Shown here: positions 1 to 64,000 of the stretch, piece after piece
How positions within the stretch are numbered: the first letter of the stretch is position 1
Layout of the letters: every line of letters starts with the position of its first letter
Source: Alphaproteobacteria bacterium
Lineage (GTDB): Bacteria > Pseudomonadota > Alphaproteobacteria > CAAGCB01 > CAG-977
Reading direction: 5' to 3'
Assembly: GCA_017539865.1 (NCBI GenBank)
Contig: JAFYCE010000101.1
Coordinates: 7,089 to 71,088 of the forward strand
Length of the DNA: 64,000 nucleotides
The notes under the pieces: model-generated
Databases searched by the model: none
What the model was told of the DNA's origin: nothing
The model's input: the letters and a program-made list of their open reading frames with translations, nothing else
Made by a program: the position numbers and the translations under genes

Positions 1-87
1 CACTTTTTCCAAATTTATCAAAGACGGTTGTTTTTCTTTTTCATTCCAAATGAACTTTAATTTTCCGTTCTGATAGCCTTTATACAT
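1..87 (-). CDS. Hypothetical protein (N-terminal 29 codons only; gene runs off the window start). Probably phage/island-associated.
   Basis: The ATG at 87 overlaps the stop of the tail-fibre gene (TAATG). It reads MYKGYQNGKLKFIWNEKEKQPSLINLEKV to the window edge. Confidence 0.3.
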   Translation of the reverse strand, partial: MYKGYQNGKLKFIWNEKEKQPSLINLEKV

Positions 88-1748
88 TATTCTTCTCCTT
101 CTGCGTAGATAAATGAAACAACTGGTGTAGTTTGTCCGTAAGCGATTTGGACGCTTTCTCCCGCTTTTGCCGGAATATAAGCGGATATAGTTGAGCCTAA
201 CGTATAAGAATGATCGGAATCTTTGATAAAAGTTGAGAGGTTCTCAATATCCACAAAGGCAAAACTATTCACCTCAACTGTTCCGGAAATTGTAAAAAAT
301 CCGTTTGCTGGGGCGATGTAGGTTGCGAAAGAAGCACCTGTTACTACAATAAGCCTTTTGCTTCCGGGCATTCCCATTTTGGCCAGTTCAGAGGTTGGAT
401 ATGTATTGATTGTATCTATACTTCTGCTCGGCATCGAAACAATCGATCCTCCGCTGACAACGACTATTCCTAAGTCTGTGAAACCAATATCGGAAAAAAC
501 ATTAAAAGTGCTTTTCGTATTCAGCATCCCGTTCGCATCAACAACAAGATGAAGCGTATTATTTACTGCGACTGTCTGAACACCACTTGTTTCCCATATC
601 GTATTAGAACAAGTACCGTCCGAACTGATTGATTGTAAGGCCTGTCCTTTGATATGAGGCAAAACAAATACGGTTGAAGCAATACAACCGATTCCGTTGA
701 ATACTCGATCTATCTGAACATAAGACGAGCCCAAATAGGCAACTTGCGCGCATGGCAAATATACTTCGCCGACCGTTCCCAAATTATCGTTAAATCTTGT
801 TATCTTGGTGTTCGGATTATACCAAAGATACGGAGCCGCCGGTTCTGTTGTTTGGGAAAAGACATGTGTTAAATCCATTTCCCACAAATGACCCGTCTTT
901 GAAACAACCAGCAGTCCTTTTCCTTGAAATCCACCGTTTAAAGAAAGGTCTTGCTGAAGCCTCATATTGTTACCGTTCCCATCATAAACGACACTTCCTG
1001 CAGTTAGTTTTACAACTCCTGCCGTCAGAGAAATTTTTATGTTTTGTGGAACAGACAAAACACGGCTTGCTGTGTACGTTTTGTTAAATTCCGTCGTATC
1101 CATAATTTCCGCCCATCTTTTTGCGGAATGGATTCCATTGACAGACACGATTTCCTCATCCGTTCCTTCTGCCCAGATTCGGGCTTTATTGGCACTGCTG
1201 GAGGCTTGTGTTGCTTGATTTATCGCATCAGTAATAGCAGATATGTGAGTAGCCGCGGTATGAATAGAAGAAATATCGTCCGAAACTGTCGTCAACGATG
1301 AGATGTTTTGAGCCGCAACAACTATCTCGTCTTTGATACGGTAAAGTTTTTCAATTTTATCTACTAATACAGATGGATCAGAAGCTGAAAATAAGTCCAC
1401 CGTTACCGCCCGTTCCGCCTGCTCTTTCAGCTGTTGAATCTGCATTGTCAGCTTGTCGAAATTGCGTTCAAGCGTTTCAGCCGGCAAAACCTCGTTTTCC
1501 CGATAGTCCGTTTCCTGCGTCAACGGCACTTCGCGCATAATCACGATTTGCGCATCATCCGCCGGAGCCGTCGCAAAAACCATATTCCCGCCCGAAACCG
1601 TCCAATCCGTCCTTTCCGTCTGCACGTTGTTTAAAAGTTGTCTGACCTTTAAATGCTCCCTTTCCAAAAAAGGAAACGGGATTGCAAATGTTGTCGCAAC
1701 CCCGTTCCCGATATAAGCCACTTTGTTTGTTGTTGTACTTACCGTCAT
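87..1748 (-). CDS. Phage tail fibre-like protein.
   Basis: A 553-aa ORF with a GAGG RBS before the ATG. The N-terminal KVAYIGNGVATTFAIPFPF motif is typical of phage tail-fibre/tail-collar N-termini. There is a coiled-coil stretch followed by a Gly/Ser/Thr-rich beta-type C-terminal half. Confidence 0.5.
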   Translation of the reverse strand: MTVSTTTNKVAYIGNGVATTFAIPFPFLEREHLKVRQLLNNVQTERTDWTVSGGNMVFATAPADDAQIVIMREVPLTQETDYRENEVLPAETLERNFDKLTMQIQQLKEQAERAVTVDLFSASDPSVLVDKIEKLYRIKDEIVVAAQNISSLTTVSDDISSIHTAATHISAITDAINQATQASSSANKARIWAEGTDEEIVSVNGIHSAKRWAEIMDTTEFNKTYTASRVLSVPQNIKISLTAGVVKLTAGSVVYDGNGNNMRLQQDLSLNGGFQGKGLLVVSKTGHLWEMDLTHVFSQTTEPAAPYLWYNPNTKITRFNDNLGTVGEVYLPCAQVAYLGSSYVQIDRVFNGIGCIASTVFVLPHIKGQALQSISSDGTCSNTIWETSGVQTVAVNNTLHLVVDANGMLNTKSTFNVFSDIGFTDLGIVVVSGGSIVSMPSRSIDTINTYPTSELAKMGMPGSKRLIVVTGASFATYIAPANGFFTISGTVEVNSFAFVDIENLSTFIKDSDHSYTLGSTISAYIPAKAGESVQIAYGQTTPVVSFIYAEGEE

Positions 1749-1855
1749 TTTTACCTCAAATAAAAAAAGCAGGGATAATTCCCTGCCGGTTTACAATCAA
1801 CTCGATCCAAGATACAACAAATTGTGATTATTTTTATTAAAAAGTCAAGCTGTTT

Positions 1856-2575
1856 TTACCTTTCCCGTTCCGCCGATCTTCTCTGTTCGTGAAGCTCACG
1901 GAGCTGCCGGATCGTTTTGTGCTTACGCGGAATAACCATCTTTGTCAGAGAAAAATCTCTGTCCTGAAACCGTGTCGCCTGCATCTCCCAACCGAACTCT
2001 TTGGCGACTTCGACCTGGTGTTGCCGGAGCATTTGAAGTTGCGCTTTTTTGAACCGCAACCGCTCCCGACCGTTCGACATTTTCAACAGAATGTGTCCGT
2101 GTGTTGCGGATTGATGCGTATGAACGGCGTATAAATACCGATACCCTCTTTCCGCAAAAGGCTCCATATACCGTTCTATAAACCGATAGGCTTCGTCCTC
2201 GCTGATGTTCATTCTTTTCGGGAAAGATACGATCAGGTGAACCATCGCGTTCCCGTTTTTCCGCCGCTGTTCCAGATCATAAGCGTCTATCGCTTCGTTC
2301 AGCTTTTCGGTCGGAATCAGACGCCGTTCGTCGTCATAAACACGGGCGTCTTTCTCCATTCCTTCCGAGCCGTGCGCGATATAATGAGCGATGTTTTTCG
2401 CTCCCGTCGGTGATTTCACATAGAACGCGACTTTAACCATCGCTTCCGGCGGCGGCACTTTGAAAGAAAGCGTCGCCCTCTGTTTTGCGGGCGGCGAATA
2501 GTGAACCGGGAAGCGTTGACGTTCGACGTATATCCCCCGGATATGTTCGTCCAGCCAGTTCCGTTTATTCGCCAT
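1856..2575 (-). CDS. mobA: MOBQ-type relaxase domain protein (MobA-like, about 240 aa, relaxase domain only).
   Basis: Start re-set to MANKRNW (ATG at 2575). It has an N-terminal catalytic Tyr motif NIAHYIAHGSEG (compare RSF1010 ADYIQREG) and a three-His motif AVHTHQSATHGHILL (compare AIHAGGGENPHCHLMI). It overlaps the stop of the upstream mobC-like gene by 11 nt. Confidence 0.6.
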   Translation of the reverse strand: MANKRNWLDEHIRGIYVERQRFPVHYSPPAKQRATLSFKVPPPEAMVKVAFYVKSPTGAKNIAHYIAHGSEGMEKDARVYDDERRLIPTEKLNEAIDAYDLEQRRKNGNAMVHLIVSFPKRMNISEDEAYRFIERYMEPFAERGYRYLYAVHTHQSATHGHILLKMSNGRERLRFKKAQLQMLRQHQVEVAKEFGWEMQATRFQDRDFSLTKMVIPRKHKTIRQLRELHEQRRSAERER

Positions 2576-2936
2576 AATACGCCGCCAATAGTTTGTTGAT
2601 TTTATCCCGGAGCGCGTGAAGTTCACGGCAAACCTGCTGTAAATCCCGCAAAGTTTTTTCTTCAAGAGATTGTTTTTTTATCAGCGTCGTGTTCAAAGCG
2701 CGGACTGCTTGATTGGTGTTGACGCCGACTTTTCGGGCTTGTTCTTCAAGCTTTGTCAGCAACAAAATTTCGTCATAATGCGGGATTTTCATCTGATGAA
2801 CCCCCGCAAGAATGAACAACCGGATCAGGCGGGACGGACATTGTTTTTCGGCAACGAGCGCGTCCCAGATTTCTTTTTCTATTCTGAACGATTTACGCAA
2901 CATTGGCATTTTTAGCCTCGCAATAAAGTCGTTCAA
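2565..2936 (-). CDS. mobC: MobC-like relaxosome accessory protein.
   Basis: A small ORF directly upstream of the relaxase and translationally coupled to it. The motif KVGVNTNQAVRALN resembles the MobC signature (IGNNLNQIARxLN). The true start may be the internal MPMLRK. Confidence 0.5.
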   Translation of the reverse strand: MNDFIARLKMPMLRKSFRIEKEIWDALVAEKQCPSRLIRLFILAGVHQMKIPHYDEILLLTKLEEQARKVGVNTNQAVRALNTTLIKKQSLEEKTLRDLQQVCRELHALRDKINKLLAAYYGE

Positions 2937-3154
2937 GCGTGTGTGACGAAAGAAATTTTACAGCTGTTTGAGGGCGATTTCAAGGGCGGGTTGGCGGGGT
3001 GTTTTTCGCTCTTTTCGTCGGACGAAAAGGCTTTCCTGCAAAAAAGTAGCCCTCAAAAGAATCAATCCCTTGCGAATCAGCCTCAAACAGCCCTGAAACA
3101 GCCTAAAAACTGACCGCGCCCGCCCAACCGCCCTTTGTTGACGGCTTATTCAAA

Positions 3155-3188
3155 CGGTGTCGCCGCGTGTGCGGCGACCGATTTTTTT
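3155..3188 (+). terminator. Rho-independent terminator-like hairpin, orientated for the + strand.
   Basis: GTCGCCGC-gtgt-GCGGCGAC (8-bp stem) followed by CGATTTTTTT. It lies in the noncoding gap between mobC and the upstream minus-strand genes. Confidence 0.4.
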
Positions 3189-3202
3189 CGGGGAATACGG
3201 CT

Positions 3203-3475
3203 CTATTCGGAGCCGTATTCTTTCTCTATATCGGATATTTTCGGGAGAATCTCTTTTTGAAAATAAGCATCAAAGGCTTGGTTCAAGAAATGTTTTTCCA
3301 TTGAATAGAAAAACTCTGCCAGTTGCTCGTTTCTTGCAAGTTCCTGCATCGTTTCCCGATATTTCTCCGCCACTTCCCCGCCGTGAATGAAACAAAATAA
3401 AGCGGTGGAAAACTCAACATCTTTGCGTTCTTCAAAGTCGGGTAAAAACTCCTCGATTAAATCCCAATACAACAT
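3203..3475 (-). CDS. Hypothetical protein (90 aa), coupled to the upstream gene.
   Basis: The ORF starts 3 nt after the stop of the 3479..3892 gene. No recognisable motif. Confidence 0.4.
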   Translation of the reverse strand: MLYWDLIEEFLPDFEERKDVEFSTALFCFIHGGEVAEKYRETMQELARNEQLAEFFYSMEKHFLNQAFDAYFQKEILPKISDIEKEYGSE

Positions 3476-3478
3476 TGT

Positions 3479-3892
3479 TCAATCCTCCCTGATGACCTGA
3501 CCGACAGGGCAAGGCGTAAAAAATAAATCCAATTCCGCAAGCTCCAAAAGTTCGTCAACGGAGATGTATCCGGCCTCGAAACCATATCCGAAACTCGCCC
3601 AACCGAACGCCTGAATTTGCTTTTCGGCGGTGTCTTTTTCGACGATGTAGCCGTCATAGGAACCGACAAAATAGTGCAGTTGAGCCAAAGCGTTTTTGCC
3701 TTGTCCGTCCGTTTCATAGACTTGCGGCATCGTTTTGATTCGCTCGGCAAGGTTCAGGATAATGTCCGCGAACGCTCCGGCTTCCTCGGAATGATACAGA
3801 TTGTCGATAAGGGTTTGAGCCTGCCGAACCGGCATAAACGGTTTAAGGGTCGTTTTCATTTCGTTTAAGGCTTGGTCGAATTTATCGGTCAT
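3479..3892 (-). CDS. Conserved MGE leading-region protein of unknown function (possibly DUF2958-like).
   Basis: 137 aa with a GGAG RBS. Motifs LHYFVGSYDGYIVEKD and AFGWASFGYGFEAGYISVDEL recall a small family found beside ardC on plasmids/ICEs. It shares promoter, leader and the first 6 codons (MTDKFD) with ardC at 6058. Confidence 0.4.
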   Translation of the reverse strand: MTDKFDQALNEMKTTLKPFMPVRQAQTLIDNLYHSEEAGAFADIILNLAERIKTMPQVYETDGQGKNALAQLHYFVGSYDGYIVEKDTAEKQIQAFGWASFGYGFEAGYISVDELLELAELDLFFTPCPVGQVIRED

Positions 3893-4098
3893 TGTCTTGC
3901 TCCTTCTCTGTAAAAAGCACTTGGTTAAAGGGTTTTAGGCATCGCGCCTGAAACCCTTTCGAGGTGCTTCGTCGGAGAGAAGAAAGCGATTGTCATATTC
4001 CAAGAAAAACGGAGGGGTATCGCCCGTCTTGCAGCATTGCGAAAGTCGGGGAAACCGTTTTTCTTCCGTCAGGCGGAGGGAATTGACAATCAAGAAAA
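3875..4098. repeat. Copy A of a ~200-230 bp direct repeat (promoter/leader cassette); about 90% identical to copy B.
   Basis: Aligned by eye to 6041..6271. It contains the start codon plus 6 codons and RBS of the minus-strand gene, a 14-bp-stem hairpin at 3927..3959, and on the + strand a TTGACA box at 4086. Confidence 0.8.
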
Positions 4099-4143
4099 TT
4101 TATTGTCCACTTACTTAAGAAAAATACTGTTAAGGAAAAATCT

Positions 4144-4896
4144 ATGACAAAAATTCATTTTGTAAAAAAGCAAAGCGACATCATAAGAAATATAGAAAAA
4201 CTGTATGAGTATCTTGCTTCTTCCGATAAAACTTTATCTGATTTTGCTTTTAATCTTATGAAGCGAGGGCGAGCCTATGTCGCTTATTATGACGATAATT
4301 GTGATAAATGGCTTTTAGCTCCTAGTAGATTTGTCGGATACAAGAACAATGATTACAAAAAACATAAAATGAATGATGAAAAAGATGGAACAAGAACCTC
4401 TAAAAAAATAGACGAGATTTTAAAATGCGGATACAAAACTAACAAAAAATTAGAATCTCTTTTAAAAACGATTTTTGAAGTTCCTTCTTATAAAGAAGCT
4501 AAACTCCATTTTTGGATTTTAGGAGATGACAGAAAGCTTGATAAACAAACAATGGAAGAACAAGCTCAAAAATATATAGAACAAAAGAAATTAAAAGAGC
4601 ATATATTTTATGAAGGTCGTATTTCTGGAAAAATACGTAAAAAAATAATTGAACAATTAGGAACAACATGCGAAGCCTGTGGCAGAAAAATGGAAGAAAT
4701 ATATGGTGAAATAGGCAGAGGATATATAGAATTACATCATTTAAAACCTTTCTGTAATTTGGATATTGGAAAAGAAAGGGTAGTAACTCCTTCTGATTTT
4801 GCTGTTTTATGCCCGAACTGTCATAAAATGATTCATAAAACAAACGAAACAAGTGATATTAAAAAATTCAAAAAAAGAATAAAAAAATCCGTTTAA
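4144..4896 (+). CDS. McrA-like HNH endonuclease (putative modification-dependent or other restriction/defence nuclease).
   Basis: 250 aa with an AAGGA RBS. The C-terminal CEACG...IELHHLKP...LCPNCHKMIH matches the McrA-type HNH/zinc-finger pattern (CxxC..HH..N..CPNCH..H). The N-terminal 170 aa are unrecognised. The gene sits in a sharply AT-rich island (about 4100-4900). Confidence 0.6.
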   Translation: MTKIHFVKKQSDIIRNIEKLYEYLASSDKTLSDFAFNLMKRGRAYVAYYDDNCDKWLLAPSRFVGYKNNDYKKHKMNDEKDGTRTSKKIDEILKCGYKTNKKLESLLKTIFEVPSYKEAKLHFWILGDDRKLDKQTMEEQAQKYIEQKKLKEHIFYEGRISGKIRKKIIEQLGTTCEACGRKMEEIYGEIGRGYIELHHLKPFCNLDIGKERVVTPSDFAVLCPNCHKMIHKTNETSDIKKFKKRIKKSV

Positions 4897-4994
4897 ACGT
4901 AAAAGAAATTCTTTTTTCGGGCGGATTGCGAAGCAATCGGGCATGGCATCGGGCGAAAAACGGGGCAGATACAGAATCGTATCCGCCTGAATTT

Positions 4995-5159
4995 TTAGAA
5001 GTAATATGTCGTTTTTTCCAAGTCGTCGCGCTTATATCCCTGCGCGATCAGTTCGTAAAATTTGGACAGTTGTGCGGCTTTGCTGTGAAAGTCGAAATGT
5101 TCTTTTTCGTATCCGTCCGCGCCGTAAATCGTCAGTCTGAAAAAAGCAATCTTCATTGT
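4995..5159 (-). CDS. Small hypothetical protein (54 aa) downstream of ardC.
   Basis: Strong RBS AGGAGGAAGAACA-ATG. Reads MKIAFFRLTIYGADGYEKEHFDFHSKAAQLSKFYELIAQGYKRDDLEKTTYYF. Confidence 0.4.
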   Translation of the reverse strand, partial: TMKIAFFRLTIYGADGYEKEHFDFHSKAAQLSKFYELIAQGYKRDDLEKTTYYF

Positions 5160-5185
5160 TCTTCCTCCTCTTTTGAGGGAAGCGG

Positions 5186-6058
5186 TCAAGCCGCTTCCCG
5201 TCCGATTTCCTGGAATGTCAGCAGATAGTCAAAAGCCTTTTGCGCTTCGGAGCAGGCTTTGAAAATCGCCTTTTTGTCGTTCTTCAAAACCTTGAGCCAA
5301 GATTTCAAGTAAGCAAGGTTGTTTTTGCTGAATTGATAGTCATAACCCAAATATCCGGCGACAAATCCCGCGCCGATGTCGGCGATCAGTTCCTCAAAGG
5401 CGTAGGATTCATTTCCGAAACGGCCTTTCATATCCCGGTTTAAGCGGTTCTTGTGTCCGGTCGCGTGGATTGTTTCGTGCGCCAAAGTCGAAACGAAGCC
5501 GGTTTCCGTTTTGAAGTCTTTTCTTTCCGGCATTAAGACAACATTGTTTTTCGGGTCGTAGCCTGCCAAAGTCGCGCCGTAAAAATAAGAGATGTCCGTG
5601 TTTTCAAAAAACGCCATCACGTCCTTTTCAACGCTAAATTCGGCTTTTTCGATGTCTTCGCCGAATCCCTCGACTTGCGAACCGTTAAACACGGAATAAG
5701 CGCGGGCGACAAAAGCCTGGTTTTCGACTTCTTCGATGTCGCCGGTTTCGGTGTTTTCGACTTCGCATTTATAGGAAAGAGGTTTCCAGAAAACGATGGT
5801 CGTCGCCTTTGAGTCTTTCTTGACCTGATAGCCTTTATCCTGCCATTGGCGATAAGTTCCCCAAACGGACGAGGAAAAACCGTTGAACAAAGCGGCAAAG
5901 TTCAAAATCAGAATGTTGATGCCGCGATAAGCCTTTTTTGTCGTGATGTTCCGGGCAAAAGAGGAAATAAACGGCTTTTCCCATTCGCCGGAAAAGTTTT
6001 CCAAATGTTCGATGATGGTGTTTGAAACGGTTTCGATGATGTCGAATTTATCAGTCAT
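5186..6058 (-). CDS. ardC: Anti-restriction protein ArdC (ssDNA-binding N-terminal domain plus C-terminal HExxH metalloprotease-like domain).
   Basis: Start re-set to MTDKFD (ATG at 6058, RBS GGAG). Motifs YRGINILIL and HETIHATGH are characteristic of ArdC/DUF1738. The ORF-track start at 6262 lies inside the repeat/leader. Confidence 0.7.
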   Translation of the reverse strand: MTDKFDIIETVSNTIIEHLENFSGEWEKPFISSFARNITTKKAYRGINILILNFAALFNGFSSSVWGTYRQWQDKGYQVKKDSKATTIVFWKPLSYKCEVENTETGDIEEVENQAFVARAYSVFNGSQVEGFGEDIEKAEFSVEKDVMAFFENTDISYFYGATLAGYDPKNNVVLMPERKDFKTETGFVSTLAHETIHATGHKNRLNRDMKGRFGNESYAFEELIADIGAGFVAGYLGYDYQFSKNNLAYLKSWLKVLKNDKKAIFKACSEAQKAFDYLLTFQEIGREAA

Positions 6059-6271
6059 TTTGAAAGCTCCTTCTCTGTAAAAAGCACTTGTTAAAGGGTT
6101 TTTGGCATCGCGCCTGAAACCCTTTCGAGGTGCTTCGTCGGAGAGAAGAAAGCGATTGTCATATTCCAAGAAAAACGGAGGGGTATCACCCATCTTGCAA
6201 CGACACCGGAGCGAAAGTCGGGGAAACCGTTTTTCTTCCGTTAGGCGGCAGGGAATTGACAATCAAGAAAA
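6041..6271. repeat. Copy B of the promoter/leader cassette repeat.
   Basis: See copy A. Hairpin at 6093..6125 and a TTGACA at 6256. On the minus strand it is upstream of ardC; on the + strand it is upstream of the HU gene. Confidence 0.8.
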
Positions 6272-6338
6272 GGCTTTGCTTAAACCTTGAAAAAAGGATA
6301 ATCTGTGCTTCTGTTTATATTTGAAATGGAGTTGCATT

Positions 6339-6611
6339 ATGAACAAAGCAGAATTAGTGGCTGAAATCGCGAAGAACACCGGTTTGACGAAAGTTGATTC
6401 CGAACGGGCGACGGAAGCCTTGTTGAATACGGTTGCCGCGACCTTGAAGAAAGGCGATGAAGTTCGTTTGGTCGGCTTTGGCACGTTCAGCGTGACGAAA
6501 CGTCCAGCTTCGACCGGTCGCAATCCGCGCACGGGTGCGGAAATCAAGATTCCGGCTTCCAAACAGCCGAAATTCAAAGCCGGTAAAGGTCTGAAAGACG
6601 CTTTGAACTAA
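6339..6611 (+). CDS. hupB: DNA-binding protein HU.
   Basis: MNKAELVAEIA...GFGTFSVTKRPASTGRNPRTGAEIKIPA is the classic HU/IHF-family fold sequence. It is followed by a strong terminator. Confidence 0.9.
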   Translation: MNKAELVAEIAKNTGLTKVDSERATEALLNTVAATLKKGDEVRLVGFGTFSVTKRPASTGRNPRTGAEIKIPASKQPKFKAGKGLKDALN

Positions 6612-6631
6612 TAACCGGTTCAAAAACAGAT

Positions 6632-6666
6632 AAAGGCGTGTCCGTTCGGACGCGCCTTTTCTTTAT
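6632..6666 (+). terminator. Rho-independent terminator of the HU gene.
   Basis: GGCGTGTCCG-ttc-GGACGCGCC followed by TTTTCTTT. Confidence 0.7.
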
Positions 6667-6849
6667 ACCTGAAACGAGATTTCCGAGTTTTCCATTAAAT
6701 TTCCCAATAAGAAAAACAAGAAAAAGATAGTGTTTCCAAAGATTCGTTTGTTTTTGATTCCCTATTTTCCCAAATTCCGTTTTTCCGGGAGAACGAAAGA
6801 TGTGATTCGCATCAAATTTTTCTATTATTTTTTTGAGAAAAACAAAAAC

Positions 6850-6871
6850 GTGATAGAAAAGTGATAGAAAA
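6850..6871. repeat. Tandem 11-mer (GTGATAGAAAA x2) in the AT-rich gap between the HU gene and the tRNA.
   Basis: Two exact adjacent copies. Confidence 0.6.
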
Positions 6872-6907
6872 GTTCTGTTTTTCGCCGTTTCATCAAAACG
6901 TCCGGAA

Positions 6908-6940
6908 AAGAAAAAGCCCTTGAAAATCAAGGGCTTCTTA
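6908..6940 (-). terminator. Terminator hairpin immediately 3' of tRNA-Arg.
   Basis: On the minus strand: AAGCCCTTGA-tttt-CAAGGGCTT followed by TTTCTTTT. Confidence 0.6.
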
Positions 6941-6941
6941 A

Positions 6942-7018
6942 TGGTGATCTCGCCGCGATTCGAACGCGGGACCCACAGCTTAGAAGGCTGTTGCTCTATC
7001 CAGCTGAGCTACGAGACC
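6942..7018 (-). tRNA. argU: tRNA-Arg (anticodon UCU), argU-like.
   Basis: A 77-nt cloverleaf folded by hand: acceptor GGTCTCG/CGAGATC, D arm GCTC-AGCTGGATA-GAGC, anticodon arm ACAGC-CTTCTAA-GCTGT, T arm CCGCG-TTCGAAT-CGCGG, discriminator A plus CCA. The anticodon arm closely matches E. coli argU. Confidence 0.85.
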
Positions 7019-7222
7019 ACTGCGCCATTTTTTAAACCGAACGGCGTTTGATATCAAGTCTTTTTTCAAATAAAGGGAAAAATATCCGGCGAAAAAAGGT
7101 TTTACGGTTTGTCGGAAAAGAAATTTTTAACAAATGATATCTATCATTTAGAACAGTGGAAAAGTTTCTTTAAGCAACAGTGGCCGGCTTTTGTTGCTTT
7201 TATATTTTTTAAGGTGTTCGCC

Positions 7223-10200
7223 ATGAGACAGACAAAAACGACAATTAAAGAATTAACCGCACGGTATAGAACGGTTTTGTTGAAGTGCGCATTGATAAAC
7301 GCCGCGTTTTTTATAACGGTCGGGACGGCAAAGGCGGAGGAAGAGATTCAACCGACAATCAATGTGTTGAAGGAATCTGCAACAGATTATTTGAATAATG
7401 AACATAAAAATTACGTGTTGGCGACGGAAAAAGGCGAACATACGGCGCAAATCGTTATCAACGGCACAACATACTATTTCACGCCGGATGAAAGCTCGCC
7501 GGAATTGAACGATGCGGTGGTAAATCTGGCGAATATAGGAGCCACCGCGCTTATTGCGGGAACGGCAAGCGATTATACTTTCTTCGTTCCGGCACCGGCA
7601 GGATATTTTAAATACGATCCCGCAAAACTGCCGTCTTCCGTTTACAGTTATTCTGATTCCGGTTCAGGGATTACTGCGGTTACTTTTGACAGCTCGCAGT
7701 ATCAGGTCATAAGTCAAACAAGCTTCGGAAGCGGGGGGGAAACCTATTCGTTTACTATAAATGAAGTACCGATAAATGCGCATTACGCATCTCCGTCTTT
7801 GATCAGACAGGTCATTGAAAGCAATGCTGATAATGTGTCAGGGGATTTTTATAATATATCGGGCGACACAATGGGCGGCGCGATTTCTTTTACCAGCACG
7901 GCGGGCGCTTATACCATAGGTTCCGTTAACAGCGATTTTATAGCCAACTATACAACGGACGGTCAAGGCGGCGCGATTTATAATTTTACGAACACGATAG
8001 GTACTATTTCGGGCGATTTTATAGATAACTATGCCGTTTCGACGGCAGATGACGCTTTGACCGCTTACGGTGGGGCCATTGTCAATCAGGGCGGTGCTGA
8101 AGGAACGGGAAAAATCGGTCTTATCAGCGGTAATTTTGTCAGAAACCATGTTGATTTATCCGCTTCGGCCGCAACAGAAAATACAAAAGTTTACGGCGGC
8201 GCGATTTTTAACTGGGATGTTGCCGAAATAGGGACTATTTCGGCGAATTTCATTGCCAACTATGCCAAAGCAAAACCCGAAAAAGAAAATCAAAATGTCG
8301 CCGGCGGTGCGATAGCGAACTTTTCCGAATCCTCTTCAGGGGCGCGTATCGGCAACATTACAGGTGATTTTATCAAAAACAACATTCAAAACGGCAACAG
8401 CAAAGCATACGGCGGCGCGATTTACAATCAATCTGTTATCGGCAATATCACCGGCGATTTTATCGCGAACACGATTACCCGAGCCGGCGGAGAAGGTTAT
8501 GGCGGCGCAATTTATAACGATGGGACTTTAGGAACGGTTACGGGCGATTTTGTCGAAAACTATGTAAAGAACAGCGCAGCCGGCAAAGCATACGGCGGCG
8601 CGGTTTATAATAACGGGACGATAGGTGCGATCACCGGCAGTTTCATAGGAAACTATGCTCAGGTAGTTGCCGGAGAGGGAACGGATGCGCACGGCGGCGC
8701 GATTTATACGAATTCTTCATTAAACTTTGTTGCCGATAACACATCAATGGTGTTTTCCGGAAACTATATCTCAAAAGACGATGGCGGAACTAAGGCTTAT
8801 GAGGCGATTTATGCGTCTTCCGCTTCCGCCGCGCTGACTTTTTCCATAAAAAATGAGGGCGAAGCGACCTTGTACGATTATATCAACGGGGTTGACGGTT
8901 ATTCGGTCAATTTCACGGGCGATGAAACCGGCACGCTCTATTTATTCAATGACATTAAAAATGCGGCTGTCACGTTGGATAAGGTCAAACTCAATCTTCA
9001 AAACAACGAAATCAAAGAATATGACGCTTTCAAAAGTTTGACATTGAACAGCGATATTCCTCTTTCGTTGGATATAAATTTGACTGGTGCTGGATCGGCA
9101 GACAAACTTTCAGCGATGAATGTTGATGCGAATGACCATTTTTTGATTATCGATTCAATCAAATTTTCAGGAGCGATGGAGGGGGCGTCGACCACTATAC
9201 CGGTGGTGGGAGACACTCTGAAAGATTATGTCAAACTTTCGGCGGATGATTTGACGGTTACAGGGCTGGGGACAGGGAATAAATATCTGATTGCGTATGT
9301 AAAAGATGCCGAAGGTGTTTTGAATGTTAAAACGGGGGCCGAAGCCACATTGGCTTCAGCGGTGGCTTCTACGGCAAGCGAGCGTGCTTATGTTTTGGGA
9401 GATAGTGAAGATATTGAGCAGAATCTCGGGGCGATGGGAGGGACGGCTCTTCATATTTTCAAAACAGGCGGCGGCATCGTCACGATAAACGGGCAAACTC
9501 ATGCGGGAATAACCGTTGGCGGCGGTCAAAGTTTGAGTATAAAGGATGTGCTATTCGCTAATTTCAGTACGGTCATCACCAATCAGGGCACATTGTCTCT
9601 GACAAATGTTCAAATCAATGGTGAAAATGCAATCGGAATCAATAATGGCGGAACATTAAAGCTGAATGGAGAAGTGATAATTGATACTTCAATCATTGAT
9701 ACGGCCGGTACGGGAAAAACGGAAATTGCGGCTGACAGCAACAACAACGTTTCTGCTGCTTTGACGCAAAATACGCTGACCGTTGCAACGGGGGCTTCTT
9801 TTACTGCGGGGACGGTGACCGTTACCAACGGCGGATCCATTGCCGCCAATGCGTCCATCTCGGGAGATATGGTTGTAAAGGGCGGTACTTTTACGGTTAG
9901 TGAAAACGGCAGTATAACAGGGACGATCGGGGTCGATCCGGCGGCGACAATGACGGTTGACAAAGGAGCTTTGGCTTCGGTTGAAAACAAAGGGACGATG
10001 CTTGTCAAAAACGCCAGTACGATAGGCGGAAATCTGGTCAATTCCGGAACAATAGGGCTTGATTCCAGCAGTGTGACCGGAAACATAACCAACTCGGGAA
10101 CGATGGGGATTAAAGACAGTGCCTCCGCTAACGTAACCAATACGGGATCATTTACGGTTGCCGGAAATTTTACGGGCAATTTGGAAAACCGTTCTCAATT

Positions 10201-11842
10201 TTCAATAAACGGAAATGTTAATTTTACCGGTTCGATTCATAATGACGCTTCCGCAAATATGAATGTCGCAAATACGCTGACCGTTTCCGGCGGTGTGACA
10301 AACGACGGCATAATAAAGGGCGGCGGAACGATCGCCGGAAACGTGACCAGCAGCGCTCAAGGAACCATCGGTACGTCGATGACAATTGGCGGAACATTGA
10401 CTTCTGCAGGGAACATCCTTTTGGAATCAAACACAACGACCCCCTATGCAATGACGGTCGATACGTTAAACATTACGGGCGGAAAACTGGTTTTATCCTC
10501 CGGAAACAAAACGTATCAGAAAGGCGATGTCGTTACGGTCATCAACTTTGATACGCTGGCGGGATTCAGCGGTTTTGAACCGTGGACGTATCTGACCGAT
10601 TTTGTTGTGGCGATGCCGCATCAGGAAGCGGATAAGATAACCGCGACGATAGATTTCATTCCAATGTCGCAGGAAGCGTCCACGTCTTCTTTCACACCCG
10701 ATGAACACAAGATTATCCAAGCCATTGATGACATTTATATGAATCAGGGCAAAGCGGATTTCGGCAGGTTTTATTTCTATACGCCGCAGGAATTGAAAGA
10801 ACAGGTCAATTTGTTGCGTTCTAAAGCCATGCCCGTTCTGAACGAACAGCTGCCTTTGACAAAAGTCATGTCATCGCAGGTTTATGCGCATCTGTTCACC
10901 AATTCAATGGTCAAAGACGCGGGAACGCTTTACCATCCGCATGTTCCCATGCAGCGGTTCCAAGGGGGCTATTATCGCGGGCGTTCCGGCGGTAGTACGC
11001 TGAAAAATCAGAAAGTGTGGGGGCAAATTCTGGGCGGCGTCACCAAAGAGGACGGAGACGCTTCTGTCGGTCGGAATGATTCAACGACCAGATCCGTCGG
11101 GGTCATGTTCGGATACGACCATGAAACTTCGGAAAAATTCATGTTCGGTTTTACGGCGGGAATGGCTTCCGCGAAATTAAGTCAGGATAATAATAAAGTC
11201 GATCTTCGCGATTATAGGGCGGGTTTCTATACCGCATCGCGATTCGGGCGCATGACGTTGAATACTCTGACGATGGGCGGCTTCCAACAGTATAATACCG
11301 AAAAGAATATGACGCTGGCCGGAATGGAAACCAAAAACAAAGCCGATTTTAACGGATATTCGGCGGAATTTAACGTCAATCTGGGATACGATTTCATGAA
11401 GGTACCGTATCGGGATTATTCTTTCCATATCCGTTCCTATCTGTCGGCGGATGTCAGTTATCTTCATCAGGACGCCTATAAGGAAAAAGGCAGCGTTATA
11501 TCGGCGATCGGTCTGAAAGCGATAGATGATACGTCGGTCAGTGTTTCTCCGGGGATAACGTTCGGTTATACTTTTTCGGAATCGGTTTTGACGGCGGATA
11601 TCGGATATCAACGTCTTCTCAGCGGCGGTTCGTTGCACAGTTCGGCTTATTTCGCGGCGGATGAAACTAAAACGACGTTTGCGTCGTTTGAAACAGAAGC
11701 GGATAAGGATTTCCTGAATGCCGGATTGGGCTTTAAAACAAAATTGACGCGCGATTGCCAGCTGAATTTGTGGGCGGGAACCAGAATATCCGACAAAACA
11801 AGCTCGTTGAATTTTGCAGCGACGTTTTCCTATGCGTTTTAA
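7223..11842 (+). CDS. Pmp-like autotransporter adhesin (type Va secretion): beta-helical passenger plus C-terminal beta-barrel.
   Basis: Start re-set to MRQTKTT (extended signal peptide ending ...TAKA). Nine GGA[IV]...FxxN repeats. The C-terminal 280 aa have alternating aromatic/hydrophobic beta strands ending ...ATFSYAF (terminal Phe). Confidence 0.85.
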   Translation: MRQTKTTIKELTARYRTVLLKCALINAAFFITVGTAKAEEEIQPTINVLKESATDYLNNEHKNYVLATEKGEHTAQIVINGTTYYFTPDESSPELNDAVVNLANIGATALIAGTASDYTFFVPAPAGYFKYDPAKLPSSVYSYSDSGSGITAVTFDSSQYQVISQTSFGSGGETYSFTINEVPINAHYASPSLIRQVIESNADNVSGDFYNISGDTMGGAISFTSTAGAYTIGSVNSDFIANYTTDGQGGAIYNFTNTIGTISGDFIDNYAVSTADDALTAYGGAIVNQGGAEGTGKIGLISGNFVRNHVDLSASAATENTKVYGGAIFNWDVAEIGTISANFIANYAKAKPEKENQNVAGGAIANFSESSSGARIGNITGDFIKNNIQNGNSKAYGGAIYNQSVIGNITGDFIANTITRAGGEGYGGAIYNDGTLGTVTGDFVENYVKNSAAGKAYGGAVYNNGTIGAITGSFIGNYAQVVAGEGTDAHGGAIYTNSSLNFVADNTSMVFSGNYISKDDGGTKAYEAIYASSASAALTFSIKNEGEATLYDYINGVDGYSVNFTGDETGTLYLFNDIKNAAVTLDKVKLNLQNNEIKEYDAFKSLTLNSDIPLSLDINLTGAGSADKLSAMNVDANDHFLIIDSIKFSGAMEGASTTIPVVGDTLKDYVKLSADDLTVTGLGTGNKYLIAYVKDAEGVLNVKTGAEATLASAVASTASERAYVLGDSEDIEQNLGAMGGTALHIFKTGGGIVTINGQTHAGITVGGGQSLSIKDVLFANFSTVITNQGTLSLTNVQINGENAIGINNGGTLKLNGEVIIDTSIIDTAGTGKTEIAADSNNNVSAALTQNTLTVATGASFTAGTVTVTNGGSIAANASISGDMVVKGGTFTVSENGSITGTIGVDPAATMTVDKGALASVENKGTMLVKNASTIGGNLVNSGTIGLDSSSVTGNITNSGTMGIKDSASANVTNTGSFTVAGNFTGNLENRSQFSINGNVNFTGSIHNDASANMNVANTLTVSGGVTNDGIIKGGGTIAGNVTSSAQGTIGTSMTIGGTLTSAGNILLESNTTTPYAMTVDTLNITGGKLVLSSGNKTYQKGDVVTVINFDTLAGFSGFEPWTYLTDFVVAMPHQEADKITATIDFIPMSQEASTSSFTPDEHKIIQAIDDIYMNQGKADFGRFYFYTPQELKEQVNLLRSKAMPVLNEQLPLTKVMSSQVYAHLFTNSMVKDAGTLYHPHVPMQRFQGGYYRGRSGGSTLKNQKVWGQILGGVTKEDGDASVGRNDSTTRSVGVMFGYDHETSEKFMFGFTAGMASAKLSQDNNKVDLRDYRAGFYTASRFGRMTLNTLTMGGFQQYNTEKNMTLAGMETKNKADFNGYSAEFNVNLGYDFMKVPYRDYSFHIRSYLSADVSYLHQDAYKEKGSVISAIGLKAIDDTSVSVSPGITFGYTFSESVLTADIGYQRLLSGGSLHSSAYFAADETKTTFASFETEADKDFLNAGLGFKTKLTRDCQLNLWAGTRISDKTSSLNFAATFSYAF
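7840..8720 (+). repeat. Array of nine GGAI / FxxN (Pmp-type) passenger repeats inside the autotransporter.
   Basis: GGAISF..SDFIANY; GGAIYNF..GDFIDNY; GGAIVN..GNFVRNH; GGAIFN..ANFIANY; GGAIANF..GDFIKNN; GGAIYNQ..GDFIANT; GGAIYND..GDFVENY; GGAVYNN..GSFIGNY; GGAIYTN..SGNY. Confidence 0.8.
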
Positions 11843-11862
11843 GCGTTGACATTCAATCGAAA

Positions 11863-11892
11863 AGAAGCCTCCCGTTCGGGGGGCTTTTTTAT
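11863..11892 (+). terminator. Rho-independent terminator of the autotransporter gene.
   Basis: AAGCCTCCCG-ttcg-GGGGGCTT followed by TTTTTAT. Confidence 0.75.
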
Positions 11893-12001
11893 GACTTTTT
11901 GATGACAATATTTCTGAAAACAGGGTGTATTTTGGACATAAACCGTTAAGAAACATTATTTTTCAATATGTTAAGTTGTTTCTACCCCCCCGCGAATTTA
12001 A

Positions 12002-12029
12002 TTGACTCATACACGTTTTTGTCTACAAT
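12002..12029 (+). promoter_or_regulatory. Sigma70-like promoter for the 12066 gene.
   Basis: TTGACT, a 16-nt spacer, then TACAAT, about 35 nt upstream of the RBS AGGAGGGG. Confidence 0.4.
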
Positions 12030-12065
12030 AGTACTCTATTGAATATTTTTACACAGGAGGGGATT

Positions 12066-12812
12066 ATGCCTTTTTCAAACGATGCTTCTATAAAAGCGTT
12101 AGATTTTTTAAACGGGCGGCGCGGTAGACCGGAATATAAAGTCGCTGCAGATACCGCCCAAAAAGCGCGTCTGAACCGTATTCAAACGATGATGCGGGGA
12201 AGTGACATCGGAAAGCAGTGCGTGGATTATTTGGAAAAAACCGGATGTGAAGTCGTTTTTGAACCGACCGCGCAAAACATCTCCGGTTTTGATGAAATGC
12301 ACAGAAAACTGATTATGAATCCCGCCATTTCCGAAGAAGGTGCCGCGCTGTGCATCATTCAGGCGGCGTGTCACAGAAGACAGGACAGGCAGAACAACTG
12401 GGATATGTTGGCGGAAGAATCTCCGCTTGACAAAAGCTTTTTCAAAATAATCCGTCAGGCCGACGTGACGGCGACACAGGCTCTTTTCGCTTATGAAATG
12501 AAGGAAAAGAACCCGAAGGTCATGGAATTGTTCAACGCGAACGGATATAAGGACGTATCGGATAAGCTGGAAGAATCCATGAAGGAATCGCCGGATAAGG
12601 ATATCGCCCGCACAAAGGCCGTTATTCAGTATTACCACAACAACGACCGTAAAACACCGTGGATGCCGGCCCACATCATTCGCGAGTCGGTTTGCACGAA
12701 TTTCAACGGCAGAACGTATTTCGACGAAAGACAGGTCGAACGTCCGCCGCAGAATGCTTGGGTTGATTTCTTAAGTACCGCGATGGCGATGAATAGACAG
12801 GGCGGCAGATAA
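12066..12812 (+). CDS. Hypothetical protein (248 aa, soluble, no recognised domain).
   Basis: Strong RBS ACAGGAGGGGATT-ATG. It has its own promoter and a bidirectional terminator. Confidence 0.5.
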   Translation: MPFSNDASIKALDFLNGRRGRPEYKVAADTAQKARLNRIQTMMRGSDIGKQCVDYLEKTGCEVVFEPTAQNISGFDEMHRKLIMNPAISEEGAALCIIQAACHRRQDRQNNWDMLAEESPLDKSFFKIIRQADVTATQALFAYEMKEKNPKVMELFNANGYKDVSDKLEESMKESPDKDIARTKAVIQYYHNNDRKTPWMPAHIIRESVCTNFNGRTYFDERQVERPPQNAWVDFLSTAMAMNRQGGR

Positions 12813-12825
12813 GTTTCCCTGCGTT

Positions 12826-12867
12826 AAAAAAACACCCCGTCGAAAAAATCGGCGGGGCGTTTTTTTA
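12826..12867. terminator. Bidirectional rho-independent terminator between convergent genes.
   Basis: AAAAAAA-CACCCCGTCG-aaaaaat-CGGCGGGGCG followed by TTTTTTT. Confidence 0.7.
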
Positions 12868-12875
12868 CGGCTTGT

Positions 12876-13613
12876 TCAGGTCGCGAAGCTTTTGACCAGA
12901 CTGCCGACCAGCATGTACCAACCGTCAATCAGGACAAAGAAAATCAACTTGAACGGCATGGACAGCATGGACGGCGGCAACATCATCATCCCCATGCTCA
13001 TCAGAACGGACGCGACGACCATGTCGATAATCAAAAACGGAACGAAGATCAAAAATCCGATTTCGAAAGCGCGGCGCAGCTCGCTGACCATAAACGCCGG
13101 TATCAAAGCGGTCAAAGGCGTGTCTTCCGGTTTTTCGACTTGCGGCGTTTTGGATATATCCATGAACAACTGCAAATCTTTTTCACGGACGTTTTTTAAC
13201 ATGAATTCTTTAAACGGCTGAACCGTACGTTCCACCGCCGTTTTCGTTTCGATTTTTTCTTCAATCAGAGGATAGATGCCGGTATCCCATGCCTTTTCAA
13301 ACGTCGGCGTCATGATGAATCCGGTCATGAACAAAGCCAGTGCGACCAAAATCATGTTGGACGGCGTTTGCGATGTTCCCAGAGCCTGTCGCGTAATGGA
13401 AAAAACGATCGCGATACGGGTGAACGAGGTCACCATGATTAAAATGCTGGGCGCGACGGACAAAACGGTCATCAGTAAAACCAGCTGGATGATGCGCGCC
13501 GTGGACGAACCGCCGGAATCGCCCAAATCAATATTGATGCTTTGCGCCCACGCCGGTGCGGCGGCCGTCATGACCGGCAAAACGAAAAAGAGAAGCTTTT
13601 TAAATGTTGTCAT
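12876..13613 (-). CDS. fliP: Flagellar biosynthesis protein FliP.
   Basis: Signal peptide plus four TM segments. Conserved FliP stretches: TSFTRIAIVFSITRQALGT, PSNMILVALALFMT, MSMGMMMLPP. Confidence 0.85.
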   Translation of the reverse strand: MTTFKKLLFFVLPVMTAAAPAWAQSINIDLGDSGGSSTARIIQLVLLMTVLSVAPSILIMVTSFTRIAIVFSITRQALGTSQTPSNMILVALALFMTGFIMTPTFEKAWDTGIYPLIEEKIETKTAVERTVQPFKEFMLKNVREKDLQLFMDISKTPQVEKPEDTPLTALIPAFMVSELRRAFEIGFLIFVPFLIIDMVVASVLMSMGMMMLPPSMLSMPFKLIFFVLIDGWYMLVGSLVKSFAT

Positions 13614-13902
13614 GCGGTTTCTCCTGATCTTCGCAGAGAAAAGAATCGACAACGCAATTCGTTTCACCGGTCAAAACCAAATAGTCCTTATTGCGAAGAC
13701 GAAACAGAACCAGACGGTTTTTAGGATCGATGACACGCAGATCCAAGATATTGATCTCCGATTTTTTTACAGAGGAGGATATCCCCGTTATCCATCGTGT
13801 TCCGAACCGTTTGAACAAATAGGTCAATAAAAAAATAACGCCCAGAACAAAAATCAGTCCGAGTAAAGCGGATAAAAAAGAAGCTTCGTGTTCCATAGTC
13901 AT
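13600..13902 (-). CDS. fliO: FliO-like small single-pass membrane protein.
   Basis: 100 aa with one N-terminal TM helix, overlapping the fliP start. Position and topology fit FliO/FliZ. Confidence 0.5.
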   Translation of the reverse strand: MTMEHEASFLSALLGLIFVLGVIFLLTYLFKRFGTRWITGISSSVKKSEINILDLRVIDPKNRLVLFRLRNKDYLVLTGETNCVVDSFLCEDQEKPHDNI

Positions 13903-14171
13903 CCTTTGGCAAGAGGTGAGTCGTCTTTTTCCAGTTGTTTTTCCATAATCGTGCGAAGTTGATCCATTTGCTCCGATAATCGGGTCAAAACGGGTTTAAG
14001 CGTCCGGCAGTCCGCGTATCCTTCTTCTTTTATCAAACGGCAGATATTGCCGACAATGTCTTTCAATGAAGAAATGCTGACGATCCGTCCGCCGTTTATC
14101 AAATCCGCGGCGGCAGTCAGCAAGGCATCGGCTTTATCCAATTCGATTTGAATGTGTTCTATTGATGTCAT
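13899..14171 (-). CDS. Hypothetical soluble protein (90 aa) inside the flagellar gene run.
   Basis: ATGA overlap with fliO. Helical, not FliQ (no TM segments). Confidence 0.35.
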   Translation of the reverse strand: MTSIEHIQIELDKADALLTAAADLINGGRIVSISSLKDIVGNICRLIKEEGYADCRTLKPVLTRLSEQMDQLRTIMEKQLEKDDSPLAKG

Positions 14172-14461
14172 GACAGGACAAACCCCTTTTCAACGGAAAC
14201 ATTGAGTTCGTAAACGTAAGACAGAATTTCGGCAACGGCGGCGAACGCTTCGGGCGGAATTTCGCTGTCTAAATCCAAAGCGGCCAGAATCTCGGCCAAA
14301 TCGGCGTCCTGACGTACTTTGATTCCTGCGGCAAAAGCCAGCTCCAAAATCTTTTCGGCCAAATGACCGTATCCGCCGGCCGTTACGGTAGGCACTCCGC
14401 CTTTTTCCGGATCGTGTTTCAAAGCGACGGCAACCGCTCTTTTGGATTGATTCTGCGTCAT
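14168..14461 (-). CDS. FlhB C-terminal-domain-like protein (EscU/YscU/FlhB family small paralog).
   Basis: About 98 aa, soluble. The ...PTVTAGGYGHLAEKILELAFAAGIKV... stretch resembles the FlhB autocleavage/C-terminal domain paralogs (YlqH-type). Confidence 0.55.
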   Translation of the reverse strand: MTQNQSKRAVAVALKHDPEKGGVPTVTAGGYGHLAEKILELAFAAGIKVRQDADLAEILAALDLDSEIPPEAFAAVAEILSYVYELNVSVEKGFVLS

Positions 14462-14575
14462 TAAGACTCCGTTCTGTTTCAATCAAGTCTGACTCTTCGG
14501 ACTTAAAAAAAATTTAACGTTGATAAAAATAAGTTTTTATGCGAAAATTGGACAAAATTTGAAAGGATGTTTTTT

Positions 14576-15679
14576 ATGGATTCTTTTTCACGTCAGAACT
14601 TGACACGCCTTTTAAAACAGGCGGCTCAAAAGCCCGTTTGCGTTTTTACGGATTTGGATCAGACTTCCTGCATGGAAGGCAACAAGGAATACGCTGCGGA
14701 AAACAAAGCCGAAACAGGACGTCCCGCTTGCTATATGCAGCCGGAGATCAGACGCGCTTTGACCGATTTGCCTAAATCCGGCAGCGGATTTTACATTGTG
14801 ACCGGCCGTCACTGGGAAGATGTACGTATCAACGACGTGACCGGCGAAAAAATACCGGACGGAGCCTTCCATGATTTGCTGGGCGGCGTTAAGGATTTTG
14901 AAAACGCTTCCGTGGTGGCGGGACACGGCCGTTTGTTGGTCGAAAACGGAAAAACGACTGTTTTATGCCGTTCCGCTTCAAAGGAAGACGCGTTTAAGGA
15001 ACAGAAATTCGAACGCTATATCGGTGAAAACGTCATGGCGCTGAAAAAAGAAATCTTTGAACGCTGGCCGGAAGCGCGCGGTCATATCTTGGCCGAGTAC
15101 AAAAAGCATTTGAGCTATCTGAATCTGGCCGAGTTTGTCGAGTCGTCGCCTGAAAAAGGCAAAGAGATGTTCGCTTTTGTCGATCAACGCATGAAATATG
15201 TGATGGAAGGCAAAAATCCCGACGGGACAAAAAATCCGAACGCGCCGGAAAACCCGAACAACGCTTTGTATTATACTGTGGAGCCGACCGGTTCCATGGA
15301 AGTTCGTTCCAGAAACCAGTGCAAGCGCAACGGTGTCGAAAAGTCGGGCTTTTTGGAAAAAGCGTTTGAACAGGGCGGCCCCGTTCTGGTATTGTGCGAC
15401 AGTTTGGCGAAAAACGGCACGGATCGCGATATGGTTGAAGCCGTCCGCGATTATTTTCAGGCAAAAGGCGCGGCCGACCGCGTGTTTGTCATTCATGTGA
15501 TGAACGGCGAAAAGAACCGCATTACGGATAAATCGGATACGTGTTTCCCGACAATCGCCGTGAAGAATCCCGATGAGTTGGGGCAGATCATGAAAATGGT
15601 CGCCGGCCATTCCCGTTCGCGGAATGCCAAAGAAGCGGCTTTGACGCAAACAATGCTGAAGGGACGCGCCGGTCGTTAA
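14576..15679 (+). CDS. HAD-IIB, trehalose-phosphatase-like protein with a degenerate motif IV.
   Basis: Motif I VFTDLDQT (DxDxT), motif II IVTGRHWED, and an AGHG..NGKT block like OtsB. Motif IV is LCDSLAKNGTDRD instead of GDDxTDE. Confidence 0.45.
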   Translation: MDSFSRQNLTRLLKQAAQKPVCVFTDLDQTSCMEGNKEYAAENKAETGRPACYMQPEIRRALTDLPKSGSGFYIVTGRHWEDVRINDVTGEKIPDGAFHDLLGGVKDFENASVVAGHGRLLVENGKTTVLCRSASKEDAFKEQKFERYIGENVMALKKEIFERWPEARGHILAEYKKHLSYLNLAEFVESSPEKGKEMFAFVDQRMKYVMEGKNPDGTKNPNAPENPNNALYYTVEPTGSMEVRSRNQCKRNGVEKSGFLEKAFEQGGPVLVLCDSLAKNGTDRDMVEAVRDYFQAKGAADRVFVIHVMNGEKNRITDKSDTCFPTIAVKNPDELGQIMKMVAGHSRSRNAKEAALTQTMLKGRAGR

Positions 15680-15693
15680 CAAAAGCGATAACT

Positions 15694-15727
15694 TAAAAAA
15701 ACGGAGGATTTTTCCTCCGTTTTTTTA
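15694..15727. terminator. Bidirectional terminator.
   Basis: AAAAAAA-CGGAGGA-ttttt-CCTCCG followed by TTTTTTTAT. Confidence 0.75.
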
Positions 15728-16564
15728 TCTTTCCGTATTTTGCCTTTTTTTAGCGGTTATCAACGTTTCATTTTTAGATTTTTGCCTGTCATGATTCAAA
15801 AGAATCTGCTGCAAATTTTCTTTCGGGGCTTTATCGGCTTTGGAAATCGGGACGGAAATGCCGTGCGCCTCTCCCGAATATGAAACGCTGGCCGCTCCGT
15901 GGTGTTCCAGTGACGTATCGTGATGTCCCCAGCCGCTGCCGGAAAGGTATGCTCCTATGCTTAAACCGACGGTAGTGGCTTCCCGCAGGATATCTTTCGG
16001 TTTGGCGGTTCCTTTGACCCATTTTTTCGTTACCGCGGTCAAAGCTTTGATTTCCGGCGTTACGACCAATGCCGCGATACCTGTCCGCGCAATCAGTTTT
16101 CCATTGACCGCACCCGTCAGACCGCAAGCGACGACCGCCGCCCCTAAAGAAGCGAAAAGCATTGTTTTTGCAGCTTCTTTTCGATTTTTCTTGATAAAGT
16201 CGATGACGCCGGTCACTTTTCCTTCTTTGCGCTGTTGCTCCGCTTCACGGAACATGGGTTTCAACGCTTTGACGGCGTTGTATGTTCCCAAAGCGACCAA
16301 AGCGGGACCGCCGATTTGGCCGGCAATGTAGTATTTACTGATTCCCATGACCATATTGCGTATTTTTGTATAGTTGTTTTTAAAGCGATTGGTCATTTTT
16401 TTGTCAAATCGGATTATTTTATCCTTGACCGTTTTCAAAAGGGGAACGGAATCGATGACCTTATTTCTTTTTTGGGACACCCGGCGCTGTATCATCGCTG
16501 CATTTTGTGTAGCGGTGGCTGCAAAAGCTTCAATCGTTTCCTGTTTTAATGAAAGCCGTGCCAT
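15725..16564 (-). CDS. Hypothetical membrane protein.
   Basis: 279 aa with several hydrophobic segments (e.g. MLFASLGAAVVACGLTGAV). No known motif. Confidence 0.45.
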   Translation of the reverse strand: MARLSLKQETIEAFAATATQNAAMIQRRVSQKRNKVIDSVPLLKTVKDKIIRFDKKMTNRFKNNYTKIRNMVMGISKYYIAGQIGGPALVALGTYNAVKALKPMFREAEQQRKEGKVTGVIDFIKKNRKEAAKTMLFASLGAAVVACGLTGAVNGKLIARTGIAALVVTPEIKALTAVTKKWVKGTAKPKDILREATTVGLSIGAYLSGSGWGHHDTSLEHHGAASVSYSGEAHGISVPISKADKAPKENLQQILLNHDRQKSKNETLITAKKRQNTER

Positions 16565-16578
16565 TTTTTCATCCTTTT

Positions 16579-17274
16579 TTATCGTATCGTTTCCAACAAT
16601 TTTTGATATTCCGCTTCTATTTTGTTTTTGGTTTCGTCGTCAATCGGATCGCCGACGGGAATTTTATCGGCGGCAAACATTAAAACCAAATCTTTTTCCA
16701 TATTCCGCCTTAAATCCGAAAGGTAGATTCGCTCATCGATTTTTTTGTCGGATAAGCTTTGTGAAAGGAACGTTTGAAGCTTGGCCGTATCGATCAGCGT
16801 TTCGACAAAGTTTGTATGCGCCTGTTTGTTGTTGATGCCGTCCGAATCTATGATATCGATTTCGCTTGTCAGGCGGAACAAGTCTTCAAATTCAGAAAAT
16901 TTCAGACCTTTTCCGGTTGTTTCAAAAGGATTCAGCTGTTCGTAAACGGACAAGGCGGCCAGATTGTGTTCAACAACGCTTTTTGTCAAATCATCCAGAC
17001 GGGTTAATCCGTTTTCTTCATCGAATTGATCCAGAAAAGGCTGTACTTTTTCCAAAGCTTTTTCGCACGCTGTTTTTAAATCCTTGTTTTTCGTATCCGA
17101 AAAAGTTCTGAAAAAGGAATAAAACAACGGCGCCGTTTCCGGCTCGGCGGCAATTTCTCCGTTAAGAAATTCATAAGTGTGCGTTAAGGCCTGTTCTTCC
17201 AAACCGGCTAAAGCGGCCATGTCGCCGGCATCGGAAAATTCTTTGTGCTGTTTTAAAAAAGCAATTTGATCCAT
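16579..17274 (-). CDS. Hypothetical acidic protein.
   Basis: Start re-set to MDQIAFL. Highly acidic, helical. It is 15 nt upstream of the membrane protein gene, so probably co-transcribed. Confidence 0.45.
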   Translation of the reverse strand: MDQIAFLKQHKEFSDAGDMAALAGLEEQALTHTYEFLNGEIAAEPETAPLFYSFFRTFSDTKNKDLKTACEKALEKVQPFLDQFDEENGLTRLDDLTKSVVEHNLAALSVYEQLNPFETTGKGLKFSEFEDLFRLTSEIDIIDSDGINNKQAHTNFVETLIDTAKLQTFLSQSLSDKKIDERIYLSDLRRNMEKDLVLMFAADKIPVGDPIDDETKNKIEAEYQKLLETIR

Positions 17275-17407
17275 CGGAAAAACCTGACAATAAAAAAACA
17301 CTTAATATAAAAATAGCAGATTTTCTTTTTAGAATCATTATTAAAACAGCGGATTTTATTAAAATCAAATGATAAAAAAGACTTTATGAACGGTTTTTGA
17401 AAAAACT

Positions 17408-18145
17408 TTAATAAACGACTTTTTCGAAATAGAGGCCTTCCGCCGCGGCGGTGGGGCCTCCGGCTTTACGGTCTTTGGCTTCCAGAGCGTTTATGACGTT
17501 TTGCTTCGTCCAAAGCCCTTCGCCGACCAGTTTCAGCGTGCCGACGATGTTTCTGACCTGATGGTGCAGAAAGGACCGTGCGCAGAAATAAAAGAAAACA
17601 AACTCGCCGTACCGCTCGATCCGGATTTCATCCAGCGTCTTAATCGGGGATTTGGCTTGGCAGGCGGCGGCGCGGAACGTCGAAAAATCGTGTTTGCCGA
17701 TGAGGACTTGTGCCGCGTCTTGCATTTTTTCGACATCAAGCGGCTGATGCACCCACCACATCCGGTTGACATATAACGCCGGACGGGAACGGCGGTTCAA
17801 AATCTTATAGATATAAAACCGTTTTTTCGCGTCGAAGCGGGCATGAAAGTCATCGGAAACGATTTCGGCATTCAAAACCGAAATCGGCTGAGGGCGCAAG
17901 TGGGCGTTGAACGCTTGGCAAAGCTTGAACGGTTCAAGCGTTTTCGTCGTGTCGAAATGCGCGACTTGTCCCAGAGCGTGAACGCCGGCATCCGTTCGTC
18001 CCGCACCTGTGATAAGGACGTCTTCGGCCAAGAATTTGAACGCCGCTTTTTGCAGTTCTTCCTGAATGGAGGGTGCGTCTTTTTGCTGTTGCCAACCGGC
18101 GTAATCCGTGCCGTCGTATTCGATCGTGATTTTATAACGCGGCAT
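17408..18145 (-). CDS. truA: tRNA pseudouridine(38-40) synthase TruA.
   Basis: MPRYKITIEYDGTDYAGWQ...GAGRTDAGVHA, with the catalytic Asp motif. Confidence 0.9.
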   Translation of the reverse strand: MPRYKITIEYDGTDYAGWQQQKDAPSIQEELQKAAFKFLAEDVLITGAGRTDAGVHALGQVAHFDTTKTLEPFKLCQAFNAHLRPQPISVLNAEIVSDDFHARFDAKKRFYIYKILNRRSRPALYVNRMWWVHQPLDVEKMQDAAQVLIGKHDFSTFRAAACQAKSPIKTLDEIRIERYGEFVFFYFCARSFLHHQVRNIVGTLKLVGEGLWTKQNVINALEAKDRKAGGPTAAAEGLYFEKVVY

Positions 18146-19055
18146 TCAGGACGGCTCCTTGCGGAATGTCGAAGCCCCGCAAAAATTCAGAGGCGGGCAA
18201 GGCTTTCTTTCCGTCGCGGCGCAGGACGTTTAATTTCAATCCGCCCGTTTTGCAGGCGATTGTCAGGTTTTCACAGACCGTTCCGGCCGGAGCGTTAAAC
18301 TCTTGTTCCACCGGATCGGCGTCCAGAACGGAAATGCGTTCCCCGTTATGGAAAAACCAAGCCCCCGGCCACGGTAGAAGTCCGCGAATCTTGCAGTCCA
18401 GTTCTTTGGCCGGCATATCGAAGGAAATCAGGCCTTCGTCTTTCGTGACTTTTGCCGCGTGCGTAACGCCTTCTGCCGGCTGAGGAACGGCGGTCAGTTT
18501 GCCTTGTTCAATCAGTTCCAGTCCCTCAAGCATCGTTTCAGCGCCCAACGCCGCCATTTTGTTGAAAACGGTTTCAGACGTGTCTTTCGCTTCGATAGGG
18601 AAGCTTCTTTGCAAAAGCATATCGCCGGTGTCCATGCCGACATCCATTTTCATCAGAGTGACGCCCGTTTCCCTGTCGCCGGCCATGATCGCCCGCTGAA
18701 TCGGCGCTGCGCCCCGCCAACGCGGCAACAATGAGCCGTGAATGTTGACACAGCCGTATTTGAAAGCGTCCAGACAGACTTTTGGCAGCAAAAGCCCGTA
18801 AGCGGCGACAACGGCGATATCGGCGTCCAAAGCGCAAAAGGCGTCCTTTTCCTCCTGCGGTTTCAATGTCGGCGGGCAACGGACGGGAATATTGTTTTCC
18901 TCGGCGTACTGCTGAACCGGCGACGGCGTCAGCTTATGACCTCTGCCGCTCGGTCTGGGCGGCTGAGTGTAGACGCAGACGACTTCGTGATGCTGATGCA
19001 GAGCCTTTAACGCTTCCAGAGCGAAGTCGGGCGTTCCCATAAAGACCGTTTTCAT
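18132..19055 (-). CDS. fmt: Methionyl-tRNA formyltransferase.
   Basis: MKTVFMGTPDFA...HGSLLPRWRGAAPIQ. Confidence 0.9.
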   Translation of the reverse strand: MKTVFMGTPDFALEALKALHQHHEVVCVYTQPPRPSGRGHKLTPSPVQQYAEENNIPVRCPPTLKPQEEKDAFCALDADIAVVAAYGLLLPKVCLDAFKYGCVNIHGSLLPRWRGAAPIQRAIMAGDRETGVTLMKMDVGMDTGDMLLQRSFPIEAKDTSETVFNKMAALGAETMLEGLELIEQGKLTAVPQPAEGVTHAAKVTKDEGLISFDMPAKELDCKIRGLLPWPGAWFFHNGERISVLDADPVEQEFNAPAGTVCENLTIACKTGGLKLNVLRRDGKKALPASEFLRGFDIPQGAVLNAAL

Positions 19056-19589
19056 TTATTCCTCATTTTCCGCGTGAGAATTTTTCCAGCGGCGTTCCTT
19101 TTCGACACGGCGCACGATCATGTCGCGCTTGACTTTGGACAGGTGGTCGATGAACAGCTTGCCCTCCAGATGTTCCAGCTCGTGCTGGATGCAGATGGCT
19201 AACAATCCGTCGGCGGACAGCGTTTGCTTTTTGCCGTTTTCGTCCGTGTATTCGACCGTGACGGTTTCAAAGCGTTCAACGGGCGCGTATTGTTCGGGAA
19301 CGGACAGACAGCCTTCGTCATGCATAAGCGTTTCTTCGGAATGTCCGGTAATGACCGGATTGATCATTTTATACGGATGTTTCGGTTCGTTGTCCCGCGT
19401 AACGTCGATAACGACGATCCGTTTTAAAATTCCGACTTGCGGCGCGGCCACTCCGACCCCCGGCGCGTCATACATCGTTTCCAGCATGTCGTTCATTAAC
19501 CGGCGCATTTCGTCCGTCACTTCCGCGACGGGAGCGCATTTCTTTTTCAAAATCGGGTTCGGAACCTCTAAAATCTTCAATAAAGCCAT
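19056..19589 (-). CDS. def: Peptide deformylase.
   Basis: GVGVAAPQVG, EGCLSVP and HELEHLEG motifs. Confidence 0.9.
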   Translation of the reverse strand: MALLKILEVPNPILKKKCAPVAEVTDEMRRLMNDMLETMYDAPGVGVAAPQVGILKRIVVIDVTRDNEPKHPYKMINPVITGHSEETLMHDEGCLSVPEQYAPVERFETVTVEYTDENGKKQTLSADGLLAICIQHELEHLEGKLFIDHLSKVKRDMIVRRVEKERRWKNSHAENEE

Positions 19590-19757
19590 AGCCTTTTCCT
19601 TTATTCGTTTCCTTTTTAAATACGGTTTTTGACGGGACAGGTCAACACTTCGTATAAATATTTTATTCTAAAGTGTAAAAAAAGGTGTTTCCGGACGAAA
19701 TTTGCGCTATAAATCAAGCCGACAGGATTTAACTTTTAACCACAGGATACAAAGCTT

Positions 19758-22394
19758 ATGATGACTACCGGCGAAATTCGGCGCATTTTTTTGGACTATT
19801 TCCGCAAAAACGACCACGAGATCGTGCCGTCCAGTTCTTTGGTGCCGCACAACGACCCGACTTTGATGTTTACCAATTCCGGCATGGTGCAATTTAAAAA
19901 CATCTTTACGGGCATGGAAAAAAGGCCGTACGTCCGCGCCGCTTCCGACCAGAAGTGCGTGCGCGCCGGCGGAAAGCATAACGATTTGGACAATGTCGGC
20001 TATACCGTGCGCCACCACACGTTTTTTGAAATGCTCGGGAACTGGAGTTTCGGCGACTATTTCAAAGAACAGGCGATTTATTACGCGTGGAACGTCGTGA
20101 CAAAGGAATTCGGCCTGCCGAAGGAAAAGCTGACGGCAACGGTTTACCATACCGATGACGAAGCATTCAATTTATGGAAAAAAATCGCCGGTCTGCCTGA
20201 TGAACGCATCATCCGCATTCCGACGAAGGACAATTTCTGGTCGATGGGCGATACGGGGCCGTGCGGGCCTTGTTCCGAAATCTTTTACGACCATGGCGAA
20301 CATATTCAGGGCGGGCCTCCGGGATCTCCCGACGAGGACGGCGACCGGTTCGTCGAAATCTGGAATCTGGTGTTCATGCAGAACGAACAGCTGGCGGACG
20401 GCCGTTTGATTGATCTGCCTCATCCCTGTATCGACACCGGCATGGGGCTGGAACGTATGGCGGCGGTCATGCTCGGCACGAACGACAACTATGAAACAGA
20501 CGTGCTGAAGGGGCTGATCAACGCGGCCGCGGGAACGGCGGGAGTCGAACCCTACGGCGAATTCAAAACATCGTTGAGAATCATTGCCGACCATTTGCGT
20601 TCCTCCTGCTTCCTGATCGCGGACGGCGTTCTGCCGTCGAACGAAGGGCGCGGCTATGTTCTGCGCCGCATTATGCGCCGCGCGATGCGTCACGCGCACA
20701 TGATGGGATGTCAGGAACCTCTTATGTGGCGGCTGGTGCCGGCTTTGGTGCGGTATATGGGCGACGTGTTCCCCGAACTGATCCGCGCCGAAGCTTTGAT
20801 GACCGAAACCTTGCGTCTGGAGGAAACGCGCTTTAAGGAAACGTTGGGACGCGGTCTGAAGCTGCTGGATGCGGAAACGGGCAAGCTCGGCGAAAACGGT
20901 GTTCTGTCCGGCGATATCGCGTTCAGACTGTATGACACTTACGGTTTTCCGTTGGATTTGACGCAGGACGTTTTGCGCGGCAAGCATATGACAGTTGATA
21001 CAAAAGGCTTTGAGGCCGCGATGGAACGGCAGAAAGCCGAAGCGCGCAAGGCGTGGGCCGGTTCCGGTGAAGCGGCGACCGACGCCGTCTGGTTTGAAGT
21101 CAAGGAAAAAGTCCACGGTACGGAATTCTTGGGATATGACATGACGCAGGCCGAAGGGCAGATCGTTTCTTTGCTGGTTGACGGCAAAATCGTCGATTCC
21201 ATCGCCGAAGGACAAAAAGCGGCCGTTATCACGAATCAGACGCCGTTTTACGGTGAATCCGGCGGTCAGGTCGGCGATACGGGAACGATCGCGATCGCCG
21301 ATTCCGTTTTGTTCGACGTCGAAGACACGCAGAAGAAAGTCGGGGACCTGTTCATTCATCTGGGGACTTTGAAGAAAGGTGCTTTGAAGGTCGGACAGAA
21401 CGTTTTGATGACCGTTGACGAAGAACGTCGGGCGGCGACGGCGCGTCATCACTCGGTTACGCACTTGCTGCAGGCGGCTTTGCGCAAGATTTTGGGCGAA
21501 CACGTTACGCAGAAGGGCTCTTCGGTGCGCCCCGACGGGATGCGTTTCGACTTCTCCCAGCCGCGGCAAATTACGTTTGAGGAATTGCGGCAGGTGGAAA
21601 ATGAAGTCAACCGCAATATTTTGAAAAATTTGGAAGTCACGACGCGCCTGATGTCGCCTGAAACGGCGGTCAAGGACGGCGCGATGGCTCTGTTCGGCGA
21701 AAAATACGGCGACGAAGTCCGCGTTGTGTCGATGGGCGCCGGAGAAGACCGCGTTTCCGTCGAACTGTGCGGCGGGACGCACGTCAAACGCACGGGCGAC
21801 ATCGGTTCCTTCCGCATCGTTTCCGAAAGCGCTTTGGCGGCGGGCGTCCGCCGTATCGAGGCTCTGACCGGTCTGGCGGCGTTGGAATATGCTCAAAAAC
21901 GCGATGATTTGTTGGCGCAGACGGCTGAAATGTTGAAAGCCTCTATCGCGGACATTCCGGCGCGTGTTCAGAGCGTGATTGACGAACGCAAAAAGTTGGA
22001 ACGCGAATTGTCCGATACGCGTAAAAAATTGGCGGTCGGCGGCGCTTCCGGCGCGCAGGCGACAAAACAGATCAACGGCATTTCCTTTATCGGCCGCGAG
22101 CTGAAAGATGTTCCCGCCAAGGAATTAAAAGGCATGGCGGACGAAATGAAAAAGCAGATCGGTTCGGGCGTTGTCGCTTTGACGTGCGTTGCGGACGGAA
22201 AAGTGTCTGTCGTTGTTGGTGTAACGAACGATCTTACATCAAAGATCAATGCGGTCGATTTGGTGCGCATCGGCGCGGCGGCGGCCGGCGGAAAAGGCGG
22301 CGGCGGCCGTCCCGATATGGCGCAGGCCGGCGGTTCCGACGCGTCTAAAACGGCGCAAGTGTTGGCCGAAATCGAAAAAGCGCTGGGAGCTTAG
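19758..22394 (+). CDS. alaS: Alanine--tRNA ligase.
   Basis: 878 aa. N-terminal class II motifs ([25 protein letters not shown]) and C-terminal HSVTHLL..CGGTHV editing/DHHA1 regions. Confidence 0.95.
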
Positions 22395-22397
22395 CCG

Positions 22398-23477
22398 ATG
22401 ACACCGGAACAGGCGGGGGCGTTTTTAACAGTCGACCTGAATAAAATCGCCAACAATTGGCGGAAAATGCAGGCTAAGGTCGGCGATAAAAGGCAGGTGG
22501 CGGCGGTTCTGAAAACGGATGCTTACGGTCTGGGGGCGGAACGGGTCGGACGGGCTTTGTATGAAGCCGGATGCCGCGTGTTCTTTACGGCGTATGTCTT
22601 TGAGGGGATTGCTTTAAGGGAAGTCGCGCCCGAAGCCGACATCTACGTTCTGCATGGCGTTTTGCCGCATACGGAGCTGGATTTTCTGAAATATAATCTG
22701 ATTCCCGTATTGTCCACGCCGCGGCAGGTCGCCGATTGGAATCATCTGGGGCATAAGGAGGACATCGTTTTGCCCGCCGCTTTGCACGTCGATACGGGCA
22801 TGACCCGTTTGGGATTGACGGCGGGACAGATTGACTCGCTGGGAAAAAATCCGGATCAGTGCAAGTATCTGAACGTCAAACTGGTTGTCAGCCACTTGGC
22901 GTGCGCGGACGATCCCGACAACGGGATGAATGCGGAACAGCTTGAAAAGTTTGAAACCGCTTGCGCCAAACTGCGCCGGATTCTGCCGGACGACTTTAAG
23001 GAAAGTCTGTCCGCGACGGACGGATGCCGCTTGGACGACGAACGGTTTTACAGGGATGTCGTGCGGCCGGGGATAGCCTTGTATGACGGTGCGCTTTCTC
23101 TAGAGGTCAAGATTCTGCAAATTCAGGATGTTCAGGTAGGGCAGACGGTCGGATACGGGGCGACGCACATTTTTACGAAAAAATCCCGTGTCGCGACGTT
23201 GGGGATTGGCTATGGAGACGGGTTGCCCCGAAGCCTGTCGAATAAAGGCTATGTTCTGATTGCGGGGCATCAAGCGCCGATCGTCGGGCGGATTTCAATG
23301 GATTTGACGACGGTTGACGTGACGGATATCGACGTTAAGGAATTGCAGCAGGCTCCGATGGCGGAGATTTTCGGCGAGGACTTGCCGTTAAAAGACGTTG
23401 CAAACATCGCCGGAACGATAGACTATGAAATGTTGACAAACTTGAGTAAGCGGTTTTTCCGCATTTATTTGGATTGA
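22398..23477 (+). CDS. alr: Alanine racemase.
   Basis: AVLKTDAYGLG (PLP-Lys region), SHLACAD, GYGDG, GRISMD. Confidence 0.85.
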   Translation: MTPEQAGAFLTVDLNKIANNWRKMQAKVGDKRQVAAVLKTDAYGLGAERVGRALYEAGCRVFFTAYVFEGIALREVAPEADIYVLHGVLPHTELDFLKYNLIPVLSTPRQVADWNHLGHKEDIVLPAALHVDTGMTRLGLTAGQIDSLGKNPDQCKYLNVKLVVSHLACADDPDNGMNAEQLEKFETACAKLRRILPDDFKESLSATDGCRLDDERFYRDVVRPGIALYDGALSLEVKILQIQDVQVGQTVGYGATHIFTKKSRVATLGIGYGDGLPRSLSNKGYVLIAGHQAPIVGRISMDLTTVDVTDIDVKELQQAPMAEIFGEDLPLKDVANIAGTIDYEMLTNLSKRFFRIYLD

Positions 23478-24265
23478 TGAAAGGCGGTCGAATGAATATT
23501 TTTGCTCCCGTCGGACGGGTGTTTTTAAACTTTTTGCGTTCAACCGGACGGCTGACGATTTTCACGTTGAAGTCCCTGTCGTTTTGCGTGCGACCGCCGT
23601 TCTATTTCAGAACGCTGTTTTCCCAAATGGTCGAAATCGGCTTTTATTCCCTGCCGGTTGTCGCTTTGACGACAATGTTTTCCGGTATGGTCATCGCTTT
23701 GCAAAGCTATTCGGGGTTGTCGACTTTGTCTTCCGAAGGGGTTGTCGCTTCCGTTGTCGAGTTGACCGTCACCCGCGAGTTGGGGCCCGTGTTGGCGGCT
23801 TTGATGGTCGCCGGACGAGTCGGGGCGGCGATGGCGGCGGAATTGGGCACGATGCGCGTGACCGAACAGATCGACGCGTTGACGACTCTTTCCACCAATC
23901 CGTTCAAGTATCTGGTCGTTCCCAGAATTTTGGCGGGCATTATCATGTTGCCCGTTCTGGTGCTGATCGGCGATGTCATCGGGATTTACGGCGGTTATCT
24001 GATTTGCATTTACAAATTGGACTTCAATATGACGAACTATCTGCGTAATACGTGGAACTTCATGCAGTCGGTCGATATTATTTCCGGCATGACCAAAGCG
24101 GCGGTGTTCGGGTTTATCGTCACATTGATGGGATGCTATAACGGCTTTTATTCCAAAGGCGGCGCGGAAGGCGTCGGTAAGGCGACGACGAATGCCGTGG
24201 TTTCGTCTTCGATTTTGATTTTGATCAGCAACTATATGCTGACCGAACTGTTCTTTTCCAAATAG
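23477..24265 (+). CDS. mlaE: ABC transporter permease MlaE.
   Basis: TRELGPVLAALMVAGRVG and MRVTEQIDAL signatures. TGATG overlap with alr. Confidence 0.8.
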   Translation: MKGGRMNIFAPVGRVFLNFLRSTGRLTIFTLKSLSFCVRPPFYFRTLFSQMVEIGFYSLPVVALTTMFSGMVIALQSYSGLSTLSSEGVVASVVELTVTRELGPVLAALMVAGRVGAAMAAELGTMRVTEQIDALTTLSTNPFKYLVVPRILAGIIMLPVLVLIGDVIGIYGGYLICIYKLDFNMTNYLRNTWNFMQSVDIISGMTKAAVFGFIVTLMGCYNGFYSKGGAEGVGKATTNAVVSSSILILISNYMLTELFFSK

Positions 24266-24274
24266 GAGGCGGCT

Positions 24275-25048
24275 ATGACGGATGAAATCAAAGTCAAAAT
24301 GACGGACGTGCATAAGGCTTTCGGCAGGAAAGTCGTTCTGGACGGCGTCAATCTGGAAGTCAAAAAAGGCGAATCCCTTGTCATCATCGGCGGGTCGGGT
24401 ACGGGAAAATCCGTGACGATCAAGTGCATTCAAGGCTTGTTGACACCCGATTCCGGTTCGATCCAAGTCGATGGAAAAGAAATCGTCGGCATGAACGCCA
24501 AAGAACTGGAACGCGTGAACGCGCAGACGGGAATGTTGTTTCAGGGGGCGGCTCTGTTCGACAGTTTGAATATCTGGGAAAACGTGGCGTTCGGCCTGAT
24601 TCAGGGCAAAAAGATGAAGCGCGCCGAAGCGAAGGAAATCGCAATTAAGAAGCTGGCGCAAGTCGGTTTGAGCGCTGATGTCGGAATGCTGTATCCCGAT
24701 GAAGTGTCGGGCGGCATGAAAAAGCGTGTCGGGTTGGCGCGGGCGATCGCTTCGGATCCCGAATTGATTTTCTTTGACGAACCGACGACGGGGCTTGATC
24801 CGATCATGTCGGATGTCATTAACGATTTGATTCGTTCCTGTGTCAAGGACTTGGGCGCGACGGGCATTACGATTACGCACGACATGTCTTCCGTGCGTAA
24901 AATCGCCGATAAAGTCGCCATGCTGTATAAAGGCAAAATCATTTGGTACGGGAACGTTGCCGATATCGATCATTCGGATAATCCGTATGTTGAACAATTC
25001 ATCAACGGTCGGGCGGAGGGGCCCATTCAAATGGAAATTCGGGGATAA
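24275..25048 (+). CDS. mlaF: ABC transporter ATP-binding protein MlaF.
   Basis: Walker A GGSGTGKS, LSGGMKKRVGLARA signature, Walker B IFFDEPTTGLD. Confidence 0.85.
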   Translation: MTDEIKVKMTDVHKAFGRKVVLDGVNLEVKKGESLVIIGGSGTGKSVTIKCIQGLLTPDSGSIQVDGKEIVGMNAKELERVNAQTGMLFQGAALFDSLNIWENVAFGLIQGKKMKRAEAKEIAIKKLAQVGLSADVGMLYPDEVSGGMKKRVGLARAIASDPELIFFDEPTTGLDPIMSDVINDLIRSCVKDLGATGITITHDMSSVRKIADKVAMLYKGKIIWYGNVADIDHSDNPYVEQFINGRAEGPIQMEIRG

Positions 25049-26457
25049 TGGCAAAGAGCGCGGCCAGATTTGTCTGTCAAAGCTGCGGCGCAATATATCC
25101 GCGTTGGGCGGGGCGTTGCGAAGCTTGCGGCGAATGGAATACGATCATCGAGGAGGAAACCGCTGCGGCGGCCGCGCCGAAAGCAACCGGCGGCAAAGGC
25201 GGACGGACGATTAATTTTGTCAGTCTGGACGGCGTGCCGGAAACGACTTTCCGGCTGAAATCGGGGATTAAAGAGCTTGACCGCGTCTGCGGCGGCGGAC
25301 TTGTCGCCGGTTCCGTCCTGTTGATCGGCGGCGATCCGGGGATAGGAAAGTCAACGCTTTTATTGCAGGTGACAGCGGCGTTGTCAGCCGTCTGCAATAT
25401 TAAAGGCGCGCCGGTTCGCTGTGTTTATATCTCGGGTGAAGAATCCGTCGATCAGGTGCGTCTGCGCGCCGCCCGTCTGGGATTGGCAAAAGCGAATGTC
25501 GAGCTTGCAACCGCGATGAACGTGCGCGATATCGTCGCCACTTTGGATTCGGGGGAGGCGCCCGATGTCGTCGTGATCGATTCAATTCAAACGATGTTTG
25601 TCGATACGATGGATTCCGCCCCCGGAACGGTCGGACAAGTCCGCGCTTGCGGCAACGAATTGATAAGACTGGCAAAACGGCGCGGTTTCGCGCTGTTTCT
25701 GGTCAGCCACGTTACGAAAGAAGGGACATTGGCAGGGCCTCGCGTTCTGGAACATATGGTCGATACGGTGCTTTATTTTGAAGGCGACAGAGGTCATCAC
25801 TTCCGTATTTTGCGCGGCGTGAAGAACCGCTTCGGCGCGACGGATGAAATCGGCGTTTTCGAAATGACCGAAAGAGGATTGGTTGAAGTTCCGAATCCGT
25901 CCGCTTTGTTTCTGGCGGAACGGCGGGGCAATGTGACAGGTAGCTGCGTTTATGCGGGGATCGAAGGATCGCGTCCGATGCTGGTCGAAATTCAGGCGCT
26001 TGTCGCACCGGCGGGAACGTCGCCCAGACGTGCGGTGGTCGGTTGGGATTCTTCGCGTCTGGCAATGGTTTTGGCGGTGTTGGAAGCCCGATGCGGTCTG
26101 CCGATGTCGACAAAGGACATTTATTTGAACGTGGCAGGCGGTTTAAGGATTACCGAACCGGCGGCGGATCTGGCGGTGGCGGCGGCGTTGCTGTCGTCCG
26201 TGTCGCAGATTCCCGTTCCGGCGGATGCCGTTATTTTCGGTGAAGTCGGTCTTTCCGGCGAAATTCGCGCCGTGCCGCAGCCGGATTTAAGGTTAAAGGA
26301 GGCTTCGAAGCTTGGTTTCGCCCGCGCGTTGATTCCGCCGCGCCATGTTAATAAAAAATCAGTAAAAGAAGCGGATACTGTTTTAAGATTAAGTGAAATC
26401 GGACATTTAAAAACATTGTTGGATATGTTTGGTTTGTCGGATAAACGGGATTCTTGA
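25048..26457 (+). CDS. radA: DNA repair protein RadA/Sms.
   Basis: N-terminal zinc finger CQSCGAIYPRWAGRCEACGEW, Walker A GDPGIGKST, Lon-like C-terminal domain. TAATG overlap with mlaF. Confidence 0.9.
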   Translation: MAKSAARFVCQSCGAIYPRWAGRCEACGEWNTIIEEETAAAAAPKATGGKGGRTINFVSLDGVPETTFRLKSGIKELDRVCGGGLVAGSVLLIGGDPGIGKSTLLLQVTAALSAVCNIKGAPVRCVYISGEESVDQVRLRAARLGLAKANVELATAMNVRDIVATLDSGEAPDVVVIDSIQTMFVDTMDSAPGTVGQVRACGNELIRLAKRRGFALFLVSHVTKEGTLAGPRVLEHMVDTVLYFEGDRGHHFRILRGVKNRFGATDEIGVFEMTERGLVEVPNPSALFLAERRGNVTGSCVYAGIEGSRPMLVEIQALVAPAGTSPRRAVVGWDSSRLAMVLAVLEARCGLPMSTKDIYLNVAGGLRITEPAADLAVAAALLSSVSQIPVPADAVIFGEVGLSGEIRAVPQPDLRLKEASKLGFARALIPPRHVNKKSVKEADTVLRLSEIGHLKTLLDMFGLSDKRDS

Positions 26458-26458
26458 A

Positions 26459-27238
26459 ATGGAAAATATTTGCGGTGTTGACATATTTATTGCTGTCGTT
26501 TTGGCCGTTTCCGCCGTATTGTCTTTTTTCCGCGGCTTTGCCAGCGAAATGTTGGGGGTCGGTTCATGGATTGTTTCGGGAGTCGCCGGTTTTTACGCAA
26601 TGCCGTATCTGGAACCGTTTATGCTGAAATACGTTCACAAGCCGTTATTCGCCAATCTGATTTCTTTGACGGTTGTTGCCGTTGCGACATTAGTCGTTTT
26701 GACAATCGTTTGCTCTAAAATCACGGGTAAAGTACGCAAAAGCGTTTTGAATCGCCTTGATCATTTTCTGGGCTTTATTTTCGGCGGACTTCGCGGCGTC
26801 GTCATTCTGGTTTTGATTTACTTTCTGATGATGACGCTGGCACCGAAAAATTTGGAACAGATACAGAAAAAAAGCAAGGCGTTTCCTTATTTGGAACGCG
26901 TGACCGAAAGCGTCAAAGAGCATTTGCCCGAATCCTTATTTGACAATCCGACCAAGCCGGAGGATAAAAAGTCTGACGAAATCGAAGAGTTGATTGAAAA
27001 ACTGAACACTTCCCCTCAAAAGAAAAACAAAAAAACGACAAAAGAGTCCCCTCAAAAGCAGGAAGAGAAACCGGTTGATCCTGAAAAGAAAAACGATTTG
27101 TTCGAAGCTCTGAATGATCCGCAGGTGGAGGAAAAATCTGTTGATTCCGAAAAGCAAGGCTATAATAAAAAAGAACGCGAACAACTGGATAAACTGTTTC
27201 TGGAAAGTATCGAAGAAGCGGATTCTGTCGCGGATTGA
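26459..27238 (+). CDS. cvpA: CvpA (colicin V production) family membrane protein with a Lys/Glu-rich C-terminal tail.
   Basis: Four TM helices typical of CvpA in the first 170 aa, then about 90 aa of charged low-complexity. Confidence 0.7.
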   Translation: MENICGVDIFIAVVLAVSAVLSFFRGFASEMLGVGSWIVSGVAGFYAMPYLEPFMLKYVHKPLFANLISLTVVAVATLVVLTIVCSKITGKVRKSVLNRLDHFLGFIFGGLRGVVILVLIYFLMMTLAPKNLEQIQKKSKAFPYLERVTESVKEHLPESLFDNPTKPEDKKSDEIEELIEKLNTSPQKKNKKTTKESPQKQEEKPVDPEKKNDLFEALNDPQVEEKSVDSEKQGYNKKEREQLDKLFLESIEEADSVAD

Positions 27239-27245
27239 CGGATAA

Positions 27246-28064
27246 ATGGAACAAACGGATTTAATTCTTGCAGTTTTAACAGGCCTTTCCGTTTTAATCG
27301 GGCTGAGCCGCGGATTTTGTTCCGAAGTTTTAAATCTGGCCGTTTATGTTTTTTCCGGTGTTCTGGGATATGCCCTTGTTCCCGTTTTTCGTCCCGTTTT
27401 TGCATTTATTCCGTATGAGCCGGTACAACAGGCCGCCGCCGGTCTTTTGGGAATGTTCGTTGCGTGGTTTGTTTTGAAAGTGTTTACCGGTTCTTTAATC
27501 GGTGCTGTCAAAAAAAGCTCTTTAAACAAGCTGGACAGATCCTTGGGCGGCATTTTCGGCGCGGTGAGAGCCGGCGTCTGTATCGTGCTTTTTTATGTCG
27601 CTTTGTTTTTTTGCTCTCCGGATTTGATTGGAAAAAGCCGGATTTTGACGCTTTCCTCAGGGTGGATAAAAAAAATTCCGGAATTGGATTTTCAAAAAGA
27701 AAAAACGGTTTTATCTTCGGATGAAATGAAAACGGCAGAAGCGAAGGATTGGAAAAAACGGGTGCTGTTTTATTTGCAAAATAAAACGGTCAAAACCGAA
27801 GACGGCGAAAAGAAACTGATTTCCGTTCTTTCTTCTCGGGCGGCAAAGGAATTTTCCGGCGTCCTGCTTGAACAGGGGGATGAGGATGTTCCTCTTTCTT
27901 CAATGCAGAAGCGGCAGTTGGCGGAAGACGCTTTTGAAATGCAGCTGACGGCATGGCTGAACGGAGAAACTTTGGATAAAGAGGAAGCTGAAAAAAGACT
28001 TCGGCTGAAAATGCTTGAAATGGTAAAAGAAAAGAGTTCGAAAAATGAAGATTCTGGCGATTGA
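27246..28064 (+). CDS. Second, tandem CvpA-family paralog with a charged tail.
   Basis: Same topology and conserved ...LDRSLGGIFGAVRAGV... block as the upstream copy. Its C-terminus overlaps the tsaB start. Confidence 0.6.
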   Translation: MEQTDLILAVLTGLSVLIGLSRGFCSEVLNLAVYVFSGVLGYALVPVFRPVFAFIPYEPVQQAAAGLLGMFVAWFVLKVFTGSLIGAVKKSSLNKLDRSLGGIFGAVRAGVCIVLFYVALFFCSPDLIGKSRILTLSSGWIKKIPELDFQKEKTVLSSDEMKTAEAKDWKKRVLFYLQNKTVKTEDGEKKLISVLSSRAAKEFSGVLLEQGDEDVPLSSMQKRQLAEDAFEMQLTAWLNGETLDKEEAEKRLRLKMLEMVKEKSSKNEDSGD

Positions 28065-28686
28065 CAGCACACACGGCACATGTTCGGCGGCTTTTTTCGA
28101 CGGGGAAAAAGTCGTTTCCGAAATTGTCGAAGAGATAGAGCGCGGACAGGCGGAACGGCTGATACCGATGGTGCAGGATGTTTTGAAAAAAGCGGATGTC
28201 GGTTTTTCTGATGTTGACGCTGTTGCCGTGACGACGGGGCCGGGGTCTTTTACGGGCGTTCGCGTCGGCTTGGCGGCGGCGGACGGTATCGCTTTGGCGG
28301 CGGAAGTACCGATGATAGGCGTTTCCGTTTTGGATGCGTTGGCTTGGAAAATCGCCGGCCGGTATCCCGATGTGAAAAAAGTTTGTCTTGTTCTGGAAAC
28401 AAAACGCGACGATTATTACGTCCAATGTTTTGATGCGGGTAAACCGCTGGCGGAACCGGCAGCATTATTCGCAAAGGATTTAGCCGGATTAAAAGACTTT
28501 TTCTTCGCCGGTAATGCCGTTGACAGACTGGTTGCGGAAAATGGTCTGTCAAACGATGTAATTATAAATATTACAATGCCGACGGCCGCAGAAATCGCTG
28601 TTTTTGCCGCCGGAAAGACGCCGCGGAAAGAATATCCCGAACCGCTTTATTTGCGGGAGGCCGATGTAACATTATGCCGGAAATAA
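28045..28686 (+). CDS. tsaB: tRNA threonylcarbamoyladenosine biosynthesis protein TsaB (YeaZ).
   Basis: MKILAIDSTHGTCSAAF...; inactive Kae1/YgjD paralog architecture. Confidence 0.8.
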   Translation: MKILAIDSTHGTCSAAFFDGEKVVSEIVEEIERGQAERLIPMVQDVLKKADVGFSDVDAVAVTTGPGSFTGVRVGLAAADGIALAAEVPMIGVSVLDALAWKIAGRYPDVKKVCLVLETKRDDYYVQCFDAGKPLAEPAALFAKDLAGLKDFFFAGNAVDRLVAENGLSNDVIINITMPTAAEIAVFAAGKTPRKEYPEPLYLREADVTLCRK

Positions 28687-29117
28687 AAATCAGAAACGCC
28701 GATTTCGCCCGAACGTATGCGGATATTCATTCCGTTTGCTTTGCTCACGGTTGGAACGAATCCACGATGCGGCAAATGCTGTTGATGCCCGGTGCGGTCG
28801 GTCTGATTGCTTATGAACGGGAAAAACCGGTCGGCATCGTCCTGTATGCGTACAGTCCGGAACAGGCGGATATTGTGACGTTCGGCATTCTGCCCGATTA
28901 TCGCGGAAAACACGTTTCCGACAAACTGATGGATAAATCGTTTGCTTTTTTAAAAGAAAAAGGAATCAAGGAGATTTTTTTGGAAGTCGCCGTGGATAAC
29001 GAACACGCCATCGCTCTTTACCGCCGTCACGGTTTCGAACAAGTTGGCCGCCGCTCCAACTATTATGTCCGCGGAGATGTAAAAACGGACGCTTTGGTGA
29101 TGCGTGTCGATTTGTAA
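28674..29117 (+). CDS. rimI: Ribosomal-protein-alanine N-acetyltransferase (GNAT).
   Basis: The GNAT fold motif ...GILPDYRGKHVSDKLMD... and its position after tsaB. Confidence 0.75.
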   Translation: MPEIKIRNADFARTYADIHSVCFAHGWNESTMRQMLLMPGAVGLIAYEREKPVGIVLYAYSPEQADIVTFGILPDYRGKHVSDKLMDKSFAFLKEKGIKEIFLEVAVDNEHAIALYRRHGFEQVGRRSNYYVRGDVKTDALVMRVDL

Positions 29118-29713
29118 TCTTTTATTCCGGAAGGAATCAGCGGGGCTTTTCGGGCGGAAAGGATGGAAAAAGTTCCTCCGCCGAAAGGCAGAACGGACAA
29201 AAACTTGTCCGCTCTTTCCCAAAAAGGCGCGTTATAAGGGAAATATAACAGACTTTTCTTTTTTTGCAGTTCAAAATCGTTTTTACGAAGCTCGTTTAAA
29301 AGAAAGGACGTTTTTATTTCGGGCATTCCGTTGATCGTGACGGACGCCGCCGTTTTGTTTTTCGACAGGATGAACAATCGTCCTTGCGGTTTTAGCAGAT
29401 GTTCGGCTTCTTTGATCAGCAAAGGAAGATTGTCTGAGACGGAATTGTTTAATACGCTGATAAAAATAGAATCAATGCCGCTTGCCGTCGGCAGGGATGA
29501 AAAAAAGCCGCTTTCAACGATACTTTCCTGTTCCCAAAGAATTTCCGGCGCGTTTTGTTCGAAAGCGGTCAGAAAAGGAAAAATAAAACCGAAAAAGATA
29601 CAATGTTGTCCCTGCAATTCCGTATCGTCAAAAAAAGAACGGATTCTCTTTTGCAGCCGTTTGCCGGCTGGCGAAACAAAAAAAGCGGCGGGGGTTCGAT
29701 AAACAAAAGTCAT
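29063..29713 (-). CDS. Putative class I methyltransferase-like protein, possibly degenerate.
   Basis: The C-terminal half has MTase-like GIDSIFISVLNNSVSD and LLKPQGRLFIL blocks, but no GxGxG motif I. It overlaps rimI convergently by 55 nt. Confidence 0.3.
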   Translation of the reverse strand: MTFVYRTPAAFFVSPAGKRLQKRIRSFFDDTELQGQHCIFFGFIFPFLTAFEQNAPEILWEQESIVESGFFSSLPTASGIDSIFISVLNNSVSDNLPLLIKEAEHLLKPQGRLFILSKNKTAASVTINGMPEIKTSFLLNELRKNDFELQKKKSLLYFPYNAPFWERADKFLSVLPFGGGTFSILSARKAPLIPSGIKDYKSTRITKASVFTSPRT

Positions 29714-29824
29714 TTCTTATCTGATGTTGTTAGCGCAAACATAAGGTAAAGCCGAGTATATTCCGGTTCAATCTGGATTTTATAATATATTTGCCGTTTA
29801 TCAAATGAAACGGAAAAAACACCG

Positions 29825-30502
29825 TTATTTTTTTTCATTCCCGTCCGTTTTTTTTACAGGCGGGATATCGGTCGTTTTTAATTCGTTTGCGGCAGGTTTT
29901 CCGGTTTTTGCCGGAATAGGCTTTTTTTCGACTTTGGGTGTTTCAACGGATGCGGATTCTTTGTTTCCGACCGGAACGGCCGGCTTTGCTGAAACGGGTT
30001 TCCGTTTCTTTCTGGTTTTCAGGGCTTCAAAACGTTTTAATTCCAAATCCATAATATGGCACCGGTGGTCTTTAACGTCCCATGAAATGTTCAACGCCTT
30101 GCAAACAATGATTTGATGAACTTTTTCGGTCGCCGGCAGAAACAAAGGAATACTTTCCCCTGCCGCAAATAAAAAAGCAAGAGCCAGCGGTGCAATCAGA
30201 CTGCGGCGGAATGTTTTTTGCCTGATCAGCAATTCGTAACAAAGAAAGCCGCCGATAACAAATAAAAGGGTTTCAAGGCTCAGCGCCGTCCACAATTGCG
30301 TTTCCGCGGATTTCCGGTCAAGCCATTCCGGTTCGTCCGAAAAAGTGTTCAATGTGTCGGAAAAATCAAATGGATCGGAAATCCACAGCTTGACGGTTTT
30401 AATGCCCAATCCGACCAATAAAGACAGATTGAACAGAAAAAACAAATACTTGACCAGCAAAACGCTGTATTTTCGTACAGATGAAAAAAAACGGTCTTCC
30501 AT
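29825..30502 (-). CDS. Hypothetical membrane protein with a Lys/Pro-rich tail.
   Basis: Three or four TM segments, then KRKPVSAKPAVPVGNKES...KKTDGNEKK. Confidence 0.4.
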   Translation of the reverse strand: MEDRFFSSVRKYSVLLVKYLFFLFNLSLLVGLGIKTVKLWISDPFDFSDTLNTFSDEPEWLDRKSAETQLWTALSLETLLFVIGGFLCYELLIRQKTFRRSLIAPLALAFLFAAGESIPLFLPATEKVHQIIVCKALNISWDVKDHRCHIMDLELKRFEALKTRKKRKPVSAKPAVPVGNKESASVETPKVEKKPIPAKTGKPAANELKTTDIPPVKKTDGNEKK

Positions 30503-30630
30503 TTTAATCCTTTTAAATACGTTTCTTTTTTATCCGCTTTACGTCAAAAAGAAAAGAATTTTTATCGTTTAGAAAATGCTTGTTGTTTGGAAACAGCAAG
30601 TATATTCTGTAGAAAATTTTTTTCATTAAC

Positions 30631-32970
30631 ATGACTAGAGAGATTTGTATGTTTTCAAAACGTCAGGAATTTTTACTTAATGCTTTCGCTTCTTATGTCC
30701 GTCAAACGACAATCGCTACGAAGCGGGCTGTTTTGCAGGCTTATCAGGATCATCCCGAAATCGCCGCAATGTTTTTGCAGTACTTCGATTTGAAATTCAA
30801 TCCTGTCAACGCCGGAAAAGAGGCTCATGCGGCAAAGGAAAAGGAAATCGAAGCGGCAATGCCGAAAAATACGGCGCTAAAGGCGGTTTTTTCGGTTTTG
30901 AAAGCGATGCTTCGCACCAATTTTTATCAAGGCGAAAAAGACTATGTTTCTTTTAAAGTGAAATCTTCCGATATCCATCATTTGCCTAAACCCAAACCGA
31001 TGGCGGAAATCTTCGTTTATTCAAATGATGTCGACGCCGTTCATTTGCGTTTCGGCAAGATCGCTCGCGGCGGCATCCGCTGGTCAAACAGAAAAGAGGA
31101 TTTCAGAACGGAAATTTTGAGCTTGGTCAAAACGCAGCAGGTTAAAAATGTCGTTATCGTTCCGGTCGGTTCCAAAGGCGGATTTTTCCCTAAGAAACCG
31201 CCCGAAAACGGAACGAAGGAACAGATTCAGGAATACGCAATCAGCTGCTACAAGACATTGATCCGCGGATTGCTGGATATTACGGATAATATTGTCGGCG
31301 GAAAGATTGTCACTCCGAAAGACGTCGTCCGTTACGATGATGACGATCCGTATCTGGTCGTTGCGGCCGATAAGGGAACGGCAGGTTTTTCCAATATCGC
31401 AAACGCCATTTCCGCCGAATACGGTTTTTGGTTGGGCGATGCGTTCGCTTCCGGCGGTTCTACGGGCTTCAGCCATAAAGGCATGGCAATTACGGCCAAA
31501 GGATCGTGGGAAAGCGTTAAACGCCACTTCCGCGAAATGGGGCGCGATTGCCAGACGCAGGATTTTACAATGGTCGGCGTCGGCAGTATGGCCGGTGACG
31601 TTTTCGGTAATGCGATGTTGTGTTCGGAACATGGAAAGCTGATTGCGGCGTTCAGTTCGTCCGCGATTTTCATTGACCCGAATCCGGATGTCGCCGCTTC
31701 TTTTAAAGAGCGCAAGCGTTTGTTCGACGCCGAAGCCGGATGGGCGGAATATGACCGCTCCGTTTTATCCGCAGGCGGTGGCATATACAGCCGTAAAGAA
31801 AAAACAATTACGATTTCAAAAGAGGCTTGCGCCGTTTTGGGCATATCGCAAACGGTTTTGTCGCCGGACGATTTAATCAAGGCGATTTTGTCCGCACCGG
31901 TCGATTTATTATATTTCGGCGGTATCGGAACGTATGTTAAATCTTCTTCCGAAACACAAATGGACGCTAAGGACGGTACAAACGCTGCCTGTCGTATTGA
32001 CGCGCCGCAAATCAGGGCAAAAGTCGTCGCGGAAGGCGCTAATTTGGGATTGACGCAAAAAGCCCGTATCGAATACGCTTTGAACGGCGGCCGGCTGAAT
32101 ACGGACGCTGTCGACAATTCGGGCGGCGTTGATTGTTCCGACCACGAAGTCAATATCAAAATCATGCTGAATGCCATTGTCGCCGACGGGAAGATGATAA
32201 TGGAGGAACGCAACGCTTTGCTGAAATCCATGCAGGATGAGGTCGCCGGTTTGGTGTTGCGCGACAACTATTTGCAAACGCAGATTTTATCCTATATGCA
32301 GCATCGCGGCGCAAAAAGCATTCCCGGCAATAAAAAGTTGCTGCGCGCGTTGGAAAGAGCCGATCGTTTGAACAGAGAGCTTGAATCTTTGCCGTCGGAT
32401 GCGGAAATGGATGCCGGTTTCAATCGCGGATTGGGGTTGACCCGTCCCGCTTTGGCTGTTTTGATGGCGTATGCTAAATTATATTTGTATGACGCTGTTT
32501 TGAACAGCGACTTGCCGGATGATCCGTACATTCGTGAAAATTGGCTGCCATTCTATTTTCCGGCCGTTTTGCGTCAGAAAGAAAAGGATTATATCGCCAA
32601 GCATCAGTTGGGACGCGAAATCAGCGCGACGATGATTGTGAACAATCTGATCAACCGCGTCGGTGTGAATTTTATCGGAAAAATGCGCGGCGAAAGCGGT
32701 TCGCCGGTCGTGGATGTCGTCAAGGCTTATCTGATTGTTTTGTCGGCGTTTGATACTGAACGGCTGTTCGGTCTGATTGAAGCGCAGGACGGCGTCATGC
32801 CGGCTGAAAAGCAGATGGATATGATGCGCAAGCTGATCGCTGAAATCGAGAACATGACGCTGACGGTTTTGCGTAACGGCATGGAAAGCGAGATTGAAGG
32901 CGAAATCAAAACGTGGAAAGAATATCAGGATGAGAAATTTTCACAGTTTGAAGGGATGTTTTCCGCATAA
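30631..32970 (+). CDS. gdhB: NAD-specific glutamate dehydrogenase, short form (catalytic domain plus C-terminal domain only).
   Basis: FGKIARGGIRWS (catalytic Lys region) and the VIVPVGSKGGFFPK, GTAGFSNIAN and DNSGGVDCSDHEVNIKI blocks of the large bacterial NAD-GDH family. The start could be 30649. Confidence 0.75.
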   Translation: MTREICMFSKRQEFLLNAFASYVRQTTIATKRAVLQAYQDHPEIAAMFLQYFDLKFNPVNAGKEAHAAKEKEIEAAMPKNTALKAVFSVLKAMLRTNFYQGEKDYVSFKVKSSDIHHLPKPKPMAEIFVYSNDVDAVHLRFGKIARGGIRWSNRKEDFRTEILSLVKTQQVKNVVIVPVGSKGGFFPKKPPENGTKEQIQEYAISCYKTLIRGLLDITDNIVGGKIVTPKDVVRYDDDDPYLVVAADKGTAGFSNIANAISAEYGFWLGDAFASGGSTGFSHKGMAITAKGSWESVKRHFREMGRDCQTQDFTMVGVGSMAGDVFGNAMLCSEHGKLIAAFSSSAIFIDPNPDVAASFKERKRLFDAEAGWAEYDRSVLSAGGGIYSRKEKTITISKEACAVLGISQTVLSPDDLIKAILSAPVDLLYFGGIGTYVKSSSETQMDAKDGTNAACRIDAPQIRAKVVAEGANLGLTQKARIEYALNGGRLNTDAVDNSGGVDCSDHEVNIKIMLNAIVADGKMIMEERNALLKSMQDEVAGLVLRDNYLQTQILSYMQHRGAKSIPGNKKLLRALERADRLNRELESLPSDAEMDAGFNRGLGLTRPALAVLMAYAKLYLYDAVLNSDLPDDPYIRENWLPFYFPAVLRQKEKDYIAKHQLGREISATMIVNNLINRVGVNFIGKMRGESGSPVVDVVKAYLIVLSAFDTERLFGLIEAQDGVMPAEKQMDMMRKLIAEIENMTLTVLRNGMESEIEGEIKTWKEYQDEKFSQFEGMFSA

Positions 32971-32991
32971 TTTCGACTGAAAATATAAATT

Positions 32992-33030
32992 CCGCCGTGT
33001 TTTGAAAAAAAAACGGCGGTTTTTATTTTG
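32992..33030 (+). terminator. Terminator after gdh.
   Basis: CCGCCG...(A-rich loop)...CGGCGG followed by TTTTTATTTT. Confidence 0.5.
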
Positions 33031-33111
33031 CCTTTCGATTGTCTGCTTACGGTCAGGCTGATTTTATTTTTGGAAGAATTTAAAATGGCCGGTAAGAAAA
33101 GGGGGAGGCCG

Positions 33112-33567
33112 ATGAAAAATTCCGTTCTGTTCATTTTTTGTTTTTTGCTTTTATCCTGTGCAAGTGACATTAACAACGATTCTTACCGGCTTTCTTCCGT
33201 CGGCAGCGCGAATCATGTCGGACAGGGGGTGATTGTTGATGTAAGAACCGTTCAGATTCAAGGTGATAATCAGACGGGAAATTTAATCGGAGGTTTGACG
33301 GGCGGTGTCGTCGGATCGACAATCGGACGCGGAAAGGGCAGTATTTTGGCTTCTGTCGGCGGGGCTCTGCTGGGGGCGTTTGTTGGCGGCATGACGCAGA
33401 AAGAACTGAGTAAACAAAATGCGTTGCAATATATTGTACGTTTATCGGACGGGAATTTGATTACGGTTATTCAGGGGATGAAGAACCGACTCGCGATCGG
33501 GCAACGGGTTTTCGTTCTGTACGGAAACGAAACGCGTTTGATTCCCGATGATTTGTCATTATCGTGA
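33112..33567 (+). CDS. Glycine-zipper outer-membrane lipoprotein (SlyB / 17-kDa antigen-like).
   Basis: RBS GGGGGAGG. Lipobox LLLSC. GGLTGGVVGSTIGRGKGSILASVGGALLGAFVGG is a glycine zipper. Confidence 0.6.
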   Translation: MKNSVLFIFCFLLLSCASDINNDSYRLSSVGSANHVGQGVIVDVRTVQIQGDNQTGNLIGGLTGGVVGSTIGRGKGSILASVGGALLGAFVGGMTQKELSKQNALQYIVRLSDGNLITVIQGMKNRLAIGQRVFVLYGNETRLIPDDLSLS

Positions 33568-33801
33568 AATCATTTTTTTCTTGAAAACTGTTGAATCATC
33601 AAGATGTTGTGATTTTTTTACAACTAAGGGCTACTTTTTGTCTGAATTTTATGATATAGTGCTTTTCCGCAGGGAGTTTCGCCAGATTTATGTTTTGCGG
33701 CTTCCTTATTTTATGGCGGTTTGTAAAAACAGATGATTTTAAAAAAGCACATGATGTTTTTTTTACAGATCGCGGATGATGACACATACAGGATATTGGA
33801 A

Positions 33802-34302
33802 ATGGTAAAAGAGATTTCTTTTTCGACGGGTGACTTTGTGGTTTATCCGACTCATGGCGTCGGCAAAGTTTTGAGTATTACGAAAGACACCGTCGCAGGA
33901 CAGGAATTGGAATTGATCGCCGTTCATTTTGACAAGGATCGGATGACTTTACGGGTTCCGATGACAAAAGCGAAAAATTCGGGCTTAAGAAAGCTTTCCA
34001 ACAGGAACATTATGGATACCGCTTTGGAAACGTTGCGCGGAAAATCAAAAGCCAAACGTACGATGTGGAGCCGCCGTGCTCAGGAATATGAAGCGAAAAT
34101 CAATTCGGGCGATCCGGTTTCCATTGCCGAAGTGGTGCGCGATTTATACCGTTCTCAGGCTCAGTCCGACCAGTCTTACAGCGAACGCCAGATTTATGAA
34201 CAGGCGTTGGATCGTCTGGCGAATGAATTAGCTGCGTTGGAGAAAATAAACACGCAGGAAGCGACCGTTAAATTAAGCGGCATCCTTCAACAGGCAAATT
34301 GA
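33802..34302 (+). CDS. cdnL: CarD/CdnL-family transcriptional regulator.
   Basis: N-terminal FSTGDFVVYPTHGVGKV (RNAP-interacting Tudor-like domain) plus a helical C-terminal domain. Confidence 0.7.
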   Translation: MVKEISFSTGDFVVYPTHGVGKVLSITKDTVAGQELELIAVHFDKDRMTLRVPMTKAKNSGLRKLSNRNIMDTALETLRGKSKAKRTMWSRRAQEYEAKINSGDPVSIAEVVRDLYRSQAQSDQSYSERQIYEQALDRLANELAALEKINTQEATVKLSGILQQAN

Positions 34303-34318
34303 TTTATTAAAAGAATCG

Positions 34319-34348
34319 AAAAAAGAGGGCCGTTCGCCCTCTTTTTTA
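34319..34348. terminator. Bidirectional terminator between cdnL and udg.
   Basis: AAAAAGAGGGC-cgtt-CGCCCTCTTTTTT. Confidence 0.75.
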
Positions 34349-35083
34349 TATCTCAAGCGCTTTTTTTACGGATAAAAAATCCCTCCAAGCCAATTTCTTT
34401 TGCGCGGGTGTTCGTAACAAAAAGGCCGGATGAAATGAAGCCATGACCTGAATGTTTATGTCGCCGGCGGAATAGGTCATCCAGTGACCGCGTGTTTTTG
34501 TGATACCCGCGCTTGTGTTCATCAGGGCGGATACCGCACTGCCGCCCAGCAATAAAAGAATCTGCGGCCGGATCAAGGCGATATGACAACGTACAAACGG
34601 AGTGAATAGAGAAACTTCGTCTTCAGAAGGCTTTCTGTTTCCGGGGGGGCGCCACGGAAGGATGTTGGTGATATAAACATCGGAACGATTCAGTCCGATG
34701 GATTTCAGCATCAGATCCAATAAATGACCGCTGGCGCCGACAAAAGGCAGTCCCTGTTTGTCTTCTTCCGCACCGGGGGCTTCGCCGATGATCATCAGTT
34801 TCGCGTGCGGGTTTCCCGCGCCGAAAACCATATTGGTCGCCGTCGCTTTCAACGGGCATTTATCAAAACCGGCAATCAGGTTTTTCAGTTCTTCCAAAGA
34901 AGACGCCTGAGGCAAAACAATGTTTTCCGCCGCCGTCCGTTGCAGGGGAACCGTTTCGAAAGCCTGAAACGCCGGCTGTTCCCGCCGTTCAAACCGATTG
35001 ACGGGGGCATTTTCAGTATTTTCGTCTGCGCCGGCAGTCAAAAGCCACTGTAATATTTTTTCAGGCGGTAAAACTTCATTCAT
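34346..35083 (-). CDS. udg: Uracil-DNA glycosylase, family 4.
   Basis: GEAPGAEEDKQGLPFVGASGHLL and HPAFLLR motifs. Confidence 0.75.
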   Translation of the reverse strand: MNEVLPPEKILQWLLTAGADENTENAPVNRFERREQPAFQAFETVPLQRTAAENIVLPQASSLEELKNLIAGFDKCPLKATATNMVFGAGNPHAKLMIIGEAPGAEEDKQGLPFVGASGHLLDLMLKSIGLNRSDVYITNILPWRPPGNRKPSEDEVSLFTPFVRCHIALIRPQILLLLGGSAVSALMNTSAGITKTRGHWMTYSAGDINIQVMASFHPAFLLRTPAQKKLAWRDFLSVKKALEI

Positions 35084-35220
35084 GAAAAACAAGATAACAT
35101 ATTTTCCGGTCGTGTTGATAAAATTTCTTTGAAAAAGAATTTTTTAAAAACGAAGGATGAACTTGATTTTTAAAAGAAAACATAACAAAATGAAAAGACT
35201 GTACTCGGGAAAATTTTAAA

Positions 35221-36996
35221 ATGCGTTCGTATTCGAAGATATTTGCTTTATTGTTTTTAATTCTCGCCGCTTGCGTTCCGTATCATACGGAGGCTGAAAC
35301 GTCTTCTTCCGTCGAGGCGGGGAAAAAGTCTTCTCCGGCGGCGATAGGAAGTTATTTGCTTTATCTTCAAGCCAAACAAAATCAGGACTTCGTCACCGCC
35401 GTCCGGTATTTGCGGCAATCGCTAAAAGAAGATCCGGATAATCGGGAATTGCAGTCGGAAATGTTTGCGCTATTGGCGATGGAAGGCCGAATCGAAGAAG
35501 CTTATTCATATGCGTTGAAAGAATTGAAAAATGCTCCGGATTCGTTATTGGCATCTTTAGTGGTCGTGACGTATTTCGCGTCAAAAAATGATTTTGCGGC
35601 GGCTCAACAGCACATTGACGCTTATCCGATAAAAGAGGACAACGTGTTTTTGCAGCCGTTACTGGAAGTTTGGATCCACGCCGGCGCAGGCGATAAAAAG
35701 AAAGCTCTGGCTTTTTTGGAGAAGCTGAATCAAAACGGTTTGGAGGCGTTATACCATTTCCACGCGGCGTTGCTTTACGATTTATGGGACGATGAGGACA
35801 AAGCAAAAGAGCAATACGAAGCTTTGTTGCTTGAACCCGGCGGTTTGTCTTTAAGAGCGGCTCAAGCGTACGGAAATTTCTTGTTGCGTCAGGGGGAAAT
35901 GAAAAAATTCCAGTCGCTGGTACAAGCGTATCGGCGCGGTGCAAAATCTTATCCTTTGTTGGATGAAACGTTTTTTACGGCGGGAGCCGACCGGCCGGAT
36001 AAAAATGTGCCGAAAAGTGTCGATACGCCGAAAAAAGGTTTGGCGGAAGCGTTTTTCGATGTTTCGGGCAGTTTGGCGGATAAGGGAAATTCGGAAATTT
36101 CCCTGTTTTTCACGCGGTTCAGTCTGATTTTGGATCCTTCCTTGTCGTTGGCGCGCGTTCTGCTGGGGGAAACTTACGAAAAACAAGGGCGTTATGATGA
36201 AGCTTTGAAACTCTATGGCGAGGAAACGGAAAATTCCGAAACGTATTTCGCCAGTCAGGTGCGCATGGGCATTCTTTATGCTCAGCAAAACGATTTGAAA
36301 CGCGCGGAAAAACAGCTGCGCTCGTTGGCCAAAAAAAGGCCGGAACTGGCTTTCCCGTGGATCGAGTTGGGAAATATTTTCATCGCGCATAAAAAATATC
36401 CGCAGGCGATAGAAGCCCTTTCCGAAGCGATTGACCGCATTCCCGCTCTGAATCGTTCCCATTGGAGTTTGTTCTACAGCCGCGGAGCCGCGTATGAACG
36501 TAATAAACAGTGGGATTTGGCGGAACAGGATTTGTTGCAGGCTTTGGTTTTGTCACCGGATCAGCCGTTGACCCTGAATTATTTGGGGTATTCGTGGGTG
36601 GAGCGCGGGCAAAATATAAACAAAGCCCGCGAAATGCTGGAGCGGGCGGCTTTTCTGGCTCCACGCGAGGGATTCATCGCCGACAGTCTGGGGTGGACGT
36701 ATTATCTTTTGAAAAATTTCACATCGGCCGTTCTTTTGTTGGAAAACGCGGTGGCGTTGGATCCGGGCAGCGGCGTTATCAACGATCATTTGGGCGATAT
36801 TTATTGGCGTTTGGGGCGGAAAAGGGAAGCCCGTTTCCAATGGAGCAAGGCTTTGAGCGTTAAAGACGATTTCGCCGAAGGCGACCGGCAGCGCGTCGAA
36901 TTGAAATTGGAAAAAGGATTGGACGCGGTCGGAGATAAAATCACGTTACCGTCTTCCGCCGCTCAAAAAGGAAAAAAATCCGGAAAAGCGAAATGA
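35221..36996 (+). CDS. TPR-repeat (lipo)protein.
   Basis: Signal peptide with ILAAC. Multiple TPR-like helical repeats. It precedes ispE as in many alphaproteobacteria. Confidence 0.7.
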   Translation: MRSYSKIFALLFLILAACVPYHTEAETSSSVEAGKKSSPAAIGSYLLYLQAKQNQDFVTAVRYLRQSLKEDPDNRELQSEMFALLAMEGRIEEAYSYALKELKNAPDSLLASLVVVTYFASKNDFAAAQQHIDAYPIKEDNVFLQPLLEVWIHAGAGDKKKALAFLEKLNQNGLEALYHFHAALLYDLWDDEDKAKEQYEALLLEPGGLSLRAAQAYGNFLLRQGEMKKFQSLVQAYRRGAKSYPLLDETFFTAGADRPDKNVPKSVDTPKKGLAEAFFDVSGSLADKGNSEISLFFTRFSLILDPSLSLARVLLGETYEKQGRYDEALKLYGEETENSETYFASQVRMGILYAQQNDLKRAEKQLRSLAKKRPELAFPWIELGNIFIAHKKYPQAIEALSEAIDRIPALNRSHWSLFYSRGAAYERNKQWDLAEQDLLQALVLSPDQPLTLNYLGYSWVERGQNINKAREMLERAAFLAPREGFIADSLGWTYYLLKNFTSAVLLLENAVALDPGSGVINDHLGDIYWRLGRKREARFQWSKALSVKDDFAEGDRQRVELKLEKGLDAVGDKITLPSSAAQKGKKSGKAK

Positions 36997-37850
36997 GCGT
37001 TGTTTCTGTTCAAGCTCCGGCAAAAGTCAATCTTTATCTGCATGTGACGGGACGGCGTCCGGACGGATATCATTTGCTGGACAGTTTGTTCGTTTTCACA
37101 ACCGACGGCGATGTCATCCGCGTTTGCGATGATGAAAAGCTTTCTTTGAAAATAACCGGCGCTTATGCCGGAGCGTTGGCCGGAGAAAATGACAATATCG
37201 TTTTAAAGGCGGCGCGTATGCTGGCTCAAGCCGGCGGTGTTTCTCCGAATGCCGGAATAACGCTTGAAAAGAATTTGCCGGTCGCTTCCGGCATCGGCGG
37301 CGGTTCGGCCGATGCGGCGGCGACGTTGAAGGCGCTGAGTCAATTATGGCGGTTGAACGTTCCGGCGGACGAGCTGCAAAAAATCGCTTTGAATTTGGGG
37401 GCGGACGTTCCGTCCTGTCTGGCCTCCGAAGCGGTTCAGGTGTCCGGAATCGGGGATGTTTTGACGCCGGCTCCCCGTTTGCCCGAGTTGTTTATTTTAT
37501 TGGTCAACCCGAACAAGCCCGTTTCCACGCCGGCTGTTTTCAAAAGCCGCCGCCCCGTTTTTTCCGAAGCGGCGCCTTTCACACGGGATATCGCCGGTTT
37601 TGATGAGTTTGTCAGCGCGTTGGAACGGCGCCGTAATGATTTGTGTGAAGCCGCTTGCCTGTTGGAGCCGGATGTCGGAAAAGTTCTTCAGTCTTTATCC
37701 GGAGAACCGCATTGCCGGCTGGCGCGAATGTCCGGCAGCGGCGGAACATGTTTCGGTCTTTTTTCAAGTTTTTCCGATGCAGCCGCCTGCTGTGAAAAAA
37801 TCCGGTCAATTCATCCGGAATGGTGGTTTTTGAATACTCAAGCCGTATAA
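36993..37850 (+). CDS. ispE: 4-diphosphocytidyl-2-C-methyl-D-erythritol kinase.
   Basis: APAKVNLYLHVTGRRPDGYH and PVASGIGGGSADAAA (GHMP kinase motif). Confidence 0.9.
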   Translation: MSVVSVQAPAKVNLYLHVTGRRPDGYHLLDSLFVFTTDGDVIRVCDDEKLSLKITGAYAGALAGENDNIVLKAARMLAQAGGVSPNAGITLEKNLPVASGIGGGSADAAATLKALSQLWRLNVPADELQKIALNLGADVPSCLASEAVQVSGIGDVLTPAPRLPELFILLVNPNKPVSTPAVFKSRRPVFSEAAPFTRDIAGFDEFVSALERRRNDLCEAACLLEPDVGKVLQSLSGEPHCRLARMSGSGGTCFGLFSSFSDAAACCEKIRSIHPEWWFLNTQAV

Positions 37851-37934
37851 AAACACTTGTAGGAAACAGCCTATTTAGGTATAAAAGGGAAGGTTTTGAC
37901 AAAGCCTCCATAAATTCCGATCGGGAGAAATCAT

Positions 37935-39152
37935 ATGTTTGAAAAACGTTCTTTATCTGTCTTTGTAATGGCGTTCGGCGCTGTATTACTGTTGAACGGT
38001 TGCGGAAAGAAAAACAATCAACCGGTACAGGTGGCGCAAAAACCGCATGTGACGGTTGAAAAAGCTGTTTATAAGCCCTATACGGAACGTTTTGATTTTC
38101 CCGGCCGCGTGGAAGCCGTTAACACCGTGACGTTGAAAGCGCGCGTCGCCGGTTTTCTGAAAGACAGACTGTTTGAGGAAGGCGATGTTGTTAAAAAAGG
38201 ACAGTTATTGTTTACGTTGGAACGTGAACCGTTTGAAGCGAAAGTCGCCGAAGCTTCAGCCAATCTGACTAAAATGGAAGCTGATGCCAAAAACGCCAAG
38301 TTGAAACTGGAACGCGCTTTGGAACTGCGCAAGACCGGAAACATTTCGCAAGCCACGCTGGATGCGCGCGAAGCCGAAAACAGCATGGCAAAAGGACAGG
38401 TATTGCAAGCTTTGGCGGCTTTGAATCTGGCAAAACTGGACTTGAGCTATACGGATATCAAGGCTCCGTTTACCGGAAAAATCGGTTTGTCCGCTTATTC
38501 CGCAGGCGAATTCCTGCCCGTCAATACGACATTGGCGACGCTGGTCAGCAGCGATCCGATGTATGTTCTGTTTTCCGTTTCCGAACGGGAATTGCTGTCG
38601 ATGCAGAACGCCGGTATTTTAAAGTCGGGTAACGATAATCTGGCCGTTTCCATGGTTATGGGGGATTCTTCCGTTTATCGTTATGGCGGACAGATCGATT
38701 TTACGGATGTCGTCGTTGATGATTCGACCGATACCGTAAAAATGCGCGCCGTTTTCCCGAATCCGTCAAAACAGCTCGTTTCCGGTCAATTCGTTTCCAT
38801 TTTGCTGGAATATGAATCGCCGGAGGAAAAAATCGCCGTTCCTCAAGCGGCGGTCATGTCTTCCGTGGCGTCCAAATATGTTTATGTCGTCGATGCTCAG
38901 AACAAAATCGTCAATAAACCGGTTCAAACCGGTGTATTGCAGGGAAAGGACATCGTTGTCCTGTCAGGATTGGAAGCCGGAGAACGGGTCGTTGTCAACG
39001 GTATTCAAAAAGTACGGCCCGGACAGGAAGTTATCATAGATTCTCCCGCGGCAGCCAAACCGGCGGCGACTAAAGCCGGAAAGCCCGTAGAACAGCCGTC
39101 TGCGGCTAAAGCGGCTCCGGTCGTCAAGAATGCGGCTCCGGCTAAAAAATAA
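37935..39152 (+). CDS. RND efflux periplasmic adaptor (membrane fusion protein, AcrA/MexA family).
   Basis: Lipobox LLLNGC; coiled-coil, lipoyl and beta-barrel segments; directly upstream of the RND pump. Confidence 0.85.
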   Translation: MFEKRSLSVFVMAFGAVLLLNGCGKKNNQPVQVAQKPHVTVEKAVYKPYTERFDFPGRVEAVNTVTLKARVAGFLKDRLFEEGDVVKKGQLLFTLEREPFEAKVAEASANLTKMEADAKNAKLKLERALELRKTGNISQATLDAREAENSMAKGQVLQALAALNLAKLDLSYTDIKAPFTGKIGLSAYSAGEFLPVNTTLATLVSSDPMYVLFSVSERELLSMQNAGILKSGNDNLAVSMVMGDSSVYRYGGQIDFTDVVVDDSTDTVKMRAVFPNPSKQLVSGQFVSILLEYESPEEKIAVPQAAVMSSVASKYVYVVDAQNKIVNKPVQTGVLQGKDIVVLSGLEAGERVVVNGIQKVRPGQEVIIDSPAAAKPAATKAGKPVEQPSAAKAAPVVKNAAPAKK

Positions 39153-39164
39153 AGGATAACTCAG

Positions 39165-42100
39165 ATGTTTTCCCGTATTTTCATTAAAAGACCCCGTTTG
39201 GCGATTGTTATTTCTTTAGTGATTACGATCGCCGGCTTGATTTCTTTGAAAAACATTCCGGTGGCCATGCTGCCGGATGTTGTGCCTCCTTCCGTGATGG
39301 TTTCCGCCAAATACCCCGGCGCTTCCGCGGAAGTGGTTGAACAAACGGTCGCGCAAATCATTGAATCGCAAGTTAACGGCGTCGACGATATGCTCTATAT
39401 GGAATCAAGCAGTTCCAATGACGGCAGTTATTCTTTGACGGTGACGTTTGCAGCCGGAACAAATCCGGACATGAACACCGTGAACGTGCAGAACCGTATC
39501 AATCAGATACAGTCCAAGCTTCCTTCAGAAGTTCAGCAATTGGGCGTGACGGTGAAAAAAATAACCTCCAATATGCTTTTGGGTTTTGCATTGTATTCGC
39601 CGGCCAACTCGCGTGACGAAAGTTTTCTGGCCAACTACATGAACATCCGCATTAAAGATGTTTTGTCCCGTGTGCGCGGCGTCGGCGAAGTCAATACGTT
39701 CGGTGACAAAGATTTCAGTATGCGTGTTTGGCTGGATCCGCAGAAACTGGCCAATTTAGGTGTCAGCAATGCGGAAATCATGGCCGCCATTTCCGCCCAG
39801 AACATTCAGCCTGCGGTCGGTTCGGTCGGTGCGGCTCCCGCGCCGGCGGAGCAGCAAATGCAGTTTACCATTAAAACGTCCGGACGTTTAAGCACGCCGG
39901 AACAGTTCGGCGACATCATCATTCGCGCCAACAAGGACGGCGGATTGCTGAAATTGAAAGATGTCGCGCGAATTGAACTCGGAACAACGTCTTATGCTTC
40001 CGGCGCGCAATACAACGGCCGGATCGCTTCCGGTGCAGTGATCAACCTGGCACCCGGCGCAAACGCGATGGAAGTGGCAAAAGGCGTTAAAAGCGAATTG
40101 CAGCGTATGAAGACGTTTTTTCCGGATGATGTCGACTATGTCATCATTTTTGATACGACGCTGTTTATTGAATCGACGGTCAGCGAAGTTGTCCATACGA
40201 TTCTTGAAGCGTTTGTTTTGGTGTTGCTGACGGTTTATCTGTCTTTGGGAACGTGGCGCGCAACGCTGATTCCCGCTGTCGCCGTTCCCGTTTCTTTGAT
40301 CGGTACGTTCATTTTCATGGGGTTGTTCGGCATTTCGGCCAATACGGTTTCGTTACTGTCGATTGTTTTGGTAATCGGTATTGTCGTTGACGACGCGATT
40401 ATGGTCGTTGAAAATACCGAACGCGTGATTTCCGAAGAGCCGGAATTGTCGATTCCGGATGCTGTAGCCAAAGCGATGAGCCAAATCACCGCGCCGATTG
40501 TTGCGATTACGCTGGTGATTTTGTCCGTGTTCGTGCCGGTTATTTTCATTCCGGGGATTACGGGGCAGTTGTTTAAGCAGTTCGCCGTGACGGTGTCTTG
40601 TTCCATGATGATTTCGGCAATTAACGCGCTGACGCTTTCTCCGGCTCTGTGCGCCATTTTGCTGCATCGGGAGGAAGGGGAAAAACGCGGTCTTGTTCCT
40701 TGGGTCATGCGCCAGATCGACAGAGGGCGTGACGGCTATACTTCCATTGTCAGACGCTTGGTACGTCATTCTTCGTTGTCCATTTTAATCATTGCCGCCG
40801 TCATTGCGGGTGCGTGGCAGTTGAACCGCATCACGCCGGCCGGTTTTTTGCCCGACGAAGATCAGGGAATGTTTATGATTGACGTTCAGCTGCCGGAAGG
40901 AGCCGCACTTGACAGAACCAGAGAAGTTTTGAAGCAGATCTACGACATTGTTAAAAACAATCCTGCTGTTGACAATACAATGCAGGTCGCCGGTTTCAGC
41001 TTAATCGGCGGGAACGGCTCCAATATGGCGATGACGGTGGTCGGCTTGAAACCGTATGAATACCGGCGGGATACCGCTCGGCAGGTCAAAGTGATTTTGA
41101 TGGATGTGCAGCCGAAATTCAATCAAATCATGGGGGCGAACATCCGAGCGTTCAATCTGCCCGCCATTCCGGGGGTCGGTGTTGCGAACGGTTTTGACTA
41201 CCGTTTGCAAAACGCAAATGGCGATTCCGTCGAAAACATGGAAAAGGTCATGTTCAAGCTTTTGATGACGGCCAATCAGGATCCCGAACTGCGGATGGTG
41301 TACAGTACGTTCAATACGTCAACGCCGCAGCTGTTTTTGGAACTTGACCGCGTGAAAGCGAAAATGTTGGGCGTGAACATTAAAGACGTTTTCTATCAGC
41401 TGCAAACGACTTTAGGCTATGTTTACGTGAACGACTTTACGCTGAACGGCCGTGTGTATCAGGTGAATGTTCAGGGACGCGCCGATTCCCGCGCGACACA
41501 AGAATCCGTTTCCCGTCTGTATGTCCAGAATAATAAAGGCGATATGGTTCCGTTGCGTTCTCTGGTGACAATCAAGCCGGTCTTAGGACCTTTGTCACTG
41601 GCTCGTTACAACAACACGATGACCGTCAAGATCAACGGTTCCGCTGCGCCGGGATTCAGCTCGACTCAAGCGATGGACGAAATGGAAAAACTCTCCAATC
41701 AAGTCTTGCCCAAGGGCTATGAATACGAATGGACGGGGATGTCTTTGCAAGAAAAGACGGCGGCAGGTCAAATGCCTGTGATTTTGTTCCTAGCGTTCTT
41801 GTTCGCCTATCTGTTTCTGGTCGCTTTGTATGAAAGCTGGATGATTCCGTTCCCTGTGCTGCTGTCCGTGTCCGTGGCTTTGTTGGGAGCGCTGTGCTTC
41901 CTGAAAGTTTTAGGCTTGGATAATAACGTGTATGCGCAGATCGGTATGGTTCTGTTGATTGCGCAAGCGTCTAAAAACGCGATTTTGATTGTTGAATTTG
42001 CTAAAGAATTGCGTGAAAAAGACGGCATGGAACCTGAAGAGGCGGCGGTTAAAGCGGCTTATCTGCGTTTCCGCGCGGTGATGATGACGGCTGTGTCCTT

Positions 42101-42323
42101 TATTTTGGGGTTGTGGCCGTTGGTGATTGCTTCGGGTGCGGGAGCTATTGCCAGACGCTGTATCGGTACGACGGTGTTCGGCGGCATGATTTTCGCAACG
42201 GCTTTCGGTATTTATGTCATTCCGATGTTATTTGTCGTGTTTGTCCGTCGGCGCGAAAAATTCCACTCCAAACGTCGCCAGAAAATGGAAAGACGGTTGG
42301 AAGCGAAAAACGCGGATTATTAA
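39165..42323 (+). CDS. RND multidrug efflux transporter (AcrB/HAE1 family).
   Basis: 1052 aa, 12 TM segments, two large periplasmic loops, conserved GIVVDDAIVVVEN. Confidence 0.9.
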   Translation: MFSRIFIKRPRLAIVISLVITIAGLISLKNIPVAMLPDVVPPSVMVSAKYPGASAEVVEQTVAQIIESQVNGVDDMLYMESSSSNDGSYSLTVTFAAGTNPDMNTVNVQNRINQIQSKLPSEVQQLGVTVKKITSNMLLGFALYSPANSRDESFLANYMNIRIKDVLSRVRGVGEVNTFGDKDFSMRVWLDPQKLANLGVSNAEIMAAISAQNIQPAVGSVGAAPAPAEQQMQFTIKTSGRLSTPEQFGDIIIRANKDGGLLKLKDVARIELGTTSYASGAQYNGRIASGAVINLAPGANAMEVAKGVKSELQRMKTFFPDDVDYVIIFDTTLFIESTVSEVVHTILEAFVLVLLTVYLSLGTWRATLIPAVAVPVSLIGTFIFMGLFGISANTVSLLSIVLVIGIVVDDAIMVVENTERVISEEPELSIPDAVAKAMSQITAPIVAITLVILSVFVPVIFIPGITGQLFKQFAVTVSCSMMISAINALTLSPALCAILLHREEGEKRGLVPWVMRQIDRGRDGYTSIVRRLVRHSSLSILIIAAVIAGAWQLNRITPAGFLPDEDQGMFMIDVQLPEGAALDRTREVLKQIYDIVKNNPAVDNTMQVAGFSLIGGNGSNMAMTVVGLKPYEYRRDTARQVKVILMDVQPKFNQIMGANIRAFNLPAIPGVGVANGFDYRLQNANGDSVENMEKVMFKLLMTANQDPELRMVYSTFNTSTPQLFLELDRVKAKMLGVNIKDVFYQLQTTLGYVYVNDFTLNGRVYQVNVQGRADSRATQESVSRLYVQNNKGDMVPLRSLVTIKPVLGPLSLARYNNTMTVKINGSAAPGFSSTQAMDEMEKLSNQVLPKGYEYEWTGMSLQEKTAAGQMPVILFLAFLFAYLFLVALYESWMIPFPVLLSVSVALLGALCFLKVLGLDNNVYAQIGMVLLIAQASKNAILIVEFAKELREKDGMEPEEAAVKAAYLRFRAVMMTAVSFILGLWPLVIASGAGAIARRCIGTTVFGGMIFATAFGIYVIPMLFVVFVRRREKFHSKRRQKMERRLEAKNADY

Positions 42324-42357
42324 AAAAAGGCGGCTGTTTTTTTCAGCCGCCTTTTTC
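42322..42357. terminator. Bidirectional terminator (RND operon / gpt).
   Basis: AAAAAAA-GGCGGCTG-aaaaaaa... Precisely: AAAAAAAGGCGGCTG-ttttttt-CAGCCGCC followed by TTTTT. Confidence 0.75.
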
Positions 42358-42436
42358 ATAGCATGAAAACCGCAAGACCGGTGCGGGCCTTTTTATGGAA
42401 ATCCTTTTTCTGAAAACAGGTGGCGGAATTTTTTCT

Positions 42437-42916
42437 TTACCCGTCTTTTTCGCAACGAATCAAGGGCGTGGCCGGAGCCAGTTCCGCTTCCCAAGGAAAT
42501 AATATCCATGTATCCTGAGCTACGGCGGAAACAAAATCATCGACAACTTTCTTTCCGTTAGGTTTTGCGTACAACGTTACAAAATAAGCCTTCGGCATCA
42601 ATTCGCGAATGATTCGTCCCGTTCTGCCGGAATCGACCAAATCGTCAACGACCAGAACCCCTTCCCCGTCTGTTTCGGGAACTTTAAGCAAAGAAGCGGT
42701 CGTGCCGCGTGTTTCTTCATCATAGCCGGCGACACATACGGTATCGACCCACCGGATTTCCAATTCTCTGGCTAAAATGGCCGCCGGAAACAATCCGCCG
42801 CGAGTGACACAAATGATTTTTTTCAAATCTTTGCGTTCAATCAAGCGGGAAGCCAACACACGGGCATCATTGTGGAATTGTTCCCAAGAGATTTTTAAAT
42901 AGCGTGGTTTCGTCAT
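42437..42916 (-). CDS. gpt: Xanthine-guanine phosphoribosyltransferase.
   Basis: Near-colinear with E. coli Gpt: VTRGGLFPAAILARELEIRWVDTVC and VLVVDDLVDSGRTG. Start re-set to MTKPRY (RBS GGAG). Confidence 0.85.
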   Translation of the reverse strand: MTKPRYLKISWEQFHNDARVLASRLIERKDLKKIICVTRGGLFPAAILARELEIRWVDTVCVAGYDEETRGTTASLLKVPETDGEGVLVVDDLVDSGRTGRIIRELMPKAYFVTLYAKPNGKKVVDDFVSAVAQDTWILFPWEAELAPATPLIRCEKDG

Positions 42917-43010
42917 AGGATTCTCCATGTGTTAACGCGGCATCCGGAAAAGCCTTTTTTATCTCTTTTATAGGGAGAATCAAGTTTTTTTTAAAAAAAC
43001 AAGGCTTTCT

Positions 43011-43685
43011 CTATTTTTTAAACCAGCTTTGAATTTCTTTTGTGACAGTCGCCGGTGAAAGGGGGGAAGACTCTGCGGAAGTTTTAAGTTTTTCCTCTTC
43101 AAGGATAGCTTGCTTTTTTAAAGCTTTTTGTTTTGCCGTGCGAATCATATCTCTGATTTGAGCTTTGATTTTAGTCCCGTCCCATTCGACTATTCCGCGA
43201 ATCCGGCCGGCTTCCCGTCCTTCTTCGTCAATAAGAAAAGTCGTAGGCAATCCTTTGACATCGGCGGCTTGGGCAAATTTTGCCTGCGGATCGGCGTAGA
43301 TTTTTAAATGCTTTATGCCGCGATTGCTCCAAAAGCGTTTTAAAACCGGCAGGGGATCCAAATCCGAAGACAAGGCGATAACTTGAAATTTAACTCCGCC
43401 CATATCTTTTTGAAGCCGGTCGAGCATGGGCAATTCAATCACACATTGAGGACAGGATGTTGACCAGATGTTTACTAAAACGATTTTTCCTTTGAAATCG
43501 GCCAGAGATGTTTTTTCCCCCGCTTCATTCAAGAAAGTCGCCGTCGGTGCCGGAACCGGATAAGAATGCAGCCGGAATGTTTCCGGAACGAGTTTGTTCT
43601 TTAACGATATCTCGCCCGTTGTCTGTGCGTTTAAAGCGGAAAACGGGAACAAAAGGGCTATCAGAAAAAGACACGATTTCAGCAT
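43011..43685 (-). CDS. TlpA/ResA-like periplasmic thiol:disulfide oxidoreductase.
   Basis: Signal peptide; thioredoxin fold with NIWSTSCPQC (CxxC). Confidence 0.7.
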   Translation of the reverse strand: MLKSCLFLIALLFPFSALNAQTTGEISLKNKLVPETFRLHSYPVPAPTATFLNEAGEKTSLADFKGKIVLVNIWSTSCPQCVIELPMLDRLQKDMGGVKFQVIALSSDLDPLPVLKRFWSNRGIKHLKIYADPQAKFAQAADVKGLPTTFLIDEEGREAGRIRGIVEWDGTKIKAQIRDMIRTAKQKALKKQAILEEEKLKTSAESSPLSPATVTKEIQSWFKK

Positions 43686-43795
43686 GCGCTTTGACTTTTT
43701 TAAGAAAGGATACGATTTATTATAAAAAAAAAGAGTGAATAACCGTTTAACACTTGGTATTCTGAAAACCGGTTCCGGAGGGGAAAGAGAAAGTC

Positions 43796-43999
43796 ATGAA
43801 AAAATTTTTAGCAGTGTTTTTATGTGCGCTTTGTTTGGCCGGCTGCGGTAAACGCGGTAAGCTTGATTTTCCGAAAGGATCTTCGTATCCGCGGCAATAT
43901 CCGGCCGCGCGTCAGCCAAAATCCGTTCAAAAAACGGCAATATCCGTTGAACAAAAGGAAAACGCCGGTATTCCTGCTGAAACGGAAGAACAGCCATGA
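43796..43999 (+). CDS. lptM: Small lipoprotein upstream of lysA (LptM/YifL-like).
   Basis: Lipobox LAGCG; 67 aa. It overlaps the lysA start (ATGA). A conserved synteny partner of lysA/dapF. Confidence 0.5.
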   Translation: MKKFLAVFLCALCLAGCGKRGKLDFPKGSSYPRQYPAARQPKSVQKTAISVEQKENAGIPAETEEQP

Positions 44000-45255
44000 C
44001 ACCTTTTCATTATCAGAACGGAAAACTTTACGTCGAAAATGTTTCCATTGAGGCTTTGGGGCGGGAAGAAAAAACGCCGTTTTATGTGTATTCCGAACAA
44101 AAGCTCCGTTCTCAAATGCGGACTTTTACGGAAGCGGCACAAAAATATCTGTCATCTTTCCAAATTTGTTTCGCGCTGAAAAGCAACGCGAATCTGGCCG
44201 TTATAAAAGTGCTGACATCAATGGGGGCGGGAGCGGATATCGTTTCCGGAGGCGAACTCCTGTTGGCTTTGCGCGTCGGCGTTCCGGCGGATAAGATCGT
44301 TTTTTCAGGCGTTGGAAAAACGCGCGAAGAATTGACGCTTGCGGTTGAAAAAGAAATCGGACAAATCAATCTTGAATCCGCCGAAGAAGCTGTAATGCTT
44401 GAGGATATCGCTAAAAAAGCCGGCAAAAAAGTACGTGTCGCCGTGCGTGTCAATCCCGATGTGGATGCTCATACGCATCAAAAAATCACGACGGGGAAAA
44501 AAGAAAACAAATTCGGCGTAGCATGGCGGGAGGCTCGTTCCCTTTACCGGAATTTAGCCGCGTCCGAAAACTTGATACCGGTCGGCATAGACGTTCATGT
44601 CGGGTCGCAGTTATTGGAAACGCAGCCGTTTGACGAAGCTTTCAAAAAAACGGCGGCAATCATTCGTACGCTGAAAGAAGACGGGATTGTTCTGGAAACG
44701 ATAGATATCGGCGGCGGTCTCGGGGTTTCTTATCAGGAAACGGACAAGCCGTGTTCTCCGGATGATTATATGAAAGTCGTTGCTGAAAATCTGGCTGATT
44801 TCGGGTGTCGGATTATTTTTGAGCCGGGGCGTTTTTTGGTCGCGCCTGCGGGCGTTTTGGTTTCGCGTGTCGTTCGGACGAAGCATACGGAAACAAAGGA
44901 TTTCTTGGTTTTGGATGCCGGTATGAATGATTTGATTCGTCCGGCGATTTACGATGCGTATCATGCTGTCAAGGCTGTCAAAGAGGCGGAACCGAGCCGG
45001 CTTTATGATGTGGTCGGGCCGATCTGTGAAAGCAGCGACGTTTTCGGGAAAGCCAGAAAACTGCCGGAAATGAAAGCCGGAGATCTGGTCGTTTTGGAAA
45101 CGGCGGGAGCATATGGAACCTCTATGGGCTCAAATTATAATTTCCGACCGTTATGTGCCGAATTTCTTGTCAACGGCGACCATTTTGCAATCGTGCGGAA
45201 AGCGCAGACGTTTGAAGAAATGCTGTCTTTGAATGTTCTTGCGCCGTGGCTTTAA
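43996..45255 (+). CDS. lysA: Diaminopimelate decarboxylase.
   Basis: PLP fold-III decarboxylase motifs: FALKSNANLAV, HVGSQ, GGGLGVSY, EPGRFLVA. Confidence 0.9.
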   Translation: MTPFHYQNGKLYVENVSIEALGREEKTPFYVYSEQKLRSQMRTFTEAAQKYLSSFQICFALKSNANLAVIKVLTSMGAGADIVSGGELLLALRVGVPADKIVFSGVGKTREELTLAVEKEIGQINLESAEEAVMLEDIAKKAGKKVRVAVRVNPDVDAHTHQKITTGKKENKFGVAWREARSLYRNLAASENLIPVGIDVHVGSQLLETQPFDEAFKKTAAIIRTLKEDGIVLETIDIGGGLGVSYQETDKPCSPDDYMKVVAENLADFGCRIIFEPGRFLVAPAGVLVSRVVRTKHTETKDFLVLDAGMNDLIRPAIYDAYHAVKAVKEAEPSRLYDVVGPICESSDVFGKARKLPEMKAGDLVVLETAGAYGTSMGSNYNFRPLCAEFLVNGDHFAIVRKAQTFEEMLSLNVLAPWL

Positions 45256-45884
45256 TCGTCAACCGTTTCAGTCAGTATCAAAATGACTTTGGCCGTTTTG
45301 GACGGCGGCCGTTCGATTAGGAGGTGGATTTCCGTCACGTCGCGGGGCAGCAGGGTTTCTACGGGCGAGGAAACGGCGGCTGTTGTCAGTACGCGGTTGT
45401 TTTCATCCATGAAGCGTGCCGTGAAAGCTTTCGGCTTGACGGCGGCGTCCGTATTGTTGAATGCGGCCGCTTTTAAAGAAAGATATGTTTTATAATCTTT
45501 TTCAACAAGTTCGTAGGACACGGTTTGCAGCGTTACGGGAGCGCGTTTTTCCGGATGGAAAAAGAACAGGTAAATCGCTGCGGCAATGCAAAACAGGCTG
45601 AAGAAATATAACGGTTTCAGCCATTTGATAAAACTGGTGTCTTCTTTTTCGGGTTCTTTGAAAAAATTTTGAAAAGAGGGAATCGGCATATCCGGTTCTT
45701 CGGGCGCCGGAGTTTGAAACTGCGGCAGTTCTATGGATAAAGGATCAATGACATCCAAAGCCGGCTGCCATACATGACTGCATTTGGCGCAACGGACTTT
45801 TTGGTCGGGATTTTCCTCTTTGATAGGAACGTCATAAGAGGTTCTGCATTTCGGACAAGTGATCAGCATTCGGATGTTTCCCAT
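45252..45884 (-). CDS. MJ0042-type zinc-ribbon membrane protein.
   Basis: N-terminal CPKCRTSYDVP...RCAKCSHVW zinc ribbon, one TM segment, C-terminal periplasmic domain. Start ambiguous (45869-45908). Confidence 0.5.
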   Translation of the reverse strand: MGNIRMLITCPKCRTSYDVPIKEENPDQKVRCAKCSHVWQPALDVIDPLSIELPQFQTPAPEEPDMPIPSFQNFFKEPEKEDTSFIKWLKPLYFFSLFCIAAAIYLFFFHPEKRAPVTLQTVSYELVEKDYKTYLSLKAAAFNNTDAAVKPKAFTARFMDENNRVLTTAAVSSPVETLLPRDVTEIHLLIERPPSKTAKVILILTETVDD

Positions 45885-45968
45885 AAAATTTAATCTAATA
45901 TAATGCAAGTTTACGTATAAAATGTTAACTTATTTTATTAAATATGCTTAAATGCTTGAAAACGGGAG

Positions 45969-46697
45969 ATGCCGGTGACGGAGTATGTGACGGAATTTGA
46001 TGCGGTGGGACTGCGGTACGGACAAGGCACGGAAGTGCTGAAGGACGTTTCGTTTGCGTTGCCGGCGGGATCTTTTCATTTTTTGACCGGCGAAAGTGGC
46101 GCTGGCAAGACGTCATTGCTCAGTCTGTTGTATTTAGCACAAAGTCCGACGCGCGGGTGCGTCAAGCTGTTCGGCAAAGTCGTTCAAAACATTGCGCGGG
46201 ACGATTTGCCTGAAATCCGGCGCAAAATCGGCGTCGTTTTTCAGGATTTCCGTTTGTTGGATCATTTGTCGGCGGTCGACAACACGGCGTTGCCTTTGCG
46301 TGTGGCGGGCTATCCGGAGGAAGAAATTCAAAAGCGGGTTCCCGAATTGCTGATGTGGGTCGGTTTGGGGGCGCATTTGAATGCCAAGCCGCCGACGCTT
46401 TCGGGCGGGCAAAAGCAAAGTGTGGCAATCGCCCGGGCGGTCATCAACCGTCCGCAGCTGTTGGTGGCGGACGAGCCGACGGGTAACATGGATGATAAAT
46501 CCGCCGCGCGGTTGATGCGGTTGTTTATCGAGCTGAACAAACGCGGGACGACGGTGGTCATCGCAACGCATAACGAAGGGTTGATCCGGACGTTTCCGTA
46601 TCCGCGCATGCACTTGTCAAAGGGCAGGCTGACGATTTATCCGGTGGGATATTCGCCGGATCAGGCTTATTTGAAATCGGGGAATGATTATGTTTAG
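45969..46697 (+). CDS. ftsE: Cell division ATP-binding protein FtsE.
   Basis: Walker A GESGAGKT, LSGGQKQSVAIARA, Walker B LLVADEPTGNMD. Confidence 0.9.
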   Translation: MPVTEYVTEFDAVGLRYGQGTEVLKDVSFALPAGSFHFLTGESGAGKTSLLSLLYLAQSPTRGCVKLFGKVVQNIARDDLPEIRRKIGVVFQDFRLLDHLSAVDNTALPLRVAGYPEEEIQKRVPELLMWVGLGAHLNAKPPTLSGGQKQSVAIARAVINRPQLLVADEPTGNMDDKSAARLMRLFIELNKRGTTVVIATHNEGLIRTFPYPRMHLSKGRLTIYPVGYSPDQAYLKSGNDYV

Positions 46698-47586
46698 GCG
46701 GCCGAGCGATTTGCCTTTTGCGACTGACACATCGGCGTGGTTTTTGCCGTGGATGGTGATGCTGATGGTGTTTTTCGCCGGTTTGACAACGGCGGGGACG
46801 TTGTCTTTGAATTCAATGTTATCGCGGTGGAGCCGGTCGATTTCCGGTTCGTTGACGGTTCAAGTCATTCCGATAGAGGAGGACGGCCGCATCAACAAGA
46901 AAAAGACCCAGCAGGAAACGCAGAATGTTTTGGATATTTTGCGTAAAACGGCGGGGGTCGCGTCGGCGGAAGTTTTAACGGACAGCCAGATGAAAGCCTT
47001 GTTGAAGCCGTGGCTCGGGGAATCTTTTTTATTGGAAGACTTGCCCATGCCGCATTTGATCGATGTCCAACTGATACCGGAGGCGGAAGTCGATTTGGAA
47101 ATGCTGCGGGCGCTGCTGGGCAGGGAAACTCCGAACGCGTCGTTGGACGTTCATAAATTATGGTTGGGCAAGCTGATTAAATTGGTTCGGACATTGGATT
47201 TTTTGGCGTCTTCGCTGCTCAGTCTGGTGATAGCGACGACATCCGTCATCGTGATTTACGTGACGTGTTCGTCTTTGGCGGTACACAAGCCTGTCATTGA
47301 GCTGTTGCATCAAACGGGGGCGCATGACGCTTATATATCAAAGCAGTATGCGCAAAGAACGGCATTATTGGCGGGGATAGGCGCTCTGGCCGGTTTTTCG
47401 GGCGTTTTGCCGGTGATTTTCATGCTGTCGTCCGTTGCGCGGGAAGTTCAAGGCGGTTTGCTGTCCGAAGCGAAATTTGACATTGCGTCATGGGGGCTGT
47501 TAAGTTTGGTGCCGGTTTTGGCCGTTGTTTTATCGACGTTGACGGCGTATTGGACGGTTCAAAGAACGTTGAGGCGGATGCTGTGA
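46684..47586 (+). CDS. ftsX: Cell division permease FtsX.
   Basis: Four TM segments plus periplasmic loop, immediately after ftsE with overlap. Confidence 0.85.
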   Translation: MIMFRRPSDLPFATDTSAWFLPWMVMLMVFFAGLTTAGTLSLNSMLSRWSRSISGSLTVQVIPIEEDGRINKKKTQQETQNVLDILRKTAGVASAEVLTDSQMKALLKPWLGESFLLEDLPMPHLIDVQLIPEAEVDLEMLRALLGRETPNASLDVHKLWLGKLIKLVRTLDFLASSLLSLVIATTSVIVIYVTCSSLAVHKPVIELLHQTGAHDAYISKQYAQRTALLAGIGALAGFSGVLPVIFMLSSVAREVQGGLLSEAKFDIASWGLLSLVPVLAVVLSTLTAYWTVQRTLRRML

Positions 47587-48200
47587 TGAAAAAGGCGCTT
47601 TTTCCTTTTCTTTTGTTTGCGGCGGCGGTTTGGACGGCCGGTCTGATATGGTTTGCGTCTTTGGTCAATCGCGCGCCTCAGGATGTTTCGACGCGGACGG
47701 AAGCTCTGATTGTTTTGACGGGAGGAACGGAACGCGTTGCGACAGCGGTGGATTTGCTGAAGCAGAACAAAGCGGAAAGGCTGTTGATTTCGGGGGTGAA
47801 CCGGAAAGTCGATTGGGTTTTATTGGCGCAGACGATTGACGGGTTGCCGGACGAGTTGTCGGACAACATCGTTTTGGGGCATGTGGCGTGCAACACGCGG
47901 CAGAATGCTTTGGAAAGCAAGGATTGGATGGACAGAAACAGATTCAAGACGATGCGGCTGGTGACGGCGTCATATCATATGCCGCGCAGTCTTTCCGAGT
48001 TTAAAAACGTCATGCCGGACGTCAAGATTATTCCTTATCCGGTTTTTCCGCAGACGGTAAAGCACCGCGAATGGTGGAAATGGCCGGGGACGTTTGTTTT
48101 GATTACGTCGGAATACATGAAGTTTTTGATTGTGGGAATCAAGCATATGTTTCCTTTTATACATGATTCTTTTGATGCGGAAAAAGTGTGTGGACAATGA
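47586..48200 (+). CDS. DUF218 (YdcF/ElyC-like) protein.
   Basis: TGATG coupling to ftsX. N-terminal TM segment; LIVLTGGTERV...LLISGVNRKV...ASYHMPRS. Confidence 0.65.
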   Translation: MKKALFPFLLFAAAVWTAGLIWFASLVNRAPQDVSTRTEALIVLTGGTERVATAVDLLKQNKAERLLISGVNRKVDWVLLAQTIDGLPDELSDNIVLGHVACNTRQNALESKDWMDRNRFKTMRLVTASYHMPRSLSEFKNVMPDVKIIPYPVFPQTVKHREWWKWPGTFVLITSEYMKFLIVGIKHMFPFIHDSFDAEKVCGQ

Positions 48201-48904
48201 AGTGGATCAGGTCTTTATTATTTAACGTTTATTATATCTTAGTGACGTTTGTCGTTTGTACGACGGGGGTGATATGCGGTTTGTTTTCGCGTCGTTTGTG
48301 TTCGTTGAACGCGCGGATGTGGGGTAAGCTGTTGTTATTCGGCCTGCGTTGGCTGGCGGGTGTGAAGTGCTGTGTGAAAGGGGTTGAAAACCTGCCGGAA
48401 AGCGGCGCTTACATTGTTGCGTCGAAACACCAGTCGGCGTGGGAAACGGTAGCGTTTCACGCATTGCTGCCGTCGCCGGCGTATATTTTGAAACAGGAGC
48501 TGTTGTACATTCCGCTGTTCGGCTGGAATTTGAAGCTGACGGGCTGTGTGGCGATCGATCGGGCGTCGGGAACGAAAGCGATGCGTTCGATATTGGAAGG
48601 CAGTGAAAAGCGTTTGAAGGAAGGCCGTCCGGTCATTATTTTTCCGGAAGGCACAAGAACGCAGCCGGGGGCGACGACGCGTTACAATCCGGGGGTCGGG
48701 CTGTTATATGAAAAGTGCGGCGTTCCGGTGGTTCCGGTCGCGTTGAATTCGGGTGTCCACTGGGCGAAAAAGGCGTTTTTGAAAAAGCCGGGGACGATTA
48801 CGATTGAATTTTTGCCGCCTATGCCTCAAGGGTTGGATAAGCGGGAGTTCATATCGGAATTGCAGAACCGGATAGAAGCGGCATGCGCGCAGTTGCCCGA
48901 TTGA
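48188..48904 (+). CDS. plsC: 1-acyl-sn-glycerol-3-phosphate acyltransferase.
   Basis: Acyltransferase motifs: SKHQSAWE (HxxxxD/E-type) and FPEGTR. Confidence 0.8.
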   Translation: MWTMKWIRSLLFNVYYILVTFVVCTTGVICGLFSRRLCSLNARMWGKLLLFGLRWLAGVKCCVKGVENLPESGAYIVASKHQSAWETVAFHALLPSPAYILKQELLYIPLFGWNLKLTGCVAIDRASGTKAMRSILEGSEKRLKEGRPVIIFPEGTRTQPGATTRYNPGVGLLYEKCGVPVVPVALNSGVHWAKKAFLKKPGTITIEFLPPMPQGLDKREFISELQNRIEAACAQLPD

Positions 48905-48909
48905 TAAGG

Positions 48910-48938
48910 AAAAAGCTCCGGATTACGGAGCTTTTTTT
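48910..48938. terminator. Terminator after plsC. It also encodes the last codons of the convergent flavin reductase gene.
   Basis: AAAAAGCTCCG-gatta-CGGAGCTTTTTTT. Confidence 0.7.
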
Positions 48939-49648
48939 GTAAATTTTTTCTTGGCCGGATATTTTTTAAAGGGCTTTTTTTCATTTTTTTCCGGCCGGAA
49001 GGTTTTATTTTTTTGTTCGCCTGTTTTTTTGTTTTTTTGAGCGGCGCGGCGTTCATGTTTGATTCGGGCGATTTTTTGTTTGCGCGTTTTCTTTTTGGCG
49101 ACCGAAAAACCGAAGGAGCCGAGCTTTCCGCCCAAAGCGTAATAAGCTCCGTGACAGAAAGCGACCAGTCCGCTTTTTTCCAATTCGAAGCGGCCGTTGG
49201 CGTCCAGCAATTCTTCATCGACGCGGACGGCGACGATTTCGGCCAGAAACATATCGTGCGATCCCAGCGATTTGATTTCGGTGACGCGGCATTCAAGGGA
49301 CAGGGGGCTTTCTTCGATGACGGGGGCTTTGACTTTTTTGCCGGCGGACGGAGTCAACCCCGTTTCTTTGAATTTATCGGTGTCGCGGCCTGATTTGACG
49401 CCGCAGAAGTCGGCGGCTTTCAGCATTTTGGCGGTTGTCAGGTTGATGACGAATTCGCGGCTGTTTTTGATGATTTCGTGTGAAAATCGGGACGGGCGTA
49501 CGGAAATGTAGGTCATGGCGGGATCCGAATTGATGATTCCCGTCCATGCGACGGTCAGGACGTTGGGTTTTTCCATCGTACCGCAAGTCACCATGACGGG
49601 CGGCAAGGGGTATAACATGGTTCCGGCGGGCCAAACGATTTTTGTCAT
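48923..49648 (-). CDS. Flavin reductase-like FMN-binding protein with a Lys-rich C-terminal tail.
   Basis: RBS AAGGAGC. Flavin_Reduct-like core (PLPPVMVTCGT...NVLTVAW) followed by about 60 aa of K/R-rich tail. Confidence 0.7.
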   Translation of the reverse strand: MTKIVWPAGTMLYPLPPVMVTCGTMEKPNVLTVAWTGIINSDPAMTYISVRPSRFSHEIIKNSREFVINLTTAKMLKAADFCGVKSGRDTDKFKETGLTPSAGKKVKAPVIEESPLSLECRVTEIKSLGSHDMFLAEIVAVRVDEELLDANGRFELEKSGLVAFCHGAYYALGGKLGSFGFSVAKKKTRKQKIARIKHERRAAQKNKKTGEQKNKTFRPEKNEKKPFKKYPAKKKFTKKAP

Positions 49649-49772
49649 AGAAAGCTCCTTTGATAAAACGCAAGCGATTATAGCGGCCTTTTAAAAAAAC
49701 GAAAGCGGATATTTTTATATTTTTTTCCGTTTTTTTTGATATAGTTTCCGAAAAGGCGGAAAGGGGCGGAAC

Positions 49773-50816
49773 ATGCGTCGGCTGATAGAAAAAGCGGAAA
49801 ATGAACATTCGTTGGACAAGGCGGATATCGTCGCTTTATTAAGCGATGGAGAATCAACACAAGAGTTATTGAATGCCGCGGACAGGGTTCGGGAACGGTA
49901 TGTCGGGTCGGCGGTTCATTTGCGCGGGCTGATAGAGTTTTCGAATTACTGCCGGCAGAACTGCTGTTATTGCGGAATACGCAGGGACAATAAACAAGCG
50001 CAAAGATATCGCTTAAATCCGGAAGAGATCGTTTTGCATGCGCGGGCGGCGGCGAAGCTGGGATTTAAAACGGTTGTCATGCAGTCGGGCGAGGACGTTT
50101 TTTTCACGGTCGACCGGATGACGGATATCATACGCGAGATAAAAAAGTCCGACATTGCGGTGACATTGAGCATCGGGGAAAAATCGTTCGAGGAATATCA
50201 GGCGTACCGCGAAGCCGGCGCGGACAGATATTTATTGCGGATAGAAACGACGGATAAGGAATTGTATCACCGGCTTGACCCCGGAATGAGCTGGGACAAT
50301 CGCCGCCGGTGTTTGTCGGATTTGAAATCGCTGGGCTATGAAGTCGGGTCGGGATCGATGGTCGGATTGCCCGATCAAAGTATCGAATCGATCGCGGACG
50401 ATATTTTGTTTTTCAAGGAAACCGGCGTCGACATGGCGGGGATAGGGCCTTTTATTCCGCACGGACAGACGCCGCTGGCAAACGCGAAGGGACGGGAATT
50501 CGTTTTGTCGTTAAAGACGATGGCGATAACGCGGCTGTTGCTGCCGGATATCAACATTCCGGCGACGACGGCGATGGAAACGCTGAATCCGAACGGCAGG
50601 ATCATTGCTTTGCAAAGCGGGGCGAATGTCGTGATGCCGAATGTGACGCAGGGCGAATACAGGAAAAAGTACGAGCTTTACCCCGGAAAAATCTGCGTGA
50701 ACGACACGCCGGTGAAATGCCGTACGTGCATTGAAGCCAAAATATTGTCCATCGGACGGACGATCGGAACGGGCAAAGGGTTCCGCGGGGAATTTTTGAA
50801 CGGCCGGCCGGATTAG
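49773..50816 (+). CDS. Radical SAM protein of the HydE/BioB/ThiH family (HydE-like).
   Basis: LRGLIEFSNYCRQNCCYCGIRRDNKQAQRYRL (CxxxCxxC cluster; HydE-like context). No hydG/hydF or hydrogenase genes adjacent. Confidence 0.65.
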   Translation: MRRLIEKAENEHSLDKADIVALLSDGESTQELLNAADRVRERYVGSAVHLRGLIEFSNYCRQNCCYCGIRRDNKQAQRYRLNPEEIVLHARAAAKLGFKTVVMQSGEDVFFTVDRMTDIIREIKKSDIAVTLSIGEKSFEEYQAYREAGADRYLLRIETTDKELYHRLDPGMSWDNRRRCLSDLKSLGYEVGSGSMVGLPDQSIESIADDILFFKETGVDMAGIGPFIPHGQTPLANAKGREFVLSLKTMAITRLLLPDINIPATTAMETLNPNGRIIALQSGANVVMPNVTQGEYRKKYELYPGKICVNDTPVKCRTCIEAKILSIGRTIGTGKGFRGEFLNGRPD

Positions 50817-51541
50817 CCGCCGCTGCACGACAGATTGTTGGAAACGGGGGTTTCCAGATTTCCTTCCACCTGTGTCAAGGCGACGATATAATCGTTGTTC
50901 AAGGCGGCGCCCAAAGTGCCGGACGCCATCGGGAATTTACAAGTGATATAGTCGGGCATAACGACGGCGCCGGAGGAGGAATTTCCGCCGGATTGGATAT
51001 AATAGGACGATGTCGCGCTGTTTGATATCGGTTTTAACAAACCGACGAAACGCGAACCGTTGGTGGCGTCGGCAATGGCGCGCAGAACGGTCATTTTCGC
51101 GGCTCCGCTGTATTTTTCGGGCATCGGACGGATGGTGGCGATATATTTGACGGTGTCTGTCAGATTGCATTTCGAAGCGGTCTGCGCGGCGGTCATGCAA
51201 AGCAGATAGGAACGGGTACCGTTTTGCGCTTTATACATCGTCGGCAGGTTTCTCCGGATGTGTCCCAGAAGCGTATCGTTTCCTCCGGTCAGAGCATTGT
51301 TGTTTGCGACGGCCAGTTGAACGATGCCGGTATTGATACTGTTGATGTATGTTTTGGCACTGTCGTTATAGCGCATGGCGTCCATATATCCGCGTTCCGC
51401 CGCCAGATGCTGCTGATAGGTGCTGAGCGCCATCGCCTGATATACGGGAACGACAAAATCGGCTTGTTCCTTTGTTTTTTCATGCAGGCTGCCAAACATG
51501 ACAACACCCATCAGCGAAGCCAGAACCATCCAGAAAAACAT
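50813..51541 (-). CDS. Hypothetical N-terminally anchored (periplasmic) protein, co-oriented 33 nt downstream of the giant pilin-like gene.
   Basis: RBS GGAGAAATTC-ATG. One N-terminal TM helix, then a Cys-containing, Asn/Ser/Thr-rich domain. Confidence 0.45.
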   Translation of the reverse strand: MFFWMVLASLMGVVMFGSLHEKTKEQADFVVPVYQAMALSTYQQHLAAERGYMDAMRYNDSAKTYINSINTGIVQLAVANNNALTGGNDTLLGHIRRNLPTMYKAQNGTRSYLLCMTAAQTASKCNLTDTVKYIATIRPMPEKYSGAAKMTVLRAIADATNGSRFVGLLKPISNSATSSYYIQSGGNSSSGAVVMPDYITCKFPMASGTLGAALNNDYIVALTQVEGNLETPVSNNLSCSGG

Positions 51542-51574
51542 GAATTTCTCCTTTCTTTGCCGTTCTTGTGCCGT

Positions 51575-54500
51575 TTATTTCATGTATCTACCATTACCAA
51601 TATCAAGAAGCGGGTTGTCCATCGGCGTTACGATGGGGAGATCGGCCGTGCCTTTAACGGCCATATTCGGCATTTCGAAGCGATCCGGATTGAAATAACA
51701 ATAGGTATGGGCGAGCGCGCTCCAACTGTCGGCCGGAATGCCGCCGAAATTCCAAATGAAACCGGAGGTGTTGTCGTTCGTCGGGGTGATTGTTCCCATG
51801 GCGACCCGCCATCCTTCTTCTCCAGAAGTTTCATCTACGTATTTATCTGCAACGATTCCCACGCGGGATCCGCCCTGAATGATGCTGGTCGCCGTGCGGT
51901 TCGTCTCATTGTCGGGAGGCAGATATCCGTAATTGTAGTTGGAACCGTTTGCCGCCACATTTGTAAAGCTTGACCCGTCGAATTCCGTGTAATAGGCCTT
52001 GATTGTATCGGAACCGAAGGCTTTTTGATAAATGGGGTTGACGGCCAGCAGCCGCGATATTTCAAACGCGTTCGGGGATACGGTCATTACGGCCTGATAT
52101 CCGTCAGGACAAGGTCCTTCATCGCTGGAGTATAATTTTTCAGTGCTTTCTGCGCCGGTATCGGTTTGGATCTCCGTTTTTACAAATTTTCCCGGAGCGG
52201 GAACCTTTCCCATGAACGGGTGCGCCCATCTGTAGTTTGCGTCACTTTCAATGTAGCGGTCTTTATCACTATTATATAAATCGAATTTGACATATTTTGT
52301 GCTTGCATCGCAACCGCCGCTGTTGGTGTTCGGGGCGCCGCTGTTTTCGCATTTACAGCTGTGTGCAGGATGGGTGCCTGAAGTGAAACCGTCGCAGTTG
52401 AATTCTTCGCCGCCGTTTGTCAATCCCAGATCCGCCGGCGTATAATAAGGCATTTTGAAAGAACAGTCGCCGGAGGCTGCACTGCAGGGCCAACGTCCGG
52501 CCCGATAACTGTTGGACAGAACGTAAATGCCTTTCAGAATGTAGTTGGGCAACGCTTCGCTTAACCGCGCGCCGCCGCGGGACGTGATTTTGATATCGTT
52601 CATCACGGAAATGAATGCGGGATCCACACGGAAACGGTCATACTTCTCATCTCTGTCATGTACGTTATAGGGGGTTGGCGCGCCGGCGCCAATCGAGGCT
52701 ACATTAATATCCACCGCCGCGTTTACGCCATTTAATTGGTACACATTACCAAGCATTTTTCCCTCATTAGCGTGGGAAGTATCAAGTTTGAGATGTCCTC
52801 TCGTATGGACAATATTCACCCATGCGCTGCCGTTCCAAATTTTGTCTTCCGGTTGGAAGAAAGAACCGCCGATACGTCCGCTTTCCGGATAAAACGCAAT
52901 GGGGCTGTTGCTTTCGCTGGCACTCCCTTGGATATTGGCTATTCTGATGGCTTTCCCTCTGGCGCCCATCTGACTCGTATCGCCGAAAACGGAAACTGAT
53001 AAATCCGTTCCGTTAAAATGGATACGGGGCGAGCTTCCATTTCTTACAAGCAGTTCCAGTGCGGTCTGGTCGCTACCATCGCTGGTGAGTTCGATTGCCG
53101 CTTTTGTCGGGGTCAGTTTGAACAGACCCATGTTGTGAGCTCCGATATTGGTTTGCAGCTGAATTTGCGGTGTAGAGTTTGATTCCAAGTTTAACATCGC
53201 CGTGCCGCTACTGCCCGTTGTTCCCACTGTCGCGTGTCCCGGAACAAACGTCGCGTTTGAATCAGCGGTTGCTGACCCGTCAAAATATCCTATTCTGGCT
53301 CTTCTGGTGTTCCCGGTTCCGATTAATTCCATTAAGTATGGGCCGCTGCTTATATTGATTAAAGTCGGAGCGTTCATATGAATATCAGCATTAGTCATAT
53401 GAAGTTGAGAAGAACTGTTCGTGCTTAATAGAATGTTGTTGTTTTCCATTGTCAAAGTGGAAGCGCCGCCGCGTATGGTCGCTTGCGTGGCAGCGTTTAA
53501 AGCCATACTTTGCGCATCCGCGTTTATGTCGGTACTTGCGGTCATGTTTATATACGAACCCGCGACCGTATTGATGTAACTGTTTGTGTGCGTATTGATG
53601 TAACCGCTTGCGGACGTATTGATGTTGCCTGTGTTCAGCGTGGTTCCGGAATTGTTTATGGCTAATCTGTTCGAGTCGTTGGATCTCATGGTAACTGTAC
53701 TATTTGTTGCAACGAACTTCGATTCACCATAGGACATAAAACTCTGTGAACCATCTATTTTAACGGATCCGTCACCTTTGTACAGGTGAGCTCTGTCTGC
53801 AGCCAACCACAGTTTTCCGCCGGTGCTGCCTTGCAAAAGGATATCGTTGGAGACATTCATAAGGACTTTGTCCGCTCCCAATGCGATCTTTGTCTTGCCG
53901 TCCGTATTCGTCCATGTCTGGTCGTTTCCCGCGCCGGTGTTTTGGGAACGGATGATGATTTTGCCGCCGACAACTTCCAATCCGCCGGCGTTTTTGATTT
54001 GATGGCAGGCGCCGTTCGTTCCGTTGTCGCAATTTTCATTGGCGCCGCCCATGTCCAAAGTCGTGAACATGGAATTCGCCCCCGGCATGCTGTTCGGTTT
54101 GCGATACAGGTAATCCCCCGCAAAGCCTTCCGCATAAACCGTTGTCGCCGCCACGCGTCCGCCGACGTCCGTGTTGACGCTGGCGTCATCGAAATAATCG
54201 CTGACATCGCCTTCCCAAATGCCTTGCGTTCCCAACAATTTTTTCTTGTCGACGGACAGCGCGGTCGACACTTTGCTGGTACGCATGTATCCGCCGTCCG
54301 CCCCGACCATCGAGGCGATGCGCGTCGCCCGCCGGTCGTCGATTTCCTGCGATCCGCTGTCGGATAAAACGACCCCCGTCATTTTATAACGGGAACATTT
54401 GATCGTCGCGCTCAGACCGCAATCCGCCCCGTTGCACGGGGACGTCGCGTATGTCGGCGATGTCGTGTCCTGTTTTTCAATACAAACCTGTCTGACGCCG

Positions 54501-54856
54501 AGCTTGTAATTGTCAATCAATTTGTTGCCGCGGAAGTTCGCTCCGTCAATCATGCTTGATGATAAATACGGCGCCAGATCCGACGCGGAAATCGATTTTT
54601 TGTTGACGGCGGTATGACTGCCGTTCAGTGTGTTGGCTTCCGACGCGTAATTCGACGTAATCCAGTTGCTTAACGCGTCTTTCAACTCTTTTATCTGACC
54701 GGCGATGGCGACTTCCTCCATTTCGGACGTGCGGTCGGCCGTCTGGCGGACAACCATCGGCGACATCATCGTCATCAATCCCAACAGCGCAATCGCTTCA
54801 ATCATCAACGCGCCGCGTTCGTTCATTTCCGTCTTATCGTTCCGATGCGCAACCAT
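51575..54856 (-). CDS. Giant (~1,093 aa) TadE/prepilin-like (class III signal) protein with a Cys/Asn/Thr/Gly-rich repeat domain; candidate pilus-associated adhesin.
   Basis: Start re-set to the ATG at 54856 (RBS AAGGAAGG). N-terminus is MVAHRNDKTEMNERG | ALMIEAIALLGLMTMMSPMVV, with Gly at -1, Glu at +5 and a hydrophobic stretch. The ORF-track start at 55147 adds 97 unlikely residues. Confidence 0.6.
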   Translation of the reverse strand: MVAHRNDKTEMNERGALMIEAIALLGLMTMMSPMVVRQTADRTSEMEEVAIAGQIKELKDALSNWITSNYASEANTLNGSHTAVNKKSISASDLAPYLSSSMIDGANFRGNKLIDNYKLGVRQVCIEKQDTTSPTYATSPCNGADCGLSATIKCSRYKMTGVVLSDSGSQEIDDRRATRIASMVGADGGYMRTSKVSTALSVDKKKLLGTQGIWEGDVSDYFDDASVNTDVGGRVAATTVYAEGFAGDYLYRKPNSMPGANSMFTTLDMGGANENCDNGTNGACHQIKNAGGLEVVGGKIIIRSQNTGAGNDQTWTNTDGKTKIALGADKVLMNVSNDILLQGSTGGKLWLAADRAHLYKGDGSVKIDGSQSFMSYGESKFVATNSTVTMRSNDSNRLAINNSGTTLNTGNINTSASGYINTHTNSYINTVAGSYINMTASTDINADAQSMALNAATQATIRGGASTLTMENNNILLSTNSSSQLHMTNADIHMNAPTLINISSGPYLMELIGTGNTRRARIGYFDGSATADSNATFVPGHATVGTTGSSGTAMLNLESNSTPQIQLQTNIGAHNMGLFKLTPTKAAIELTSDGSDQTALELLVRNGSSPRIHFNGTDLSVSVFGDTSQMGARGKAIRIANIQGSASESNSPIAFYPESGRIGGSFFQPEDKIWNGSAWVNIVHTRGHLKLDTSHANEGKMLGNVYQLNGVNAAVDINVASIGAGAPTPYNVHDRDEKYDRFRVDPAFISVMNDIKITSRGGARLSEALPNYILKGIYVLSNSYRAGRWPCSAASGDCSFKMPYYTPADLGLTNGGEEFNCDGFTSGTHPAHSCKCENSGAPNTNSGGCDASTKYVKFDLYNSDKDRYIESDANYRWAHPFMGKVPAPGKFVKTEIQTDTGAESTEKLYSSDEGPCPDGYQAVMTVSPNAFEISRLLAVNPIYQKAFGSDTIKAYYTEFDGSSFTNVAANGSNYNYGYLPPDNETNRTATSIIQGGSRVGIVADKYVDETSGEEGWRVAMGTITPTNDNTSGFIWNFGGIPADSWSALAHTYCYFNPDRFEMPNMAVKGTADLPIVTPMDNPLLDIGNGRYMK

Positions 54857-55273
54857 GGTGTCCTTCCTTTCTTTCGCCGTTTTTCTTTTCCGGCCTTCCG
54901 GCTTGTGCCGTCTCTTTACCTTTCCCGCCGAATCCGTTCCCGTCGCCCGAACAGGGCTTGCCGCGGACAGACTGCCGGCTTTTGTCTTGACTATCAGTCT
55001 AACGGTTAAAAAATCCGCAACGCAATGAAAAAAGTATATATCCGAGGTTATAAATAAAGGATTCCCGCCGTTTTCAAGAAAAATACACCTAAAGATATAA
55101 TCAATATAAGTTATTGAAAATAAACGATTCTGTTTTTTCCTTTTCAAGGACGGAAAAGATGAAAAATCTGTTTTTTTTATTCTTTCCGTTCCGTTTTTTT
55201 AGAAAAGCATGCGAATCGGATCTAAATCGAATCGCGGGAAGGCGTTTTTTTTATATTGTGCCGCCGGCAGAAT

Positions 55274-56149
55274 TTAATTCCCGCCGGGAGGGCGTGATGC
55301 CCCTACGGCCAGTAGCCAGTCGACGACATCGTCACCGGCGCCGAAATCGTACAAATCGACGTGATGCCCCGCCGGATAAAGCTTGAGCGTTTTGTTCGCC
55401 GAACCCGCCGCTTCAAATACCGCCTTCCCCTGTTCCACCGGAACGGTTTTATCCTTTTCACCGTGCAAGACCAGCAAGGGGGCTTGCAATTTCGCAATGC
55501 GCCGTTTCGATTCGTAGGTGTCTTTCAGAATATGCCTGACCGGAAACATCGGATAATGGACTTTCGCCGCATCCGTCATCGACGTGAAGCCGCATTCCTG
55601 AATCAATCCCGCCGGCGGACGGCGTTCCGCCAATCCGTTTGCCACTCCGGTACCCAACGACATGCCGTAATAATAAACCCGCGCGTCATCGCCTTGTTTC
55701 GACAATATGAAGTCCAAGCCCGCTTCCGCGTCGGCAATCAGCCCTTCTTCGCTCGGATGCCCCGGATTGCCGCCGTATCCCCGATACTCCAACAGCAATA
55801 CGCCGTACCCTGCGTTCACAACCGGTATCAATTTGTGCGCCGCATCCCCCGCCGGCCCCGTGTTGCCGTGCAGATACAATACCGTCGGCATCGCTTTCCC
55901 CGATTCCGTTGAACGCGGAGCTTTGTAATACGAAACCAATGTCAAGCCGTCTGCGGTCTTCAGCTCAATCGTTTCCAAGTCGGGCGATTCATCACGGTGC
56001 GGCGTGTTCACATGTCTGTGCGGGGCGTACATCAGACGGCGCTGAAACAGATAAATCGATCCCGTCAGAACGAAATACAAAGCGGCCAGACCGAAAATGA
56101 TTTCCAGCAATAACGTCATTCTTTTCCTAAGGGGTACAGTTGAAGTCAT
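55274..56149 (-). CDS. Alpha/beta-hydrolase (serine hydrolase).
   Basis: N-terminal TM segment; LYLHGNTG; nucleophile elbow GMSLG; C-terminal His region. Confidence 0.75.
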   Translation of the reverse strand: MTSTVPLRKRMTLLLEIIFGLAALYFVLTGSIYLFQRRLMYAPHRHVNTPHRDESPDLETIELKTADGLTLVSYYKAPRSTESGKAMPTVLYLHGNTGPAGDAAHKLIPVVNAGYGVLLLEYRGYGGNPGHPSEEGLIADAEAGLDFILSKQGDDARVYYYGMSLGTGVANGLAERRPPAGLIQECGFTSMTDAAKVHYPMFPVRHILKDTYESKRRIAKLQAPLLVLHGEKDKTVPVEQGKAVFEAAGSANKTLKLYPAGHHVDLYDFGAGDDVVDWLLAVGASRPPGGN

Positions 56150-56855
56150 AAATTCTCACATTTTCATCGGAAACAACAGCCGGAATGCGCCCCGACGGAA
56201 CAACATCCACCCCCGCTTTGTCCGATAACAGCCGGAAATTGCTGTTCGGACAAATGTTTTGAATCGTCCGTCGCGCCAGTTTCTTGTTATCGGAAACGGT
56301 TCCGCCGAACAGCCGTATCCGGATCTGCCGGTATCCGTCCGCCGCCGGCGGCAGAACATCCACATACGCGTTGACGTCGCCGATTTTATCCCAATGCCGC
56401 CGCGCTAAAGACCATTTTTGCTGCTCCGCCGCCAGATCCATGCCGTGCGGCGTTCCGGAACGGCAGGAATACGTCACCCCTATCGACGCGTCGCCGTATT
56501 GATAAAAGAAACGGTCGATTATCCGGCCGTTCAACGGCGCCGCCGCCGCGTCTATCGCCGGAAAAACGGGTGAACACGCCGCCGTCATTAAATTAAACGC
56601 CGTTTTTTGCGCCGCCTGAATGTAGCCGTCCGCCGTCGACGGCAACCCGTCGCGGTGCGTTTCCAAACGCAATTCCGTCCGTTCCCCCGCCTGAGTCCGG
56701 CGGACGAGAATGCGGAAAGAATCCATTTCCTGCCAGTCCTTATCCGCCGTTTCCCAGTACTTGTATTGCCGGTATAACGGATAGTCCGATTCATACAGCG
56801 GCTTCATACAGCCGGTCAACGTCAGCAAAGCGGTCAATAAAAACAGGCGTTTCAT
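56127..56855 (-). CDS. Hypothetical lipoprotein.
   Basis: Lipobox LTLTGC. No recognised domain. 1 nt after the prfB stop. Confidence 0.5.
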   Translation of the reverse strand: MKRLFLLTALLTLTGCMKPLYESDYPLYRQYKYWETADKDWQEMDSFRILVRRTQAGERTELRLETHRDGLPSTADGYIQAAQKTAFNLMTAACSPVFPAIDAAAAPLNGRIIDRFFYQYGDASIGVTYSCRSGTPHGMDLAAEQQKWSLARRHWDKIGDVNAYVDVLPPAADGYRQIRIRLFGGTVSDNKKLARRTIQNICPNSNFRLLSDKAGVDVVPSGRIPAVVSDENVRIYDFNCTP

Positions 56856-56856
56856 C

Positions 56857-57958
56857 TCATTCCTTTATCTTCGAAGCCAAAGACGCTTCCAAAAACAAAT
56901 CGATGTCCCCGTCCAAAACGGCGCGGACGTTCGACGTTTCGGCTTCCGTACGCAAGTCTTTGACCATTTGGTAGGGCTGCAAAACATACGACCGGATCTG
57001 ATATCCCCAGCCGATGTCCGATTTCGATTCTTCAACGGCATTGTGCTGTTCTTCGCGCTTTTTCAATTCCAGTTCGTATAAACGCGCACGCAGCATCCCC
57101 CACGCCGTGTCCCTGTTCTGAAACTGCGACCGCTGCGTCTGGCACGAAACGACAATGCCCGTCGGCAAATGCGTGATGCGGACGGCCGATTCCGTCTTGT
57201 TGACGTGCTGTCCGCCCGCCCCCGAAGACCGGTACGTGTCGATTTTGCAGTCCGCCGGATTGATGTCGATCTTGATCGTGTCGTCAATCACCGGATAAAC
57301 CCAGGCCGACGCAAAGCTGGTGTGTCGGCGCGCATTCGCATCAAACGGCGATATGCGCACCAGACGGTGTACGCCGCTTTCCGTTTTCAGCCAGCCGAAA
57401 GCGTTGTGTCCGCTGATCCGGATGACGGCGGATTTGATGCCCGCTTCTTCGCCGTCGCTCTGTTCCAACAGTTCCGTTTTGTATCCGTGCTTTTCCGCCC
57501 AGCGCATATACATCCGCAGCAGCATGCTTGTCCAATCCTGCGCTTCGGTGCCGCCGGCTCCCGCGTGCAGTTCCAAAAACGTGTCGTTATGGTCGGCTTC
57601 GCCGGAAAGCAACGCTTCCAGTTCGCTTTTTTGAACCTGCGCGTGCAAAGCTTCCAGCGCGTGCTGCGCTTCGCTCAGGACGGTTTCGTCGTTTTCCGCT
57701 TCGGCCAACTCTATCAGGTCGGCCGTGTCTTTCAATTCCTTTTCCTGCGATGAGATCGACTGAATCGATGTTTCCAGATAATTGCGCTCCGACAGCAGCT
57801 TTTGCGCCTTTTCCGGATCGTTCCACAGATCCCCGTCCGCTGTCAGCGAATTGATTTCATCCAAACGATTGACGGCTGCATCCCAGTCAAAGACGCCTCC
57901 TCAGCAGAACTAAAGACTGCTCGATGTCGTTGATGATGGATTGTAATTCCGCTTTCAT
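56857..57958 (-). CDS. prfB: Peptide chain release factor 2, with programmed +1 frameshift (exon 1 57890..57958, exon 2 56857..57888).
   Basis: Frame 0: MKAELQSIINDIEQSLVLLRRRL then TGA. Shift site AGGAGG CGT CTT TGA C. Frame +1 continues DWDAAVNRLDEINSL...SGAGGQHVNKTESAVRITHLPTGIV (GGQ motif). Confidence 0.9.
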
Positions 57959-57972
57959 GTCATGCCTCTTTC

Positions 57973-60465
57973 CTAAAATACGCCGCCGATTCCCGGAATG
58001 TTGTCTTCCTCTTCCTCCGTTTGGGAGGCCTTTGTGCTTTCCCGTTCGTCGGTTTCATTTGATTCGTTCGCCGTGTCTTCCGAACCGTCAATATAGCCTT
58101 TGATTTTGCCTTGCCAGTTTTCATCCGCTTTGAACGCTTCCAGAACCACATCCGTATCTTTCGGTGAAGCGGGCTTTCCCGTTTTGTGGTTGACGCGGAC
58201 GAAACGGATGCCCGTCGGCACACGGAACGGAATTAAAGGCTGGTTCTTTAGCGCAGAATTCACAAAGTCTTTGAAAACAGGCGCGGCAATCACACCGCCC
58301 GTGTCGTGATCCCCCAATGTTCTGGGATCGTCAAAACCTAAAAATATCGCAACGACCAAGTCCGGCGTCATGCCCACGAACCATCCGTCAAAAGAACTGT
58401 TCGACGTTCCCGTCTTGCCCGCAAACGTTTTGCCTAACGAACGCAGGGATTGCGCGCTCCCCCCCGGCTGCAGGACGCCGGTCATGATGTTGATGATTTG
58501 ATACGCGCTGCGCGGGTCTTCTATCTGTTCGCGAATATCCGGAATTTTCGGGGCGTTCTCGCCTGTCCAGCCTTCGGTATGGCACTTTTCGCACGGACGC
58601 GAATCCGAATTGTAAACGGTCGTTCCCGTCCTGTCCTGAATGCGGTCGATCAAAACGGGTTCGATCTTTTTGCCGCCGTTCACCAGCATGCCGTACGCCG
58701 TCGCCATCCGTAAAACGGTGGTTTCCCCCGATCCCAACGCAATCGACATCTGATTCGGTATGTCGTCCGATATGCCGAATTTTTTCGCATACTCGACAAC
58801 CTTGTCGATACCGATCGCTTTTGCCAGACGGACGGTCATCAGATTACGGGATTTCTCAATCCCCATCCGCAGCGTCGTCGGCCCGTAAAAACGCTTGGAA
58901 TAGTTTTTCGGTTTCCATTTCCCCAAACCGTTGCCTTGATCCATGACAAACGGCGCGTCCAAAATCAACGAAGACGGCGTAAAACCTTCATCCAATGCCG
59001 CCAGATATACAAACGGCTTGAATGACGACCCCGGCTGACGTTTGGCTTGAACGGCGCGATTGAACTGGGAACGCTTGAACGAATAGCCGCCCACCATCGC
59101 CAGTACACGACCCGTGTGCGGATCCAGAACGACCATCGCCCCCTCCACATTCGGAAGCTGGCGCAAAGCATATGTACCGTCGGGATAAGGCTGACGCTTG
59201 GCATCGCGCTTGACCGGTTCCACCCAGACGACATCGCCGGCGGATAAAACCTGATCCGCAGACTGGATTTCAGGACCCAACGTCTGATCCGGCATATTCT
59301 TTTGCGCCCATTTCATTTCCGCCAAGGGAAGCGTTCCCTTCTCTCCGGATTTCAGACCGATTTCCACCGTTTCCTTTTCTACGGACAGAACAATCGCCGG
59401 CATCCATTCGGACGGGGCGTAAACCGGAACGGAAACCGATTGCAACGCTTGAGCCCAGTCGTCTTGTTCCGAAAGTTCGATATGCGTAATCGGGGCGCGG
59501 AAACCGTGCCGCTGATCGTAAGTGATCAAGCCGCGCCGCAATGCTTTGGCCGCGTGTTTCTGCATTTCCGGATCGACCGTCGTCCGGACGACCAGCCCGC
59601 CTTCATATAAAGCGTTCTCACCATAGCGGGACACCAGAAAACGGCGGACTTCTTCGGAAAAATATTCGGCATCCGTCGTCACTTCCTTTTCCGAACGGGT
59701 CGCCAGAGTGATCGGTTCCTCCGAAGCGGTTTTCGCCTGTTCTTCGGTAATATAGCCTTCTTCCAGCATACGGGACAAAACCCAGTTTCTGCGCGCAATC
59801 GCTTCGTCATAGCGCTTGTTCGGGTCGTAATTGTTCGGCCCTTTCGGCAAGGCGGCCAAAAACGCGCATTCCGCAATCGTCAATTCGTCAAGCGATTTGT
59901 TGAAATAATTCAATGCCGCCGCCGCAATCCCGTAGGAATAATGCCCCAGATAAATCTGGTTCAAATATAATTCCGCTATGTATTCTTTGGAAAAAGCCCG
60001 TTCGATGCGGATAGCCAGAATGGCTTCCTTGATTTTGCGCTCGAAAGACGCTTCGTTCGTCAGCAAAAAGTTTTTCGCCACCTGCTGCGTGATGGTCGAC
60101 GCTCCGATCATACGCCGACCCGAACCGATAAAACGGATGTTTTGAATGACGGCGCGGATAATACCCAGAAAGTCAATGCCGCCATGCGTGAAAAACTTTT
60201 TGTCCTCGGCGGAAATAAAGGCTTGAACCAACGGCTTGGGAATGGCTTCATACGGAACGAACGCCCGCTTTTCGGCGGCGTATTCCGCCAGCAGGCGGCC
60301 GTCCGAAGCATACAACCGGCTGGTAATCGGCGGCTCGTATGTCGCCAGACGCCGGTAGTCGTCAACGCTTTTCCCGTAATATGAAAAAATCAAAAGAAGC
60401 GCTATCAGCCCTAAAATCACTAAAAAAAGCGCGTAACTGACAAGTGTTGAAAAAAGTTTTGACAT
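57973..60465 (-). CDS. mrcA: Penicillin-binding protein 1A (bifunctional glycosyltransferase/transpeptidase).
   Basis: N-terminal TM segment, GT51 motifs (EDKKFFTHGGID, GASTITQQ), transpeptidase STFK and KTGT. ATG at 60465 chosen over the TTG at 60489. Confidence 0.9.
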   Translation of the reverse strand: MSKLFSTLVSYALFLVILGLIALLLIFSYYGKSVDDYRRLATYEPPITSRLYASDGRLLAEYAAEKRAFVPYEAIPKPLVQAFISAEDKKFFTHGGIDFLGIIRAVIQNIRFIGSGRRMIGASTITQQVAKNFLLTNEASFERKIKEAILAIRIERAFSKEYIAELYLNQIYLGHYSYGIAAAALNYFNKSLDELTIAECAFLAALPKGPNNYDPNKRYDEAIARRNWVLSRMLEEGYITEEQAKTASEEPITLATRSEKEVTTDAEYFSEEVRRFLVSRYGENALYEGGLVVRTTVDPEMQKHAAKALRRGLITYDQRHGFRAPITHIELSEQDDWAQALQSVSVPVYAPSEWMPAIVLSVEKETVEIGLKSGEKGTLPLAEMKWAQKNMPDQTLGPEIQSADQVLSAGDVVWVEPVKRDAKRQPYPDGTYALRQLPNVEGAMVVLDPHTGRVLAMVGGYSFKRSQFNRAVQAKRQPGSSFKPFVYLAALDEGFTPSSLILDAPFVMDQGNGLGKWKPKNYSKRFYGPTTLRMGIEKSRNLMTVRLAKAIGIDKVVEYAKKFGISDDIPNQMSIALGSGETTVLRMATAYGMLVNGGKKIEPVLIDRIQDRTGTTVYNSDSRPCEKCHTEGWTGENAPKIPDIREQIEDPRSAYQIINIMTGVLQPGGSAQSLRSLGKTFAGKTGTSNSSFDGWFVGMTPDLVVAIFLGFDDPRTLGDHDTGGVIAAPVFKDFVNSALKNQPLIPFRVPTGIRFVRVNHKTGKPASPKDTDVVLEAFKADENWQGKIKGYIDGSEDTANESNETDERESTKASQTEEEEDNIPGIGGVF

Positions 60466-60528
60466 TATTTCCGTTCCGTTCGAATCCAACTGTGCAGTTT
60501 ACCTTCAGGTTTCAGTTTTGTCCATGCT

Positions 60529-61728
60529 CTAATTGAAGTTTGCCTTATGCTTTTCGGCAAAATAGGAATCAATCGCGCGGACGGATGCTTTGGCCAGCTT
60601 TTCCCGATAGGGCGCCTGACGCAGCAGTTTTTCCTCCTCTTTATTGGACAGGTAGCCCATTTCAATCAAAACGGACGGTACATCGGGCGATTTCAATACG
60701 GCAAAACCCGCAAAACGGTGCGAATTTTGCAGAACCGTGATTTCCTTGCGAATTTCCGTCATCAGCTTTTCCGCAAAATAAGACGAGTGATTGTTCGTTT
60801 CGCGTCTGGCCAGATCAATCAGAATGTCCGTGACTTCCTGTGTTTCGCCGGACAGGTCTATACCGGCGATCAAGTCGACTTTGTTTTCTGATTCGGCCAG
60901 TTTTTCCGCTTCTTTATCCGATGCTTTTTCGGAAAGGGTGTAAACCGACAATCCTCGGGTTTCCGGTTTTCTGATGCTGTCCGCATGAATGGATATGAAC
61001 AAGTCCGCGTTGACGGAGCGGGCGAATCGCCGGCGGGCGTATAATGCAATGAAAATGTCCGTTTCGCGCGTCAGTTTGACCCGATAACGTCCCGTTTTTT
61101 CCAGCAGTTCCCGCAGCTGTTTTGCCATAGCCAGCGTCAAATGCTTTTCATAAACGCCGGAAACGCCGATGGCTCCGGGATCTTTGCCGCCGTGTCCCGG
61201 ATCCAGAACGATCAAAGGCTTGACTTTTGGCTGTTCGGCGGTTTGTTGTACAGGCTTTTTTTCTTCGGCAACGGAGTTGTCATACCATTCCGGCGTGACT
61301 TGTTTCAGGTTGTCCGTTTTCGCCATCAGCTCCAAGTCAACGACCAATCGCCATTGAAAACCGCTTTGAGGTGTCAGCGTAAACGATTTTTTGATGATGA
61401 CCGACCGGTTCAACTCTAAAACGATTCGCGCGGCGGAAGCGTCCGTCTTTCCCAGCCGGATGCCGTTCAGATAATCCCTTTTGGGAAGATCGCTTTCTTT
61501 CACGCTGAAAGACGTCCCCGGCAAGTCGATGACAACACGATCGGGATTTGTCAACGGAAAGATTTTACTGTCGACCTGTTCCGATAAGTCGATGACAATG
61601 CGAACGGTCGAACCGCTTTGCGCTCCCAGCCGGATGTCTTGAACGACGGCGCATTCCCCTTGCCGCGGATACAGAGCGGTGGCCGCAATAAAAATCAAAA
61701 AGAGAAATATTCGGCGGAAAACGGTCAT
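60529..61728 (-). CDS. amiC: N-acetylmuramoyl-L-alanine amidase with an AMIN domain (AmiC-type).
   Basis: Signal peptide, N-terminal AMIN domain, amidase_3 domain (VLDPGHGGKDPGA, SIHADS). Confidence 0.85.
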   Translation of the reverse strand: MTVFRRIFLFLIFIAATALYPRQGECAVVQDIRLGAQSGSTVRIVIDLSEQVDSKIFPLTNPDRVVIDLPGTSFSVKESDLPKRDYLNGIRLGKTDASAARIVLELNRSVIIKKSFTLTPQSGFQWRLVVDLELMAKTDNLKQVTPEWYDNSVAEEKKPVQQTAEQPKVKPLIVLDPGHGGKDPGAIGVSGVYEKHLTLAMAKQLRELLEKTGRYRVKLTRETDIFIALYARRRFARSVNADLFISIHADSIRKPETRGLSVYTLSEKASDKEAEKLAESENKVDLIAGIDLSGETQEVTDILIDLARRETNNHSSYFAEKLMTEIRKEITVLQNSHRFAGFAVLKSPDVPSVLIEMGYLSNKEEEKLLRQAPYREKLAKASVRAIDSYFAEKHKANFN

Positions 61729-62067
61729 TTTAGAAGCTTTCTTTTCCTTAAAACAAAAATTTCTGATTGATAATACTAAAATATGATTGTTCTTTAGTTA
61801 ATAGATGGTTATTCTAAGCACGCTGTAAACAATTTTTTTTGTTGAGGGCTTTTTTTCGCCGCCGCAAACGGACGGAAAAAAGAAAAACGTATAGCGTTTC
61901 TCAAAGTTTTTTGCGGAACGGAAACAGGGGCTTTTTTTAGACGATGGAACAGTTGATAAACATGAATCAAAACTGCGGCTCGGTATTCGTCCCTTTCCGT
62001 CTTTCCGCAGGTGTATTTAATAAGCTGCAGTCCTTCGCGGGCTGTATGGCGCGGAGTTTTATTGTTA

Positions 62068-64000
62068 ATGACCAAAAAGATGCTTATAGACGCCACTCAT
62101 TCCGAAGAAATGAGGGTGGTCGTCGTGGACGGAACCCGTCTGGATGAACTGGATATCGAAACATCAACCAAAAGACAACTGAAAGGAAACATCTATCTGG
62201 CCAAAGTCGCCAGAGTCGAACCGTCTTTGCAGGCGGCTTTTGTCGATTATGGCGGAAATCGACACGGTTTTCTCGCTTTTAACGAAATCCATCCCGATTA
62301 TTATCAGATCCCCGTCGCGGATCGCGAGGCTTTGAAGGAAGCTTTGCTGCAGGAGGAAGCTGAAGACGATGACGAAGAAGACGGAAATAAAAAAGGCCGT
62401 CGCCGCCGCCGTTCCAAAAAAGGGGATGAAAACGAAGCTCAGCCGATGAACGCCGAACAGGATCCTTCCGTTCAGGACGAATCGGAAAATGCCGAAGACG
62501 TCGAGCAGATCGTTGAAACCGTCAGCGAAAACGAAAGCGACGAAGTCATCGCCCGCAATCGTTACAATCAGATTAAACATTATAAAATTCAGGAAGTGAT
62601 TCACCGCGGTCAGGTTCTGTTGGTGCAGGTGATTAAAGAAGAACGCGGCAACAAAGGCGCGGCGTTGACAACGTATCTGTCTTTGGCCGGCCGGTATTGC
62701 GTGTTGATGCCGAATAATGCGCGCGGCGGCGGCGTTTCCAGAAAAATCACCAATGCGGCAGACAGAAAACGGCTGAAATCCATTGTCGCAAAATTGCCGC
62801 TGCCGACGGGAATGTCCGTTATCGTCAGAACGGCGGGTAAGGAAAGAACCAGTTTGGAAATCAAACGCGACTACGAGTATTTGATTAAAACGTGGGTTCA
62901 GATTCGCGATAAGACGATGGAATCTTCCGCTCCGGCGCTGATTCACGAGGAGGGAAACCTGATTAAACGGGCTTTGCGCGATATGTATACGCGTGATATT
63001 TCCGAAGTTTTGATCGAAGGTGAAGCCGAATACCGTATGGCCAAGGAGTTCATGAAAATTTTAACGCCCAGCCATGCCAAGAAAATCAAGCTGTATAAAG
63101 ACGATACCGTACCGCTGTTTTTCCGTTATCAGGTGGAAGGTCAGCTGGAAGCTCTGCACAGCAATATCGTTCAACTGAAGTCCGGAGCTTATCTGGTCAT
63201 GGATCAGACCGAAGCTTTGGTCGCAATTGACGTGAACTCGGGACGGGCGACAAAAGAACGCAATATTGAAGAAACCGCTTTGAAAACAAATCTGGAAGCG
63301 GCAGATGAAATCGCCCGTCAGCTGCGGCTGCGCGATATGGCCGGCTTGGTCGTTATCGATTTCATCGATATGGAGGAAGCTCGCAACAATCATGCGGTTG
63401 AACGCCGGATGAAAGAGGCTTTGAAACGCGATCGCGCCCGCGTTCAGATGGGACGGATCACCGGTTTCGGTCTGATGGAACTGTCACGCCAACGGTTGCA
63501 TTCAAGCTTTATTGAAACCAGTTATTCTCTGTGTCCGTACTGCAAAGGCAAAGGCATGATGCGGTCGACGGAATCCGTTTCCATACATACGCTTCATGTG
63601 TTGGAGGAAGAAAGTCTGAAACGCCGGTTCAGCGAATTGCATATGACGGTTCCGACGCCGACCGCTTTGTATGTACTGAACAAGAAACGCGAAGATCTGC
63701 ACAAGATCGAAACGGCTTACAATGTCCGCATTTTCTTGGAAACGGATGATTCCTTATTATTCCCGACGGATTACCGTATGGAACGCGTCGTTCGTGTGGA
63801 AGAACCGGAACAGCCGGCCGTTTCCGAACCGGAAGCGATTGAAGAAGATGGGGAAACTCAACAAAATCAAGAGGATGCTCCATCGGTACACGCTGAAAAA
63901 GCACCGCGGGATCGCCGCCGTCGTCGCAACCGCCGCGACCGTCAAGACAGACAGGCGGAAAAAAACGAAGCCGCCGCTACACCGGAAGAAAATTCCGAAG
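62068..64000 (+). CDS. rne: Ribonuclease E (N-terminal part; continues beyond the window end).
   Basis: MTKKMLIDATHSEEMRVVVVDGTRLDELDIE (S1 domain), catalytic domain, Zn-link CPYCKGKG, then an Arg-rich region. Not in the ORF track because there is no stop in the window. Confidence 0.9.
   Translation, partial: MTKKMLIDATHSEEMRVVVVDGTRLDELDIETSTKRQLKGNIYLAKVARVEPSLQAAFVDYGGNRHGFLAFNEIHPDYYQIPVADREALKEALLQEEAEDDDEEDGNKKGRRRRRSKKGDENEAQPMNAEQDPSVQDESENAEDVEQIVETVSENESDEVIARNRYNQIKHYKIQEVIHRGQVLLVQVIKEERGNKGAALTTYLSLAGRYCVLMPNNARGGGVSRKITNAADRKRLKSIVAKLPLPTGMSVIVRTAGKERTSLEIKRDYEYLIKTWVQIRDKTMESSAPALIHEEGNLIKRALRDMYTRDISEVLIEGEAEYRMAKEFMKILTPSHAKKIKLYKDDTVPLFFRYQVEGQLEALHSNIVQLKSGAYLVMDQTEALVAIDVNSGRATKERNIEETALKTNLEAADEIARQLRLRDMAGLVVIDFIDMEEARNNHAVERRMKEALKRDRARVQMGRITGFGLMELSRQRLHSSFIETSYSLCPYCKGKGMMRSTESVSIHTLHVLEEESLKRRFSELHMTVPTPTALYVLNKKREDLHKIETAYNVRIFLETDDSLLFPTDYRMERVVRVEEPEQPAVSEPEAIEEDGETQQNQEDAPSVHAEKAPRDRRRRRNRRDRQDRQAEKNEAAATPEENSE

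Follow-up and report, generated by a model that had tools for sequence, protein, structure and literature searches.

The locus raises the question of what kind of protein is encoded by a very large gene that lies among chromosomal housekeeping genes and begins like a prepilin gene. The preliminary description took it for an orphan and proposed either a new class of giant modular pilin or a pilus-tip adhesin. We examined the gene, its homologues and its surroundings in the window, by which we mean the whole 64-kb stretch of DNA analysed, which comes from an uncultured gut alphaproteobacterium.

51575..54856, minus strand: giant pilV-like gene, 1,093 codons plus stop (open reading frame and translation)
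54861..54868, minus strand: Shine-Dalgarno sequence AGGAAGGA, read directly from the sequence
54857..55273, minus strand: upstream intergenic region, 417 nt, of lower GC content, in which a promoter scan identified no promoter

The reading frame runs from the ATG at 54856 to the stop codon at 51575–51577 and encodes 1,093 amino acids. This ATG had been proposed as the start on account of its ribosome-binding site, and the choice was borne out by AGGAAGGA four bases upstream. Each of the 26 related loci has the conserved protein starting at a Met 11 to 17 residues ahead of the Gly discussed below (37 in one of them). The in-frame residues upstream of that Met vary among the 26 loci, and a longer reading from the TTG at 55147 was therefore unsupported. 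What had been described as an AT-rich promoter (55020–55150) proved to be just a stretch of lower GC content (0.455–0.463), without a minus-strand sigma-70-like site in the promoter scan; the scan for promoters and terminators was uninformative. Full-length homologues numbered 181 by word index and 472 as representative clusters. They range from 890 to 2,170 aa and are all annotated 'hypothetical'; those with organism names all come from Alphaproteobacteria MAGs, and the contig titles of family members point to gut and rumen samples. Pfam and NCBIfam searches with the whole protein and with its N- and C-terminal pieces gave no match above threshold, with weak matches to DUF2345, ChapFlgA and flgA_cterm; no vWA domain was found at threshold, in agreement with the earlier remark that a MIDAS/vWA motif is lacking. 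PHROGs returned no match for the giant, two homologues or the partner protein described below, a search of PDB sequences with the family profile (hmmsearch) gave just weak repeat matches (a Dot/Icm substrate and VgrG), and fold searches with the full-length AF2 model returned no pilins.

54812..54856, minus strand: leader peptide, residues 1-15 (MVAHRNDKTEMNERG), ending in an invariant Gly that aligns with Gly−1 of PilV proteins

The protein begins MVAHRNDKTEMNERG↓ALMIEAIALLGLMTMMSPMVV, the arrow marking the junction after Gly15 here and the corresponding position in the motifs below. Gly15 and Glu20 were invariant across 25 diverse homologues; each residue was at least 90% conserved in a 98-sequence alignment, and when 131 representatives of the wider family were compared, 119 kept the G↓xxxxE motif, written as [EQ]xG↓[ASTG][LMI][ML][VIL]E. 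Mean pairwise identity among homologues rose from 46% in the leader to 85% over residues 16-70. Gly15 and Glu20 align onto Gly−1 and Glu+5 of the Microvirga and IncI2 PilV proteins, and the segment that had been read as a class III (prepilin-type) signal, with its hydrophobic stretch, matched PilV minor pilins residue for residue. Because the spacing is conserved in orthologues, the objection that this is an ordinary Sec signal-anchor, whose orthologues lack Gly−1/Glu+5, fails. The likeness to a TadE consensus, on the other hand, was not confirmed: PF07811 (TadE) did not match residues 1-70, 11-42 or 1-319 at E ≤ 10, and the relatives found were R64-type PilV proteins. PF07963 (N_methyl), which represents the G↓FT(L/I)xE signal of type IVa pilins and T2SS pseudopilins, did not match residues 1-70 even at E ≤ 10, and residue +1 is Ala, not Phe. 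The processing site of Tad pseudopilins is G↓AxxxE, which the Ala +1 and Glu +5 following RG in the giant resemble. A motif scan of the window and of fetched related loci, T4bP-unit loci included, found a class III N-terminus in the giant gene alone.

53867..54811, minus strand: PilV-homologous pilin module, residues 16-330 (hhalign, BLASTP, tblastn, AF2)

When the family alignment was compared by hhalign with known proteins, it matched a PilV-like protein of M. extorquens (98.2%, E 3.5e-14) and the PilV of E. coli IncI2 (96.1%, E 3e-9); BLASTP against Microvirga PilV gave E 3e-14. The alignments start at ERG↓ALMIE against DKG↓VSLLE (IncI2) and QRG↓LSLIE (Microvirga), and the module carries the motif DYLYR..P.ANSMFT.LDMGG, of which DYLYR..P.AN.M.T.DM is common to the giant family and PilV in both alignments. 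When window residues 1-330 were searched by tblastn against 72,556 plasmids, 70 records matched (best E 3e-7); among the 12 matches listed, 10 fell inside genes annotated 'pilV ... pilus tip adhesin' and the other two at unannotated positions. With homologue P0086 as the query, 194 plasmid records matched. The Pfam model Shufflon_N (PF04917) matched P0086 with 32.5 bits (E 8.5e-8) against a cut-off of 27.5 bits, which homologue P0102 did not reach (25.2 bits); P0086 was the only homologue above threshold. The window protein itself has no Pfam or NCBIfam match at threshold, and its membership in the PilV family thus rests on profile and pairwise comparisons. The AF2 model showed helices at residues 13-31 and 33-80 followed by strands, with block-mean pLDDT mostly 70-88 over residues 41-240, that is, a hydrophobic α1-N with Glu+5, a long helix to about residue 80 and a β-sheet head. 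Judged by these sequence comparisons, the first ~300 residues of the giant share homology with PilV, which serves as tip adhesin of the thin type IVb pili made by R64-type (IncI) systems on conjugative plasmids.

52892..53866, minus strand: hypervariable β-repeat stalk, residues 331-655
53567..53625, minus strand: 24-nt (8-aa) tandem repeat, 2.5 copies, encoding (S)YINT units (TRF; repeat search family D7)
51578..52669, minus strand: conserved C-terminal module, residues 730-1093, opening FRVDPAFISVMNDIKITSRGGARLSEALPNYILKGIY, with 55% mean pairwise identity and many invariant columns

Canonical PilV proteins likewise pass from the pilin module into a Gly/Asn/Thr-rich repeat stalk. The degenerate YINT-type repeats described earlier are real and include the tandem repeat listed above. 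Across the family, hydrophobicity in the central region recurs with a period of ~8 residues, at 2.1-fold the value obtained after shuffling. Neither the N-terminal nor the C-terminal part shows this period, and in the window protein taken by itself it did not reach significance. DUF2345, the VgrG C-terminal β-helix, matched 14 of 25 family members (best E 7e-9), in the repeat region only; in the window protein it stayed below threshold (E 0.003, 17.8 bits against a cut-off of 30.7), and no VgrG base domains were found. The AF2 model, a monomer, is of low confidence in the stalk. For the C-terminal module it predicted a β-rich fold; block-mean pLDDT was mostly 60-89, but confidence was low over residues 943-977. 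This module combines conserved Cys791, Cys798, Cys916 and Cys1053 with variable loops and has no relatives in Pfam, PDB or PHROG; a short colinear match to the C-terminus of the M. extorquens PilV-like protein was obtained (pairwise E 6e-4). All of the cysteine clusters quoted previously (CNGADCG, CDNGTNGACHQ, CSAASGDCS and others) are present. Nine cysteines (C125, C141, C154, C276, C284, C791, C798, C916 and C1053) are shared by 93-100% of homologues and a tenth, C821, by 85%, while C146, C834, C836 and C849 occur in just 3%. Conservation is higher in the C-terminal module than in the stalk, a pattern that would be unusual in a receptor-binding tip and that counts against the tip-adhesin explanation.

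50813..51541, minus strand: partner gene, 242 aa, leaderless pilin fold, PilM-like, starting 33 nt after the stop codon of the giant gene

The giant gene is not a lone gene, as 'orphan' had implied, because this partner follows it in every complete locus examined. Its predicted structure, for which the alignment was built from database matches, is a leaderless pilin fold closest to PilM and also likened to type IVb pilins. Sequence and profile similarity to PilM was not significant, including by hhalign against pYR4 PilM, and the partner family (242-300 aa) is larger than PilM of R64-type pili (~141 aa; PF07419; PDB 3eoi, 3hg9). As the partner is constant and its modelled fold is closest to PilM, the two genes look like a displaced pilV–pilM pair.

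In comparison with two conspecific contigs, the DNA on either side of the giant gene mostly shows 94-100% identity, but the gene itself contains blocks in which identity falls to 60-77%; the 5' third of the gene is 99-100% identical to locus L036. The outer part of the giant protein is thus mosaic between strains of one species. For a shufflon (sfx repeats and alternative C-terminal cassettes), the window contained neither extra copies of gene parts nor meaningful inverted repeats, and Pfam detected no recombinase, Rci included, in the ORFs between 42.4 and 60.5 kb. Some PilV proteins have no shufflon; the shufflon therefore marks a subgroup and not the whole PilV family.

The earlier statement that the window holds no pilus or Tad genes and no prepilin peptidase agreed with Pfam scans of 45 ORFs in it, which detected no pilus, Tad, T2SS or A24-peptidase gene; there were no pil genes in the 64 kb and no pilL–pilV operon setting with pilS and pilU. 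In related MAGs we found a conserved unit consisting of a ~700-790-aa protein without an assigned role, TcpQ, a PilN secretin, PilO2, a PilP-like protein, an ATPase and a platform protein, flanked by T4SS genes. The TcpQ-to-platform unit lacks pilV, pilM, a pilin and a peptidase. In species HGM16787 (loci L003, L004 and L010), the only species with this adjacency, it lies directly upstream of the pair; in MAG RGIG5000 the unit is on contig JAFVAT010000013 and the pair on JAFVAT010000034. Neither the window nor any of 41 fetched loci of ~20 kb each yielded a major pilin (PilS), a peptidase (PilU) or a PilT-like transglycosylase; the motif G.GD.K, used as a regex, revealed no A24 peptidase in the fetched loci, and the gap that follows the platform gene in L032 contained no small pilin ORF. 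Tad components were likewise absent from Pfam scans of the ORFs in the window and from Pfam listings for L001–L004 and L036–L038. A literature search on pili of this clade found no description. In PAPI-1 and Tfp7, pilU is located elsewhere (PMC3984277). As a separate observation, a 322-aa PilT/DotB-like ATPase lies 5-6 kb from the giant gene in four loci. A role in pilus retraction was considered for it but not favoured, given its position among zinc-ABC-like transporter genes; the tblastn search with the L003 ATPase that found these four loci gave no match in the window, and L005–L026 contained no T2SSE/T2SSF homologue within 10 kb of the giant gene beyond this PilT-like ATPase.

We consider it likely that the giant is a PilV-family minor pilin or tip adhesin and that, with its PilM-like partner, it makes up the pilV–pilM pair of an R64-like system that is chromosomal and has its remaining genes at other sites in the genome. 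The proposal of a very large modular pilin, probably a tip adhesin, stands; the claim of a new class does not, because there are precedents both for modular pilins and for PilV tip adhesins, and canonical PilV itself consists of module plus stalk. We propose that the preprotein would insert in the inner membrane via its hydrophobic α1-N and that a prepilin peptidase encoded in trans would cut after Gly15, leaving Ala at +1 and Glu at +5 as in the PilV alignment. Residues 16-330 would then be taken up by the PilN/PilO2/PilP/ATPase/platform machine and come to lie at the pilus tip, probably as the assembly-priming complex and possibly as a CofB-like trimer, with the PilM-like partner taking part in tip assembly. 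The stalk of 8-residue β-repeats (~325 aa) would hold the Cys-bearing C-terminal module away from the fibre, where it may bind a ligand at the surface of a second cell. Stalk and head, the exposed parts, vary between strains, and recombination between strains may replace the shufflon of plasmid PilV as the source of this diversity.

The absence of a major pilin or peptidase from the unit, from near the pair and from the 41 fetched loci, where the giant and its partner are the sole pilin-like genes seen, would also be expected of a PilV-derived protein with no role in a pilus, either an uncleaved inner-membrane anchor or a surface fibre pushed by a short T2SS-like pseudopilus. We think this doubtful. 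Only ~20 kb was seen per locus, so pilS and pilU may lie elsewhere; Gly−1, Glu+5 and α1 (85% identity) are conserved beyond the needs of a simple anchor, in a way that fits packing and peptidase recognition, and a secretin and an assembly ATPase are conserved. A hybrid of pilus and fibre is also conceivable, if rather unlikely: a chromosomal, vertically inherited R64-like pilus beside a T4SS, in which the sole tip subunit would be a trimeric tail-fibre/VgrG-like fibre (pilin base, intertwined octad β-helix, conserved head), co-assembled with the leaderless PilM-like pilin, possibly with no conventional major pilin. Such a pilus would contact cells for T4SS action, and its tip would recombine between strains as phage receptor-binding proteins do.

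A contact-dependent piercing or toxin-delivery spike, with a trimeric VgrG- or tail-fibre-like β-helix on the pilin module and a C-terminal effector, appears improbable. The DUF2345 matches in 14 of 25 members, the weak match to a VgrG spike among PDB sequences, the 8-residue periodicity, the conserved C-terminal module and the T4SS genes flanking the machinery unit all fit it, as do Foldseek matches to T4 gp34, the Mu tail fibre, the phi92 gp138 spike and a Bdellovibrio fibre. These structural matches, however, are all weak (E ≥ 0.016) and fall in the low-confidence part of a monomer model, and canonical PilV adhesins carry repeat stalks too. Although stalk similarity and octad periodicity are shared with VgrG/gp5-type spikes, the similarity is confined to the repeat region, with no gp27/gp5 head domains and no T6SS context. 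Pfam, NCBIfam and PHROGs gave no toxin, enzyme or immunity-gene signature, and the partner has a pilin fold and is not immunity-like. That the giant is a TadE/TadF/TadG-type pseudopilin, belonging to a Tad (Flp/Cpa) pilus and cut by TadV/CpaA, is very improbable: the G↓AxxxE-like site, the frequency of Tad loci in Alphaproteobacteria and the precedent of a Tad-like system in which unlinked 'tip' clusters encode large minor pilins (PMC12075869) are outweighed by the lack of a PF07811 or PF07963 match at E ≤ 10 with the N-terminal 70 and 32 residues, by sequence and profile matches that are all PilV of R64-type pili, by a partner resembling PilM and type IVb pilins, and by adjacent machinery of the PilN/PilO2 type and not the CpaC/CpaF type.

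If the giant is a PilV-family protein, a family of several hundred clusters of 'hypothetical' proteins of 890-2,170 aa gains a name and a testable role, and PilV-type tip adhesins also occur outside conjugative plasmids, in a much larger, shufflon-free form that carries a new distal module. Pfam and NCBIfam models of PilV and PilM miss the giant and its partner, an annotation blind spot. The separation of machinery from the pilV–pilM pair, together with strain mosaicism, suggests that hosts, phages or partner cells exert strong pressure for diversity on surface recognition in these little-studied commensals. The gene also points to the missing major pilin and peptidase.

Among known systems, CofB of ETEC CFA/III and TcpB of V. 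cholerae TCP (~390-500 aa, with an H-type lectin head) have no sequence similarity to the giant and belong to a machinery variant without PilO2 or PilM. The TadG/KilN 'Tip' minor pilins are likewise large, with variable distal domains, gene clusters away from the machinery and interchangeable tips (PMC12075869), but they belong to another pilus class (Tad), and no sequence similarity to the giant was detected. The modular type IV pilins PilB and PilC of S. sanguinis follow the same concept, a pilin carrier for a grafted, tip-displayed module (PMC8179133); the survey of 1,200 such proteins, the largest of 860 residues, admitted only those with the IPR012902 N-methyl motif plus an additional domain of known type (PMC8179133), whereas the giant family has neither. 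The closest counterpart is PilV of R64/IncI1, IncI2 TP114, pYR4 and PAPI-1-type systems (NCBI 'shufflon system plasmid conjugative transfer pilus tip adhesin PilV'), with which the giant shares the N-terminal ~300 residues, the class III signal, the DYLYR motif, the order of pilin module and Gly/Asn/Thr-rich stalk and, in related MAGs, PilN/PilO2/PilP/ATPase/platform machinery beside T4SS genes. It differs from plasmid PilV (428-649 aa) in being 2-5 times larger (1,093 and up to 2,171 aa), in its hypervariable, DUF2345-like stalk of about twice the length, in a ~365-aa C-terminal module unrelated to the shufflon C-termini CSP.GLV...C..G.W, and in its chromosomal location, without sfx, Rci or cassettes and unlinked to pilS, pilT and pilU. 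The system is an extension of a known machine and not a new kind.

We found the giant gene to be real and conserved. Its open reading frame, the partner gene and two upstream neighbors were placed as follows:

54856 (ATG) to 51575–51577 (stop), minus strand: giant gene, open reading frame and translation of 1,093 residues
50813–51541, minus strand: partner gene, 242 aa, beginning 33 nt past the stop of the giant gene
55274–56149, minus strand: alpha/beta hydrolase (S33/Hydrolase_4) upstream of the giant gene
56127–56855, minus strand: 242-aa open reading frame, also upstream of the giant gene, matching no family; it carries what appears to be a lipoprotein-type signal, MKRLFLLTALLTLTGC

A longer mechanical open reading frame of the giant gene reaches TTG 55147. 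The start chosen in the preliminary description, ATG 54856 with the ribosome-binding site AGGAAGGA four bases 5′ of it, was supported, since in 26 of 26 related loci the conserved protein begins at a Met 11 to 17 residues (37 in one locus) ahead of the invariant Gly, and the residues ahead of that Met are not conserved. The AT-rich promoter proposed in that description proved to be just a stretch of lower GC in which the right strand has no consensus match. We treated the hydrolase and the lipoprotein-type frame as unrelated neighbors because only one related locus reaches far enough upstream for comparison (L036, from the same species), and it has just a 64-aa called gene at the corresponding position. 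A word-indexed search returned 181 giant-protein homologues, nearly all full length, and HMMER, run exhaustively against 1.84 billion cluster representatives, returned 472 clusters of 890–2,171 aa at E ≤ 0.001; each named member is a 'hypothetical protein' of some metagenome-assembled alphaproteobacterium. GTDB species representatives gave 22 loci, almost entirely from uncultured Alphaproteobacteria, among them 'Acetobacter sp. CAG:977', and several contig names indicate rumen or human-gut samples. One contig titled Limosilactobacillus gorillae (CAVCSV010000033.1) holds an alphaproteobacterial giant-partner locus, its two products 71% and 78% identical to those of locus L003 of species HGM16787, and is probably mis-binned.

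Pfam scans of 45 open reading frames of the window yielded housekeeping genes and no pilus, Tad, T2SS or A24-peptidase gene, in line with the preliminary description, which had seen no pilus, Tad or prepilin peptidase genes. The window also carries a second very large surface protein and, at 87–6262, a cluster resembling a mobile-element remnant:

7109–11842, plus strand: 1,577-aa open reading frame with a C-terminal autotransporter beta-domain (PF03797, E 6e-33)
within 87–6262: 553-aa protein matching the N-terminal domain of the phage T7 tail fibre slightly below the Pfam cut-off (23.6 against 25.2 bits)
within 87–6262: protein with a MobA/VirD2-type relaxase domain
within 87–6262: protein with ArdC-N and zincin metallopeptidase domains
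within 87–6262: weak HNH endonuclease match, below cut-off

The N-terminal signal is conserved in the family. Gly15 and Glu20 were invariant in 25 diverse homologues (aligned identities to the window protein 36–87%), as was most of ALMIEAIALLGLMTMMSPMVVRQTADRT, and the leader ahead of the Gly varied; the pattern [EQ]xG/[ASTG][LMI][ML][VIL]E followed by A.A.LGL was kept in 119 of 131 wider-family representatives. As the motif is conserved across both sets, the refuting condition set in the preliminary description, orthologues without the Gly −1/Glu +5 spacing, does not hold. Mean pairwise identity was 46% in the leader (residues 1–15), 85% in residues 16–70, 61% in the remaining N-terminal domain, 22% in the central region, and 55% in the C-terminal module. 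Ten of the cysteines singled out in the preliminary description are conserved in 85–100% of homologues; the other four, C146 and three of the cluster at residues 821–849, occur in just 3%. Its YINT repeats correspond to a 24-nt tandem repeat at 53567–53625, and the absence of a vWA domain was borne out, no Pfam or NCBIfam domain reaching threshold in the giant protein.

The decisive lead to the identity of the N-terminal module was a precomputed Pfam match to Shufflon_N (PF04917) in two giant-protein homologues, P0086 and P0102. This model describes the constant N-terminal part of PilV, which serves as minor pilin and tip adhesin in the thin type IVb pilus of IncI plasmids. On re-scanning, P0086 scored 32.5 bits (E 8.5e-8) and P0102 25.2 bits against the cut-off of 27.5, both matches lying over the conserved block equivalent to residues ~185–290 of the window protein. 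When residues 1–330 of the window protein were compared by tblastn with 72,556 plasmids, 70 records matched (194 with P0086 as query); 10 of the 12 matches listed fell within genes that bear the annotation 'pilV: shufflon system plasmid conjugative transfer pilus tip adhesin PilV' and the other two at positions unannotated in the gene table, the best being those from Microvirga ossetica (E 3e-7), Rhizobium leguminosarum, and the megaplasmid of Methylorubrum extorquens AM1. Compared as a profile, the 98-sequence family alignment matched a classical PilV of E. coli IncI2 with a probability of 96.1% (E 3e-9) and a PilV-like protein of M. extorquens with one of 98.2% (E 3.5e-14). The alignments with PilV start at the signal, ERG/ALMIE in the giant protein against DKG/VSLLE (IncI2) and QRG/LSLIE (Microvirga), and the two proteins have the motif DYLYR..P.AN.M.T.DM in common. 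An AlphaFold model built from the 98-sequence alignment, with block-mean pLDDT mostly 70–88 for residues 41–240, predicts a helix at 13–80 kinked at Pro33 and then a beta-sheet domain, which agrees with the PilV assignment. From the Pfam, tblastn, profile and alignment evidence and the model we concluded that the base module is very probably homologous to PilV, and that the preliminary description was right to see a pilin, the N-terminal ~300 residues being a PilV-type pilin module.

The M. extorquens PilV-like gene encodes 649 aa and lies at ~707,031–708,977 of megaplasmid NC_012811 (11908–13857 of our extract L041), in a region that carries no annotation in the PLSDB table. In size and order, the frames upstream of it are as expected for an R64-like pil operon on this MPF_I megaplasmid. 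M. extorquens AM1 is a cultured, genetically tractable alphaproteobacterium.

In each of the 25 loci whose sequence continues beyond the giant gene, a homologue of the partner gene follows it directly downstream. The partner protein opens at once with a conserved hydrophobic M(F/Y)FW..LASLMG, with no room for a leader, and PilM of plasmid pYR4, which starts MIYWLLSIFVG, is likewise leaderless. Profile comparison of the two was not significant, and we therefore regard the partner gene as only probably PilM-like. In PAPI-1 (pilL N O P Q R S T V M) and in Tfp7 of B. pseudomallei (pilV M S R Q P O N and TcpQ), pilM comes directly after pilV; neither operon contains the peptidase gene, pilU, whose product is provided in trans (PMC3984277).

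In species HGM16787 (loci L003, L004, and L010) the giant-partner pair lies directly downstream of a unit of machinery genes, and in five other contigs (L027, L029, L031, L032, and L040) the seven-gene unit, with an unknown gene of ~700–790 aa ahead of it, is kept and is divergent from T4SS genes (noted at positions about 1–5,200 of each contig):

machinery unit in HGM16787: TcpQ, PilN-family secretin, PilO2 (PF06864), protein with a PilP-like C-terminus, GspE/PilB-type ATPase, platform protein
T4SS genes beside the unit in the five contigs: VirB2/TrbC, a VirB3-sized gene of 96–97 aa, VirB4 of 807 aa

For PilO2 we found 530 homologues; several from Alphaproteobacteria MAGs carry the name 'type 4b pilus protein PilO2'. 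Three of the five contigs have a common downstream housekeeping flank (Peptidase_M3, Fe-ADH, AccA), and the locus looks like a chromosomal, vertically kept T4SS and pilus locus, not a plasmid or ICE. No pilin, pilM, pilV or peptidase gene was found in the unit of these five contigs, and precisely the two genes supplied by the giant-partner pair are absent from it; this complementarity, together with the PilV homology, is our main reason for connecting pair and unit. MAG RGIG5000, with the unit on JAFVAT010000013 and the pair on JAFVAT010000034, demonstrates that the two can coexist unlinked in one genome bin.

In L003, the 630-nt gap from the platform-protein gene to the giant gene is occupied by a 156-nt tandem repeat (9388–9721; 2.1 copies, 98% identical) and a 29-nt repeat (9734–9803), where the gene caller placed a 162-aa frame. 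Just downstream of the partner gene there (14042–15844, minus strand) lie three tandem paralogues of 186–221 aa with no recorded Pfam match and a common motif, WN.HHK.P..GGG.NEF.N, possibly HNH- or colicin-DNase-like. Four species also have a PilT/PilU/DotB/TraJ-like ATPase of ~322–341 aa, 5–6 kb from the giant gene:

L024, 3855–4823
L013, 3134–4108
L026, 3793–4764
L022, 19865–20890

It adjoins ABC-transporter genes, which may be zinc-uptake (znu-like) genes, and might serve in retraction or in a T4SS. The L003 ATPase, the tblastn query that revealed it in these four loci, had no match in the window.

We propose, as the probable reading, that the preprotein would insert in the membrane and be cut after Gly15 by a peptidase encoded elsewhere, and that an R64-like type IVb machine would use the protein with its PilM-like partner as a tip or priming subunit. 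The long beta-repeat stalk and conserved head would then become exposed, and the head would bind the surface of another cell. The T4SS genes adjoining the machinery and the analogy with IncI PilV make cell-cell contact in the gut the likely role; in TP114, PilV adhesins are reported to determine conjugation specificity (PMC9045228). We found no major pilin (PilS), PilT-type transglycosylase or A24 peptidase in the window or the fetched related loci. An alternative reading, a PilV-derived surface fibre without a true pilus, we consider unlikely.

Canonical PilV proteins (428–649 aa) have a pilin module followed by a Gly/Asn/Thr-rich repeat stretch. The repeat region of the giant family spans 250–439 aa and essentially cannot be aligned from one species to another; across the family it has beta-strand alternation and a period of ~8 residues, and the flanking domains have neither. 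DUF2345, the C-terminal beta-helical region of the VgrG spike, matched the stalk in 14 of 25 members (best E 7e-9), with the window protein below threshold (E 0.003). The proteins returned by fold searches, all at weak scores, were beta proteins of fibre-like or single-sheet type: T4 gp34, the Mu tail fibre, OspA, and phi92 gp138. Low model confidence in the stalk would be in keeping with folding that requires oligomerization, and we infer that the giant protein may be trimeric. The DUF2345 matches bear on a second alternative, a piercing or effector spike, which we judge less likely still. A Tad pseudopilin, as the TadE-like N-terminus of the preliminary description implied, is very improbable: PF07811 and PF07963 gave no match even at E ≤ 10 and the relatives are PilV proteins, so that the TadE assignment was rejected. 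The C-terminal ~365 residues are conserved, beta-rich, and Cys-bearing, with variable loops, and had no detectable relatives save for a short colinear match of ARLSEALPNYILKGIY to VRLGELLPRYVARGLY of the M. extorquens PilV-like protein (pairwise E 6e-4). The giant protein has the motif LP.Y..(K/R)G.Y in common with this M. extorquens protein. In a family member of 2,136 aa the two end modules are conserved and the 1,330 aa between them are unrelated, indicating an architecture of pilin base, exchangeable stalk, and conserved head for our proposed tip subunit.

Two contigs from other samples (L036 and L037) are collinear with the window, most flanking genes being 94–100% identical. Against L036, identity in the giant gene fell to 65–77% at 53,027–52,449 and 51,851–51,606, with the 5′ third at 99–100%; against L037 another block, 54,200–53,300, fell to 60–87%. 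Two independent assemblies, L037 and L038, begin inside the giant gene (position 1–2495), with an 830-aa truncated product, and strain heterogeneity of the hypervariable part appears to break metagenome assemblies there. Because no silent cassettes, sfx-like repeats or recombinase genes were found near the giant gene, its diversity appears to stem from allelic recombination and not from a shufflon. As with plasmid PilV, the result is a variable exposed part on a pilin base that stays constant.

A survey of modular pilins found about 1,200, the largest of 860 residues, and remarked that many more would go undetected where modules lack signatures (PMC8179133); the giant PilV-like family is such a case. 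In a Tad-like system, large tip pilins are encoded apart from their machinery (PMC12075869). As modular pilins and unlinked large tip pilins are thus already established, the new class that had been suggested was not borne out, and we regard the giant protein as a variant of PilV. From known PilV it differs in its giant size, chromosomal location and absence of a shufflon, in its DUF2345-like hypervariable stalk and new conserved head, in its obligatory PilM-like partner, and in the invisibility of the family to current annotation models.
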